Program-made: the position numbers and the translations under genes
The notes under the pieces: model-generated
Database searches by the model: none
The model's input: the letters and a program-made list of their open reading frames with translations, nothing else
What the model was told of the DNA's origin: nothing
Source of the DNA: Podarcis gaigeae
Lineage: Eukaryota
Direction: 5' to 3' (one strand)
DNA length: 64,000 bases
Assembly (NCBI GenBank): GCA_964106915.2
Contig: OZ066914.1
Part shown: in pieces, positions 1 through 64,000 of the stretch
Position numbering within the stretch: position 1 is the first letter of the stretch
Layout: the number at the start of each line of letters is the position of its first letter

Positions 1-1621
1 TCCATCTAGTTCAGCATCCTCTTTCCCACAGAGTCTAACCATTTACCTCTGAGAAATCCGGCAGCATGACATGAAGGCAAAAGCCCTCATTTATTGTTCC
101 CAGCATTCGGTATTCAGTATTCTTGAGTTTAGCAATGCTTCTGGTTAAGAAAATATGTGTGCCTATTTCTGGTTCATTGATCGGTCTGCCTGACTTGTCT
201 GCTTTGGGATTTAGTTTGCATACTTCTCTTGTGCAGTAAGTGTAGCGCTACCACTGTTACTATTTTTTAACATTTAACTATTTTTTAACATTTTTAACAT
301 TACACCAGCAGTGTACTTAGTGCTAAGCAGAATAGGCAAAGGATAGTCGCTGTTCAAGATTTTACAGTCTACATTCCATGAAGGACACTTGGGTAGGGAC
401 ATGTACCAAGAGGAGACTAGGAGATACTTGTTGAAATACTTTATTGCAGAGGTGGATCCTGAGGAAAGACTCAAAAAGGGGGAAGTGCCTTGACATACTG
501 AAAGGTGGAAGTTGCGTTTGGGTCTTACGAATTTCATGGCTAGAAGAAAGAGCATGAGTTAGAAAGGTAAAGAGAGGGGCTAAGGCAACTTCTGTGATGA
601 AATAATCAAGTGGCCTTAGGCAAGCTGTGATTTCTTGGTCTCCCCATATCTGCAATATCGGGAAAATAATGCTGTCCTATTTTACAAGATGTCTGTGAGA
701 CATTTCATTAAGATACGGTATGCAAAGTGTTTCAAAGCAACATAAGAACTTAACTATAAGTGAATTCATGATCTGCTTTAGAGACTTCAGTATCCTTCTC
801 CCAGGGGTTTGGGCAAGAAACCTTAATGGTGTTTTAAGTAGCATTTGACAGGGTAAATAGTTGGAAGTATGCACTACTAGTGTGGGGCTGATGCTGGAAA
901 AGACAAGCAACTCAGGAGAGAGTTACAGGGGCGATATGATCATAGGGAGATGAAATGGGAAAGGTGGCAAGGCAACTCAGGACCAGATAGCTACTTGTTC
1001 TTAATGACATACAGATATAGGTTTGTATTTGTTATAAAAATGCCCAGACAGGTGAGTGTTCTTTTACTGTCAGCTGGGGTGATGGAAAATGCAATCCATC
1101 TTCAAAATTCATTTGTCTGTTACCCAGTACCCTGCCTTGTACAGTTACGTTGTGCACTCTTATTAAATTATAGATGACTAGGCAAGTTGGGACATGCTAA
1201 TAATTTCAGATACATACTTTTCAATATTACTGTGAAGCAGCTTTCCATATATTTTATTAGCTTGTTGTTGGAAGCCATTGCAACAAATGGAAACCCCTGG
1301 TTTTCTTGCTATGTTTTAGGAAAACTTGCTCATATTCACTGCTTCTGCATCTAGCATTTCCACCTTAACAGTTTCTCCCATCTTCCTATTAGTAGCATAA
1401 CCCACTCATAAATGACATTCTCAAATATATTTCCTCCTGCTCTCCTCCATTTCATTGGTCAGGACTCAAACAAGCAATTCCAAGCAAAATCCCATTACAG
1501 GCTTTTAATGTTCTTTTTGGCCTGATAGTGAGCTTTTGCCATTGCTTTAAAACTAGAGTGAAAAGCACACCACTCCTACAAATCCTTAGTACAGTCATAA
1601 CAGAAGAGGGAACCTTTGGAG

Positions 1622-2217
1622 CATAGCTGTCAACTTACAGATTTGAAAATAAGGGACCAGCAGCCTTGAAAATAAGGGACCAGCAGCCAAAATAAGGGAC
1701 CTGCAGCCTCACCTGTTCCAGGCACTCCAGTCTTCCTGTCCTCCTGCAGTCTGGTCAAACTCATGCTGGTAGCTTCAAGAACACTGTCCAACCAACTTTG
1801 TAACCAGAGGTTCAATTGAATAGAATCTGAATCACATGCACCACAAGGCCTATGCAGCCTCAACTTAATATGGCTCCCTGGCCTGGCTTTGCACTGCAAA
1901 GTTTGCAGCAGCACATGCAACAAAATGGCGTCCAGCATTCAAAAAACCCCTCAGCTTGCATTAACTAGCCACACACAAGGCATGCAAGCTCCACCCCCCC
2001 AGTCGTTCTTAGACATCTTATTGGGTGAGCAACACAGCCAAGCAACACAGTTGGAGCCTCCCTCCTCCCTGGCCGGCAGGGAGGGAGGGAGAGGAGCTGC
2101 TTCCTTTGAAATTTAAAGGATGACATTTAAGGGACACCTATCAATAAGGGACAGCAGCGGGACATGGCGCTGGAATAAGGGACTGTCCCTTCAAATAAGT
2201 CACACTTGACAGCTATG
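1622..2217. mobile_element. Non-autonomous hAT-type DNA transposon (MITE)
   Basis: Perfect 12-bp TIR CATAGCTGTCAA/TTGACAGCTATG; perfect 8-bp TSD CTTTGGAG (1614-1621, 2218-2225); subterminal AATAAGGGAC repeats at both ends. Confidence 0.9.
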
Positions 2218-5200
2218 CTTTGGAGTAGCATTTGTAGTGGTAGTTCATTGGATGGAGGCAATAGAAGGAATTAATGCATCCGTATGCTGTTTTTGAACAC
2301 CGGGGGCGGGGGGAGGATGCTGGTAGCTCTATTACTAATCATATTTAGATTTTGAAGAGCCAGCAGCTGCTAATTGTGCAACTCTTCTTAGAAGAGCTTT
2401 CGGACCAGTAGGCAGTTCTGAGAACTACTATGGTGAGAGTACTCCTTGGAGAGCTCTTTCCTGTGAATAATAAATGGGAATTGAAGTTTTATTTCTCTTG
2501 TAAATCAAGCTGGACTTGATTCACTTGATTCGAGTACCTCTATTATGATCAACGGAGTGGTGTGCCACCCATGTGCGAGACTGAGGCAAGAACTGTGCTT
2601 TCAAGAAAAGAAGAAAGGTGGTTCTGTGCCAAATTTAGCAGCTGTTGTTCAAATCCTGTTTGTAAGTAACAAGTGAAACTTTCCGGGGTTGCCATGGTAT
2701 GCATGGCATACAATTTCACATAATCGTTCTGCGGCATACTGTAGCTGTTGTTTGGCAGTGGGTCATATTTGCATCAGCACTATAGCTAATCTCTTTTAAA
2801 AGCCCAGTTATGAGATGTGTGGAAGAAAGTGCTGTTGAGAGCATCCTGGTATATTGCTCTTGACCCATAATAATATTGAAGACAGGGAGATGCTCAGATA
2901 TCTTGATAGGATTCTATGCTTTTGATGTTCCAAAATTATTTATGCAGAATGCAAACTGATTAGGTGATGAGAGAGGAAGGAGGAGGTGGTATGGCGTTTG
3001 ATTCAAAGTTTGAAACAACACACTTACCTAGGAGCAAGCCCTGTTGAACATGCATAGTATGTATAAAAGCGTGTTCTGTGTATTTTTTTAGGGTGTGCTT
3101 TTTGTCCTGATGCCCCTTTTCAAGGTGGTTTAAATTAGTTAGTTAATTAGTTAGTTAATATCCCACTCTTCTTCCCAAAGGAGCTTAGGATGGCAAACAA
3201 CAAGTAATAAAACAATAAAAATAATTCCAATATGGATTCAGACAGCAAATTATCTCAATTCAAAAGGTTGGATGAAAGAGGACGGTCTTGAGTGGGCATC
3301 CAAAAGACAACAGAGGCAGCTCCTGTCTGATATTCAAGGGGAGGGAATTCCTAAGGGTAAGTGTCACTGCACTAAAGACCACCTGATAAGATGGTATTTG
3401 TAGGAGGCCCTCCCTTGCAGAGTGCAGTGATCATTTGGGCACATAAGAGAGGTAAGACGATATTTCAGGTATCCTGCTCTTAAGACAGTTGCTTGCCTTT
3501 TAATGTCGCATCAAAAATTATCACTTGAAGTGGACCATTTCCCTTCACCATAGGGCCTGTCCTTCATGGATCTATTTTGATTGAATTTTTAAGTAGGTTA
3601 GATGAGCCTCCTATGGAAGATCTATATAGGAATGGTTCTGGAGAGGGGATAGATGGGCCCTGAAGAATTTTCTGTGTTTGAAATTGTATAATCTCATTTC
3701 TCTGCTTTTTCTGTTTTTGGTCTCTCAAAATACCTTGAGGATTAATCAGCCTTCAGAACTTGCCTGAGGAACAGTATCTGGTGGATATCAAGCAACACGT
3801 TTACAAAATGAAATTCTATCTTGCCAAGTGCTAGTAACTCAGTGTAGTCTTTGTTTTTCCCCTAATCTGTGTGTAGGGCTTAGATGTCACTACAGATTGG
3901 AGATTGTTGTTGGGTGTCGACTTTGTAATCCAATACCGTACATGCAGTGTATCAAGTGCTGCCTTCTGAACTGCAACACACCACCAGAGCTGTATCAGCA
4001 ATTCATGGGAGGGAGGATGGATGTGTATTGGACACAAGGTCCTTTTGCAATGAGTAACAGTATCACTTCCCACCTCTTGGTTCTCAAGTACACTAACCTT
4101 TGATAAACTTTACGATTTTAGGATAGGAAGGGGGGGGAGGTTCTAGGATGGCCCTGCAGGGTGGTGCTTTTGATGTGACAGCTCACCTGAAAGAGGGCAG
4201 GAGTTGTGCGTCACACTTCAGCATGTAGCCTGAATGGTAGACAAAGTCCTGTTCTAGAATGTTATGGATGTTGACAGTTCTTTTGGCAGAGAGGCAGTTT
4301 GCTTTGAGATAGCATAGAAGCTTGTTGTCAGAACAAAGGTTAGTGCTGTCCGTTGGCTCTGTACTGGTGGTAGGAACAGAACATAATAACGGTGAAGTGA
4401 AACTTCAGGGACAACAATATTTTTGTGAGAGAAGTCAACTGCTAAGAGCCCAAAGTATGTCCAGCCAAAAGAATGTTTTTTAATCAAGTTAGAGACGAGA
4501 TGTCTGGTATAAATCCTTTTCAGGCTGTCTAGAGGACCATGCAACACCACGTCTGCATCCTAGTACACTGGAGTTCCACACTACTGCCAATTCTGTGAGC
4601 TGCTACTGGTTGTACAAGGTCAGCACTGTCCCCAAATAACCTAAAGGGCTTATCACGTGAGCAGTCTACTCTAGGGTGGCATGTCTTTATAGGTGAGCAA
4701 GTTCCCTTCTGTTTGAGGGTATATTAGATCCACTTATTTTGTCGTCTAATGCATTAAATACCAGCCATTTTACAAGGAAATGGGTGTGAATACACCTTTC
4801 TGGCTCAATAGGTGTTGTAGGCATTTTAGTTTCTTTCATATGTATGCTGTGACATTTTTCTTCCTCTCCCTGCCTTCAAATCCACTAGCATCTGTTTAAC
4901 AAGATTGCCTGATAAGCATCCTAGCACAAAAGGTGAAAGGGGCATATTCAGCATGTTGAGGGAAGCCTCATTGCTAATCCCCTGCAAGTCAGGTTGCTGG
5001 ATAAAATAGGTGAATGTTATTTTAGAGCCAGGATTGGACTGTGCTTTGCTTGTGCCTCCTGCTGCCTCTCCTGGCTCTTTGCACAAGGGACTGTTTGATT
5101 GAAACCTAGACTGAATTCTTTTGGCACTGCCTTGATGAGTCAGCAGGCATGTGCTGTGAAGAAACAGCCAGCCTCCAGTAGGAACATAGCAATTTAAATG

Positions 5201-5246
5201 TCAGATTTTCTTTGGGTAGGAAAGCTGATTCCCAATATTATTATTA

Positions 5247-5252
<6 letters not shown>

Positions 5253-5290
<38 letters not shown>
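5253..5290. repeat. (CA)n microsatellite
   Basis: Read directly. Confidence 0.95.
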
Positions 5291-5292
<2 letters not shown>

Positions 5293-6017
5293 TGTAATGA
5301 AAAGGGCAAGGGCAAAGTAATCCATTTAACCTCAGAACATAGGTTAGCAAACACCCCCAACACTAGGTCTGAATATTTTCAGGAATGCTTTCTAGCATGA
5401 AGTTTATCACTGGTTCAATACCCCTTTGGCTATCAAAATGTCACCTTGCCGCTTATCAGCACCCCATGTCATCCTCTGCAAAAAGTAGCTTGATTTTGTA
5501 GACATGCTTATTTTTCAAACTATGTGTGTGCTCTTGTTCCAACTACTTGCTCTGTATTCTGGCAAGATGTGTGGAGGACAAAATTGCTTAGAAAAATGAC
5601 TGAATTATCTGCTCCTTCTCCTTTTTGGGAACCAAACTCTGAACCTTGGGACTTCCATTCCCAAGCTCTTCCGCAACAGCTCCAGAAGGATTTGTTGCCT
5701 GGCTGGGTAACCAAGTGAAGAACCTATAGTGCTGGAGCTAGGTTTAATAAACAAAGTTCTGCTGTTATGTCTAGTTCTGTTCTTGGTTCTAGGCTTTCTG
5801 TGGTATAAGATGTAAAAGAACTGGTGGATGGAAGAATCCTGCATGAGAATAAGAAACACAAAGGTGCAAGCAGGAATACTGAGCAACTATTGCTAGCTTA
5901 TTTGCATTATAAACAAGTGTTTATGTTGTTAACCTCATTCCCCTGCCATCCCCTTGCGCAGGAGAAAAAGCCCTTTTCTGGCTGTTCTTCCCTGTAGCAC
6001 AAGCCTTCCTGGTGGTT

Positions 6018-6172
6018 TAATAATAATAATAATAATAATAATAATATAATATGCCGCCCCATCTGACCGGGTTGCCCCAGCCACTCTGGGTGGCTTCCAG
6101 CAACACACACATAAAGTAAAACATCAAACATTAAAAATTTCCCTATACAGGGCTGCCTTCAGATGTCTTCTG
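6018..6172 (-). mobile_element. LINE 3' end (L2-like) with (TTA)n tail
   Basis: (TAA)n at 6018-6046 followed by GCCCCATCTG...CCCCAGCCACTCTGGGTGGCTTCC; comparable decayed LINE pieces at ~3140-3480, 22440-22930 and 44560-44800. Confidence 0.5.
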
Positions 6173-6401
6173 AAAAATAATAATATATGTCCTTTGTATG
6201 CTGTAATCTGGTCTTTTTCTCAGCCTTGATGGCACTGTCTTTCATTAGTCATCTTACCAACGACAACAGAGATTTACTGGAGTGCTTCCTTTGGGCCTTG
6301 TAAAGTTCACATGTTTGTTTCTTTCAGGCTGGTCATGGTGAAGATGCCGCTCTGACTCCGGTTCACCAGCTGTACTCACTGAGAGTGTGGGATGGCTCTA
6401 C

Positions 6402-7795
6402 ATGGCCTCTGTAGGGCCAGAAGCCTATAGCCTTGGCCTCAAGAGGGGAAACCAGTTCCAGGTGGGCATTGCACCAGGGCTGACGGTGCCGCCACTCACA
6501 ACAAAGCTTCACGAGAGTAAGGCCTGGTACCTTGCTAAGCAGCAGGTGAAGCCCATTTGGCAGCTGGAACAGAAGCATGTGACCAATTTTCAGGACCTCC
6601 AATCGGTCCACTCAGGGATTTCTTCCCAGCGTCCCCGCCTCTTGTACCCAGAGTCATTATGTAGTGATACAGCATTCCTGACTTCACCTCCACCTTTGCC
6701 CCACGCTCTCCCAAACTTCCTCGGAAGCACCTTGCTCTACCGACGTTCTTACTTCAGACACAAGCCTTATCGGAGGCTTGAGTCCATCTGTTTGCAGCCA
6801 ACTTCTTTGGAGAAGAAACCTTTTTGTGCTCCGCTCCCTGCCTATCGCTCTGTTCTCAACAACACCATGACATCCTCCGCCATAGACCCATTCTTTATGC
6901 CGAATACTGCTGCTGACTGCTCCAATCCAGTGTCAAAGGGGTTCCCCCTAAGCTCAGGGAAGCAAAACTCCAATTCATACAGGCCAGTGCTAAACAATAA
7001 CTCTTTCCTTCGGCCAACTAGTGCAAAAGTGCCTTTGCAGCAGCAGTACCACCAACCGCTGCCACCAGAAAATAAGAAGCTAAAAGGCTTGTCAAGACCT
7101 ATTGGCTTCTCTTGGACCCACTCTGGTGGAAATGGAGATGGCGCTCCTGCGAACCTTGAAAGAAAGCTTGGGAAAAACAGTGGCATAACTCTTGAGCAAC
7201 CCAGTGCCAAATCTCCTCGCTCGGCCATTCACAATGGCGTGGTTCTCAAAGTGGAACGGCCCTCCTGGCGACTCGAAGATGGTGAGAACAGGTCTCAGAA
7301 CCTGAAAGAGCAAGATGTGCGGTTGACAGAAGCTATGCGGAAGCTGACTGCAAATGGGATCCGGAAGGTTAGCACCTACAACGAATTTGGTCACCGCATT
7401 GACAGCTCTTGCCTTATGAATGCAAACTTCCACTCCAGTCTTTTCAATCGATGGAAGCCACACATAGTAGCACAGATCACCCCAAAGGACGTACCAGCTG
7501 CCACCTCCCCAAATCTGGAGCCTGGTAGCCGCCACCAGAGCCTTATGGTCACAGAAGCTGCCGATGTCTGCACTAAACGCATCGATGTTCGTTTCTTAGC
7601 CTCAAATCCTGAACCTTCCAACCACTGCGCCTTGAGTCAGACTGTCAACCACACCTCTGTAAACGCTGGAGAACAAGTGGTAAAAACAGAGCTGTCCCCA
7701 CGGACTACAGTCTCTGAGGTAGAGACAAAAATTTCCTCTCTTCAGTTAGGCACGGATACAAAATGGGGGAACCCTGTTACTGTGAAAGAGACCGA
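6402..7795 (+). CDS. TTLL4: TTLL4 coding exon 1 (exon starts at acceptor 6328; ATG 6402)
   Basis: Within the 470-aa ORF; acceptor tttctttcag|, donor GA|gtaagt. Confidence 0.93.
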
Positions 7796-10700
7796 GTAAG
7801 TACTCTGGCAAATATGTCTGTTGGGGTGGGTTAGTGTTTCCCTTTCAGTACTCTTTGTGGCAATAATTGCCAACCTGTAGCCCTCCAAGTGTTGCTGGAT
7901 TACACTTCCCACAATCCCTGAATCATTGACCATGCTGTCTGTCGGGCTGGGCGAAATCAGCTTTTCAACAGTGCGGTATATCATCAGCCAAACATCGCAG
8001 TCTGGTAATATACTGTATTGTTGAAAAAACAAGCTGCATTGGCCTCAGCCAGTGAGATCCCAGGTGAAACTGCCGCATCTCTCACTGTGGAAACTGAGGC
8101 GGTTTCACCCTAGTGCCTAGTGGGCTAGGACAACACAGCTTGTTTGCATAGCTCAGCTGGGGCGCAGGAAGGCTCCCAATCCCCAGCAGTGCCCCCCCCA
8201 CTTGTGTGGGAGCCAGCACCGGGCTGGGGGGATCCTTTAACTGCTCAGCTGAGCAGAGTGGCAGCCACACGTGCCTCAGCTGAGAAGTTCAAAGATGAAG
8301 AGGGAGGAAAAAGTTGTATTGACGCCTTGCCAATGAAGCTTGTTTCTCCCTCTGCACAATATGAGGGCAGAGTGGGATGGCGGTTTCACTCAGCAGTGTA
8401 TCACTGGTGAAACCGCTGCTCCTCCTGAGTCCCTCTGCTGGCAGCGCCTGCTGGAAGGAGTCAAGAGTCTTGACTTCCTCCAGCAAGCGTTACTAGCAGA
8501 GGGACTCAGGAGCGATGGCAGTTTCACCAGCGATATACCGCTGAGTGAAGCTGACTTTGTGGTCTGCTCCTCATACTGGCCCTGGACCAGTATTTATATG
8601 TCGCTCAGGCCTAGCTGACTGGGGCTGATGGGTGTGGGAGTCCAACTGCATCTGGAGGTTAATCACCCTTTTCTTATGATAAGGACTGTGTTTGATATAG
8701 TAGAATATGCTAAAGAACTCAGTAGCAAAGTGTTCCTATGATGTAAGCATATTTAAGCTTGGTCATCAATCGGTGTTCGATACGCCTTGGATGGTTTTGC
8801 AGCCTTCACTGTCTCCCAAACGTCTCTCAAATCAGATGGCAATTCTGCTTTTCCACTGGTAGCCCATTGTTTTGACAAGTGTGCCACAAGTCAAGTCCAA
8901 AATTTGCCACTTGAACTATTCCTCCCTTTCTCTCCACACCACTTCTATCACTAACATGGGTTAATGTTATTTGGGATATCTTGCCTTGTCTGTGATCTCC
9001 TGGTCTGTTGTTGGGTGTAGAGATCTTTTTGCTTTGCTAACTGAGAGGAGTTACAGAGCTTCACTTTAGGGCTGTAACCCTTTGTGTTGTAGAGCTGCAG
9101 TCAACCTCCCCCTGCTGGACCAAGCAGAGGTGGAAGATGTAGAGGAAGAGCTCCCGGACGGCTTGGAAGATGCCTGCAGTCAGGATGAGGAGGGCGAAGA
9201 GGAGGATGGGGAAGGTCAGCAGTCACATTTATTTCCTCTCTTCAAAGTACAAACAAGCCTACTCACCACACATAAAACAGAGAAGGGTTTTCATACACTG
9301 ATTATTCTGTTAATACAAATATACTAATTGCTGTCATTTCAAAACACAGCTTGAATCTAGTAAAAAGCTAAAACGATTCCTACTACAGTTGTCCATGCTT
9401 ACTATTAGGGCATGGATATATTGCAAATTACTCTGTAATATCAAGAGAGAAAGAACTGTATTGCAACAAATAAAATTGCTAGCTTGAATTCTATAATTTG
9501 CCTTGTGGGCACCTTCAGCCTATGCACTTTCTACACTTGTAAAACTTGTTTTGAGTGATATTTAGTGAACTGCTATTGTAGGCAAAGCAACAGTCTGATC
9601 TCCATTTACATTTTACTGGTGCATTTTATCAAGCATTCAGTTAATTGTTTTCTGGTTACCCAGAGACAAACTTTTTAAATCTACTGTCTTGAAACAGTTC
9701 AGAGTGAGATAATTTTACCATTGAATGTACAAGGCCTGACAATATTTCTAGATCATAAACAGCAGTAATAGCTTTCAGTACTGAGGCAGAGCAACACTAA
9801 TTCACTGCTGCTGGAAGGGCCTCTGTATCCTATGCAACCCAGCGAGAAGGGTGGGGTATAAATAAAATAATAAGTTGTTACTACTACTACTACTACTACT
9901 ACTACTCAGTCTGAGAAGGGAGAGCCCAACCTACAGATATGTGTGATGCTTACAGCTGTGCCCCAGTTTAGCTGTTCCACCAAAAAATCTGTCATGGTGG
10001 TGGCATATCTTGAATTCTGCAGGCATGATACGGCTTCTGTCAAATCCCATTGCCCCTCAGCTAGCAGATCTTAACTACAGGACTTCATCTTCAGTATTCG
10101 TGCTAGGAATGTTCTGATCAAACCCAGTAAATACTTGTGTGTGGATTTATTATAATTGTTGCTGTCTTGCTACGGTTTGGGACAATGCTACTCACCCTAT
10201 TGACCCATTCTGTCCCCCACCCCTAATCTTCTTGCATGAGAGTGTGGAAGAAAGCTGCACTTAGGGTGATTACTGTAGTTCTTGCTAACATTGTGATGTA
10301 GCAGCCTGACATTTTCAGCTGTGTTTTAGTTCAACCATTTTATTGCTTTAGTATATTGCACTGTGGTTCAACACTCTTATGGTATCCTTTTGTAAATAGA
10401 AGGCAAACTTTAACTTACGGGAAGTGACATAGAGAATGATATTCTATCCTCTTCTAACCTTACCATGGGGTCCTTTATTATGGTGTACAAATAAGGAAAT
10501 TGATGGCTGTGTGGAAGAGCAGGCAAATAATGGATATCCTCTCATTGTCAAGATCCGGGATCTGATTTGAGGTCATTGTGCAGAAACTATGGTGCCCTTT
10601 AAATGTAGCTGCACGGGGGGGCACTTATCAGTAAGCGGCTCCTTTGCTGCTCAGAAAACTCTGGAATTACGCAAACACCTCTCATGAGTAGGGGCAAGAG

Positions 10701-13700
10701 AGGTGGTTTGCTATTTAAACATTCTTCCAGTCACGTAACAGTTGCTTGTGTATTAAGATCAGCTATCTGAGAGAATGTCTAAAAGAGGTTGAATTTCTTC
10801 AGGATGTTCATGGAGTGTAGCCAAGATTTTTCATTCATTAAACTATTTTTGCCTTTTTTCTTTAGGTGAATCGGATGGCTCCTCTTCATCCGGATTATCC
10901 CCCAATGGTTCTGTAGCTATTATATCCAGGTTCGTTTTAGGAATGTTCTGTCTGTAATGCATTGGATCCTTTTGTTCTTGGATAATCCCATGGGATGGCC
11001 ACCTGGAGACCCTGATCTGTTTGCCTTGGTGAAATCACTTGGCTTGCACTTGCTGGCTGTGCCCATCTGCAAAGAGAAACAGAGATTCTAAGCAGTCAGG
11101 CTGAAAGGCAGCTTAGTTTTCATTCTGGGTTGGTGTTTCTTGGCCAAAGCAAACCTCACTTTCTCAGTCAATGTGTTGGTCAAGAGCCTCAGGAATTAAA
11201 CTGAATGGCATATGATGGAAATGGATGTCCCAGAGAAAGTGTTGTGCTGCTCACTTCTCCAACTGTGCCTGGTATTCTTTTCCTAGGAATTGCGTTGAGG
11301 GATTGGTGCCTACACTAGAGGGCCAAGAACGAATTCTCAAGCCAGCTCTTACATGCAGCCTGTTCCCCAATGTGTCTCCCACAATATATTTTGGTACCCG
11401 GGATGAGAGAGGTAAGGTGGATCCAAATTCATTGCACTGAACAGGCAATGCCAGAAAACCCTAGTGTACTATAGTGGTGGAGTGGATTCTAGGGTGGGGA
11501 GATGATGGATGCATGTGGTCATGTCATTTAAGTGTGTCATTTAAGCCTTTCCAATGGAGTTACTAAGGTCTCCAGGTGATGTGAAGAGAAAACCTTAAAT
11601 CTAGATTTATATCTGTGGAGCTGTAGGATTTTGAGATCACCAGCAAAGAGGTTCAGCACTGAAATGGCTGAAATAGCAGCTGAGATGCTGGAAGGTACAG
11701 TAATATTTGATGGGCATTCACTTTGACCCTCAATCTTAATCCCACCATAGGTGGAGTATGTATTTTTCCTGCCCTGCCCTATGATGGGGTGAGTGGACAT
11801 CCAGATTCCCTTGTAGCAGAGATGGTCCCATTTGTCGTATTTTGCTCTGGCCTGGGTGCTTTCAGATTGGAGAGCAGGCATTATCGCAGCATCACAACAA
11901 CCTTTGGTCTTTGAAGAATTAAAGCTGGTCTTAACCTGTTGGGATGTACACATAGACCGACTCAGCATGATTCTTGCTATAGATAGCATAATTCCTCAAA
12001 CTTCTTGAGCTTAGTTTCGCTATCTGCCTTTTAAACTTCTGCCTTCCCCCTCCCCAATTCAGGACTAGCCACCTGTCCCATTGCATAGCATGGAGATCAA
12101 GGCAGCAGCTCTTCCCAGATCAGACTGGCCCTCTGTTAGAGGGCTTTCAACCTATCCATTTATTCACTGATGAGAGGAGGGAAGTCCCACCTGCCTCAAA
12201 ATCCTGTTCCTCCCAGAAACTTTGCACATTCCTTCAGGTGTGTTGTGCTTCTCAGTTTGGGAACCGCTGTTCTATGGACAAGTGACAGAGCTCTTGCCAA
12301 GGGTTTTCTTTCACTTGGTGATCTGATTCTGTTGAAATTCATTGAATAAAAATCTTACCCTTCTATCACTTCATGACAAATTGATGTCCTCAGCCAAAGG
12401 AGATGCTCCCTTGGTTGGGTTTCCCTTCTAACCTTAGAATTTCTTTCTTTCCTAGTGGAGAAGCTCCCTTGGGAACAGAGGAAGATGCTACGATGGAAGA
12501 TGAGCACAGTGACTCCCAACATTGTAAAGGCAACAATCTCCAGGTCCCACTTCAAAATCAGCAAGAGTGAGTTGTATTGTGGGAATGGTCTGTGGGTGAT
12601 GTTGCCTCCTGCCTTAAATACACCCAGACTCACAGCTTTATCTTGGAATAGTGCTAATGTTTGGAAATGAACTGTCCCACTTTCAGACGCAGATCTTCAG
12701 TAGCAGAGCAACAAAAGCTCCCATAGAATTGATTACTCTAATGCACCTCCCTTGCATGGAGGTCTCTGAAAGATGCTGCAAATCATGAAGCTGCAGATCT
12801 AATTGTGGCTCTTCCACTGCTTCCCTCTTAAGTCTTGGGCAAGCTTCATGGCACTTCTGCCTATGTGTATGCCCTTGGGCAGCTCTTGTCCAGATGGATA
12901 CTGACCACAGAGTGCTAATGTTTACTGCAGAACAGCAAGCGCTGCAGTATGGTCTGTACTTACAAACTGGGGAAGAATGTTCAAGACATGGAATAAAATT
13001 CCATGTCCTAGCAATTCTCGTAGAGTTTGCTTATACATCTGATGATCTGTGTCTTGTAATGCAGAGCTGTAGCTGCTCTTTCCAGTAGGCTGTTTAATAA
13101 ATGCAGCAATCCTTCACCCCCTACTCTTCCAATAAGAGGAGACTTAGATGGATAGGGATTGTGGGGGCTTTAATTTGACATCTCCTGCCTGCTCACCTGT
13201 AATTGAATAGGCTTTGATGTCGCAGTATACCCTGTGATGCTGATGCTACAATCTTTTTAGAGTTGTGTACAGTTTATTGTGGCTGCTCGTATGAGGCCAC
13301 TCTTGGTTCATGTGGAAGGGGAAACATGGATAAGGCAGGAAAATTATTTCCAATTCATATTTTCCAAACTGAAATTTTTTATATGCCTGAGATTGTTGCA
13401 GTTCTTGAGCATAAACAGAATATATATATCAATGTGATGTTCAGAGAATAGTCTGTGAACTGCCCTATTGCCCACAGGAAACAATGACTGGCTGGGCTGC
13501 TGGGGCCATCACATGAAATCTCCGGGGTTCAGAGTTATCAGAGAACATCAGAAGGTATGAGATATGGTCATGACTACAAAAGGACATATTAAAGAATATA
13601 ATACAGTGTGGGGAAAGGGCATGAGATGCATTTCACTCTGGCCTTTTCTGCCTTTTTCTGATACTTTCCTGTTTTCTGCTGCAATGTTCTCTTTCCCTTA

Positions 13701-16700
13701 GTCCCTTCATGTTCTCTTGATGGCTGTGCCTCTGAAGGAGGCAGCCTAGGTTTGCAAGACACTATATGGTAGAAACTTCAATGCTGGCATGCTTCCTTCA
13801 TGGGAACTACCTGTTGGGAGTACCAGCCCAGGGGCTTTTGGGGTGGGGGGTTGTATGGACAATCTAGGTTCTTGCAGCTATCCCTGAATTTGGAGGAGAA
13901 GGTACCCCCCTGTTGAACCTTTATCTTGCCTTTTTACCAGCTCGGATACAGCAGGAAACCTCATTACTCCTTTCTTGTCTCTTCCTTTCCCTCCTGCAGT
14001 TGAATCATTTTCCTGGCTCATTCCAAATTGGTCGGAAGGACCGTCTGTGGAGAAATGTGTCCAAAATGCAGTTGCGCTTTGGGAAGAAGGAGTTCAACTT
14101 TCTGCCCCAGTCCTTCATCCTTCCTCAGGATATCAAGCTGCTCAGAAAGGCTTGGGAAGATTGTGGGAGCCGACAGAAATGGATTGTGAAGCCGGTGAGG
14201 GAGGGCACAGATATGGTTCAACCTGTATAGAGATAGGGGTGTGTCCTTTGTGTGTCTTCTGCCATGGTATAGACATTCTTTCCCTTGCCTTGCCAGTTTC
14301 AGGTTTTCTTGGATGCATCTGATTTTTTTTAATGCATTTCATCAGGCTTTAGGACTTGGGACAGACTGCCTTTGGCATGAGCTCTGTTCTGTTTTTGTAT
14401 TGTGTGGTTTTTATTCTGCTTTAGATTTTAGGTATTTCGTTTCATGGTTTTAATCTCTGTAAACCACTCAGAGAACTTAAGTAATTAGATGGTACTGAAG
14501 TGCAGTTAACAATAATTAATGGTAATGTAAACTACACCCCCCACCTTCCTCTAAAGCAACAATGCATATTCTCTTCTCATAGATGGACAGTTTCTACTTG
14601 TTAATTCTGGTTCCCTCTTGACTATATCATAGCTTTAGCCCAATAGTCCCTTTGGCTGTCAGTCTGCCTCTTACTGCAAGTAGGACCTGCACCAGTCTGA
14701 AAACCCACCTGTCATCTTCTTCTTCATTCATTTCCTTGATATTGGGAAGGACAGGTGTAATCCTCCCTGGTGTATTGTTTTAAAATATTCTGGGTTTTTA
14801 TTCTTTGCAACCTCGTAAAGGTTGTGAATAAAAGTGCCTCACATTTGCATTTCGCCATGTCATTGAATCTGAGGTGTTTTAGGTGAAAAGAGGCACCCTT
14901 AAACATGTAAACGAGGAGAGAAGACTGGGAGACATGCAGGGGGTGCCTCCTTCTGTTCCTAGGAGCCTCAAACATTTCCTAAAGAGAGAGAAAGGCGCCC
15001 CCCTTTTAATGAGGACTAAAGTATTTTCAAAACCCTAGATATTCTCTGTCTCGACAGGTGCCATAGTCTGTACTGTACTGCATGACTACAGCCAGGCGTG
15101 TTTTTGAAACTTCTAGGGAATTAGCTTATCAGTCAGTGACAGCAAGGAACTCAAAGCTGCTATACACCAACTTGTGAATATACAAAGCTTTTATTGACTT
15201 AAAAAGCCTTTGCTGACATGCTCAGTCTTTGAAAAAGCTGCCACAGTAATTGATTTTAACATACTGCTGAACTTAAAATTACATTGAGATTTTTGTGAGG
15301 CTGCTTCTTTGGAGGCTTGTCTTAAGACTGATAGTATTAAAACAAATTCCTTTCATGTACCCCACCTTCCCAGACTGTAATCGGATGTTCCAGCTTTGAA
15401 TTGTAGGATAGCAACAAATGGATGCAATGTGAACATCGCTCTCTGTCTTTCACTCACTTTAGCCAGCATCAGCTAGAGGCATCGGCATTCAGGTCATCCA
15501 TAAGTGGAGCCAGCTGCCCAAGCGCAGGCCACTCCTGGTGCAAAGGTAAGCAAGTCCCCCTGCCCTGCCGGTCTTTCCCCACCCTGCTAACAAAAGATTG
15601 ACTTTAAGGTATCAAAGAACCAACTTGTTTCTGATTATGCTTTCTGCTGTTGTAAAACTTTACATTGTTCTGTGGGGTTTGTTTGTTTTGCTTCTGCTTC
15701 CAGCTAAAGAGTAGAGCAGTTGTGGAATTGTTACGATATTGACATGGGTTCAGAAATATGGCTAAAGGAGACCTTTTGCTGTGGCAAGGAGTATCATTTG
15801 TTGAGAAAGCTGGCATTTCATCAGCAGTCTCCCAAACCCCTTAGAAACCATCTCCATCAAGCCTCTCTACTGGTGACAATGTCCTGAACTTCTTGAGACT
15901 AAATCTCAGGGCTACTCTATGATGTGGTTCCTGTATGCTCACCTGTCTTTCTGTTGCAGGTACTTACATAAACCCTACCTCATTGGTGGAAGCAAGTTCG
16001 ACTTGAGGATTTATGTTTACGTCACATGCTATGATCCACTTCGGGTTTACTTGTTCAAAGATGGACTTGTTCGTTTTGCCAGCTGCAAGTAGGTTTCCTA
16101 TGAATTGGTAACCTCAGAAAGAGGGTTGGGTTGACTGCTTGTCAGAAGACCAGCTGAGATTCATGAATAGCAGATTAAATATGTTTTCTGAAAAGAGTAG
16201 ACTAACTATTGGTTTCAGGTGTCATTTGTATTACAGCCTGTGCACATCCTTTTGGTTTAAGCAGTGACTATTGAGAACCAATTATTTGCTTGCACTGTGT
16301 AGCTGTCTGTGCTTTTAAAATAGCCAATTATTAAATGATTTATTTTATTTTATTCATTTCATAAAACTTATACACTGCTTGATTGTTAAAAAAAACCTCA
16401 AAGAGGTTTACAAAAAGATAAAACAAGAAAATCAAGAAAAAAATTACAGCTGCACTTTAAATCATACAGAAGTTAAAATAATAAGACAGATTATAATTAC
16501 TTCAGATTCCTAAGCATCTGGATGCTTAGGCAAAGTTGGTGAATAACTCAAGTCAGAGCAACTCTTGATGATTAACAATTTGAATTGTTAAACCAGTCAT
16601 ATCACATACATTCATTCTCATTCTCTCTCACACACACCAGGCTGGAGCTTAGAGGAGATACTTAAAGATTGGTGTGTGTGCCTCTGTCTTTTAGCTCCCA

Positions 16701-19700
16701 CACTGCTAGCATTCCTCCCTCTTCTTGCCATTTCATTTTGATGAGTGATGTCTCCTTACTTAGTGTAAACTTCTGTTCTTCCTTCACCTCAGATATTCCC
16801 CCTCTGTGAAGAGCCTCAACAACAAGTACATGCACTTGACTAATTACAGTATCAACAAGAAGAATATTGAATACAAGGCTAACACAGATGAAACTGCATG
16901 TCAGGGTCACAAGTGGTGAGTATTGATGAGCAGGAACGAGAATCCTTTTGTATGTGTTATGTTCTTGACTGGCTTATGTTGTCTTACCTCTCTAGTCCTG
17001 AGTAGCTCAGATGTAGTCCTACTGTTTCCATAGGAAAGAGACTTTATTTTCATTTATTAAACAAAATGTATAGACCACTTAATCAAAAAAGAAAGGTCTC
17101 ATAAGTGGTTTATATAAAATGACATTAAAAACATGGTCGGTTCTGAGTTCATGTTGCCTTTTTCCTTCAGAGATGGGGGGAGAGGAGTTAATAACACTAT
17201 CTGGGGCAACTCTAATGCACTTGTATCCTCTGTTCTGTCTCCACAGGGCACTGAAGGCACTTTGGAGTTATTTAGCCCAGAAAGGAGTTGACAGTGAAGC
17301 CATCTGGGAGAAGATAAAAGACATTGTTGTCAAAACCATCATTGCGTAAGTCTCAGGATCTATTTGTGTTCCCCCCAGCCCTTTGCTTTCAGGAGGACCT
17401 CTTTTTGACGGGTCATCTTATCCATTAGCTAGAGATGTGTACCAATGTTTGCAGATGTTTTGAGCAAGTGTGCATCTTTGCTTCTTTCTTGCTGATTTGT
17501 GCTTCTGGAATCAGATTCTCCTACTGTGTTGTTTCTCGAGGGTTGTTGATTGTTCCTTGGCCCCAAAAGTATCTTGTTTGGATCTTAATAACCTGAAGCA
17601 AGGAAGGGTCATGTGCTGTCTTCATCAGGCTCTCATCTGAGCCATGTGGGGAAGCTATTGCTGAAGCCCTGTTTTTGTGGCATGCTTGTACCATGTGCCT
17701 GGCTAGAGTGAAGCATAAGAGGCATAAGATGATGCATAAGATGCTAGTTTGTCTGCTCAGGAACAACCTAGCGCATCTTTCATTTTCTAGATCAGAGCCC
17801 TACATAATCAATCTTGTGAAGATGTATGTGAGACGCCCTTACTGCTGCCATGAGCTGTTTGGGTTTGATATCATGCTGGATGAGAACCTTAAGCCATGGA
17901 TTCTGGAAGTCAATATTTCCCCCAGGTAAGTTGTGCATGGTGTACCCTTCAGCTTGAGCTCTGACTTGGTGCATTTCACTACAATTTCAAGAACACCCTT
18001 TACCTCCAGTTTGTCCCACAGATGCATGCTAGGCCTATATGCACAGATGCATGCAGTCTGTTTTGCCAATGCCTTACTTCATGTGCTGATGGCTTCCATC
18101 TCTTAATGTGAAGGAGGCAACACTTACATTGAACTGTATCACACAGTGTGTCTCTGATTGGTAGGTATGTCTGTGTATTGTGTATGCATGTGGGTGTGGT
18201 GGGGGAGGGGATACTAAAAGAGAGAGAGATTGTCTTGCCTTGAAGATTGAGTTCCTCCTTTCTCTCTTTTGGAAATCAAACTTAACAGCTATCTAAAATG
18301 CCAAAAGCTAGGGCCAAAGACATGAAGATGGGCTTGTCCAATCAAGGTTTTGTTCTCTCTGCAGCCTTCATTCAAACTCTCCTCTGGATGTGAGCATCAA
18401 GGGTCAAATGGTCAGAGATGCCCTTAATTTGGCTGGTTTTCTGTTGCCAAGCACAGATGATGTGGCTTCACCCTCTGGAAGTGCCAGCAGCTCCACAACT
18501 AGGTTAGAGATCAAACTCAGTTTTACTGGGCATCTCATCTTTTGCATTGTTCTTGTTCAGTTGGGGAGTGAGGAGGCCTGAGTTGGAAAGACTGAGATGA
18601 AAAGTTGTTGTGCCAATAGTATGTGTGGCTGTGGCACAGAAGTGTAGCTGTAGCCTGTATATAAGACTATGCATTTTATTCAGTCACGCTATTGGTACAG
18701 AAACTGAATTAAGCATCCAAAGAATCTCTGCTTTTGTTATTTTCAAAGCAAGTTTCTGGTCCATGTAATTGCAAGATGGGCTTGAAAATACCCGGGCAAT
18801 ACCTTGTGCAACTTTGGAAGCTGAGCAGTGGTGGTGATTGATCTCAGAAATATTGCCAGGAATACTAGGCTTCAGTAGCTGGAATTGTGTATTGCTCCTC
18901 AACTCAGTTCAGCCACAATAGCTGTCAGGGATAGCAGCAAACACCTGGAGGACACCAGGTTGAGGAAAGCATGAAGCAGGCTTGTGAGGGATGGGGCCTG
19001 GGGAAGGGAGCATGGCCTGGGAAGAGTCCTGGGGCCCAGATGGAGGAGCTGGAGGGTTGCACGCTGCCCCCATGCCTAAGGTTCCCCATCCTTGATCTAT
19101 GACTCCATGGATCGTTTGAGGCTTTTTTCGTTTCTTTTGGCTTAACAGAGTATTGCTTATGGTTCTGGCTATAGGTGGCTGAATTGAGGGCACTGACTAA
19201 CTCTCTGTGTACTAACTTTAATTATTGCTGTGCCCAGCTTGAATAGTGTCACAAAGGAGAAGAGTAAGTCATCTCTGGAGCTGTTCACTTCTGAGAAAAC
19301 GAAAAGAGCTTTTTATCTGACCTCAAAAGTGCCTGATCAGGTAGGCGAGAACATGCCTTCCCGAAATACTCTGCCCTCATTCTGAGATTTCATGCATGTT
19401 TGGGCTGGAGTTCTCCGCTCTTCTTTGAATCATTTCATTAACTGTTTAATTAAATGAAACCATAAGTAGTGTGCATAAAGCAATATAATTTCATCAAACA
19501 AGTATACATAACTAAATTATGTTTCTCGCTAGGCTTGCTAAAATAAAAAAAAGTTTTTAGCAGGGGTGTAAGGATGCCTGCCTAATATTACTAGACAAGG
19601 AGTTGCAAAGCATAGAGGTAGCTACACTGAAATATTGACTCGTACTAGCAGGTGATCATTACAATCGCTTGGCTTGGGGAGTGCTTAAGAGTTCAACCAA

Positions 19701-20975
19701 GCACTTTTCCTGACAGTAAATGTGTCAGATGCAGGTAAGATGCATCCACACACAAGGAGGAGGTGCTTGTTTATTCACAGAAGGACTGGTATTTGAAGGA
19801 GGTTGTATTTGACATATAGGATATGATTTGGCTAAGTGTTGAAGTTAGAAAGAGCTGTATTTCAACTGTATTCAGAGCAAGGCTAGTGTCAAACCTTAAG
19901 CCCATCAAATACACAGCATAGCTTAAGAAAATGTTACAAACTATAGTTAAGACCCAATAGGCCATAGCCACTGGTTGCCATTGTTATAATGGGTGTGCCT
20001 TGAAGCAGTAAGATTTCCCATTTCTGACTTACACACATGCTTTTTGGTTTAGTTTGTTCAAGGGGTACAAGAAGCATTTGGGAACCATAACCAAGAACCC
20101 TGCCTTTTCTTCTTCACCCCCTCCAACAAATTCCTATTTGGATATCTCTCTTCTGTCTTTCCACTGCTGTCACAGTGGGAGGGTAATATGTGTTGCGTGG
20201 CCACCATCCTAAAGTGGCAATCATAGTGGTTTTAGAGAACCGAAAGTGGCATGCATGTAGACTTGTGCAGTTACCTCCTGGAAAACCAAGGTGTTTCCCT
20301 GTCCATCTTGGCTGCAGGAGTTCTATTCCACCATCCTAGATGTTCTAACACCAGATGATGTACGTGTCCTAGTAGAGACAGAGGATGAATTCGCTCGACG
20401 TGGACAGTTTGAGCGAGTTTTCCCCTCGCGCTTCTCCATGCACTACCTACGTTTCTTTGAGCAGCCGCGATACTACAACATCCTTACTTCCCAGTGGGAG
20501 CTGAAATATTTCGTGAATAAGGTCAAAGGTAAAAAAGTTCCCATCACCTCCTTCTTGCAAGCTCCCTTCTAGGATAAGCAGTTAGTTGTTTGATCCAGCC
20601 CTTTATAAGTAGACTGCATACCTTGCTTTCTAACCCAGAGCTGTCTGTGCTCTTTCACATAGCATTATTATCTGTCATCCTTACAGGCTGCCAGTGTGGT
20701 TTGAGTGTTGCTTCTTGCTGGGTCATTTCTGTCATCTTCCCCACTCCCCACACCTTGCAGCCACATCTTTGGCTTTGGGGCAGAAGTCTCTCTTTATTCT
20801 TGCCCACCCCTTTGTCCTTTCATTGGTTTCTATTGCCTATCTTTAAGCCCACACCCTCACCCAGAGCCTTCCTGTTCATCAGTGTTACCTGCTTCTCTTG
20901 AGTGTATCCAGATAATTCCATAGAATAGACCAGGGAGTTCAACATCTTCAAATGAGCATCATACCATTGCAGCTT

Positions 20976-21018
<43 letters not shown>

Positions 21019-23297
21019 GGTCGCTCAGTATCAAGGCCCTGCATTACGTGTACCCACTGCCTTCTTATATCCAGGGCAGTTGCTTAGTAATGGCCCTCAA
21101 AATTTCACATGTGAACTAGCATTCGTTCTGTGGTGTTCCTTTCTGCAGGGGTGGATCTGCTCAGAAACTGGTGTCACAAAGGCTTTCATAATGGAGTGGT
21201 GACAGAATCCACAGTGATGGTAAGGGTGGGCCCTCTTTGCCTTTCCTCATACCTTAGATATGTTCTGCTTTTTCATGAGGGTGCCCATCAGAACTACTTG
21301 TTACTAATCAAGTGGCTCTATATTTGTGGCTGTCTTACTGGCCTGCAGCACCTTCCCTTTGCTTCACTAAGTTTGAGGTATGCTGGGAGATAAGAAAGGA
21401 ACATTTAGTAGCCCCCTCACTAGCTGTCTAACTCTGCACTCTCTCAACTTCAGTGGTCAATTCCAAGATCCCACCTCTATATGAAGAATGAACTCCCTGT
21501 GAATGGCTTGAGCAAGATGGAATTAGGCAGAACCAGGTGAGATTGCAAGAACCAGCCACTGTTATATCTCAATACATTTCCAGTTGGGGGTTGTCCATGA
21601 TTTTTCATCCATTCCCTTATAGTACAATTCTTTGCAAGTCTGCTCTGAAGTAATCCCCACTGCATTCAATGGGACGTATTCCCAGGTGGTTGTGTGTAGG
21701 ATTGTAGCCATGGTTAATATATTTTAATGCATGTTAACCTTCTCATGAATACATGGAGAGAAAGGAAACTCTTCTTTGTTACTTATATGCCACCTTTACA
21801 TTCCTCCCCTGATATATTACCCTTTTAACAAGCGTGATCTTAACTGTTTATGTGTTACTTTCTGCCCCTGTTAGGATGTGCCAGAGGATTAAATTAGAAG
21901 CATCTGCTTCTGGGTTTAAACTAACCGTGGTTAATCATTATATCCAGTAAGGGCAAACTATAGTTAGTTTCAACTGGGCTTTTTCAGTGTGGTGCCCACT
22001 GAGGCACTCTGCAGTGGCTGTGAGACTTTTCTGCCATTCTGACTTGCAACTCCTGCTTTTAAAAAAAATCATGGAGGCTGGATACAGTGCCAATCTTAAT
22101 TTTCCCTGAGTAGCCCTGAGCCCATGTATGGTCAGGCAGCTTTGATCATGTAGCTACAAGCTAGGATTTCATGTTAAGTTCAAACCAGGTCATTGTCTTA
22201 GCCTTTATTATTTTTACTTTGGTATATATCTGACATAAATAATTATTTGTAGCATTTTTATACTAACCTGTAACACTAAGTATTCTGGGCAGTATACTTT
22301 AAAACACACACACATGTAAAATGTAAAAACAACATGAACACAAAACCACAAACAAAACTGAAACTTCAAAATAAAACCATCAGCAGAGGAACCAGTAGTA
22401 CCCAATGTCTAAAAAAACCCCACACCTTTTGACCGTGTTTTTAAGTAGGAAAGCCTAGCTGAATAAAAGGCCTTGACCTATGGCCACTGAAAAGTTGGCA
22501 GCTGCCTCACCTGGCAGGGGTGGACTTTTAAAGATGATTTTCAGGTTGGGCTGGGTATATATGGGAGGAGATAGTCCTTCAGATAACCTAGCCCCAGGTT
22601 ATTTAGGGCAGGAATAGAGAACCTGCAGCCTTCCAGTTGTTGTTGGCCTTTGTCTCATTCCAGCCAGCATGGCCCATGGCCAGAGATTATTGGAGTTCTA
22701 GTCCCAGAACATCTGGAGGGTCACAGATTCTCCATCTCTGTTTTAGGGCTTGAAAAGTTAATACCTGCACTTTGAATTGTCCCCTGGAATAGATTAGAAG
22801 CCACTGTAGATAGCAAAGCACAGGCATGATACAATTTTTCAGCCACTCCCTGTTAACAATCTTGCTGCCCTGTTTTGGAGCAGCTGAAGTTTCTAGACTG
22901 TTTTCAAGGCAGCCCGAGGTTACAGCACATTGTGGTAAACAGGCCTAGGCAGTGGTGAGCCATAAGCCCTAAAACCTTCTTCCCCATCAAATACAGGGAT
23001 GACACAGTAGTAATAGAAAGACTACTGTTTCCTTCAGACGGGTGAAAATGATATGCTATGGAAATGGTTCTCTCTGTGTGATCTCTATTCTGTGCTGCAA
23101 GACAGATCTGCCTCTGTCTCAAGTTCTGTCTTCTTTCCAACAGCAAAATCCTTGTCCAGCGAGATGGGGAGGAGCCAGTCCGAAGCTCTGAGCCAAACCC
23201 TTGCACTCAAAGCTTACCTCAGATTAAATACACAGCTGGAAGTCTCAAGAAACCCACAATCCCTCGGACCCTCAGCAACTCAAGCCTAGTGAAGTGA
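6402..23297 (+). CDS. TTLL4: Tubulin monoglutamylase TTLL4, whole gene CDS: join(6402..7795,9093..9214,10866..10929,11287..11411,12456..12566,13478..13554,14000..14194,15463..15545,15960..16088,16793..16915,17247..17345,17791..17925,18365..18502,19238..19340,20318..20528,21149..21219,21454..21536,23144..23297); 3417 nt, 1138 aa
   Basis: All introns are GT-AG and phases chain into one open frame. TTL-domain motifs: [60 protein letters not shown]-terminus [31 protein letters not shown] is TTLL4-like. Confidence 0.96.
7942..8613. mobile_element. hAT-like MITE with internal palindromes, nested in an older repeat
   Basis: Imperfect TIR (TCGGGCTGGGCGAAAT vs reverse-complemented right end TAGGCCTGAGCGACAT, 12/16); 8-bp TSD GCTGTCTG/GCTGACTG; splits a copy of the CCCTCCAGATGTT family. 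Confidence 0.7.
9093..9214 (+). CDS. TTLL4: TTLL4 coding exon 2 (acidic, [15 protein letters not shown])
   Basis: ttgtag| ... GAAG|gtcagc; phase 2 to 1. Confidence 0.85.
9879..9906. repeat. (CTA)n microsatellite
   Basis: Read directly. Confidence 0.9.
10866..10929 (+). CDS. TTLL4: TTLL4 coding exon 3 ([22 protein letters not shown])
   Basis: tttttctttag| ... CAG|gttcgt; phase 1 to 2. Confidence 0.87.
11287..11411 (+). CDS. TTLL4: TTLL4 coding exon 4 ([24 protein letters not shown])
   Basis: ttttcctag| ... GAG|gtaagg. Confidence 0.93.
12456..12566 (+). CDS. TTLL4: TTLL4 coding exon 5 ([25 protein letters not shown])
   Basis: ctttcctag| ... AGA|gtgagt. Confidence 0.94.
13478..13554 (+). CDS. 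TTLL4: TTLL4 coding exon 6 ([25 protein letters not shown])
   Basis: cccacag| ... AAG|gtatga. Confidence 0.94.
14000..14194 (+). CDS. TTLL4: TTLL4 coding exon 7 ([17 protein letters not shown]...WIVKP)
   Basis: ctcctgcag| ... CCG|gtgagg. Confidence 0.95.
15463..15545 (+). CDS. TTLL4: TTLL4 coding exon 8 ([28 protein letters not shown])
   Basis: cactttag| ... AAG|gtaagc; carries the Arg typical of initiating glutamylases. Confidence 0.95.
15960..16088 (+). CDS. TTLL4: TTLL4 coding exon 9 ([43 protein letters not shown])
   Basis: gttgcag| ... CAA|gtaggt. Confidence 0.95.
16793..16915 (+). CDS. TTLL4: TTLL4 coding exon 10 ([12 protein letters not shown]...CQGHKW)
   Basis: cacctcag| ... GTG|gtgagt. 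Confidence 0.95.
17247..17345 (+). CDS. TTLL4: TTLL4 coding exon 11 (ALKALWSYL...[15 protein letters not shown])
   Basis: ctccacag| ... TGC|gtaagt. Confidence 0.95.
17791..17925 (+). CDS. TTLL4: TTLL4 coding exon 12 ([26 protein letters not shown])
   Basis: ttttctag| ... CAG|gtaagt; catalytic EVN motif. Confidence 0.96.
18365..18502 (+). CDS. TTLL4: TTLL4 coding exon 13 ([25 protein letters not shown])
   Basis: ctctgcag| ... TAG|gttaga. Confidence 0.93.
19238..19340 (+). CDS. TTLL4: TTLL4 coding exon 14 ([16 protein letters not shown])
   Basis: tgcccag| ... CAG|gtaggc. Confidence 0.9.
20318..20528 (+). CDS. TTLL4: TTLL4 coding exon 15 ([36 protein letters not shown])
   Basis: gctgcag| ... 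AAG|gtaaaa. Confidence 0.94.
20978..21015. repeat. (TG)n microsatellite
   Basis: Read directly. Confidence 0.95.
21149..21219 (+). CDS. TTLL4: TTLL4 coding exon 16 ([14 protein letters not shown])
   Basis: ttctgcag| ... ATG|gtaagg. Confidence 0.92.
21454..21536 (+). CDS. TTLL4: TTLL4 coding exon 17 (WSIPRSHLY...LSKMELGRT)
   Basis: caacttcag| ... CAG|gtgaga. Confidence 0.88.
22610..22740. repeat. Representative copy of an abundant ~130-bp palindromic squamate repeat (AACCTGTGGCCCTCCAGATGTT...ACATCTGGAGGGCCACAGGTT)
   Basis: Further full or partial copies near 7866/8614, 31120, 36098, 37645, 38770-39010, 39165, 43545, 46945 and 49465. Confidence 0.65.
23144..23297 (+). CDS. TTLL4: TTLL4 last coding exon (…TQSLPQIKY…SSLVK*)
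   Basis: ttctttccaacag|; phase 2 matches the previous exon; TGA at 23295-23297. Confidence 0.85.
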
Positions 23298-26200
23298 TGG
23301 GGGACTGAGTGAGTGGCCAACTTCCCCTTCCTTATGGTCTCAGGAGGGGGCGTACGTGACCTACCTCAACGGAAGCTAGGAGAGCCAGCATGGAAAGATG
23401 GGGAGGACCTTTCGTCCGGCACGCCCACGTAGAACTATTTTTTTGGAAAGGGAATTGGGTCAAAGAGGAGATGTTTAACTTGGTTAAAAGGGACAAATGC
23501 TCTGTTTATAGTTTTTTTTTATGACAAAGGAAGTTGCTAAACACAGAAGCTTGGAAAACCTATTTAACTTTTAGTGTGAGTTCCTTATAGTTTATTGACC
23601 TTGCCATGATCGTCACCACTTGAGCCATAAGTGCCTCTCGCTGTTAAGTGCTGACATGCTAGGTTTCGCCAGACACTGACAACCTCAATGACCATTTGTG
23701 AAATGAGCTGCTACCATGAGGCAATTGCATGTTTGCAATTGACATAATAACCCATGTATTCACAACATGACACAAATTCCTTATTAGCTGAACAGGTGGG
23801 AAAACAAACTTTAGAATGGCTTAACACCAGTAAATCAGGCAGATATTTTTTCATAAACTCTCTGGTGCATGGTCGTAAGAGAAATAGGCTTAAACAGTGA
23901 GGGAGGTGGTGGGGATTCCTTGAATATTCTTATTCTCTAGGTACACACCCATGTTTACTTAGTTCCTGGGTACAGATTTCCTGATGGACTTTAGTTATGG
24001 AAGGTACTTTCTACTTACTTTTTACTCTGGAGAAGCAGATTTTGCAGTGTGCTGGTCCAAAGCACAACTGTGTAGCTTAAGCACTGGTGGTGGGTTCTAG
24101 CTTTGTGCTGGGACTCTGAAAAAGGTGTGCTAAGGTGGCTGCTTCTTGTTCCTCTCTGGTTTAGGGTCAGGTGGTTATCTGTGTTAATCCTCCTAGCATT
24201 CATATACACCCTAGAACACTCTCCAGTTCTTTACCCCTAAAGAAGACTTGACTATAATTTAGCCCAAGTGGTGCTTGGCTGTATAATTCTTGCTTTAAGT
24301 ACTGCAGCCTCAGTCAGTGTTATTTCTGATCAGTCAGTGCCTTCTCCCTTCTGCTGGAGAATTCTGCCTTTTCTCCACTTGTTATACTTTACTCCTAATC
24401 TGAATCTGGTACTGGATCCCAGCTTTGGGTACACTTTTCAGTTGTGTGCGTATGTCCGGAATGTGTTGGTAAACTTGCGCTTACAGCCAGCAAGGGCCGT
24501 CTGCTGTCCTGATCCCTGGGCACTAATAGATGCATCTGTTGCTCTACTTGACTCCTGATACCTTGACACTTAGGAGCATTTCCTGCCTGTACTCAGACAC
24601 CACGTGCAGGAAGCTGCTAAATTCTGAGTCTTGAGGGTGAACAACTTTGGCTGCAAGAAATATTTCTGTTTAATGAAGGATAGGAGTCCTTTTATCTCAT
24701 TTTACACACACACAGTCAGATGCTATGGACAGCATGAGGCATGCATCACTGTGAAGTCTTCTATTTTTTCCATGTAGCAGTAATGATATTCCAAATGCCT
24801 GTAAGTATTTCTCACTATGGTGGTGAGATGTGTTTAGGTGGCTACTTGTGATATAAATGGCCAGAAAAAGGAAGGCATCATTCCTACAGTGCATCTCTCC
24901 AAATAGATTGCTTCTCCAATGGTCAGGGCAGTATTTATGAATCACACAGTCCTGGAAATCTCCTGGATACAACTGGATACAGCAGCTGTAATCTAGAATA
25001 TAGATGCAGTGTGCATTTATTGTTAAAGTGGTTCAAGTCATTGCAGAGGGGTGTGAGATTCCCCGGAGCACATAACACCAAAACAACAGGGCACCTCTTT
25101 CTTACTACATCTGTCATTTGCTTCTCCTAAGTAACCTCAGTGACTAAGCTCTTAAGAGCAGAAAAGCTGGGAAACATAGAGTTGGAAGCCAAGCCAGGCA
25201 CACTGGATGTAGCTGTGCTTTCTCCTGGGGCCTTAGCAGTAGAAGCAGCAGCTCTCCTTGCATCATGCCAGGGAATGAGTTGCTAGAAATCATTTCAGAG
25301 TCTGCCTTGCAGGCAGCGACTTACCTTGCATTTCTGTCTTACTTCACTGGCTGTATTAACACAGGTATCTATCTTGGTGAGACCTTTATGGCATGATCCC
25401 CTGAATTAAAGCTTCTTTTCCCCTTGGCTTGTTATTTCCATCCCCTTCAGATTCATCATAACTTCTCTCCAGCTTGGCTCTTCTCTTAGCCAGCTTGGCT
25501 GTCGCTGAGGTTGGGAAGATAGAAGTGGAGACGGCTTGCTTCTTCCAAGTTCATACTCTATATGTTCCTGGCTACTAGCTTCATCAGTTGACAGTTATCA
25601 ACCTTCCCTGCAAAACTTTGTAAACAGAGGGGAAGGGTGTGTTGCACTAATCTCTATTGCAAGACAGCCTTTTCTCCAAAAAGCCACCAGAAGACAGTCT
25701 AATCCTTTAGGAGGCTTGAGTGTTGAATTTTTGTTTTAATTTCTTATGCCCTTTTTGCAAGCCAAGCTGGGCAGGTGCTGAGATCTTGGTGAGGCAGTGC
25801 ATTAGCAAAAGGAGGACAAGCCAATTTCTAGTAAGGTAATAAAACAAGGGTAGAGGGAGAGTTGGCTTCCTACTGCTAACATCCTCAATATATGTTCAGT
25901 TTTAACTTGGTTAAAACCTCTCTCCCTGTTTGCTTGGTACACAAAATGAAGGCTTGCATTTTGAATCCTCTTTTAGGAACCAACCTATGTGTCCTAGCCC
26001 TGCAACAGGTTTTATTTCACTGTCCCCTACTGAAAACTGAGTGTCATGTCCCTTCTTTGGGCTCTGTAGGAGGTTGGTGCCTAATGTGTCCCTCTCAAAT
26101 CTCATAGCGACAATCTTCTGTGAACTAGCCTGACTCCTAGGATTGTATTGAATGACCTAAAAGAGCTAGCTGTGTAGAAGTGTGAAAGTGGAGAGGCCTC

Positions 26201-26520
26201 TTCGAGTGTCCTAAATAATTCTCCCAGCTGGCCGTCTCCCTGAGCCGCCTTATACTCTTGCCACCACCACCCACCCTTCCTGACTTGAGTAATTACGAGC
26301 AAACAGGTGTTCAGCACTCCTCCAATGTGGTTTACACAGCTATCTCTGTTTCCTGGTATTAACAGGCATTGCTGGTTCTCTCCTTCCCCCATGCCCCATC
26401 AGTATTTGAACATTAGGTGGGTACTACTCTGCACAAAATGTCATGGATCGCTCAATGTAAATTGGTGGAACTCAAAAGATCTAGGGAAAAGGCATTGCAT
26501 TTCTGGCCAGATATCACCCT

Positions 26521-26694
26521 TCAGCTCAGTGGTAGAGCATATGCATATGCTTTGCATGCACAAAATCCCAGGTTCCCAAATAAGGTGGGAAAGACTCGTG
26601 GCTGAAACCTTGGAGAACCTCTGCCAAGTCACCATAAACAGTGCTGAGGTAGATGGACCAATGGTCTGACTCAGTATAAGGTAACTTCCTATGT
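26521..26694 (+). mobile_element. tRNA-derived SINE (Squam3-like)
   Basis: A-box head AGCTCAGTGGTAGAGCAT, TTTGCATGCA, and tail AGATGGACCAATGGTCTGACTCAGTATAAGG shared with other copies. Family name is from memory. Confidence 0.7.
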
Positions 26695-29600
26695 AGTGCT
26701 TTGTAATGAACTTATTTCCTTGTCCTGATGGTTTTCTTTTCCCCTAAAGCAAACTATTGCAGTAAATAGAAGCCTCAATGGTTGGTTTTATCTTGCTAAG
26801 GTGGATCCTCCAAGCAGCGTGCTATAGAGCTTGATACTGAGAGGAACAAAAAGATGTGCTATGACTTGTGAGGAGCCACCCTATGTAGAAGGGCATAGAA
26901 TTCTGCCCAAGTGTTTCAGGAATGGAAGAAGATTGCTCTGGGATAGAGGAGAAGCCATCCCAGCACCTTCCACATTTCGGGATTTGAAGCTCGAGTAGCT
27001 GCTGTCTCAACTTGCTTAACACAACTATCTTCTTCAGATGGATTTATTCTGCTCAGAGTGAAATGTCAGTGGTCAATTTATTGCTGCATGGAGAGCACTA
27101 GTGGTTGTTTGGGTCTTCTGAAGTGTGCATCGGAAAGATCCAGAGGAGGATATACATTTTCAAAAGGATGCCATGAGTCCAATTTAACTCACACTGCTAA
27201 ATTAAAGATATTTTTTTTAAAAAAAAACAAAATAAACGATTTAAGTGCAAGTATGTGGTCATGACTGTTGTGATATAACTCGGGTGGCAGTAAAGGTAAT
27301 GTTGGGTGCTTCAGGGATTTTTGAGTCTAGGTGAGCCCTGCTCCTCTAAGCTGCCACTAAGCAGGTTTGCTTATCTAAGAAATACCGTACAAGCAAATTT
27401 TCTCCAGATTGGTATTTAGACCCTGGAAAGCCATGTGAGTTTCTGCTGTCAACACCAAATTCTTGAGAGAGGAAGAGGAGAACAAACATCAACCTCTATA
27501 GAGTGATTGCCTCACTTCACCTAAATTTATTATACAAGGCCCAATTATAGTGAATCTAATAAGCTGAGGTTAAAAAAAAGTGGGAAGAAAGTGGAGCAAA
27601 TACACTGCTAGATAAACTTCCTAGAATCTGGCCCATTTTGCTATGGCTTAACACAAATGAGCAAATGGGCATGTTCCTGGAGAGAAGATTGTGGCCTTTT
27701 TCCTGCTCCTCTGGTCCTGGTGCCGCTGCGCTGATTTGAGCTAACCTACAGTTTGGCTTAGTGATGCATCCAAACCACAGCTTGTGGTTTATATTGCTCC
27801 AAACAGACCATGAGTTCTTGGCAACGTTTGTTCTGTGGCTTAGACGAACCCAGACTCAGAAGTAATGCTAAGCCAAACTGTGGCTTAGCTCACAGCAGCT
27901 TGGCTGCAGTAGCAGCTATAGAGGAGGGCTACTCCATAGTTTGACTTAGCATGGCGTGAAAACTGGGTCTGTCATAAATCATAGCTTTTCTGCTCTGCAA
28001 GCAAAGAAAACTGGTTTGGTTTTTTTGCTCAGCATAGGAGGTAGGAATAGCATATGTGTGCTATTCCAGGCAGATATGCAGTTGTAATATATCTGATTTG
28101 CTTAAGCTGCCATAATGTCATGTGGGCAAATCTAATTAATCTTTTATTGCCTAGCAAAAAACAACCACCTAAAGTCTTTCAGAGATATCCAAACTGAATC
28201 TGTAATTCACATAAAACTATCCTGTCAATTAGATTCCTAATCTCTGGGATTTGTGGCCACACTTCCTTTAAAACAGTTACTTTCAAAGTTACAGACTCAG
28301 CAGTATTGCTAAGCAAATATGTAGATAAGTTTAAACAAGCCACCCAGCCACTTTAGCCAGGTATGTAGCCAGCAGTGCATCTCCTGGAAATATATACAAG
28401 GGGCAATAGTTCATAAAACAGTGTTACACTGGTGAATGTGTCCACTGGTTGAAGGCAGAGCTCCAAAAGCTGCTTCAGTGTTGAAGGTTTTTAAATCCAA
28501 GAGATAGTTTACTGGCATATCTGGATAAATACGTGAGATTTTAGAATAAGAATGTGAGGTTTGAGAAATCTGACAGCTCTCCAGAGTTTCTTGCTGCTTA
28601 ATATGTCCAGCTAAGTTTCAAAATTGCCCTGGCTTTCAATAAACCTTGATTTCATATGAGCACTTTAGCAAAGCCACCATTATTCAGGATATTGTTGAAG
28701 TGCGGCAATCCATAACTATCATCCTATGGTCACCATACCTCTAATGCAGTTTGTGTAGAAGCAGCATATGCATTCCAATCTTAAATATCATAGCTATACT
28801 CTTATGGTTTGCTTTCTGTTTTGCCGCCACCCTATAAAACAATTGAGAAATTGCTCTGGTTTCAAAGAGTAGAGCAGCATTAATCAAGTCCTCCAGCTCC
28901 TTTATATCTTGAAATGGGAGTAATTGCTTTTGAGGTGGGCACCTTGAGGCAAGCAAGTTGGTTTAGAGGCCTAGAACATCTCTAGCAATACATGTCAACT
29001 CAAAATTGAGTATTCTTCAAGACCGGCCACTCTCAGGTGAGTATAAACTAAATGAAAGGTCTTTAAGTAATTTTTGCGGTTCGATGGCCACTAACCAATA
29101 TACAAACTTTCCTAAGAACTACAGTGGATGTGTGCTTCAAGGGGAACGGCCACAGTTGTCTTCAGCATCCCAAGGGTCCTTGGTGCAACGTGAAATCTGT
29201 TTTGGCAGCCAACAAAGTCTTCTCCAGCATGCAAATCTCCTGCTGCCACCAAGCCTGTATTTTTGGTGTGTATGCTGATCTATGATCAGATCTCCCACAA
29301 TGCTTTTTTTTTTTTAAAGTTACATTTTATAATGAGGAAAAGGCTGCTCAACACACTGCCTGGTGTTATTTTTCCACAAAAGGCAAATTTTACCCCGTTT
29401 AAACTGGATATTGCATTTTGTTGCATCTTTTCTTGGTCACAATAAAGGTATTACCCTACTGTTAGTTTTAATTTTTTGCTAGAGCACACACAGCTGCTAT
29501 TTGGCTGCAAAGGAAACGCAGGCACCTCCACACTACTTTGCTTGCTCTGCAAAGTGTAAGGTTTTTAACTTTTATGTTTATATATTCCCTTTTGGAGCAA

Positions 29601-30289
29601 ACGTTCCCCCTGCTAGGTTGAGAAAATCATCTTGATAGGAACAGGTTATCTATCCCCTGAAGTGTTAGGAGTTTTGACCAACCAGAGACACTGCCACAGC
29701 TGGCTTTCTGCTGGCAATGGGCACCTGTAACCATTTCCTTTCTTGCCAAGAGCTAATAAGGCCTGTGTTGCTCAGTTCAGGCTACAAGTAGTGGAGATAA
29801 ACTGAGAGGGGAGGGGACAGCAACCATTCTCTTTTTAGGAGCCTGACTCATTCTCTAGGAATTCTCCACAGTGGGGAGGAGAGGCCAATCCCAACTGGGT
29901 TATGTTTAGTATGTGTAGATGGGGAGGTGAAGACAGCAAGCACTTGCATCAAGATCAAGGCTCTGAGGCAGGACCAGAACTGCATGTAAAGATAAAAGGG
30001 GTGCCTGGTCATAGCTAGCCACAAGAAACGGGGGAACAACCTGCTTCAGGTATTGCCAGAAGGGGGAACTGGCAATGGCCAAGACCACGTTCTCCTTATT
30101 TTACTGTTTGTTTTTAAAAAATGTATATTATCCGGCTTTTCTTCCATGAATCCAAAGGGGCAAACTGCAAACAAAAGTAGGCAAAACGATTGGGAGCAAC
30201 TCAAGTTCAAGTTTTTTTTTTAACTCAAGTGATTGGGAGCAACAAGAACTGCCAAATTCAAAACAAAACACCAGTAGTTTTACAGAGGG

Positions 30290-30750
30290 TTGGGAAATCC
30301 TGGAAAGCCACTGTCAAATACTGAGCTAGATGAACCAATGGTCTGACTTGGTGTAAGGCAGCTTCCTATGTTCTTATCAGAGTGCAGGAGGGGAAACCTG
30401 GGCCGTGAGTTTGAGCCCCACGTTGGGCAAAAGATTCCTGCATTGCAAGGGGTTGGACTGGATGACCCTCGAGCACCCTTCCAACTCTACAATTCAAGTC
30501 AGAAATTGTTCTCCCACTCAAGTAAGTTTAAATTGTTTTAAAGGGGGACTAGATAAATTCATGGAGGACAGATATGTGTATTGTACTAATGCTTCTGAAA
30601 GCCAATTGCCAGGGGCCACACAGGAGGAAAGTGCTTGTACCTTTCCTAGAGAGGCTTGAGGCTGGCTACTGTAAAAAACAACACAGGATGCTTGCCTAGA
30701 TGGACTCTTGGCCTAATCCAGCCAGGCTCTAGTTATGTTGCTATGAACAT
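30290..30750 (+). mobile_element. Cluster of retroposon 3' ends: SINE tail (~30290-30372) and CR1-like LINE tails (~30425-30495, ~30520-30745)
   Basis: GGGGTTGGACTGGATGACC...TTCCAACTCTACAATTC and CTAGATGGACTCTTGGCCTAATCCAG are CR1-type 3' UTR motifs; related pieces lie at 1-120, 37085-37215, 43639-43705 and 62945-63175. Confidence 0.6.
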
Positions 30751-32069
30751 CTATCTTCATGCTGCTCTATAAACTAATAAGCTGTTTCACGCTGCCTTTA
30801 TTGGGCAACCAAGCTGTATGCTAGTCCACATATAAGCTGTAAGGACTTATAATTGTGGAGATTGAATATGGTCTGTTTTAGTGCTTCCAATCCCTGCAGC
30901 TAATCCCAGGGAAGGTCAATTTGCAGCCCATGGGTCACATCTGGCTTCTATCCAAAGTCTTATTTGGCTTCTACTGGTCTTGCTAAATTTTAATCAAGGT
31001 ATGATAAACATTGTGCGCACAGAGAAAATGTGTTTTAAATGAACGTGGTGGTGATGTCACATTTCACTGTTCTCTCCCTTTCCCAGGCTTCCTATGTTAT
31101 GTCTTGCTTTACGTGCTGTGGGGATTGCCAATGTGGTGCCTTCCAGATGTTCTGGACTTACAACCCCCATCATTCCTGACTACTGGCACTATTTACTGGT
31201 GGCTGTCCCTTGCAGCAGATAATGCTGACTTTATTATGGTAGAGCCTGACAGCTTGTGAAGTGGTAGGATGGTGCAGTATAGGAAACAGAGTTACTCCCA
31301 ATAATTCAAAATGGACAACACTGATCAATGAAACTCAGCATGTTTCCTATACTGCAGGTCTATCAAGCACTACTGAATTACAAAGCTGCTTTGCTCCACA
31401 GAGATTCATGAGGGTTGCAAAGCAACTACACTGCTTCAGATAAATGAGTTTGCTAGGTGAACATCCAGGAACAAGTGGCCTATTTTAAAAGTGTTATCAT
31501 GGCCCAAACCCTTTTGGAAATATATGAGCTCCTTTTCTCCAGATGCTTTTGTAAAGACAAACTTTACTAGCATTTTTAAAAAGAACACTGGGAATATTGT
31601 GTTGCTGCTGGAACATAGGAAGGGGATGAGTTTGTGGGTAAAAGGATATGAGGGACTGGTGGGGAAAAGGCTGGAGGATTCATCCATTAAAATTACAGTT
31701 TTTAACTTATATCCTGGATACTACAATAGTTTTTTGTTGTTGTTTTTTTAATGCAACAGATGGAAGTTGCATTGCTTTCCAATCAGCACTCCTTGCGGGT
31801 GGGAGTGACTTCGCCAGTTGAATGTCTGCCTACCTCTCAGCTTTTAAAGGCATAGGGGCCTTCTGAAAGAAGCCTGCTGCAAGCTGGAACAGTCTCTGCC
31901 GTGAGGAGTCAGGTTATAGTGTCCCCATTGCACCAGGGACTGTACCTCTACAACAGCTCCTCTTGGCCTCGGGCCATCACTGGCGTTTCACCCCTTTGCT
32001 TCTTCCTCCCCGGAGGAACTGCTCCCCCATCGAATAGCCTCCATCATCTCCTTTCCTCGCCCCACCTCC

Positions 32070-33050
32070 CACCCCGCGCGACCATGTCCCAGCGCGCACA
32101 AGCTTCTGTGCCCCGACTTCCTCCCTTCGCACATTCCGTGATTTATTTACAGCCGGGGCCGAGTCGCTCTCTCTCCCCCCACCCCCCGCCCTCCAGGGCA
32201 AACAGGAGGCTTCGCCCGAAGCTTCCCGAGCGAGAGGCCGCCGAGCCCGCTTTCCTCGCCGCATCCCTCGCCCCAGCACCCCTCGGCGCCTGGGAGAGCC
32301 CCGCTCTCGGCATGCCCTGCTCCTCCTCCACCGTCTCGGGAGGCGGCCGCGCGCTGCCCTGAGTCCCCCGGGAGGCGGCGGGAAGGCCCTTCTTCGCACA
32401 GCGCGGCAGGCGGTGGCCCCTCCTGGCGCCGCGCGCACCCGGGTGTTGCTGCCAGGCCCGCCGCCTTCCTGAAACGGACTGGCTCCCCGGACAGGCGCCC
32501 GAAAATAGCAGCTGCCTCGGCATGGAGCGGGCGGCGGCGGTGGCGGCACCGGCCTCGGAGCAGGTAAGCCCGGCGGAGAGACCTGCCCGAGAAAGGGCTT
32601 CGCGGCGGGTGCCTTTCTGCCGGCCAGGCCGGCCCGGAGAGCACGGACGGAGGGCACTTCCTGGCGCAACAACGCCGCGACCACTTCCTGCTTTCGGTTG
32701 CCGGGGAAGTGGGGCTAGCGGGGCTTACCTGAGCCCCGGAACCTGCTCCCCAAGCTCATTGGACACCTTTGAGTGTCAAGAACGGAGCTTTCGAGCACGT
32801 GCAGAGCGCTGCCCGCCCCTCTGCGTTTTCTCTCCCACACCTTCGGGTGCGATTCCTAGGCGTGCTTGGCCCGTAACAATTTCGCGTTTAGAAATTGAAC
32901 TCGTCTGCTGCCCATTTAAATAAATCTTATGCATTAATGCGAGCCGCGCAAGTGTTCGGGTGAACAAAAACAAAAGCTCTGAAAACAAAGGGAGAAACGC
33001 ACGCGCGTTGTGTTTTTAGAGAATGCAAGCACGTGTCGTCATAACAGGCT
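32070..33050. promoter_or_regulatory. CpG island / PRKAG3 promoter and first exon
   Basis: Only strongly GC- and CpG-rich stretch in the window. Spans ATG 32522. Contains ETS-like CACTTCCTG/GGAAGTG motifs (~32655-32711), CACGTG E-boxes (32796, 33030) and a CAGCTG E-box (32509). Confidence 0.85.
32522..32563 (+). CDS. PRKAG3: PRKAG3 coding exon 1 ([14 protein letters not shown])
   Basis: ggcATGg Kozak context in the CpG island; strong donor CAG|gtaagc. Confidence 0.78.
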
Positions 33051-36000
33051 CCCTCTATGTCAGAAAAAATGATTTCGTGTGGCGTTGCTATTTGTTTAAA
33101 AATCTGCTGAACTGTGGACACCTTTTTAATCAACGTATTTAATTGATCAATCGATCAAGCAAATAGTGCAGCCATAAACGAGGTGAGAGAAACTTGGCAG
33201 CTGAATCCCATTCCTATATGGCTGTTTTGCTGTCTTGCAAATGCCTTTCTTAATACAGTATTATTAAAACTTTCCTCCAAAACCAGGTCTTTGGTCCTTA
33301 ACTTATCTGTGGCCTTTTAGAAGTGGGTGGGATGTTCTTAATTTATTTCTCTTCCTTCTTGGTTTTAATGTATCTGTGTGGGGTTTATTGTCTAGTTTGT
33401 TTATTTAGCTGTAAGTTGCTTTGGGTTGCCCTGGGCAAGATAAAGCAACTGACACATTAAATAAATAAATTACTGGTTATATTTGTCAGCTGGCATGTTT
33501 CTGCTTTCTGTCAGTTGCGGTAGGAAAATTGTGGTCTACCAAATCTCTGTCTGGGGTTTGATCCATGTCTCAGCATGTGTCTGTGTCTGATTGCACTCTG
33601 CTCTTCCGCCTGTTTCCTCCTGTGTCTGAATATGCATGCATTGTGGTTGAGTGTGTTGTCTGTCGTGCACAGTCTCTGACTGGGTGCAGCCTGAATCAGC
33701 TTTATTGGATCATCTGTGTGTACCCCTTCCACATTAACAGTAGACCCTTTACTGCAGTGTCCTTACAGATGCTAGCTTTGGGTACTAACTGGAGAAGCCA
33801 TAGGTATGATTGTTGGGGATTGTTAGAGCTAGAGGTCTCCTCTTCCACCATGTCACTGTTTCTTAATTCCCTTGTGGTATTAGCTGGTTAAGCCATCCTC
33901 TTTCCCATGATGCAAAAAGAAGGACATACGGTTATCCTACCCAAGATTTAAACATCTGCTTTCCCGCAACATGCTTAACATTCCCTGCAAACAACTCTGC
34001 CTGCAACTTGAAAAGCTCTAACAATAGGAAGGAAATAAACAGCAGCCATGTGAGGATGAAGGAAATGGCCTCTGCCTGCAGAAAATATGTGAAGCACTAA
34101 GTCTTTTGATCCCTCCAGCATTCTGTTTGAACTAGATTTGTAGCACTTTGGGAATTGAGGGCCTAGGGTGGAGTCTGAGGTTCCCCGTCCACTGCAGAAT
34201 TGTAGCTCTCACTCTTCAGATCCTAAAAGCTGAACTATTTTGCACATTGAATGTGGACCACAGGGGCCACTTTTTAACTCTCTCCATTTTTCCTTAACTC
34301 CCAGGCAGCACCACTGAGCAATGGCCTCCAGCCTCAGGAAGCAGGTGGGTAGTGCACTGGCTTTGCCTGCCGGTGGTGGAGTGACCGCTTTCAAGTACAG
34401 ACTTCAATGCCTGCCAGCCAGACTGCCTCATGACATGTGTTGCAGGGAAGTTTGGGGTGTTAATTGCCTGCTTTGAGTGTCTTCTAAACTTGCTAATCCA
34501 TAACAGCATGATTGTGTGTACTAACTTTGGGACATTATACATCACTTTTTGAGCCATGCTGTGAGCCATCCGAACCACTGCCTCCCCTATCATTCTAGTC
34601 TTGGAAAATCTCAGTTGTACCCAGATTTCACTTTTTGCTTTCCTGTTTGAGAATGGCTCCAGTTCTACTATTACCCGTGAAACCCATCCTAATGTCATCT
34701 TACAAAAAACTTACCGTGTGTGAGGCCTGAGTTCAAAATCTGGTCTCATACTTAGATTCCTTGGATAAGCCCAGTATTGTCCATCCTCCATTTTCTATCT
34801 GTTAGATGGGAATATTGGTGACCTACCTCACAGGGTTGTTGTGAGGGCACTCAATAAAGATAATGAAGCTATTCAACTGCCACAGAAATGTGTGAATAAA
34901 TACAGTATACAGCCCCCTCCTGACCAGGTCTGCTTTTTCAGAGCAAGTAGTTAGCCCCTTTTACACTTTCCCCTCTACTGTAAAATTTGCAGAAGAGAGT
35001 TTGGGCTCTGTCTGAAATCAACGAATGCCTTCACCTTAGGCTGAAGTGTGTGGGTTGCTGCCTGTCAAGGGATGTAAACAATCAACTAACTGGATGTGCT
35101 CTGTGGGGCAGGGTGGGGTAGGGTTGGTTAGTGACTGCTGCAGCTTTTGGCTGGTTCTCTGTGCAAGTCATGGGTTGTTCAGCTCAGCATGCGTGTTCCT
35201 GCAGTTTATGTGAGAACATACCATTTTTTTAGGCTTAGTGAGAAGGAGGGAAGGTTGTGTCAGTCAAAAGGGCCAAGATTACTTAAATGTTTCACCTACC
35301 AAGAAGTTTTTGGTGTCTGGATTTGCAATGCCTCCCCTTACCCACTAGGCCCCAACCTGTCTCTGGATGTTAAGGAATCAGCGTTGGAAGCCAAGGTTGT
35401 AGGGCAAGAGGCCAAGGACCTGGCTGCAGATGGCAAAGGTACAGAGTTGAGCATGATGAATGTGATGTCAGATGGCAGGACCATGGACGGGGATCCCAGA
35501 GCTGTTGGGCTGGATGCCAAGACTGCAAATCGGGATGGCAAAGTAACAGTTGGGGATGCCGTTGCTACGGAATCGGATATTAAGGCTGCAGATTCAGAGG
35601 CCAGAGAACTGGATACAGTTGACAACTACGGTGGACCAGAGGCCACAGTGACAGATAGAAGACAAACAGGTCCAGGGGGCAAGGAGGACATGATGCCAAG
35701 AGGCAGGTGCAAGAGCTGGAACGCCAGTGCCCCCACCCTGAATGTTAAAGATGCCGGTCAGCAAAGCAAAGGCACAGTTGTGGATGGCAAAGCAACATCA
35801 GAAGTCACCAAGCCAGAAGAGAGCAACAAAGATGACGACGGTGACATCATTTCTCTCGACTGTGAAATTCTTGGGTTTGGTCCTGATACTGATTTGCTGG
35901 GACCAGATGCTGAGACTTACATGCATTTCATGCGGCGCCACCACTGTTATGATGCCATTCCCACCAGCTCCAAACTGGTAGTGTTTGACACAACCTTGCA

Positions 36001-39000
36001 GGTAAGGGGGGAAGTGGGAGCTGTTGTGGGTCAAGGAAGGGGATAGAAAACTGGTCATTTTAATAATGGGATAGTGGAAGCTCATTTCTTTATTAATCAG
36101 GGTGGGGAACCTGTGGCAATCCAGATACTGTTGGGACTGATATGAGTTGGAGTCCCGATCCCTGTTGCAAATCCTGAAACATCCAGCAAAGACAGGACAG
36201 TAGTCCAATAGGCTCAAGTCAACAGCTCTGCTCCCTCCCTCTCAATGTTCCTAGTAAAATTGTTATCAGCACTCAAGAAAAGCTAGTTCTCAAAATAGAA
36301 TACAGGGTGGAATGATGCTGATGGGAGTTTGCAAAAGGCTTGAATGTGAGTAGCTCAGATAACTGAGGGTTGGGAATAATTGGAAGCAGCATAGTTCCAA
36401 CCTGATGGTATCCCTTTTCTTTCCTCATGTAAGTGAATGCTTGCTTTTCACTTCTATGGGAAAAGTAAACAATTATACTTGAGGAACGCTTCTGGTTTTT
36501 TCAAATTTACAATGTTTCTGAACTGTTCATCATACGATTCCAGATTGGTATACAGAAGGATGGATAACGCTGTTCACACAAGAAAAAACATAAAGGGGCA
36601 GAATTCATTTAACTAGTCCTGTTAGTGGAAGCCAACTTGAGGACTTACACTAGTGCAACATGTCCTCCCACGTTATCTGAAATTGGCTCAGGGGAAGCTG
36701 AAAAGCTGATGGACCAGTTGCCATAGCGTCACATTGAATTCCTCCCAAGGAGTAGGGAAGGCAGAATAACATACCTTGCATGTCAGCGCAGACAGGAGTA
36801 ACTTCAGACAGCGCTTGCACCCCTGGCAGTGTGACCTCCCCTGACAGGGATTCTACACTGAAGTTTGTGGGGGTTTCCCTACCCTTTTAGTACATGTCTG
36901 CCCTCCTCCCATATAACTACACTCAACAGTTTTCAACTTCCTTCCTAATCTGTCAGGTACTGGTACTTGACTTTCTGCTATGGCAGGCAGTGTGTGTGTT
37001 GTGGGGAGCTGTAGAAATTAACAGAGCACAAAGCTATCAATGGTTACTAGCTGCAATGACTGTGTTCTCCCTCCATTTTAGGAGGCAGTAGGCCTCTGAA
37101 TACTAACTATTTTGGAATACAAGTGGAGAGAGTGCTGTTGGTCTTCAATATGCATCTGAATGGCTACTGTGAGAACAGGATTCTGGACTAGGTGGGCCTT
37201 TGGACTCTTCTTACGACACTGGCAGAGCTGGATATAGGAACTCAAATCCGTCTGCAATAATTAAACAAATAGATGCTCACTTTCAGGATGAAGCAATTCT
37301 ACCTGTTTCATCAGGTTATTCCTGCTGCTGCAAGTTTACCTTCCCTCATATTTGTTGTAGTTCATCACATTCCTAGAGCTGTGATTTAGGAGGAGGTAGA
37401 ACCATGGGAAGAGAGCAAACTAGGAAGAAAGTCCAAGCCGCATAATTTTGTAAAAAATAGGCCTAAGGTTGTTGCCCCCTAAAATTGAACCACAATGTTT
37501 AATAATATCTAGTCTAGCAGAAGAATATAATTGGTACACAGAGTTGGAGTCCAAGGGGGTGCAGTGTGGGCGATTACTTCTGAATTTCCCCCTGCCCAGC
37601 CTTCTTGGCTGGATGCAGCTATTTCCTCACCCTGTAGATCTGGCCTGACCAATGTGGTGCCTTCCAGATGTTGTACTACAATTCCCATCAGCCTCAGACC
37701 AATGGTAAGGATGACGGGGGCTGAAGCCCAACAAGACCTGAAGGGCACCACATTGACTACTCCTAACTGCAGATAGACAGGAATATTGAACAGCAGTCTG
37801 GCCCACCTATTCTTTTTTCCTCCTGTCCCCAGATAAAGAAGGCCTTCTTAGCCATGGTAGCCAATGGGGTGCGAGCAGCCCCTCTCTGGGACAACAAGCA
37901 GCAGTGTTTTGTGGGTAAGTGATGCTGCGTTCAGGAGGGCAACACAGGACAGCAGATTTTGGGCAAAAGGAAGTGTGAACTGGGATTTCATAGGACTACT
38001 GCTGGCCATTCAAACTGTACTAGGGATGGTCAAGAAGGCAAGGTTGGGTGTGTGCAGGAATTCTGCAGGTGCCTTATTAAGGAAAGGCTCAACCATCTCC
38101 TGTCCTGAGAACTGGGGCTTGCACAAGGTAGCCCTTCATGCCTGCTGCTTCAGCTCCTCCAGACCTACCCCTGTGTGTATCCACCCTCTTCCTTTTCCTC
38201 TTTCCCCCACTCTCTCTTACTGCAGGTATGTTGACTATCACTGACTTCATTAACATCCTACATCGCTACTACCGATCACCTCTGGTGAGTTTTCCAGGAC
38301 TACTCAATTGCCTTTGCAAGATCTGGAGCAAACCAGCTTCCAGCATCTCCCTCCCAATATGTACAGGGATGGAGGGGGGCAGGGGCAGAGGGGTGACAGC
38401 AAAGCAAGAGGACCTGTGACTTCAAAGTACAAGTGTGGGCTGCTTGGAACTCTCACTATCTTATCCTTTTGTGGGTGACATCACCCTGCTCACGAGTATC
38501 ATTTTGTGCTGTTTTTAGGTTCAGATATATGAGATCGAGGAACACAAAATTGAAACGTGGAGAGGTGAGGAGGGCACCACTAGGGGGAGTAGTGTATGCA
38601 TGGATGCTATTGAATATCTTTAAAATTGATTGTCAGCAGTGGAACGTGAATTGCACTCTGTGTGTGTACATGTTTACGTCTGTCTCCCTGCTTCTGGCCT
38701 TGATTTAAACAGTTCCTCTCTTAACTTGGTATCCCTTCCTACTTGATAGTCTTGCCTCTAGACAAGGCGCGGCCAGCATTTAGTCCAACAACATCTAAAG
38801 GACAACAGCTCCCATAATTGCCTCCCATTGGCCATGCTGGCTAGGGCTGATGGCAGTTGGGGCCCACTGGCCACCCCAGCCCCTAGGCAAAGGGTTTAGG
38901 TTACAGTACTCTAGGGATTGGAAACCAGAGACTTCTGGTTTTGATGGGCTCAATCAGCCCTTGCCAGGATGACCAATAACAATCTGGAGGGTCACAGGTT

Positions 39001-42000
39001 CACCTTCCTTGCACTACAGGCTCTTTTGCTGCATTCTGATGAAATTCCATGTGCTGTAGCCCATTGCTGTGAGCTCATTGGATCCTGTCCCATTTCTGTC
39101 CCTGGTGTTTCTACTTACCCTCTCCCTTTGAGCTTGGTCCACACAAAAACTCAGAAGAGGGGTAGCTAATGCGGTACCTTCCAGATGTTGATCCAACTCT
39201 TTTCATCCTTAGCCAGCATGGCCCAATGGTCAAGGATGATGGCAAGTGAAAGCCAACATGTGGAGGGCACCATGTGGGCTGCCCCTGACTCACAGGGAAG
39301 GTGCAAGGCTCAAGGAGGATCCTCCTCCATCTGCTCACTGTTTGCATGTTCAGTGGTAGAGCACATGCTCTGCTTGCAAATGATCTGAGATTCAATCCCT
39401 GGCATCTCCTGTTTGGGTAGGGAAATGCCCCCTAGCTAAAACCCTGGAGGGTGGCTGCCAATCAGGATGCAGGCAGTGCTAGGCTAAATGGATCATTGGT
39501 CTGATTCAGTACAACAGCTATAGTACCCTTTCTCTCTTCAAAGTGGGGAAACCCAGCCAGATGGGCAGGATATAAATAATAAAATTATTTTTAAAAAAGT
39601 ATTATTCATTGAATCACTGTCCCAATTTCTGAGATGCTTTCAGTGCACATAACATGGGAAGAAAGTTGATGTTATGGTAAATCATCTTCAACTTGGCAGT
39701 GATTAACCATATGGTATAGTGACCTCAAGCTGTTGTATGTCAAAATCTCAGAAACTCAACATCCTTCTAAATAGACTGGAAACCCGACTGACCTCTTTTG
39801 CCAGATTCCCCTCCCCCCACAGAAGTAGCTTCCTCCTTAACCTGTAGTAGTTCTCCCATCTTACCTAGGGCAACAGTTCCATATACTATTCAGACGCTTT
39901 CCTTTCTCCCCAGAGGTGTATTTGCAAGGTTTCTTCAAACCCTTGGTGTGCATCTCCCCAAATGATAGGTAAGTCATTCCTGATGCTTGCTTACTCCTCC
40001 CACAGATCCCTCCTCTTTGGCAGGAAAGGTGGGAAAGAATTTTAATGAATACATAATAATAGTGTGGCGAGCTTTGATGGAAAGAGTCTTGTACTTTTAA
40101 CAACTGCATGGCAGTTGGTCTAAAAGAGTGAAGTTTTACTCATCAGTTCCTTGCCAGAAAACACTTCACTTGTTGATTTCTGCCTGTCGAACAGCTGAAT
40201 GCACAGAGTCTTTGTCCATAATAGGGGTGGGGGAACCCTCACTGTCTCACAACGCCTACTCCATTTAGAGCAGCTGTGCTGCCTGATGCCCAAAGTGGAA
40301 GCAGTAAATGGGTACAGTCCCTGGGTACAGGCATGTCATATTGCCCTTTTGTTTCTCCCTTTCCTAGCCTATTTGATGCTGTTTATTCCTTGATTAAGCA
40401 CAAGATCCATCGGCTGCCTGTTATCGAGCCCATCTCAGGAAACGTCCTACACATTCTGACCCACAAACGTATCCTCAAGTTCCTGCATATCTTCGTGAGT
40501 GTCTGGTGATCCCAAATTCCTCTTGGCATAGATGATGGCAAGGCAGATTATTTTTGGTCTCAGTGGGTCCTATATTGGCCCAGTGCCCGATGCTCTCTTT
40601 TATCATTTATTTATTGGTATAGAGCCAACAGGGTATGTGGTGCCTTGCAGAGCTGCATAGGGAAAAATGGACTGGCCACTTCCCTCAAGATGCTCACGAT
40701 CTAAAATAGACAATTGGGAAAACAGTAGAAGTTGGGAGAGTAAGAGGTTAGGCTCCACTAGGGATGTAAAAAGGTATCATTTTATTTTTTGTCCCATATT
40801 CATTGTCTGCAGTGGTACCTCGGGTTACATACGCTTCAGGTTACAGACTCTGCTAACCCAGAAATAGTGCTTCAGGTTAAGAACTTTGCTTCAGGATGAG
40901 AACAGAAATCGTGCTCTGGTGGCATAGCGGCAGCAGGAGGCCCCATTAGCTAAAATGGTGCTTCAGGTTAAGAACAGTTTCAGGTTAAGTACCGACCTCC
41001 AGAATGAATTAAGTACTTAACCCGAGGTACCACTGTATTTCTATTCTGCTGCAGTTCAGCTTCTGCAAAAAATGTTATCTAGCTCACTGTTCACTGTGGC
41101 CAAATTTAATAATGCAATTAATTACATTATTGTGTGAATGCACATCATTCATTTCCATTGTGGGGCAGGGGGAGCATCACCAATAATGCACTGAAAAAAA
41201 TAACCTCCTCTTCTCTCACTACAGGGAGCCATGCTTCCAAAGCCACGATTCCTGCAGAAAACCATCCTGGAACTAGGCATTGGCACCTTCCGTGACGTTG
41301 CCATGGTCCTGGAGTCAGCCCCTGTCTACACAGCCTTGGAGATTTTTGTGGACCGCAGGGTCTCAGCATTGCCTGTTGTTAATGAAAAAGGTACTTGCTG
41401 CGGGGAGCTCCTCTGCTCTGCTCACCGCTATGTTTGCCGTTTCAGCTGAGCCTTACCTCTCTCTCATATGTTATCAGCTTTCTAATTCAGCCTCTACTTT
41501 TTTCTTGGGCCCTGAAATTCCACAAACCCTATGTGACATTTATCAAACAATCTGAGCCATTGCATGATGTAGCTTTTGCCAAGCTGCCCCGTTTTGGGGT
41601 TCCATATTTGAATCCCACCCACCCTGCTTGAGCCAATGAACCATAGTGCTATATGCAACATTTCAGAGATAGTGTTAAATCACTATCACCCAGATGTTGT
41701 CACTTTTGTAAATTCCACCCACTGTCATAAAATCAGGAACCCTCTTTTTATGTAGTAACTCATAAACTTCAAGATGTGATAAAAGCCTGGAAAAGTGGTG
41801 TTCACATATATGATAATATGAATTAATAATGCTCTGTGTCTAGCTCTATTCAAGACTTTATTGTGAGTGGATTTTTTTCTTTTATCGGGTATTTCTTAAT
41901 TATTTTTCTGATTAATACATATGGAATACTTGCTTAGTTGGAACGTATTAAATATATCAATACTTTTTAAAAATTGATGATAGCTACATTATGAGGTAGG

Positions 42001-42256
42001 TGAATGGGAGGGTTTTCTCTACTGAGTCCCTTATGCTGCTTCCCTCACTTTCTCTTTACAGGGAGGGTAGTTGGCCTCTACTCTCGCTTTGATGTGATTG
42101 TAAGTATAGTACAATCATATTTTTGCAGGTGTGAAGTTGGTTGGTGGGAGAATGGATTTTTTTAATAGCCAAAGCTAAGAAAATGGAATGTTTCCCTGTC
42201 TTGCCTCTAGGGGATGCAGTACCTGTTTAAAATTTTAAGATGGGAAGATCACTTGG

Positions 42257-42296
<40 letters not shown>

Positions 42297-44255
42297 TTTG
42301 GTATCCCTTGCAAATGTTTCCTGAATTCCATCTATCTAAAGGGATTGAGGTGGTGATACAAATTTTCACTACTATTTTTCAGCTCTAGACAGAGAAGTCA
42401 GCAGCAGTTTCCCTCTTAAACATAGGGTGAAAAGCAAAGGAGAACATTGTCTCCAGTGCTGTGGTTCTAAACTGATGGCGGATTAGGGTCCATGTATCGA
42501 AGTGGCTGTCACAAGCTGCATTAAACCAGTGTGTAGCAACTGAGCCTTGTTTCAGAAAGGGTTGCCTGGATATTAAAGCCAGAGTTCTCCCATCTTTGCA
42601 AAGTGGGATTGGGGTGGCTTTATTCTCTGGTCATGCCAAGCCCCTGCCTGGATGATATGTCATGGTGGCTTCAAACCATTTCCTTGTCTCTGCTTAGCAC
42701 TTGGCTGCCCAGAAGTCCTACAACAACCTGGACATTACTGTGGGGGAAGCACTGAAGCAGCGCTCAGTCTGCCTGGAAGGGGTGCTCACCTGCCATCCTT
42801 ACGAAACGATGGAAGACATTATTGATCGCATCGCCAAGGAGCAGGTATGCCAGCGTGGAGCAGGAAGAATGTGCACTTTAGGTAACAGTTGCTCTGTGGC
42901 AAGACCTTGACCTCTCCAGGTCCATAAAATCTGACTTCTGGAGTTAAATGTTCAGCCTAAACCTCTTCTGACTCTACTTTCTGCTTAGTCAAGTCATGCC
43001 CAGTGACACTTTCTAACCCAGTCAGCCTCTAATCCTGTCGCCTGATTGACTTTGCTCTATTGGCATAGGTGTTCCAGCAGTAACCATCTCTAGCTTGTTC
43101 TTCCCCATGACACTCATGGAAGAGACAAGTCCACACTAGTGGCTTACAGGCCCTAGGAAAAGGATGGGAAATATTGTGGAATACCGTATTCCAACCATTT
43201 AAGCAAAAAACAAAAACTCCCAAAATAATTCTCATGAGACTTCTCCAGGGTAGAAGCTATTCCCAATGAATCACTTAAAAAGGGGGTCCACCGGGAAAGC
43301 CGAGAGCCCACACAGAAGAGGTAGATTGCTCAGGTGGGTGGTCCCCAAGGTAAGTGAAACCATCTTCAGATGCTGATGAGAACTGGACACCTAAAGGCTG
43401 CTTCACATGTTATATGAGAGAAAACAGCTGTTTGCTGCCATACAGCAGGAAGCCATGGCAAGTCCTAGCTCCCTGCTGCACATACAGGTCTCATGCATAT
43501 GGTGGGAAACATCTATCTGTTGCGTGTAATGATTTACTGAACCAATGGGGAACCTGTGGTCCTTCACAAAGTGTTGGGACCCCAATTCCCATCAGCCCCA
43601 GCCAGTATGGTGAATGGTCAGGGATGAAGGGTAATGTATCATAGAATCATAGTTGGAATTGACCACAAGGGCCATCAAGTCCAACCCCCTGCCAAGCAGG
43701 AAACAAAAACACCTAGAGGGTCACAGATTCCCCATTCTAGAAGCAAACAGGTGTTTCCATATGCAAACACACATACCTTAAAAAATTATAATGTGGGAAG
43801 CAGCCCTAGGCTTATTTTCTGTACAGCACAGTTGCTCCTCTGCAACTAAAGGCTAATAGGCGGCGCAACAGCACCCAGCTTTAACTTTCCTGCCTGCCAC
43901 TCTTAATTTTAACTTTTCCCAGAATGCCCTGTCCCTCGGCTATCTTGCTGTACTAGGATGGTGATGATGTTAATAATAATAATAATAATAGCATTATGCC
44001 ACCAAAGGGAAACGTTTCTGAGGTTTGCCTCAGGAGGGAGGGGTAACTCTAGCCCTGTGGATGTCAAGCACTCATCTCGGCTCATCCCGTTACCGTACTC
44101 TTCTCTCCGTGATGGTGTGTGGCTCACTCATCTGGCAGGTCCATCGTCTGGTTCTGGTGGATGAGAAGAAAACCCCGCGGGGGATCGTGTCCCTCTCTGA
44201 CATTCTCCAAGCCCTGGTTCTCACGCCTGCAGGTATCGATGCCCTAAACTCTTAA
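32522..44255 (+). CDS. PRKAG3: AMP-activated protein kinase subunit gamma-3, whole gene CDS: join(32522..32563,34305..34344,35349..36001,37833..37914,38226..38284,38519..38564,39914..39968,40368..40494,41225..41390,42062..42099,42698..42844,44139..44255); 1572 nt, 523 aa
   Basis: Four CBS domains ([87 protein letters not shown]). The LHIFG and PAGIDAL C-terminus and the position next to TTLL4 point to gamma-3. All introns GT-AG and in phase. Confidence 0.94.
34305..34344 (+). CDS. PRKAG3: PRKAG3 coding exon 2 ([13 protein letters not shown])
   Basis: Long pyrimidine tract + ccag| ... CAG|gtgggt; 40 nt supplies the phase 0 to 1 shift needed to join exons 1 and 3. Confidence 0.72.
35349..36001 (+). 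CDS. PRKAG3: PRKAG3 coding exon 3 (N-terminal extension + start of CBS1)
   Basis: Within the 299-aa ORF; cccactag| ... CAG|gtaagg. The 3' end is firm; the acceptor is inferred. Confidence 0.85.
35366..35617 (+). repeat. Degenerate coding tandem repeat, 12 x 21 bp (heptads), in PRKAG3 exon 3
   Basis: 11 of 12 units start GAT/GAG/GAA in exact 21-nt register. Confidence 0.75.
37833..37914 (+). CDS. PRKAG3: PRKAG3 exon 4 ([27 protein letters not shown])
   Basis: tccccag| ... TGG|gtaagt. Confidence 0.95.
38226..38284 (+). CDS. PRKAG3: PRKAG3 exon 5 ([20 protein letters not shown])
   Basis: actgcag| ... CTG|gtgagt. Confidence 0.95.
38519..38564 (+). CDS. PRKAG3: PRKAG3 exon 6 ([15 protein letters not shown])
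   Basis: tttttag| ... GAG|gtgagg. Confidence 0.95.
39348..39520 (+). mobile_element. tRNA-derived SINE (Squam3-like), decayed
   Basis: TCAGTGGTAGAGCA head, TTCAATCCCTGGCATCTCC B-box region, same tail. Confidence 0.65.
39914..39968 (+). CDS. PRKAG3: PRKAG3 exon 7 ([18 protein letters not shown])
   Basis: tccccag| ... TAG|gtaagt. Confidence 0.95.
40368..40494 (+). CDS. PRKAG3: PRKAG3 exon 8 ([19 protein letters not shown]...LHIF)
   Basis: ttcctag| ... TTC|gtgagt. Confidence 0.95.
40810..41035 (+). mobile_element. Tc1/mariner (pogo/Tigger-like) MITE, copy 1
   Basis: 18-bp perfect TIR CAGTGGTACCTCGGGTTA; TA on the right flank (left reads TG); internal GCTTCAGGTTA repeats; similar copies at 48850 and 61094. 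Confidence 0.88.
41225..41390 (+). CDS. PRKAG3: PRKAG3 exon 9 ([10 protein letters not shown]...[11 protein letters not shown])
   Basis: cactacag| ... AAG|gtactt. Confidence 0.95.
42062..42099 (+). CDS. PRKAG3: PRKAG3 exon 10 ([13 protein letters not shown])
   Basis: ctttacag| ... ATT|gtaagt. Confidence 0.95.
42259..42295. repeat. (TG)n microsatellite
   Basis: Read directly. Confidence 0.95.
42698..42844 (+). CDS. PRKAG3: PRKAG3 exon 11 ([12 protein letters not shown]...RIAKEQ)
   Basis: tgcttag| ... CAG|gtatgc. Confidence 0.95.
44139..44255 (+). CDS. PRKAG3: PRKAG3 last coding exon (VHRLVLVD...PAGIDALNS*)
   Basis: tctggcag|; TAA at 44253-44255. Confidence 0.93.
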
Positions 44256-45967
44256 GCCGCCTGACGCTCCATCCTTCCTCCATTTGTACCCTCCATTTCC
44301 TCCGCTTCTCTCCAGCTCAGGTAGGCCCCATGCCTTGGCCTCTCTAGCCTCTGCCCTGCTGCTCGTTTTTGCCTTGCTGCTGGGTCTCTCTTGTCCGTCC
44401 GGCCAAGCCAGGTCTGTATTTCTGTCTGTCTAGAACCAAACACCCAGCCTGGAAGGGAGGCCAATGCTATGGATCGTAAACACAGCATAGCCTTGTAGGA
44501 GGAACCTCTTCATGAGAGGGCCGCAGGGTGGCAATACAAGAATGGGCCTTTTCTGCAGTGGCTCCCCGGGGAGGCTCACCTGGCGCCTTCATTACATATA
44601 TCCAGGCAGCAGGTGAAAACGTTTCTCTTTAACCAGGCCTTTGGCTGATTAACGTTCTATGTCCTTTTTAATGTGTTTGTGGGAGGGGGGCTTATGGGTT
44701 TGTTTTTATTATGTATTTTGCATTTATTTTTATGTTGTGAACTGCCCTGTGATCTTCAGATGAAGGGTGGTATACAAATTTAATACATTATTTATGATTA
44801 TGATTATGAGGGGGGCTGCTCAGACACACACAGGCAGGGTTCCAGCTTTTGGCAAGAGAGAGGCCTCCTGATACATCAAAGCTGTGCTTAAACCTTTAAA
44901 ATCAGCAGCTTCTCATTCCACCTCTAATCCATTCGGATTTTCTCCTTACTCTTCACATCCCTTGGTGCTAGCACGGCACACCAATTGTTGGAAGTGTTTT
45001 GTTGCATGGGAAGAGCTGGTTAAAGAACTGGACGGCACCAGAGGAACCCTCTGCATCCAGAAAACTAAGCAGCTGTGTAGTGGGAAAGCTGGTGTATGTC
45101 TCACATATATGTAAATTTCTTTTGGCAGAGTGTTAGTAGATGTGCTGCATGTTAGATTCATTTCCAATTGAAATGATAAAACCCTGCTTTTCCACTGCAT
45201 TTCCCTAGCACAGATTTTATCACAGGGAAATGGTAGTTTTACAGTAACAACCAGTTCGCTGGGTAACATGAGCTGGGGGTTATGTTACTTCCCATGCCCT
45301 GTAGTCACCCCAGCTGATTTATTTACCTGTTGTGGTTGCTAAAGGCACAGAGGCAGTTACAGCTTGGGGGCAAGTAGAGTGTCAGGTCAGCTGTTAAGCC
45401 TAGCCTTTAAAGGTTGCAATGGAAAAATATGATATTCAGTGGATAAAGCACACACAGCCACAGTTCCCCACTCCCAAATTCCCCCCTTTATCTGAAAGCT
45501 CTCCTGTGACTTCAAAGCTGCCCATCAGAAATTCAGCCACTGTGTATCTCAGAAGAGTTCCCCCTGCCCCCTTCCATGCCTTGTAAACTATTTTTACTCA
45601 TCTGCTATGATTTCTTCTCTGACTTCTAACTCAGGAGTTCTCAAGCTTTCTACCCCCCAGCAACCACCTGAGAGGCCTACCAAACACAAAATGGCAGAGC
45701 CAGTAATAGAGTGGTGGTGAATGGAGACAGAGTTTATTCTAATCATCTGGCATAATTGTTCATTGGTATCTAATCCATTTCTGGAACCTGCTAAATTCTC
45801 TGCCAAAGTGGTTTCCTTGTGACAAGGAGTTCCATAGTTCAGCTTTCCTCAAGCTAAGTATAAATATTGGAGTTACCATGACTCAGCCTCTCCTTTATAG
45901 GCAGAATTTGCTGAGCTAGAGGCTAAAAGGGGAGAAGGTATTTTATCTGCACATACCTCTTTCCCCC

Positions 45968-45969
<2 letters not shown>

Positions 45970-46010
<41 letters not shown>
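45970..46010. repeat. (CA)n microsatellite
   Basis: Read directly. Confidence 0.95.
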
Positions 46011-46012
<2 letters not shown>

Positions 46013-48849
46013 CATTCAAAAAAGTATTTTTCATAATCTCTCATTTCTTCTCCCCATCTCCTTTCACACTTAACTTGTATCCTACTTTCCCCTGCCAGAA
46101 ACAGCCTGCTTCTTTAATCCCTTCTCTTTGTTCCCTTTACGTTCGCTTCTTCTCTTACTTACATTCTTTTTATTCCCAGTTAATTTTACTTAAATTAATC
46201 TCTCTAATTTAAAGGGCTCATCAATCTCCCTTGCAACAAGGCTTCCCTTACCATGGTAGGGAGCGGGGACAGTATAGTAGTTTACTATTGCAGGATCCAG
46301 CTTCTGCTACTTTTATTACATTATCTACAAGTTTTGGGGGGCATCGTCAGCTTTCTCTCACTCTTCCACCTGCATAGGAGCATCTCAGTGATGGATGAGC
46401 ACAGCAGCTAGAAAAAAGAGCTAAGGAACTTTCTCCTCCCATCTTGACATAAGCTATAAAGGGTGGGGGTGGGGTAGATCAGTCTCATGCCTTGCGTGGC
46501 TGGTGCACAACCTAGACTACCCATTAGTTGTTATAGCAACCACATTATTATTTCCTCTTGCGTTTACTACTCAATTCCCCCCAAAAGCACACAATTCTGG
46601 CTGATGTGGCTCCCAGGAGACGCTCTGGCCACAGGTACACAGGCTGCCACCACCTACGGCTTCTTGTTGCCTTGTTCCACTGGGCTTGAGTCTGAATGAT
46701 CTCCCTTGTTCTTGCCTGATGCCATGGGCTCCCTGGTTCACTGTGTTGCCACCTTCCCGCAACTAGCTGTGTGTACGGCTGCATCTGTGCTCCTACATGT
46801 TTGTACGCAAGCTGGGGTGGATCTGTCCGTGGTCTGTGTAGGGTAGCATCTCTTAGGTCAGCGCCTGGAGCCACCATGCCACAGAGGGGGTGGCTTACCC
46901 GTGCAGTCCTCATGATGTTGTTAGACTTTCCAAGTCAGATCAGCCCTCAGCCAGCATGGGGAACAGTATGGGATGATGGGAGGTGGTGTAGGACATCTAG
47001 GAGGGCCACACATTTCCTGGGCCTGATATAAGGAAATGCAAGTTGCCTCAAGTATAATTCACTGCAGAATAAATCAGTGGGATAGAGCTGCTTAGCCAAA
47101 ATCCTAAGCCATTTTTTTGCTGCAGAACCCCCCACTCCCAGTACAATGCTTGAAAGGCAGCTAAGAAACTGCAAGTAAGTTTGATCTGCACCTAATTTCT
47201 GGCTGAGTTACTTTTAGGATTGCCACTCAACCGACTGGTTTTGGCTCCTGATTATCTAGTTTATGATGGAGCACAAGAAATTTAATAAGCTTGGTCATGT
47301 AACACCAGTGGCTAAAACACTAAAGCTCAGAGCAGCTTCCCAAGGCTTCTCAGGCAGTCTCCCCCTGTATATGGCTTTCAGGGCCAAACTTGCTCAGCTT
47401 GAGCAATGCAACTGCTTTTAAGCAGAACACCCCTCTCTGGTAATTGCAACCACGGGACTACCCAAGAACCATAAGGGCTGGGCTGGAGAAGAGAGACCAC
47501 CAGCTAACATGATAAAAAGCAGCATGAAAAGAGGAGGTGCATTTCAGGCACCAACTAGCCTCTGATCATCAAAAGCCTCTAACTGTAAGCAAGAGGTTTT
47601 GAACTTTTAGAAACTTTACTGATCACCCCATTTGGGAATATTTCTTTTTAGTGAGGAGGCCACTGCATCCAATAAGGCTTCTGCATGTTCTCTAGGCCAG
47701 GAGTTTGTTATAGGAGGCACAGCCTGGCCTGTGTCTATGACTGCAGCGATTCTTCCCAGCAGGCCAGCTTGGGGAACAGGACTTATCCTCTGGGATCTGT
47801 AGTTCATGGAAGGAAACAGCTGCTTCCCAACCGAATCACGCCCATCAGACAACAAAGAGGGAGAAGCATAGGCAGGATCCTTCTCCCACTATGGTATTAA
47901 CTTTCTTCATTCCCTTCTACAGGCATCGACCGGTATTCAATCTGATGCCATTAAAGGCCACACTTGCTACCCAGCACTTTGGGTTACCTCCAGGGCATCT
48001 ATGACACATGAGGGTAAGGTGGGGCTTTCCAGCCCATGAAAGAGAGAGAGATTTTTTCCTAACAGGCAACAGTGGTGCTTTGGGTGCGCGTTCCTCCTCC
48101 CTCCTCCCTTCCATGATGCAGAAAGAGGTGAGAGAAGCGATAAGAAAGGAGGATTTGAACTGCAGAACTGTAAATAGATTTTTCAACCGCTGAAATCTGC
48201 TAGTGTTATAGAAGCAGCCATGCTACAGATGGAGAGAAAGCTGGCCCTGGTTGAACATTTGCACCTGTTGCCTGTCTCCTTTTTCTATCCCCTGCTGACT
48301 GTAGGACATGTTATCATGCACAAAAATCCATCCTGCTTCAAGGCCTCTAGCAGATGCTTTTGACTGAACTGAGGTGACTGTTACTGCTCAAGAGATACGG
48401 ACACTCAAGAAGGTCCATGACACTCACAAGAGGAAGGTAGACTACGAGCGCAGTGGTTTGGCTCCATGACTTCAACAGGGAGAAAGGATTTCCGCATTAG
48501 ACCCTGCTGCTTTGGAGAAAAGGCAGGTTGCTTCCAACACAGGACTAAACACTTAGCAGGCTATTGCATTATTTTTATTGTTGTGATTTTTCATTGTACC
48601 TGAACCAGCAACAAGGTGTGAGGCTGATGTGACCTAAGCTGAAGAAAAATAATTTAAGAGGGAACGGGGAGTTCTGAAATTCATGGAAATGCTTTCAAAT
48701 GTATTTTATACTATTACAGAACACTATGGGGTCACTTTCTGTCAACTTTAGAAAAAACCTAGCTCAGTCCACCATTTTCCTATAGCTGACAACAAGCAAC
48801 TTGCAATCTTTCCTCTTCAGCCTACAGTAAAAACCAAGGCTTTTGACTA

Positions 48850-49091
48850 TAGTGGTATCTCTGGTTACATACTTAATTCGTTCCAAGGGTCCATTCTTAA
48901 CCTGAAACTGTTCTTAACCTGAAGCACCACTTTAGCTAATGGGGCCTCCCACTGCTGCCTCGCTGCGGCGGCGCGATTTCTGTTGTCATCCTGAAGCAAA
49001 GTTCTTAACCCGAGGTACTATTTCTGGGTTAGTGGAGTCTGTAACCTGAAGCATATGTAACCTGAAGCGTATGTAACCCAAGGTACCACTG
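48850..49091 (-). mobile_element. Tc1/mariner (pogo/Tigger-like) MITE, copy 2
   Basis: Reverse complement of copy 1; TA flanks; one extra GTAACCTGAAGC unit. Confidence 0.88.
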
Positions 49092-51222
49092 TATTGAGTT
49101 CCCCTAGCAGCAACAGAAGGATTTGCAAGGAGGTAGGTAGCATTTTCCCAGCAGACTTAGTGGGGAGGGTCTCACTGCAGGAAAGCATGCAGTTTCTCTT
49201 CTTGTTGTTGTGTTCATGTTCTTTGAAATAAACTTTCATATTAAGACACAGACTATATGCAAACAAGCATGATTACGTTTGTTTGTATGTATGCATAAGG
49301 TACTTGGATATTACAGGGAAGTAGAAAGTTCCTGGGGATAGTTACACCTTTTCTTTCAACACCTATCTTGTATCCCACCCATCTTGTACCCACTGGAGGC
49401 CACATGTTCAGTGGCCAGTTGGTGATGCTATTACGTTTCACAGGAAGAGCATTGCATCTCCAGGATAGGGGGCAGCCAGTAGGGGGCTCTGCAGATGTTT
49501 TGGATTAAAGCTGTCATCAGCTCCACCCAGCATGGCCGGTGATTGTAATTGTGGTCCAAAACATCTGAAGGGCACCAAATTTGCTGCTCGCTGCTCCAGG
49601 AAGAAAAAAAGAAACTAGCAAGGGCACATTTAAAGGTAGGAGAAAGGAAGAGAGTGGACTTCTTTGAATGATAAATAGCAAGACTGTCACATGCTGATAT
49701 TATAGTTTTTATTATGATAGATTGATAACAGAGTGTCTTTATTATTAGACTATTAGGATCTTCTTGTTCAAGTCTTTTCAAATATATTTATGAAAGAAAA
49801 ATCCACAATGGAATTTCAATGGGGACCTGAAAATTCAAAACACCCTTTGAGAGCATCCTCATCCACACCCAATTCCCTGCTGTTGACCATGCCTTTAAGG
49901 CACTCAGCACCCATTAGAGGGACCTCACTGAGCATTTAGAACCACAGTTCCCAGCCATTGGAGTAAGGTTGACTCACACATTGGAAAAGAAGTTCATGCT
50001 ACAGCTCCTTCCACTCAAAGGGGAAATAATTTGCTAAGAGCCATGGAATCTTTCAGGTGGGAAGAACCCAAAATTCCCTCAGCAAAATGCATAAGTTTAG
50101 AGCACTGTTGAAAGGAGCAGAGAAAGGATTGGGCAGGAGTGAGTCTCAAGAGAGATAAGGGAAGCGATAGACTGTGTGAGAGACAAAACTGAAACAAAAC
50201 CAAGTCATTGCTCTGGACAGTCTTTCATCTCCCACCCTTCTTTGATACTATTTACTCTAGAAGGATATGTGGACATTTTAGCCTCAGGAGACTCTTATGA
50301 CGTTTTCATGACTGATTGATACAGGGTAATGCAAAAGTACAGAACTAAGAAGTCTTGCTTCCTTAAGTTCAGCATCAATTAAGTTCCATCAGTGATTAAG
50401 GCACACCCGTTAACAGTAAATGGCCTCACTCAGGGCTGACATGTGGCCAAGCTGGGTCAGAGGTACTACTTCTAGGATGATTCTGGGCAGAAGGGATTGA
50501 TTGGGTTCTGCGCCAGCACAGCTGACACCCCCACAAACCCCAAATGGAGTAGGCACAGGAGTTACAGAAACTGTGAAGAGGGGGGGGGGAATAGTAATAC
50601 CAACCTCATGTGCTAGTAAATACCATCACTTTGTGTTTAGCCATTCCAGTTTTTGAGGAAGCTGCCCTCTGTAAACATGTAAGTGCTCTAACGAGGACCA
50701 GGGACAGCATCAAGAGCAAAAATCAGTGATTGAGGTGATGAGGATTCTATTGCTAGAAAAACCTCCCAATGTGCCATGTTTGGTTTCTGATCAGAATGAT
50801 ACCACTAATGAACTGCTCCAGGAAATGACTTTCCCCATCCACCACATGACAGCAACTCTGCCATTCAGGTATAACCGGTAATGGACATGGGGGGAAAGGC
50901 ACAAAAGGTATGCACACAAGGTAAGCTGAACCCAGTTTTCACTGCCCCAGAGTCCATCATAACAGAGGAAACAGATGGCTCAAGAACATGCCTGGAGTTT
51001 TCAGCAAACTCGGAAGTCCACAAAGCAGTATGAAAGGGGAGGGGTAAGATCTCCTCTGTTCCTGATCATGTAGGCTGGAGAAACAATTGTCAGCCACCAT
51101 TAAGAGATAAGGCACATAGCATCTCCCTTTGAAATGTGAGGACACAGGCCTGGAATCTGGAGGTGGCAAGGAAGAGGGTTGCTGGGAGGAAGCCAAGGCA
51201 ACACTGGTGCATCAGAGTTGCT

Positions 51223-51277
51223 TCATGATACTGGAAGTGGGAAGAATTTGCCCGTCTTCTTGGTGCGGGAGGCATTC
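51223..51277 (-). CDS. RACGAP1-like last coding exon (NASRTKKTGKFFPLPVS*)
   Basis: gtcttctgccag|; phase 2 fits; GKFF resembles the RACGAP1 C-terminal GNFF. Confidence 0.85.
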
Positions 51278-54200
51278 CTGGCAGAAGACAAAACAGGAGA
51301 GGGAGACCCCAGAGTGGACATCTATGGCAGCCCCCTTGGCAGCAGCCCCTCTGGGCAGGTGAAAGGAAGGTCAGGGAACCCCCACAACATGTAGGAGCCT
51401 CCACACCTCAGGGGCATGGGCACATAGACAGCTGTGGCAACAAGAGTTTGATAACCCTTCCCAAACAAAGCCAGTCCTTATCCAAGGATGGTAGCAGCAC
51501 TCAGTAGCAGCAGGGTTGGGGAATCTTCTTCAGCCGGAAGAAAGCCTTCCCTCACAGGCAACCTTCCTGGTGTGGCAAACTAGGGGGCAGCAGGGCCGGA
51601 AGCAAAAGTGGTCAGAGCAGCCGGTGTGACTTATCATTGACTATCTTAGGACTATGTTCCAGCCATACGAAAACCAGAAGTTCTCTCACACACACCCAAA
51701 CAGACACTTGCTACTTCTCCATCCATACAAGCAGAGCACCATCATAGTTTAACAGCACATTCCAGTTAGGCAAAAGCAGGGAGTGGAGCAGTATCTGTGA
51801 TGGGAAAGTCCAGGGAGACCCGACAAGGAGGCCTTGATGGCTGCATTCAGCTCACAGGTCCCCCTCCCCTGCAACCCCACAAAATGCACCCCAGGCAGCT
51901 GTGCCAGCTCACTTACGAGGGTGGGAAGGTGGTCCCAATGCAGTCCCATAGCTTATTAGGGAGACAGCCACCTCCTGGGCTCATCTGGATGGTGCTGACT
52001 TCAGGGGGAGTCGGAGGAAAGAAGATCTGGTCTGTGGGTGGAAGGTTGGAGGGAAGTATTAGGTCCAGCTCCCCCCCCCCCCCTGTCCTTCGGAGGATCA
52101 CCAAAACTGAGTAAGGATGGGGCTCCTCTATTTCTTCCTCCCCAAGCCACCCACACTTCAGTTCACCTTGCTCATTCACGATGCTGGGCTTTTGCACCGA
52201 AGGCACCAGGTTCTCCTGCTCTTCTCCCACAAAATGTCTCCAGAACGAAAGAGGCAGTGCTAAGAGATTGGCAACCACCTGCAGGGGAATGGAATCATGT
52301 TAGCTTTTGTCTGCCGCCTAATCGTGAAAATTCTTCCCTATCTGCCCCACCCGGCCTTCATTAGCTGGTTCTTGCTTATGTTCCACAGAGGTGTTTATCT
52401 GCCCATTGTTTTCACATGGATTCAGTTATCATCATAAATTTATTGACAATGTGGTAGAGATGAGAGCTTGCAAAAACACTCTCACAAGCCAATATTTGAA
52501 ACAAAGCATTCAGAATAATTCTCTGAACTCTGCTACTTGAGATGCAAGAGCTTTAATTAAGTAGCAGTCAGTTACGCCCCATTTGTTACCTTGACTTTTG
52601 ACTTTCTCACTGCAGCTTTCATGCTCTTATGAAATTTTATGGAATAAGGAAGCCATGGCACATAGCAAGGGCTCACTTGCTGAATTTTGCACTGGGCTAA
52701 AATTAGCGTTTCTGGGAATCTCAGCCCCCCCCTACCTTTTAATATAAAAAAGCAAGTTTCTAGCCCGTAAGACAAAAATATAATATTAAAAATCTGTTTA
52801 AAATGCTTGGCAAAGTCTCAGAAGTAAGCAGGATTTCCCACAGTCAGGACTTTGTTCCTGCCTTTGTCACAATTAGCAGAAGCATTTCTCCAAGCTCAGG
52901 GTACCTCCCCACATTCCACTGAGTTCACAAGAGCTACCCTCGTGCAACAAAAATAATCAATCCTCAGTTCCAAACTACATCAGGGTTTTGCTTGATGTAC
53001 AGTCTGAGCATTGTGCAGTCTTTCCTGCAGTCCCACAGAGGGTCAGAAAAAATTAAATACTACACACAAGTAACAAATACAGGTTGCATCTGTTACCAGG
53101 CATTGACGTGGTGTGTCTTCCATGATGATGCGTGGGGAAGGGCTAGGATTACTGTGCCCAACTAGAGTCGGTCCAAAGATACGTGCTAGGTTGTGCCGGT
53201 CCATTTGACACTCAGGGCTCTGCATGACCCTAAGGATAGAGAGATGGATCCATGGAGTCAAAGGCCAAAGGCCAAAGCAGAATCCTTCTAACCCAAAGGT
53301 ACAAAGCTCAGCTATATCCATAACATTCAGGGTGTCCATAACATGGATGGTGGGCATCACAGCAGGGTCAGAAACCACGGTTCATGCAGGCCACACAATG
53401 GGTGAAGCAACCAAGCCCACAAGACAAGACAAATTGCAGGGGACAGGATTAGACAAAACCCCTCATTAGCAGAAAATGTTTTCCTGACACCCCTTGATGC
53501 AACAGATATCCATTATGTTTGTTTCTTTTAAGTGAGAAGTGCATTATCTGATGTAGCAAATAAGTGTCCCAAAACAGGTTTCTGAACAGTTACTGTGGAT
53601 CCAATCAATGAACAGAAAAGAGTAGTGTTCAAACCTATTGTGCAAGACAGGAAAATACCCACAGTAGCAAGTGGTGCAGTCAGCACTTTCAACAAGGATG
53701 GAACAATTGTCAGATACTTATCTGCTTGCCCTTGTACAGAGTAAGAAAATTAAGAAAAGGAAGACCTTTATGGAATGAAATGTAAAGGCCTCTGCCTTTA
53801 CAAATGGGGAAGCAAATTCACAACACTCCTAACATGCAGAAACAGTATTATGTTGTTACAAAGGAAAATACATGGCTTGAACATGCAGTGTCAACTTTTG
53901 CCAAGGCAGAAATCGCCACCAAGTTGAGGGAAAGTTTTGCACATTTTAGAGTCCCAAGTATCCCCTTCAAGCCTAAAATCTGCCCTCACCAGCTTACCTA
54001 TGGAGATGCAGCACCAGAAAAGCCAGAGTGTCCCTATTGGCCAGAGGCAACTTCATCACCACATGACAGAGTGCAGTCTGGCGAGCAGCTTCATCTGGAA
54101 TTTCTGGGTGGGAAGAAAATAGTGCTATGAGGTTGGGGGCGGGGGTTCATTACTACCACTCCAGAAAAGGCACTTTCCACGTACAGCCTTGTCCAAACTC

Positions 54201-55281
54201 ACCTGAAGCACGCAGGAAGGCAGGGTGCAGGGCAAAGGTCACTAGAGGTTCCTTCAGGCTCCTCAGAAAGTCCTTGAGAACCCCGCAGATCACATTGACA
54301 TCAGCCACCTGGTCCAGTGAGGGAAGCGCTCCTCGGGCACAAAGCAGCTTGCGCTTCCATTCTTGAATGAGGTGCTCTGAACCTGGCACTCTGTATAGCC
54401 CAGCCTGCAGATCACGAGGAGGAAAAGACAAGAGGAACAGATGCACACACAAAAGCTTGTATCGGCCACTAAGGTACAGTCCCAGCCGGCACTTCAGGCC
54501 TGGAATCATTAACACTAGTCAGAAGCATCTGCCGGCACCATTTTGTGGCCTTGCCTCTTTCTGCTTTTTAAAGATGTCACGGCCATTTTGTGTAATGCCG
54601 CACCCTCATGGATACTGTAGGACTTGAAATGTGAAAGACAGGGCCTTGGATTGGGCCTGGAAGTATATAATTAACTCCTGTGGCTGGATAAAAACAGGCA
54701 CTGGGTATGCAAGCCCATCTCCCACCACCAGTAAGGAGAGTAGCAGAGGCAGAAAGTTCCAGGCCTAGGGAGAGGGTCAGAACAGGCAACACCAACACAG
54801 GATGTCCAATGAGAAAGCTCAGAGCTTGCAGAATGCAAAGAACGAGGGGACAGATAAGGAGAACAGCAGCAGCAGAGATCAGAAGTAAGATTATGAAGAA
54901 CCTAAAGAGGCTGAGAGGAATTTGGGGAAGAAAAAGGAGCCAGTGAACAGAAATATACAAATATTAAAAATGCATTAGAAAACCAAACAACCAGCCAAGA
55001 TGAAAAAGGAAAAGGAAGAGGATCAGAAGTCAGGAGAAGCAAGTGAACTAAATGCAACGCCTCTATCCCAACACTTAGCATAGGGGAAGTAGGGCAAAAA
55101 GAAAAATATCACAGAAGTTGTGCAGTGACAGAATTAGATGTGGAAATCCAGGTTGATGACAGTTAAGAGTAAACCATTATAAGCTTTGAAGCTGTAGCTA
55201 CTTAAGAAGAAAACCACAGCAATTCAGTAAACCACAAGCAGGACAAGAAGAGTAATGTGGAATGGAAATCTGGTTTAACTG

Positions 55282-55312
<31 letters not shown>

Positions 55313-58300
55313 CATAATAAAACAGCAGCTCAACCAGCCTTTCAGAGCCCCACTGCTGGCCCCCCCCCCCCGCAAATACACTTACCTCCTTCAGGCCACG
55401 CCTTTCCACTTGATTCACACACTGGATGACTAGTGGGGGCACCAGAGGTGGGGTGGAGGGTGCAAAATCTGCCAGAATGCCCTGAGAAGACATGGGGAAC
55501 CTTAGAAGAGGCAACTGGTAGTCGGGGGTATACTGTCTGACAGTGGAGGAAGAACACAGGCATTGTGGCTAGTAGCCATTGATCACGGCTAGTAGCCATC
55601 AATGTGGATTGGGGGGGGAAACAGCTCAGCCACACCTGCCACACACGTCACTCCAGGCACCCGAATTGCTCTTGCCCCTGGCAAAGCCGCCAGCACTGAA
55701 ATAAAAGCCCCACGAGCTCCCATCCCAGGGAAGCCTCCTCACCTCTCTCACTCTGGGGGAGGCAGTCGGCCTGCACACGGACGGGCTGCGTTCTTTGCAC
55801 TCGGGATGCACTACAAGCTGGCAGGGCCGACATTTCAGGGCCATCTTCCCAAAGCGCAAGCGGGATTTGCAAACTGCACACGACTCCAGGCTGATCATCT
55901 TGTAGCCAGTGAAGAGGGAAGAGCATTAGATGAGCACAGCAGATATCAAGAGGAAAAAGACCACAGGCTTCCCATAGCTTACCCCTTTGTACAATATCCC
56001 TCTAGCTTGAATTTGTCCAATGAAGCTCTTGGATTTATTTATTGCATTTATACACTGCCTTTCTGCCAAGGCGGTTGACAGTTTTAAAACATCAAATAAA
56101 TGATACAAAAAGCATAGTTGGCCCAGGGGTAGGTGGGGAGGGGAGAGTCCAAGTGGCACAGGCTCTGGTGCTGCCCCTGCCTGCCCCCTACCCCAATCTC
56201 TTCTTCATGGAGCTTTATTTGTAGGTATATTCCACACCATGTTACTGGCATGATCCTTAGTTCCTTAGTGGTGGATTTGTACTGGAGCACCCACACATCG
56301 TTCCACTTTATCAGCTATCCTGAGATGCTTTCAAAATGTTACTGCATGATTGCCACCAGGGCGAGCACTCTTGGGTAAGACAGAAGCAGAACTTTTGTGG
56401 TATGCAGTGTTACAAGATTTTAACAGGAAGTTATGAGACTTGCACAAAATTGGAAACAAATGCAGACGGTTGGCTTAGGAGAACCCAGTCAACATATCAT
56501 TAAGAGCACTTGAAAGCATCCCAGCAGATAAGCACTCCAGCTGAGGGCGTTGCTGAGAGGCAGCCCTGTTCTTCTTTTCTCACCGTCTTGGAAGTAAAGT
56601 GGTGCTCTTGGAGGGGTGGTGTTCCCTGTGTGGGAGAAGGAGAAAAGGGGTCCTGAACACCCCTCAACTCAGTCCTAATCTTCGTGCCAATGGTGTCACT
56701 CTCAGCCTGGCTATTGCTTCTGCCTGACCCCTCACTGCTGCCCCAGAAGGAAGTGATGTCTGTGGAGAGAAGACCACACATCAGAGACACATTTAAAGGC
56801 ATGGAAACTTTCATCCAGCGTTCAAGCTGGCACCTCCCAGAAGGCACTGTTGGATCTTAGCACTGGTCTACCTACTTCCATCTGCAGGCTCCCATTTGGA
56901 GTATGACACCCTGGGGGTGCAGAAGCCCACAATCAAGAGCTAGTGTGACTGCTCTGTGTGGACAGAGTTGGCCAGGAACCTGGGCTAAGGTGGGGCAGAC
57001 AACTTGCTCAATGCCCTCCAGTGGTCCTGGGCTTGGGAGCATGGTGGCGGTCAACTGTCCAGAGGACAGACAGGTGGGAGAATGGACTCAAAAGTTTGCA
57101 AACCAGACCCCATCTTTAAAGGAGGGGGAGACAAGCCAAATAATCTCCCTGCTCCTCATAAAGCCATTCTTGCTATTCTAGCTCCTATGAATACATACCT
57201 CCACATCTGAGATCACTATTAAACCATTTGGACACACTCAGGGTCTGCCTGCCAGTCTCTTGCACATAACATGGCTCGTGGTTTTGTGGTTCCACCACTC
57301 CTCCTCCTCTAAACCAGCACTGCCTCCTAACATGTTTGGACTGCACACCCTTTCTTCAAAGGAAAGGCATAAGTACCCTGAGCATGTACTGAGTAGATTC
57401 CCCATCCCCACTTACAACTAAGGAAAACGGGATGGCGATGAGGAGCCCAGGCAGAACAGGATTTTTCGTCCCTTCACTGTCCCCAACTCCCTTTACAGCA
57501 TTCTGGAATTTTGGAAACTGAAAAGCTTATTGCAGCATATTCTCTAGTTCTACTACTAAACCTTCTGTCAACACTCATTACCTAGCCATGTCTGCCTTCA
57601 GAACAGGCCAGGCCTTCAGAACAGGCCAGGCCACACCCAAAAAAGAAGGAGGGAAGAGGCACCTGAGCGTGTGGACAGGCAACGGCTCTGCTGGGATCGG
57701 CGACGGGGCACCACAGCAATCGGGGGCAAAACGTGGGCAGTGGCTCCGGATCTCAGAGTCGCCACAGACATCTTATTGGCCTGGCAAGATTGGAGGGGAG
57801 GGGCAGAGAATGATGAATGGCAGTCTGGATCAAACCCCTTTAAATGAAGGATGCAGGATTATTCTCTCTCTCACACACACACGTTCAAAGGAATTTTAAC
57901 CCTAAGAGCTTGCAGAACATAAGGGAAACCCCGTTTTACTTGAAGCTTCATTGCCCTGTTTGATCACGCCATGTATAACACATACCCTGCTGTGCAATCT
58001 ACCACATTGCAGTATCTTTTTATCAGAGCCATTTATTATCAGAGCTGATTTTGCAATGGTGTCAAAGGTTGCAGGCTGGTTCTTCCCTTGTACAGAGGCA
58101 TCACCAGGTACTTACACTTGGAGGCGGAGGTGCCACAGATGTTTGTGCAGATTTGGTTGTTGCCACTGGCTGAATCAGGGGCACGAGGGAGGAGCACTGG
58201 AGGAGAGAAACAGGTGTGAGAGCAACAGGAAGACAGATCCACGTAATTCCGGCTGAGGGAAGAACAGCACAAATTGCTTGCCATTTTTCAGACTATCAAC

Positions 58301-61300
58301 AAGACAGAGCAAAGTAAATGGTGGGATACAGACGAAGACATTTTCAAATATTTGAATGTGTAATTAGAATTGCATATGAGTGAGGAAGATTTATCTCCTC
58401 CTGTCCAGTTGTGGTCTCTGATGAAACAGATGTTTGAGGCAGGCACACAGAAATAATATAGGACGGGTGCTTCAGTTCTGGAATATGTGGCAGCTGAAGG
58501 ACAGGATGCTTCCCAGCCCCACCTTCACTTACCCCTTTGTCTCTGCCTTTGAGGGATTTTATCACTTCCAAATCCTAGAAGAAAACAGAAAAGGAAAGCC
58601 TGAGAAAGGATGTAGACACATTTGTAGCTCATGGGCTACTTAAAATGAAGGCCCACCCTGAGCTTGAGCACATCTTACCACTTCTTCCCATCTCAAGTTT
58701 TGAACTGTGTGTATACATACATACATACATATGCATCATTTTAAAAGCTTCTGCAGATAGCCACCTGTATCAGATTGTATCTACATCCCAGAAGCCTCTT
58801 CAGCATTCACAGTATGCACACATGTTTCAATGCCTATAAGAATCTGTCCGCTTGCTTTCATCAACAACACACATGTATCTTACTAAGGTTCCATATTCTT
58901 GTTTTCTGCAAGAAGCTACCCTAAACCCTGGCATTCTGGCTACAGTCAAACAGAATGCTAGTGTACTTTTAGTTTGTTGCTGGCTTAATTTTATTTTTTA
59001 AAAAAAGTTGTAATTGTTTTTACTTTATTATTTATGTAAAGTATTTTGAGTGTTGTTGTTTTTTACCATCAAGTAGTATACAAATTTTATTAAATAAATA
59101 AAATAAGTACAGAGTTGCCTGCAATCTGCATTAGGAGGTGTGCCTGCCTCCATCATAATTAACTTTCCAGAGGAATTTGTAAACATCCCTGTTTATCCAG
59201 GCATTTGGGGGATGAGGAATAGTTCCTGGCCACCCCACGACCATTGGATGGAAGATGTAATTGCTTTTAGAACGTTTTGAACTGAAGCTGTGTTCATATG
59301 TTTTTAACCGTTTTAGAATGTTTTTGCTTAATTTTAAAGTTGTGTATCTGTTTGTTGACCTGGGGAGGAAGAGCGAGATATTAATGCAATAAGAAATACG
59401 CAAATAAACAATGCAACTAAATTACATCTGTCACGGTATCTGGTCTCCAAATAATCTGTGCTCTCATTAGAACAAGGTGTCCATTTCTCCCCCCAAAACA
59501 GCAAATAAATGTTCGAACCTATGAAGGGTGTTGACAACTTGCTTTACACAAATACGCACCAGTTAGGTCAAAGGCTGGTTTAGTCCTGCTCCTCCTCACA
59601 TAGTTTAGTCTTTTTAAAAACAGCAAAGCTATTTTGCTTTCCCTTGTTGTTGCTAGAATAGTTGCAAGACTACTCTGGAAATCTGGGGAGAAGGGGGAAG
59701 GTATGATGGTGCTGCAATACATGCACTTTGCAATAGGTGCTCCCCACAGCTAGCTTTCCCTAGTTCAAACCAAATTCTATTAAAATGTTGCATAACTGGT
59801 TCTCTCCCCATAGAATAGAAATTTTTACTGTTTTGGGCATACAAGTGCCACAAGGGTGCTTTCAAACTGTTGCTCTTAATATGTCACATGCATCTTCTCC
59901 CTTCGGTGACCAAGCATAATTCCCCCTGAAAGAGTACCATATTTTTTTCGTGTATAACATGCTCCAGTGTATAAGACGCCCCCTATTTTGGGGGACTCAA
60001 AATTAAGAAAATTGGAGGGAGATTGACAAGGGTTGTTAAGCTCTTTTGGGGGGGGAACTGCCCAGAATTGCGCATACACTGACAATCTACCCAATTGCCA
60101 CTGCGACAGTCAATCGCCAAAAAAACTCACCACAACCACCAATCAGACGCCCTATTGTCACTGAGAAACTCCAACTCATGACAGCAGCCAATCACACGTC
60201 CCCTCCTCGGCACTACTCATGTATAAGATGAGCCAAGATTTTTAATATAATTTTTAAAGTAAAAAAAACCCTCGTCTAACACACGGGAAAGTGTGATACT
60301 TTGTTTCAAACCAACTCCCTTCCACATATATTGCCTCTGTTCATATTGATGTGTATCTCTGAAAACATACACTAACATACAGGGCCTGTTGCAGTAGTAT
60401 GTGTGGCACCATCAATTTCAAGTGTGAAGTCTTGGCTTCTGCTCCTGTAGAGCGCAGAGATCTCAGTCCACAGTAAGCACAAGAGTCTGACTGTGTCCTG
60501 GAGCTTTCAGTTCTGACCTGGCAAGCCTGGGAGGAAGGGATGCTTACTTACCACTTCGTCATCCGAGTGATCAAAGCTGATGTCAGATATGATTGAGGCC
60601 CCAAGTCCTTCCACTGCAGATGGCCTACAGAGAAGAGTAACACAGGGGCTGTATCACAAATAACAGCCTCATATCACGCCTGTCTCTCCCACTCTTGCTA
60701 TATAGCTCAGTTCTTCTAATCCAGTATCTTCTCCAAACACCCATCATTTAAAAAAAAAATTTAAATGTGGGGATACAATTGTGGGAAAGCTACATTTTCT
60801 TTTCATTCAGTCCCTTTCTTTGCAAGGACCCCATGATGAAAGTGAGACAGTGGTGGTGAAAGAAACATTACTGCTATTTAATCAAGTTTATTGTTCATTG
60901 CTATTTAATCAAGTTTATTGTAAGTTTATCATTCTAGCCCAAAGCCATGACAAGTTGTAATTACACTTGCTGTGTTGTTCTGGCATTGTGGGTTTGCATA
61001 TAAACTAGTCGCCTATCATGATTGTTATTTTCGGTATGCATGTCAAGGGGCCCCTTCAGACCTGTAGAATTGGCACTTGGTTTTTTTATACTACAGTGGT
61101 ACCTGGGGTTACATACGCTTCAGGTTACACACTCCACTAACCCAGAAATAGTACCTCAGGTTAAGAACTTTGCTTCAGGATGAGGACAGAAATCGTGCTC
61201 CGGCGGTGCAGCGGCAGGATGCCCCATTAGCTAAAGTGGTGCTTCAGGTTAAGGATAGTTTCAGGTTAAGTATGGAACTCCGGAACGAATTAAGTACTTA

Positions 61301-63689
61301 ACCCGAGGTACCACTGTACTTCTCAATCATAGGAGCCAACTCCTGGGGGCCAAAGGGTCTTTGCACCCCCAATAAAATAGCTCATGGGCATTGCCAGTGT
61401 GTATGCACTGTGTCATGTGATGAATCATGCAGGGTAGGGCCTACCTGGGCCCCCCAATATTTTATTCAAGTTGGCACCCCTGTTCTCAATGTGGATATTT
61501 ACACCAGTACATCGGTATTTAATTTGAAAGCCTTTTGCCCCCAAATCGTGTNNNNNNNNNNNNNNNNNNNNNNNNNNNNNNNNNNNNNNNNNNNNNNNNN
61601 NNNNNNNNNNNNNNNNNNNNNNNNNNNNNNNNNNNNNNNNNNNNNNNNNNNNNNNNNNNNNNNNNNNNNNNNNNNNNNNNNNNNNNNNNNNNNNNNNNNN
61701 NNNTATGGTAACAACTACCTGCACATCTGAATCACCAGAAACTTTCTGCAAATAGTAATAATTTGACTCTACCCATTATTGGAACCAGTAAAGCTAAACA
61801 GCAGGAATTAGGCAACTAAGCTGAGAGATAAAACTGATCTGCTGTGTATTTGGGCTGTAGGATGTATATACAACTGTTTGATTGAATTTCATTTATTGTA
61901 TGATTTGTGGCATGTGTGAAACCAGAGATTTACATATGTCCATTTTTAAAAACAAAAATATCCAGACAGGACTCAAGGATTGATTTGCTTGCCTGAGAGA
62001 AGCTGCAATATCAGCTGTCTTAAGTACTCCCTTGCCACTCACCACTTGCCAGGCAGCAGGGTGCTGTGGCTGAAACGTGGCCTTTCTAAAGCCGCCAGGG
62101 CTGAGCGCTGGTCCTCATTGAAAGGACTGATTTGTGAATCAGCCATCAGGTAGTCATAGATAAGCTGCAGCTTGCGCTCCTGAGAGGGATGAAAAGGGGT
62201 GAGGGGTGAGTAGAACAATGGAGACCCTGTTGGAATGAAGAATGTAGCAGTCTTCAAGTGCAGCCGCTTTGCAGCTGTAACCATGTTCAGACTGGTACAT
62301 CCCTCCTTAGGGTGGGTAGCACCTAGTTCTCCCAAGCCAACCTAATGCAAGTGAACTGTTTTTGCCTGGGATGCATGTCCAGGACTGCAACTGACTATGC
62401 ACTAAATACATCCAAGTTCTGTGCTCCCAAAGTCCAAAATTCTGCAGTCTTAATTTCATGAGAACAGTAAATTTCCACCTGCTGCATAGCTCAGTGTCTA
62501 AGCTACTGAGTCACATCAGCTCCTGGCAGCTTTTATGAGACCTGAAACAGCACAGCTGTAGTTGTTATGGTGCAGCAGTCTCTTGTCCATCTATCGTGCC
62601 AAACACTAGCTTCTATTCGGGTTGTGCTTAAAATTTCCTTCTTGCTCCAGCCACATCTCTTTAGTTCCTAAGTTCTGTGGCAGCACCTCCCCGCTCCAGG
62701 TTTAGATATTATTCTTCGTAGCATGCACCACTCTGACACAACACAAACCATTCACCTACTAGGCTTTATCGCCCTAAGAACGTAATACGAAGGGCATCAT
62801 TATTTGGTTGGAATCTTATTTGCTCTTGTTTTCTGCTGTTGCTTTTCTGCATATGAATTTTACTTTTCACTGTTACCCACCCTGGAAGTGCTTTTTGGCA
62901 ATGAAGAGTGGGATACAGGTGCTTAAAGTTAAATAGTCATGTTGATCAGACCAAAGGTCCTGTATCCTGTTTCTCAGAGGGTGCCTCTGGAAAGGCTAGG
63001 CTTCTGGATGGGATAGCCCCCTCTTGCTATTGTTCTCCCACCAATTGGTTTTCAGAAGCCTGCTACCTCAGATCCTGGAAGCAGTACAGAGCAACCATGA
63101 CAGACAGCAATTGATAGCCTTATACATAATGAATTTATCTTTAAAAGCCATATAAACTGGTGGCTGTCGCTACACCTTAATTAGGAGCTTGTGAAGAACT
63201 ACGTAGGGAAGTGCTATAGCTCAGTGGTAAAGCATCTGCTTTGTATGCACAAATCCTTGGCATCTCCAGGTAGGGCTGTCATTGCCACCTGGCCCCTGGA
63301 AAGAAGATCCTTCCAGTCAATGTAGACAAATACCAAGCTAGATGGACCAAAACCCTGAACTCAGTACAAGGCAGCTACCTTATGGTCTGTCCTGAATCAG
63401 CTTCATTTAATGGCCTCAGATTCTTACATGAGAAGGGGAGAAAAACTCCCCCCATCTACTTTTCTCCACCATGCCCCTCCAAGAACCTGCTTTTCCAGCT
63501 CAGCTTCTGCCCGGTGCCTTTTCTTCATCTCCACCTCCACTTGGTTGCGGGCGTGTTTCAACTTCACTTCCAGGACTGAACATTCGTACTCCGACTGGCG
63601 CAGCTTCTCCCTTGTTCCCTGCAAGTCGCAATCCAGGCGGCAACATCGCTGGCGCATCCCCTCGAGACATTTGGCAATCTGGAGGCAAT
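51223..63689 (-). CDS. Rac GTPase-activating protein 1-like (RACGAP1/MgcRacGAP/CYK-4 paralogue), 5'-partial: complement(join(51223..51277,51917..52031,52167..52278,53097..53229,53998..54103,54203..54404,55386..55481,55743..55898,56584..56759,57663..57780,58116..58196,58533..58574,60552..60624,62043..62179,63487..63689))
   Basis: 15 GT-AG exons, 1805 nt, one stop-free frame ending in TGA. Coiled coil LEVKLKHARNQVEVEMKKR, SDISFD motif, C1 domain with 8 Zn ligands, RhoGAP GLYR...LKDFLRSLKEPL...NRDTLAFL...MDRHNLARIFGPTLV, and C-terminal GKFF. Looks too divergent to be the RACGAP1 orthologue, so no symbol is given. Confidence 0.92.
51917..52031 (-). CDS. RACGAP1-like exon (DQIFFPPTPPEVSTIQMSPG...TTFPP)
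   Basis: cacccacag| ... CTC|gtaagt. Confidence 0.8.
52167..52278 (-). CDS. RACGAP1-like exon (VVANLLALPLSFWRHFVGEEQENL)
   Basis: cccctgcag| ... AAG|gtgaac. Confidence 0.88.
53097..53229 (-). CDS. RACGAP1-like exon (VMQSPECQMDRHNLARIFGPTLVGHS...RQCL)
   Basis: tatccttag| ... CTG|gtaaca. Confidence 0.94.
53998..54103 (-). CDS. RACGAP1-like exon (EIPDEAARQTAL...LPLANRDTLAFLVLHLHR)
   Basis: cccacccag| ... TAG|gtaagc. Confidence 0.94.
54203..54404 (-). CDS. RACGAP1-like RhoGAP exon with arginine finger (AGLYRVPG...LKDFLRSLKEPLVTF)
   Basis: atctgcag| ... CAG|gtgagt. Confidence 0.94.
55284..55312. repeat. (GA)n microsatellite
   Basis: Read directly. Confidence 0.95.
55386..55481 (-). CDS. RACGAP1-like exon (GILADFAPSTPPLVPPLVIQCVNQVERRGLKE)
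   Basis: tcttctcag| ... GAG|gtaagt. Confidence 0.94.
55743..55898 (-). CDS. RACGAP1-like C1-domain exon (MISLESCAVCKSRLRFGKMALKCRPCQLVVHPECKERSPSVC)
   Basis: ctacaag| ... GAG|gtgagg. Confidence 0.92.
56584..56759 (-). CDS. RACGAP1-like exon (DITSFWGSSE...QEHHFTSKT)
   Basis: ctctccacag| ... ACG|gtgaga. Confidence 0.88.
57663..57780 (-). CDS. RACGAP1-like exon (ANKMSVATLR...VVPRRRSQQSRCLSTRS)
   Basis: atcttgccag| ... CAG|gtgcct; 118 nt, phase 0 to 1. Confidence 0.78.
58116..58196 (-). CDS. RACGAP1-like exon (CSSLVPLIQPVATTKSAQTSVAPPPPS)
   Basis: ctctcctccag| ... AGT|gtaagt; 81 nt, phase 0-0. Confidence 0.75.
58533..58574 (-). CDS. RACGAP1-like exon (DLEVIKSLKGRDKG)
   Basis: ttttcttctag| ... 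GGG|gtaagt; phase 0-0. Confidence 0.8.
59937..60296. mobile_element. Degenerate Tc1/mariner (Tc2/pogo-like) MITE
   Basis: TA flanks; CCATATTTTTTTCGTGTATAA start and CGTCTAACACACGGGAAAGTGTGA end form decayed inverted termini; internal TGTATAAGA repeats. Confidence 0.6.
60552..60624 (-). CDS. RACGAP1-like exon (PSAVEGLGASIISDISFDHSDDEV)
   Basis: tctctgtag| ... GTG|gtaagt. Confidence 0.9.
61094..61316 (+). mobile_element. Tc1/mariner (pogo/Tigger-like) MITE, copy 3
   Basis: TA-CAGTGGTACCT...AGGTACCACTG-TA. Confidence 0.88.
61328..61482. mobile_element. Short hAT-type MITE
   Basis: Perfect 8-bp TSD TTCTCAAT (61320-61327, 61483-61490); imperfect TIR CATAGGAGCCAACT / AGTTGGCACCCCTG. Confidence 0.8.
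61552..61703. other. Assembly gap (152 N) in a RACGAP1-like intron
   Basis: Run of N. The flanking exons join in phase, so no coding exon is required in the gap. Confidence 0.99.
62043..62179 (-). CDS. RACGAP1-like exon (ERKLQLIYDYLMAD...EDQRSALAAL)
   Basis: ccctctcag| ... GTG|gtgagt. Confidence 0.9.
63211..63384 (+). mobile_element. tRNA-derived SINE (Squam3-like)
   Basis: TAGCTCAGTGGTAAAGCATCTGCTTTG head, GCATCTCCAGGTAGGGCTG body, GCTAGATGGACCAA...CTCAGTACAAGGCAGC tail. Confidence 0.7.
63487..63689 (-). CDS. RACGAP1-like coiled-coil exon (CLQIAKCLEGMRQR...KLKHARNQVEVEMKKRHRAEAELEKQ)
   Basis: ccttctctag| ... CAG|gttctt; begins in phase 1, so an upstream coding exon is needed. Confidence 0.92.
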
Positions 63690-64000
63690 CTAGAGAAGGC
63701 AGAAACAAGCATTGTGACATCCACAAAGGTTCTCCATGTGGCAACAGCAATGAAAAGAGAACTAACTGTGTGGAGTGGACTCTTTCTAAGTCAATGAGTC
63801 ATTCTATTTTTATTAATTTTTTTATTACTTTTCCAAATTTATAAAAAGAAATAACATTACAAAACACAGAACAAAAGAAAGCACATTACAATACAAAATA
63901 AAAACATAAAAAACAATTATTTCTTCCAAGATCCAATTTATCTTACATTGTTAGCTGACTTCCTTGAATCCCCCCAACTGAATTTCATTGCATCACCTTG

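Follow-up and report, generated by a model that had tools for sequence, protein, structure and literature searches.

Centralspindlin is usually regarded as the product of one kinesin gene and one Cyk4 gene, and Xenopus, zebrafish, and chicken are the main non-mammalian models of cytokinesis. Canonical RACGAP1 (MgcRacGAP/Cyk4) carries the Plk1 serines S149, S157, S164, and S170 together with a PP2A-B56 motif (PMC5586252), and the centralspindlin interface is described as hydrophobic and malleable (PMC8501884). A Xenopus MgcRacGAP paper makes no mention of a paralogue (PMC4571299). Automatic pipelines have labelled this gene RACGAP1-like in well over 100 species, a label without an assigned function, and a literature search, whose coverage left out most subscription journals, found no paper on this gene, which apparently has never been studied. 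Here we analyzed a 64,000-nucleotide stretch of the Podarcis gaigeae genome (the window) that contains such a gene. Very probably it is a second jawed-vertebrate RACGAP1/Cyk4 gene which arose by whole-genome duplication in an early vertebrate, was kept from cartilaginous fish to sauropsids, and has evolved several-fold faster than RACGAP1; mammals probably lost it. A role in centralspindlin or in the germline is putative.

The part of the gene in the window consists of 15 minus-strand exons running from 63689 to 51223, all with AG acceptors and GT donors (Table 1). The exon phases fit and the joined frame encodes 601 aa with no internal stop, in agreement with the initial annotation, which had described 15 exons and a stop-free frame of about 600 aa and whose exon sizes of 203, 137, 81, 118, 96, 106, and 133 nt are all correct. 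In full the gene comprises 16 coding exons. Exon 1 (~27-28 codons) falls outside the window, roughly 0.9 kb past position 64000 as judged by the colinear Zootoca locus, so the frame in the window has no start codon. This 16-exon layout, with matching boundaries, is that of RACGAP1 itself and is common to both copies (canonical zebra finch gene compared with Lonchura, gar, gecko, and Zootoca paralogues). Models of Zootoca, gecko, bird, and gar place the boundaries of exon 2 identically, even though 63487 is followed by a weak donor (GTTCTT). An assembly gap leaves the frame intact because it is intronic, the exons on either side connect in phase 2/2, and no exon lies between them in the models of these four relatives, which rules out a broken frame or hidden exon. 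The segment 57062-56880 was rejected as exon 8, since it has a stop in the required frame and RNA favors 56759-56584. Two AATAAA hexamers lie near 49743 and 49713 in the probable 3′ UTR.

Table 1. Features of the RACGAP1-like locus in the window.
Feature	Position	Length (nt)	Strand	Content and support
Tubulin-tyrosine-ligase-like gene	6402..20569 (exons seen, approximate)		+	TTL domain
AMPK gamma-subunit gene	35135..44252 (coding span approximate)		+	CBS domains and AMPK gamma match
Probable 3′ UTR	49713..51222		-	Contigs extend ~1.3-1.5 kb past 51000; end point inferred
Coding exon 16	51223..51277	55	-	Ends with TGA stop; contig-supported
Coding exon 15	51917..52031	115	-	Tail; contig-supported
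Coding exon 14	52167..52278	112	-	RhoGAP end and tail start; contig-supported
Coding exon 13	53097..53229	133	-	RhoGAP; Pfam and contigs
Coding exon 12	53998..54103	106	-	RhoGAP; Pfam and contigs
Coding exon 11	54203..54404	202	-	RhoGAP with arginine finger; Pfam and contigs
Coding exon 10	55386..55481	96	-	RhoGAP start; contig-supported
Coding exon 9	55743..55898	156	-	C1 domain; Pfam and contigs
Coding exon 8	56584..56759	176	-	Linker and C1 start; contig-supported
Coding exon 7	57663..57780	118	-	Linker; joint to exon 8 is a loose contig end
Coding exon 6	58116..58196	81	-	Linker; compared with relatives' models
Coding exon 5	58533..58574	42	-	Basic linker, shortened
Coding exon 4	60552..60624	73	-	Acidic phospho-cluster with SDISFD
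Assembly gap (N)	61552..61703			Inside the 1418-nt intron 62042-60625
Coding exon 3	62043..62179	137	-	Coiled-coil end; compared with relatives' models
Coding exon 2 (of 16; first in window)	63487..63689	203	-	Coiled coil and second kinesin-binding helix

Spliced contigs of related lizards, which are probably RNA, cover all 8 introns in 51000-56900, and a loose contig end matches the next exon upstream (exon 7). These contigs come from 4 runs and at least 3 organisms (4 studies). The dN/dS of the RACGAP1-like gene is 0.36 against Zootoca, 0.28 against gecko, and 0.27 against finch, with 0.13-0.21 in the GAP domain. The lizard gene is therefore intact, transcribed, and under purifying selection, and its introns, open frame, splicing, and dN/dS well below 1 rule out a pseudogene or retrocopy. 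The initial annotation had likewise argued from the introns against a retrocopy, and the refuting outcome it named, no expression with dN/dS near 1, is not seen here.

The encoded protein has the architecture expected for the RACGAP1/Cyk4 family, with a coiled coil, a low-complexity linker, C1, and RhoGAP, and in full it follows the Cyk4 order of N-terminal helices, coiled coil, acidic phospho-cluster, C1, RhoGAP, and tail. Using single exons or proteins retrieved from databases as queries, rather than the joined spliced model, Pfam identified C1_1 (E 1e-8), and three exons matched RhoGAP; the coiled-coil exon alone gave no significant match in Pfam or PDB. The coiled coil, SDISFD motif, complete C1 (H-x12-C-x2-C-x12-C-x2-C-x4-H-x2-C-x7-C), and arginine finger (GLYR) first noticed in the initial annotation are all present. 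Among ~118 paralogue proteins, 116 carry the full C1 pattern, and the equivalents of R385, K423, F289, and K292 are near-invariant. With the R385, K423, and N495 equivalents present, the arginine finger and its supporting Lys and Asn are kept, and on these residues the protein is predicted to be an active GAP. The AlphaFold model of the Zootoca orthologue contains an N-terminal helix and superimposes on the GAP domain of MgcRacGAP, the best solved-structure match of the paralogue, at ~1.1 Å rmsd (TM 0.95). Chimaerins also have a C1 domain adjoining RhoGAP; however, they are only 27-34% identical in the fold search and lack the coiled coil and Cyk4 N-terminus, and so belong to another family.

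We found that the window protein shares 96.8% identity with the RACGAP1-like protein of Podarcis raffonei and 93.5% with that of Zootoca, compared with ~40% overall and 51% in the GAP domain with Anolis RACGAP1. In a 35-row tree (JTT+F+G4, 1000 ultrafast bootstraps), rays, gar, teleosts, lungfish, coelacanth, amphibians, turtles, crocodilians, birds, and squamates form a paralogue clade (SH-aLRT/UFBoot 91.9/90) separate from the canonical clade (100/100), with amphioxus outside the joint vertebrate clade (100/100), and a quick mixture-model tree agrees on the two clades. The RACGAP1-like entries of Podarcis raffonei, Zootoca, birds, turtles, and Xenopus (XELAEV_18044488mg) and the fish entries named Si:ch1073-416j23.1 are orthologues of the window gene. 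Paralogue branches are several times longer than canonical ones; the ray sequence, itself on a long branch, has moderate support inside the clade, and another long branch lies at the sauropsid base. AU tests reject an origin in squamates (p 5e-76), amniotes (p 1e-5), or bony vertebrates (p 7e-6), ruling out a recent or lineage-specific duplicate, and trees and AU tests place the duplication after amphioxus and before the split of cartilaginous and bony fish. The ohnologue proposed in the initial annotation is thus supported as a product of early-vertebrate whole-genome duplication. Its assignment to 2R specifically would place cyclostome genes outside both jawed-vertebrate copies, and neither the 1R nor the 2R arrangement is rejected (p-AU 0.26 and 0.42).

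That the gene is instead the true, divergent RACGAP1 orthologue of lizards, or a recent squamate duplicate, could be suggested by the absence of a lacertid canonical RACGAP1 among the proteins retrieved and by pipelines that name it plain RACGAP1. This is extremely improbable and is ruled out by the tree, AU test, and identities: the window protein fails to nest among canonical RACGAP1 proteins, Anolis RACGAP1 is 83% identical to that of wombat and 40% to the window protein, and 15 species carry both copies at 38-52% identity. Here the initial annotation was right to see a separate ancient paralogue. Its loss in mammals, also foreseen there, is probable: no mammalian paralogue is among the best 120 matches of two ranked searches that reached coelacanth and gar, although such lists could miss a monotreme or marsupial copy that evolves fast or lacks annotation. 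Ohnologues that mammals have lost form a common class.

The neighborhood of the gene differs between lineages. In the window it is convergent with the AMPK gamma-subunit gene, presumably PRKAG3 given its sequence and long N-terminal extension; the tubulin-tyrosine-ligase-like gene is presumably TTLL4. The initial annotation had taken PRKAG3 as the mark of an ohnologue block, and a separate clade syntenic with PRKAG3 as its test. The clade was recovered; however, PRKAG3 is seen beside the paralogue in squamates only (Zootoca, gecko) and is unsupported as an ancestral neighbor. A GMPPA-type gene lies downstream in ray, gar, and bird (the bird and gar genes match), with an ASIC exon head-to-head upstream in bird. 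The ancestral site adjoins GMPPA, and the adjacency to PRKAG3 looks squamate-derived, with the squamate gene shifted from the ASIC-GMPPA interval to between PRKAG3 and a P450 gene that we take to be CYP27A1. On the human map the GMPPA/ASIC surroundings belong to the same chromosomal block as PRKAG3 (2q35), a block other than that of RACGAP1, which lies beside ASIC1; the ASIC4-GMPPA block of the paralogue and the ASIC1 block of canonical RACGAP1 would be paralogous. ASIC1 was not found within 10 kb of canonical RACGAP1 in zebra finch and arowana. This neighborhood is a better ohnologue argument than PRKAG3.

Catalytic and C1 residues persist in the protein, whereas several residues of the Plk1 sites, the PP2A-B56 motif, and the kinesin pocket have changed. 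Of the four Plk1 serines and the PP2A-B56 motif, the window protein retains S157 only; in exon 4 the S157 and 161 equivalents are kept, and LxxIxE and S149 are lost. S157 and T/S161 hardly vary across the two clades, S149 is lost in squamates, S170 is poorly kept, and the PP2A-B56 motif is absent in lacertids and birds. Position 164 is a serine in canonical jawed-vertebrate RACGAP1 only and a fixed acidic residue (D/E) in the paralogue, where S387 is mostly P; both states are ancestral, because lamprey and amphioxus share them.

Given these features, we propose, at roughly even chances, that RACGAP1-like is an auxiliary and probably tissue-restricted Cyk4 subunit. The protein would dimerize through its conserved coiled coil, with itself or with RACGAP1, dock on the KIF23/MKLP1 neck through amphipathic N-terminal helices, be tethered to the membrane by its intact C1 domain, and serve at the midzone or midbody as a working GAP toward Rac1/Cdc42/RhoA. 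Compared with canonical Cyk4 it would be less subject to switching by Plk1/PP2A-B56, since the only sites left are S157 and T/S161 and an acidic residue is fixed at position 164.

Alternatively, a protein of the same origin may, at least in sauropsids, have left centralspindlin and become a free dimeric C1-RhoGAP of interphase cells (junctions, neurons, muscle), a possible though doubtful reading. Nearly all sauropsid copies, the window protein included, have C in place of W44, a residue inferred to match W51 of the C. elegans kinesin pocket, and most have Y/C in place of F30; the basic stretch has 4 K/R in the window protein and 6.1 in squamates compared with 11.1 in canonical proteins. The lost PP2A-B56 and Plk1 sites, the long sauropsid branch, and a contig of run X10 that skips exon 9 (C1) in frame also fit this reading. 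However, there is almost no variation in the coiled-coil core, S157, and T/S161, the N-terminal helices retain their hydrophobic spacing, and the interface tolerates substitution (PMC8501884).

Fast evolution and retention in all sampled egg-laying lineages would suit a reproductive gene, and a germline- or cleavage-stage centralspindlin subunit (intercellular bridges, meiosis, large yolky embryos) dispensable in mammals, along the lines suggested in the initial annotation, is conceivable; we consider it unlikely, and viviparous species such as Zootoca retain the paralogue. A redundant back-up copy for RACGAP1 dosage, under weak constraint and slowly decaying, is quite improbable. Long branches and motifs lost lineage by lineage would agree with decay, whereas lineages separated for more than 400 million years still have the gene intact, with near-invariant catalytic residues and a GAP-domain dN/dS of ~0.2.

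Returning to the auxiliary subunit, a broader and more doubtful extension is that all non-mammalian jawed vertebrates (Xenopus, zebrafish, and chicken among them) may carry a second type of centralspindlin, since lost in mammals, made of RACGAP1-like with KIF23 or of dimers that mix it with RACGAP1. The ECT2-binding cluster of this complex would be partly pre-acidified and, in birds and lacertids, largely uncoupled from PP2A-B56, and it could serve specialized divisions (egg cleavage, meiosis, germline bridges) or buffer the loss of RACGAP1. If these three models hold a second intact Cyk4, phenotypes of knockdowns and mutants there could be buffered or vary by tissue. The family also offers a natural test of the Plk1 sites required by ECT2, with S157/T161 near-invariant in both clades and S164 confined to canonical jawed-vertebrate proteins. 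Additionally, database names are unreliable: paralogue copies are misnamed plain RACGAP1 in chicken (XP_015145596), Lonchura, Pogona, and gar, which can mislead comparative work, and an Odontesthes fish protein labelled "-like" sits in the canonical clade.

The RACGAP1-like gene was found on the minus strand as 15 exons within the window, with all acceptors AG, all donors GT and compatible phases, which splice into a frame of 601 codons ending in TGA with zero internal stops. Pfam placed the C1 domain in one exon and the RhoGAP domain across three, and the top solved-structure match of the arginine-finger exon was human MgcRacGAP, with chimaerin far behind, so that the intact multi-exon RACGAP1/CYK-4 gene of the initial annotation holds. 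Since relatives have 16 coding exons and exon 1 of the colinear Zootoca locus lies ~1 kb upstream of exon 2, the first coding exon falls beyond the window. An assembly gap is confined to an intron whose flanking exons join in phase 2/2, and none of four relatives has an exon in that interval; the frame is therefore unaffected. The spliced model was built locally from window coordinates and used for the frame check, alignments, trees, dN/dS and local BLAST comparison with previously retrieved proteins; database queries were single exons or proteins from earlier matches rather than the joined model.

Coordinates of features in the window and at the finch paralogue locus (L001)
Feature	Coordinates	Strand	Observation
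RACGAP1-like gene	63689-51223	-	15 exons
C1 exon	55743-55898	-	skipped in frame in one X10 contig (joint 55480 to 56583)
Exon at loose contig end	57663-57780	-	matched by related-lizard contig
Last intron	51278-51916	-	largely covered by X2, X9 and X10 contigs
Intron with assembly gap	62042-60625	-	flanking phases 2/2
Assembly gap	61552-61703
AMPK gamma N-terminal exon, long and acidic	35135-36043	+	open frame, 303 codons
Finch ASIC-family first exon	L001:1423-2019	-	7.7-8.6 kb upstream of paralogue

Among matches to the arginine-finger exon, one set of proteins stood out at 70-80% identity against a background of 50-60%; in snakes, birds, turtles and crocodilians its members are labelled 'RACGAP1-like'. 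Identity of the window protein to RACGAP1-like is 96.8% in Podarcis raffonei and 93.5% in Zootoca, so the paralogue is already auto-annotated in lacertid relatives. Further members occur in caecilians, salamanders, many frogs including Xenopus laevis, coelacanth, lungfish, gar, sturgeon, rays and teleosts (two teleost entries being Si:ch1073-416j23.1). Both copies were found in 15 species, at 38-52% identity between canonical and paralogue. Names are an uneven guide: paralogues are called plain RACGAP1 in chicken (XP_015145596), Lonchura, Pogona, gar, alligator and anchovy. Conversely, a rapidly evolving Odontesthes protein bears the 'RACGAP1-like' label yet groups with canonical RACGAP1, and may stem from a teleost duplication. 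The top summed score of the exon search went to a 1352-aa protein with ten RhoGAP-like stretches (41% identity), which as far as examined lies outside the paralogue clade.

In a maximum-likelihood tree of 35 rows, canonical and paralogue proteins form separate clades (support 100/100 and 91.9/90, respectively), each spanning cartilaginous fish to birds with mostly species-like branching, and both inside a vertebrate clade (100/100) with amphioxus outside; a mixture-model quick tree of 56 rows agreed. The Podarcis and Zootoca proteins adjoin the window protein, with identical placement. A divergent lizard RACGAP1 orthologue is ruled out, as canonical RACGAP1 of Anolis shares 83% identity with wombat and 71% with a shark but 40% with the window protein, and joining the lizard genes with Anolis RACGAP1 was rejected by the AU test (p 5e-76). 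Uniting both amniote copies (p 1e-5) or both bony-vertebrate copies (p 7e-6) was likewise rejected, and these tests together rule out a recent or lineage-specific duplicate. The divergent, ancient second copy first proposed is thus upheld. Branches within the paralogue clade exceed canonical ones several-fold in length, and the one leading to the ray is long. The lamprey Lampetra planeri has two RACGAP1-family genes without a firm tree position in AU tests, and the duplication could therefore belong to either the first (1R) or second (2R) early-vertebrate genome duplication.

No mammal appeared among the 120 clusters listed for a bird query, nor among the 120 listed for a caecilian tail-region query, although both reached coelacanth and gar, and none of the exon-search matches nameable within the paralogue clade was mammalian. 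This fits the loss in mammals that the initial annotation suggested but falls short of proof, since both lists stop at their best 120 clusters and a divergent monotreme or marsupial copy may escape annotation. Mammal-lost ohnologues are a common class.

In contigs of related lizards (four runs, four studies; RNA origin presumed, tissues not given), each of the eight introns within 51000-56900 is spliced out, with joints exact or off by one or two bases from the predicted sites. This precise intron removal points to the contigs being transcripts. Skipping of the C1 exon would yield a protein lacking the greater part of the C1 domain, and a C1 Pfam match is likewise missing from several paralogue isoforms in databases. 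Contigs covering the last intron, which occur alongside the spliced form, represent either intron retention or an alternative C-terminus. Whole-protein dN/dS (Nei-Gojobori) is 0.27-0.36 (0.36 vs Zootoca, 0.28 vs gecko, 0.27 vs finch), with 0.13-0.21 for the GAP domain. Transcription and purifying selection, two checks that the initial annotation proposed, both come out in favour of the gene. It is real, old and constrained, and belongs to a known family already labelled by pipelines.

Like canonical RACGAP1, the paralogue keeps the arginine finger R385, K423, the C1 cysteine pattern, F289, K292, S157, T/S161 and the coiled-coil core (wombat numbering), all near-invariant in ~118 paralogue proteins; R385 and K423 are GAP residues, F289 and K292 C1 residues. 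In the AlphaFold model of the Zootoca orthologue, a long N-terminal helix precedes a disordered linker and the GAP domain lies within ~1.1 A of MgcRacGAP. Other positions differ from the canonical protein. Wombat has serines at 149, 157, 164 and 170, which coincide with the four positions where Plk1 sites of human Cyk4 are reported (PMC5586252). In paralogues, S170 is poorly conserved, S149 is lost in squamates, and position 164 is D/E; position 387 is mostly P. As lamprey and amphioxus have the same states at 164 and 387, the serines of canonical proteins there are the derived state. The PP2A-B56 motif of Cyk4 (PMC5586252) is absent in lacertid and bird paralogues and retained in turtles, most amphibians, fish and most non-lacertid squamates, and the basic stretch is shorter, with 4 K/R in the window protein where canonical proteins average 11. 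Nearly all sauropsid paralogues have C in place of W44, which by its spacing would equate to W51 of the C. elegans kinesin pocket; the Cyk4-kinesin interface is described as hydrophobic and malleable (PMC8501884). Our best reading, to which we give an even chance, is that the paralogue would act as a working auxiliary Cyk4 subunit that is switched less tightly. Putative rivals are a free interphase GAP, a subunit specific to germline or cleavage, and plain redundancy with the canonical copy. We found no published work on the gene in the literature searched, of which coverage was incomplete, and a Xenopus MgcRacGAP paper mentions no paralogue (PMC4571299). If frog, fish and chicken do have an overlooked second Cyk4, this would be relevant to cytokinesis work and simple to test.

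Within the window the gene is convergent with an AMPK gamma gene, beyond which lies a TTLL gene; we take these to be PRKAG3 and TTLL4. In the long acidic N-terminal exon of the AMPK gamma gene, Tandem Repeats Finder at score 50 listed no 21-bp repeat. The proposed synteny with PRKAG3 stood in part: Zootoca and gecko share the order P450 - RACGAP1-like - AMPK gamma, whereas ray, gar and finch have a GMPPA-type gene downstream instead. Past that gene the finch locus encodes an Ig protein of about SPEG size, and upstream of the RACGAP1-like gene it has an ASIC first exon in head-to-head orientation; in anchovy, TMEM169 is upstream. Human 2q35 carries SPEG, GMPPA, ASIC4, TMEM169, TTLL4, CYP27A1 and PRKAG3, and human RACGAP1 at 12q13 is head-to-head with ASIC1; in zebra finch and arowana no ASIC1 was seen within 10 kb of canonical RACGAP1. 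These neighbours and maps make it most likely that the ancestral site lay between ASIC4 and GMPPA, which would mirror the human RACGAP1-ASIC1 pair, and that PRKAG3 adjacency is a squamate rearrangement inside the same block. The finch ASIC-family exon is missing from the called genes of its locus. The squamate order (window 6402-44252 and two compared loci, L004 and L006) appears to be TTLL4(+), PRKAG3(+), RACGAP1-like(-), P450/CYP27A1(-), which would be an inverted CYP27A1-PRKAG3 block relative to the human order, with the RACGAP1-like gene inside.
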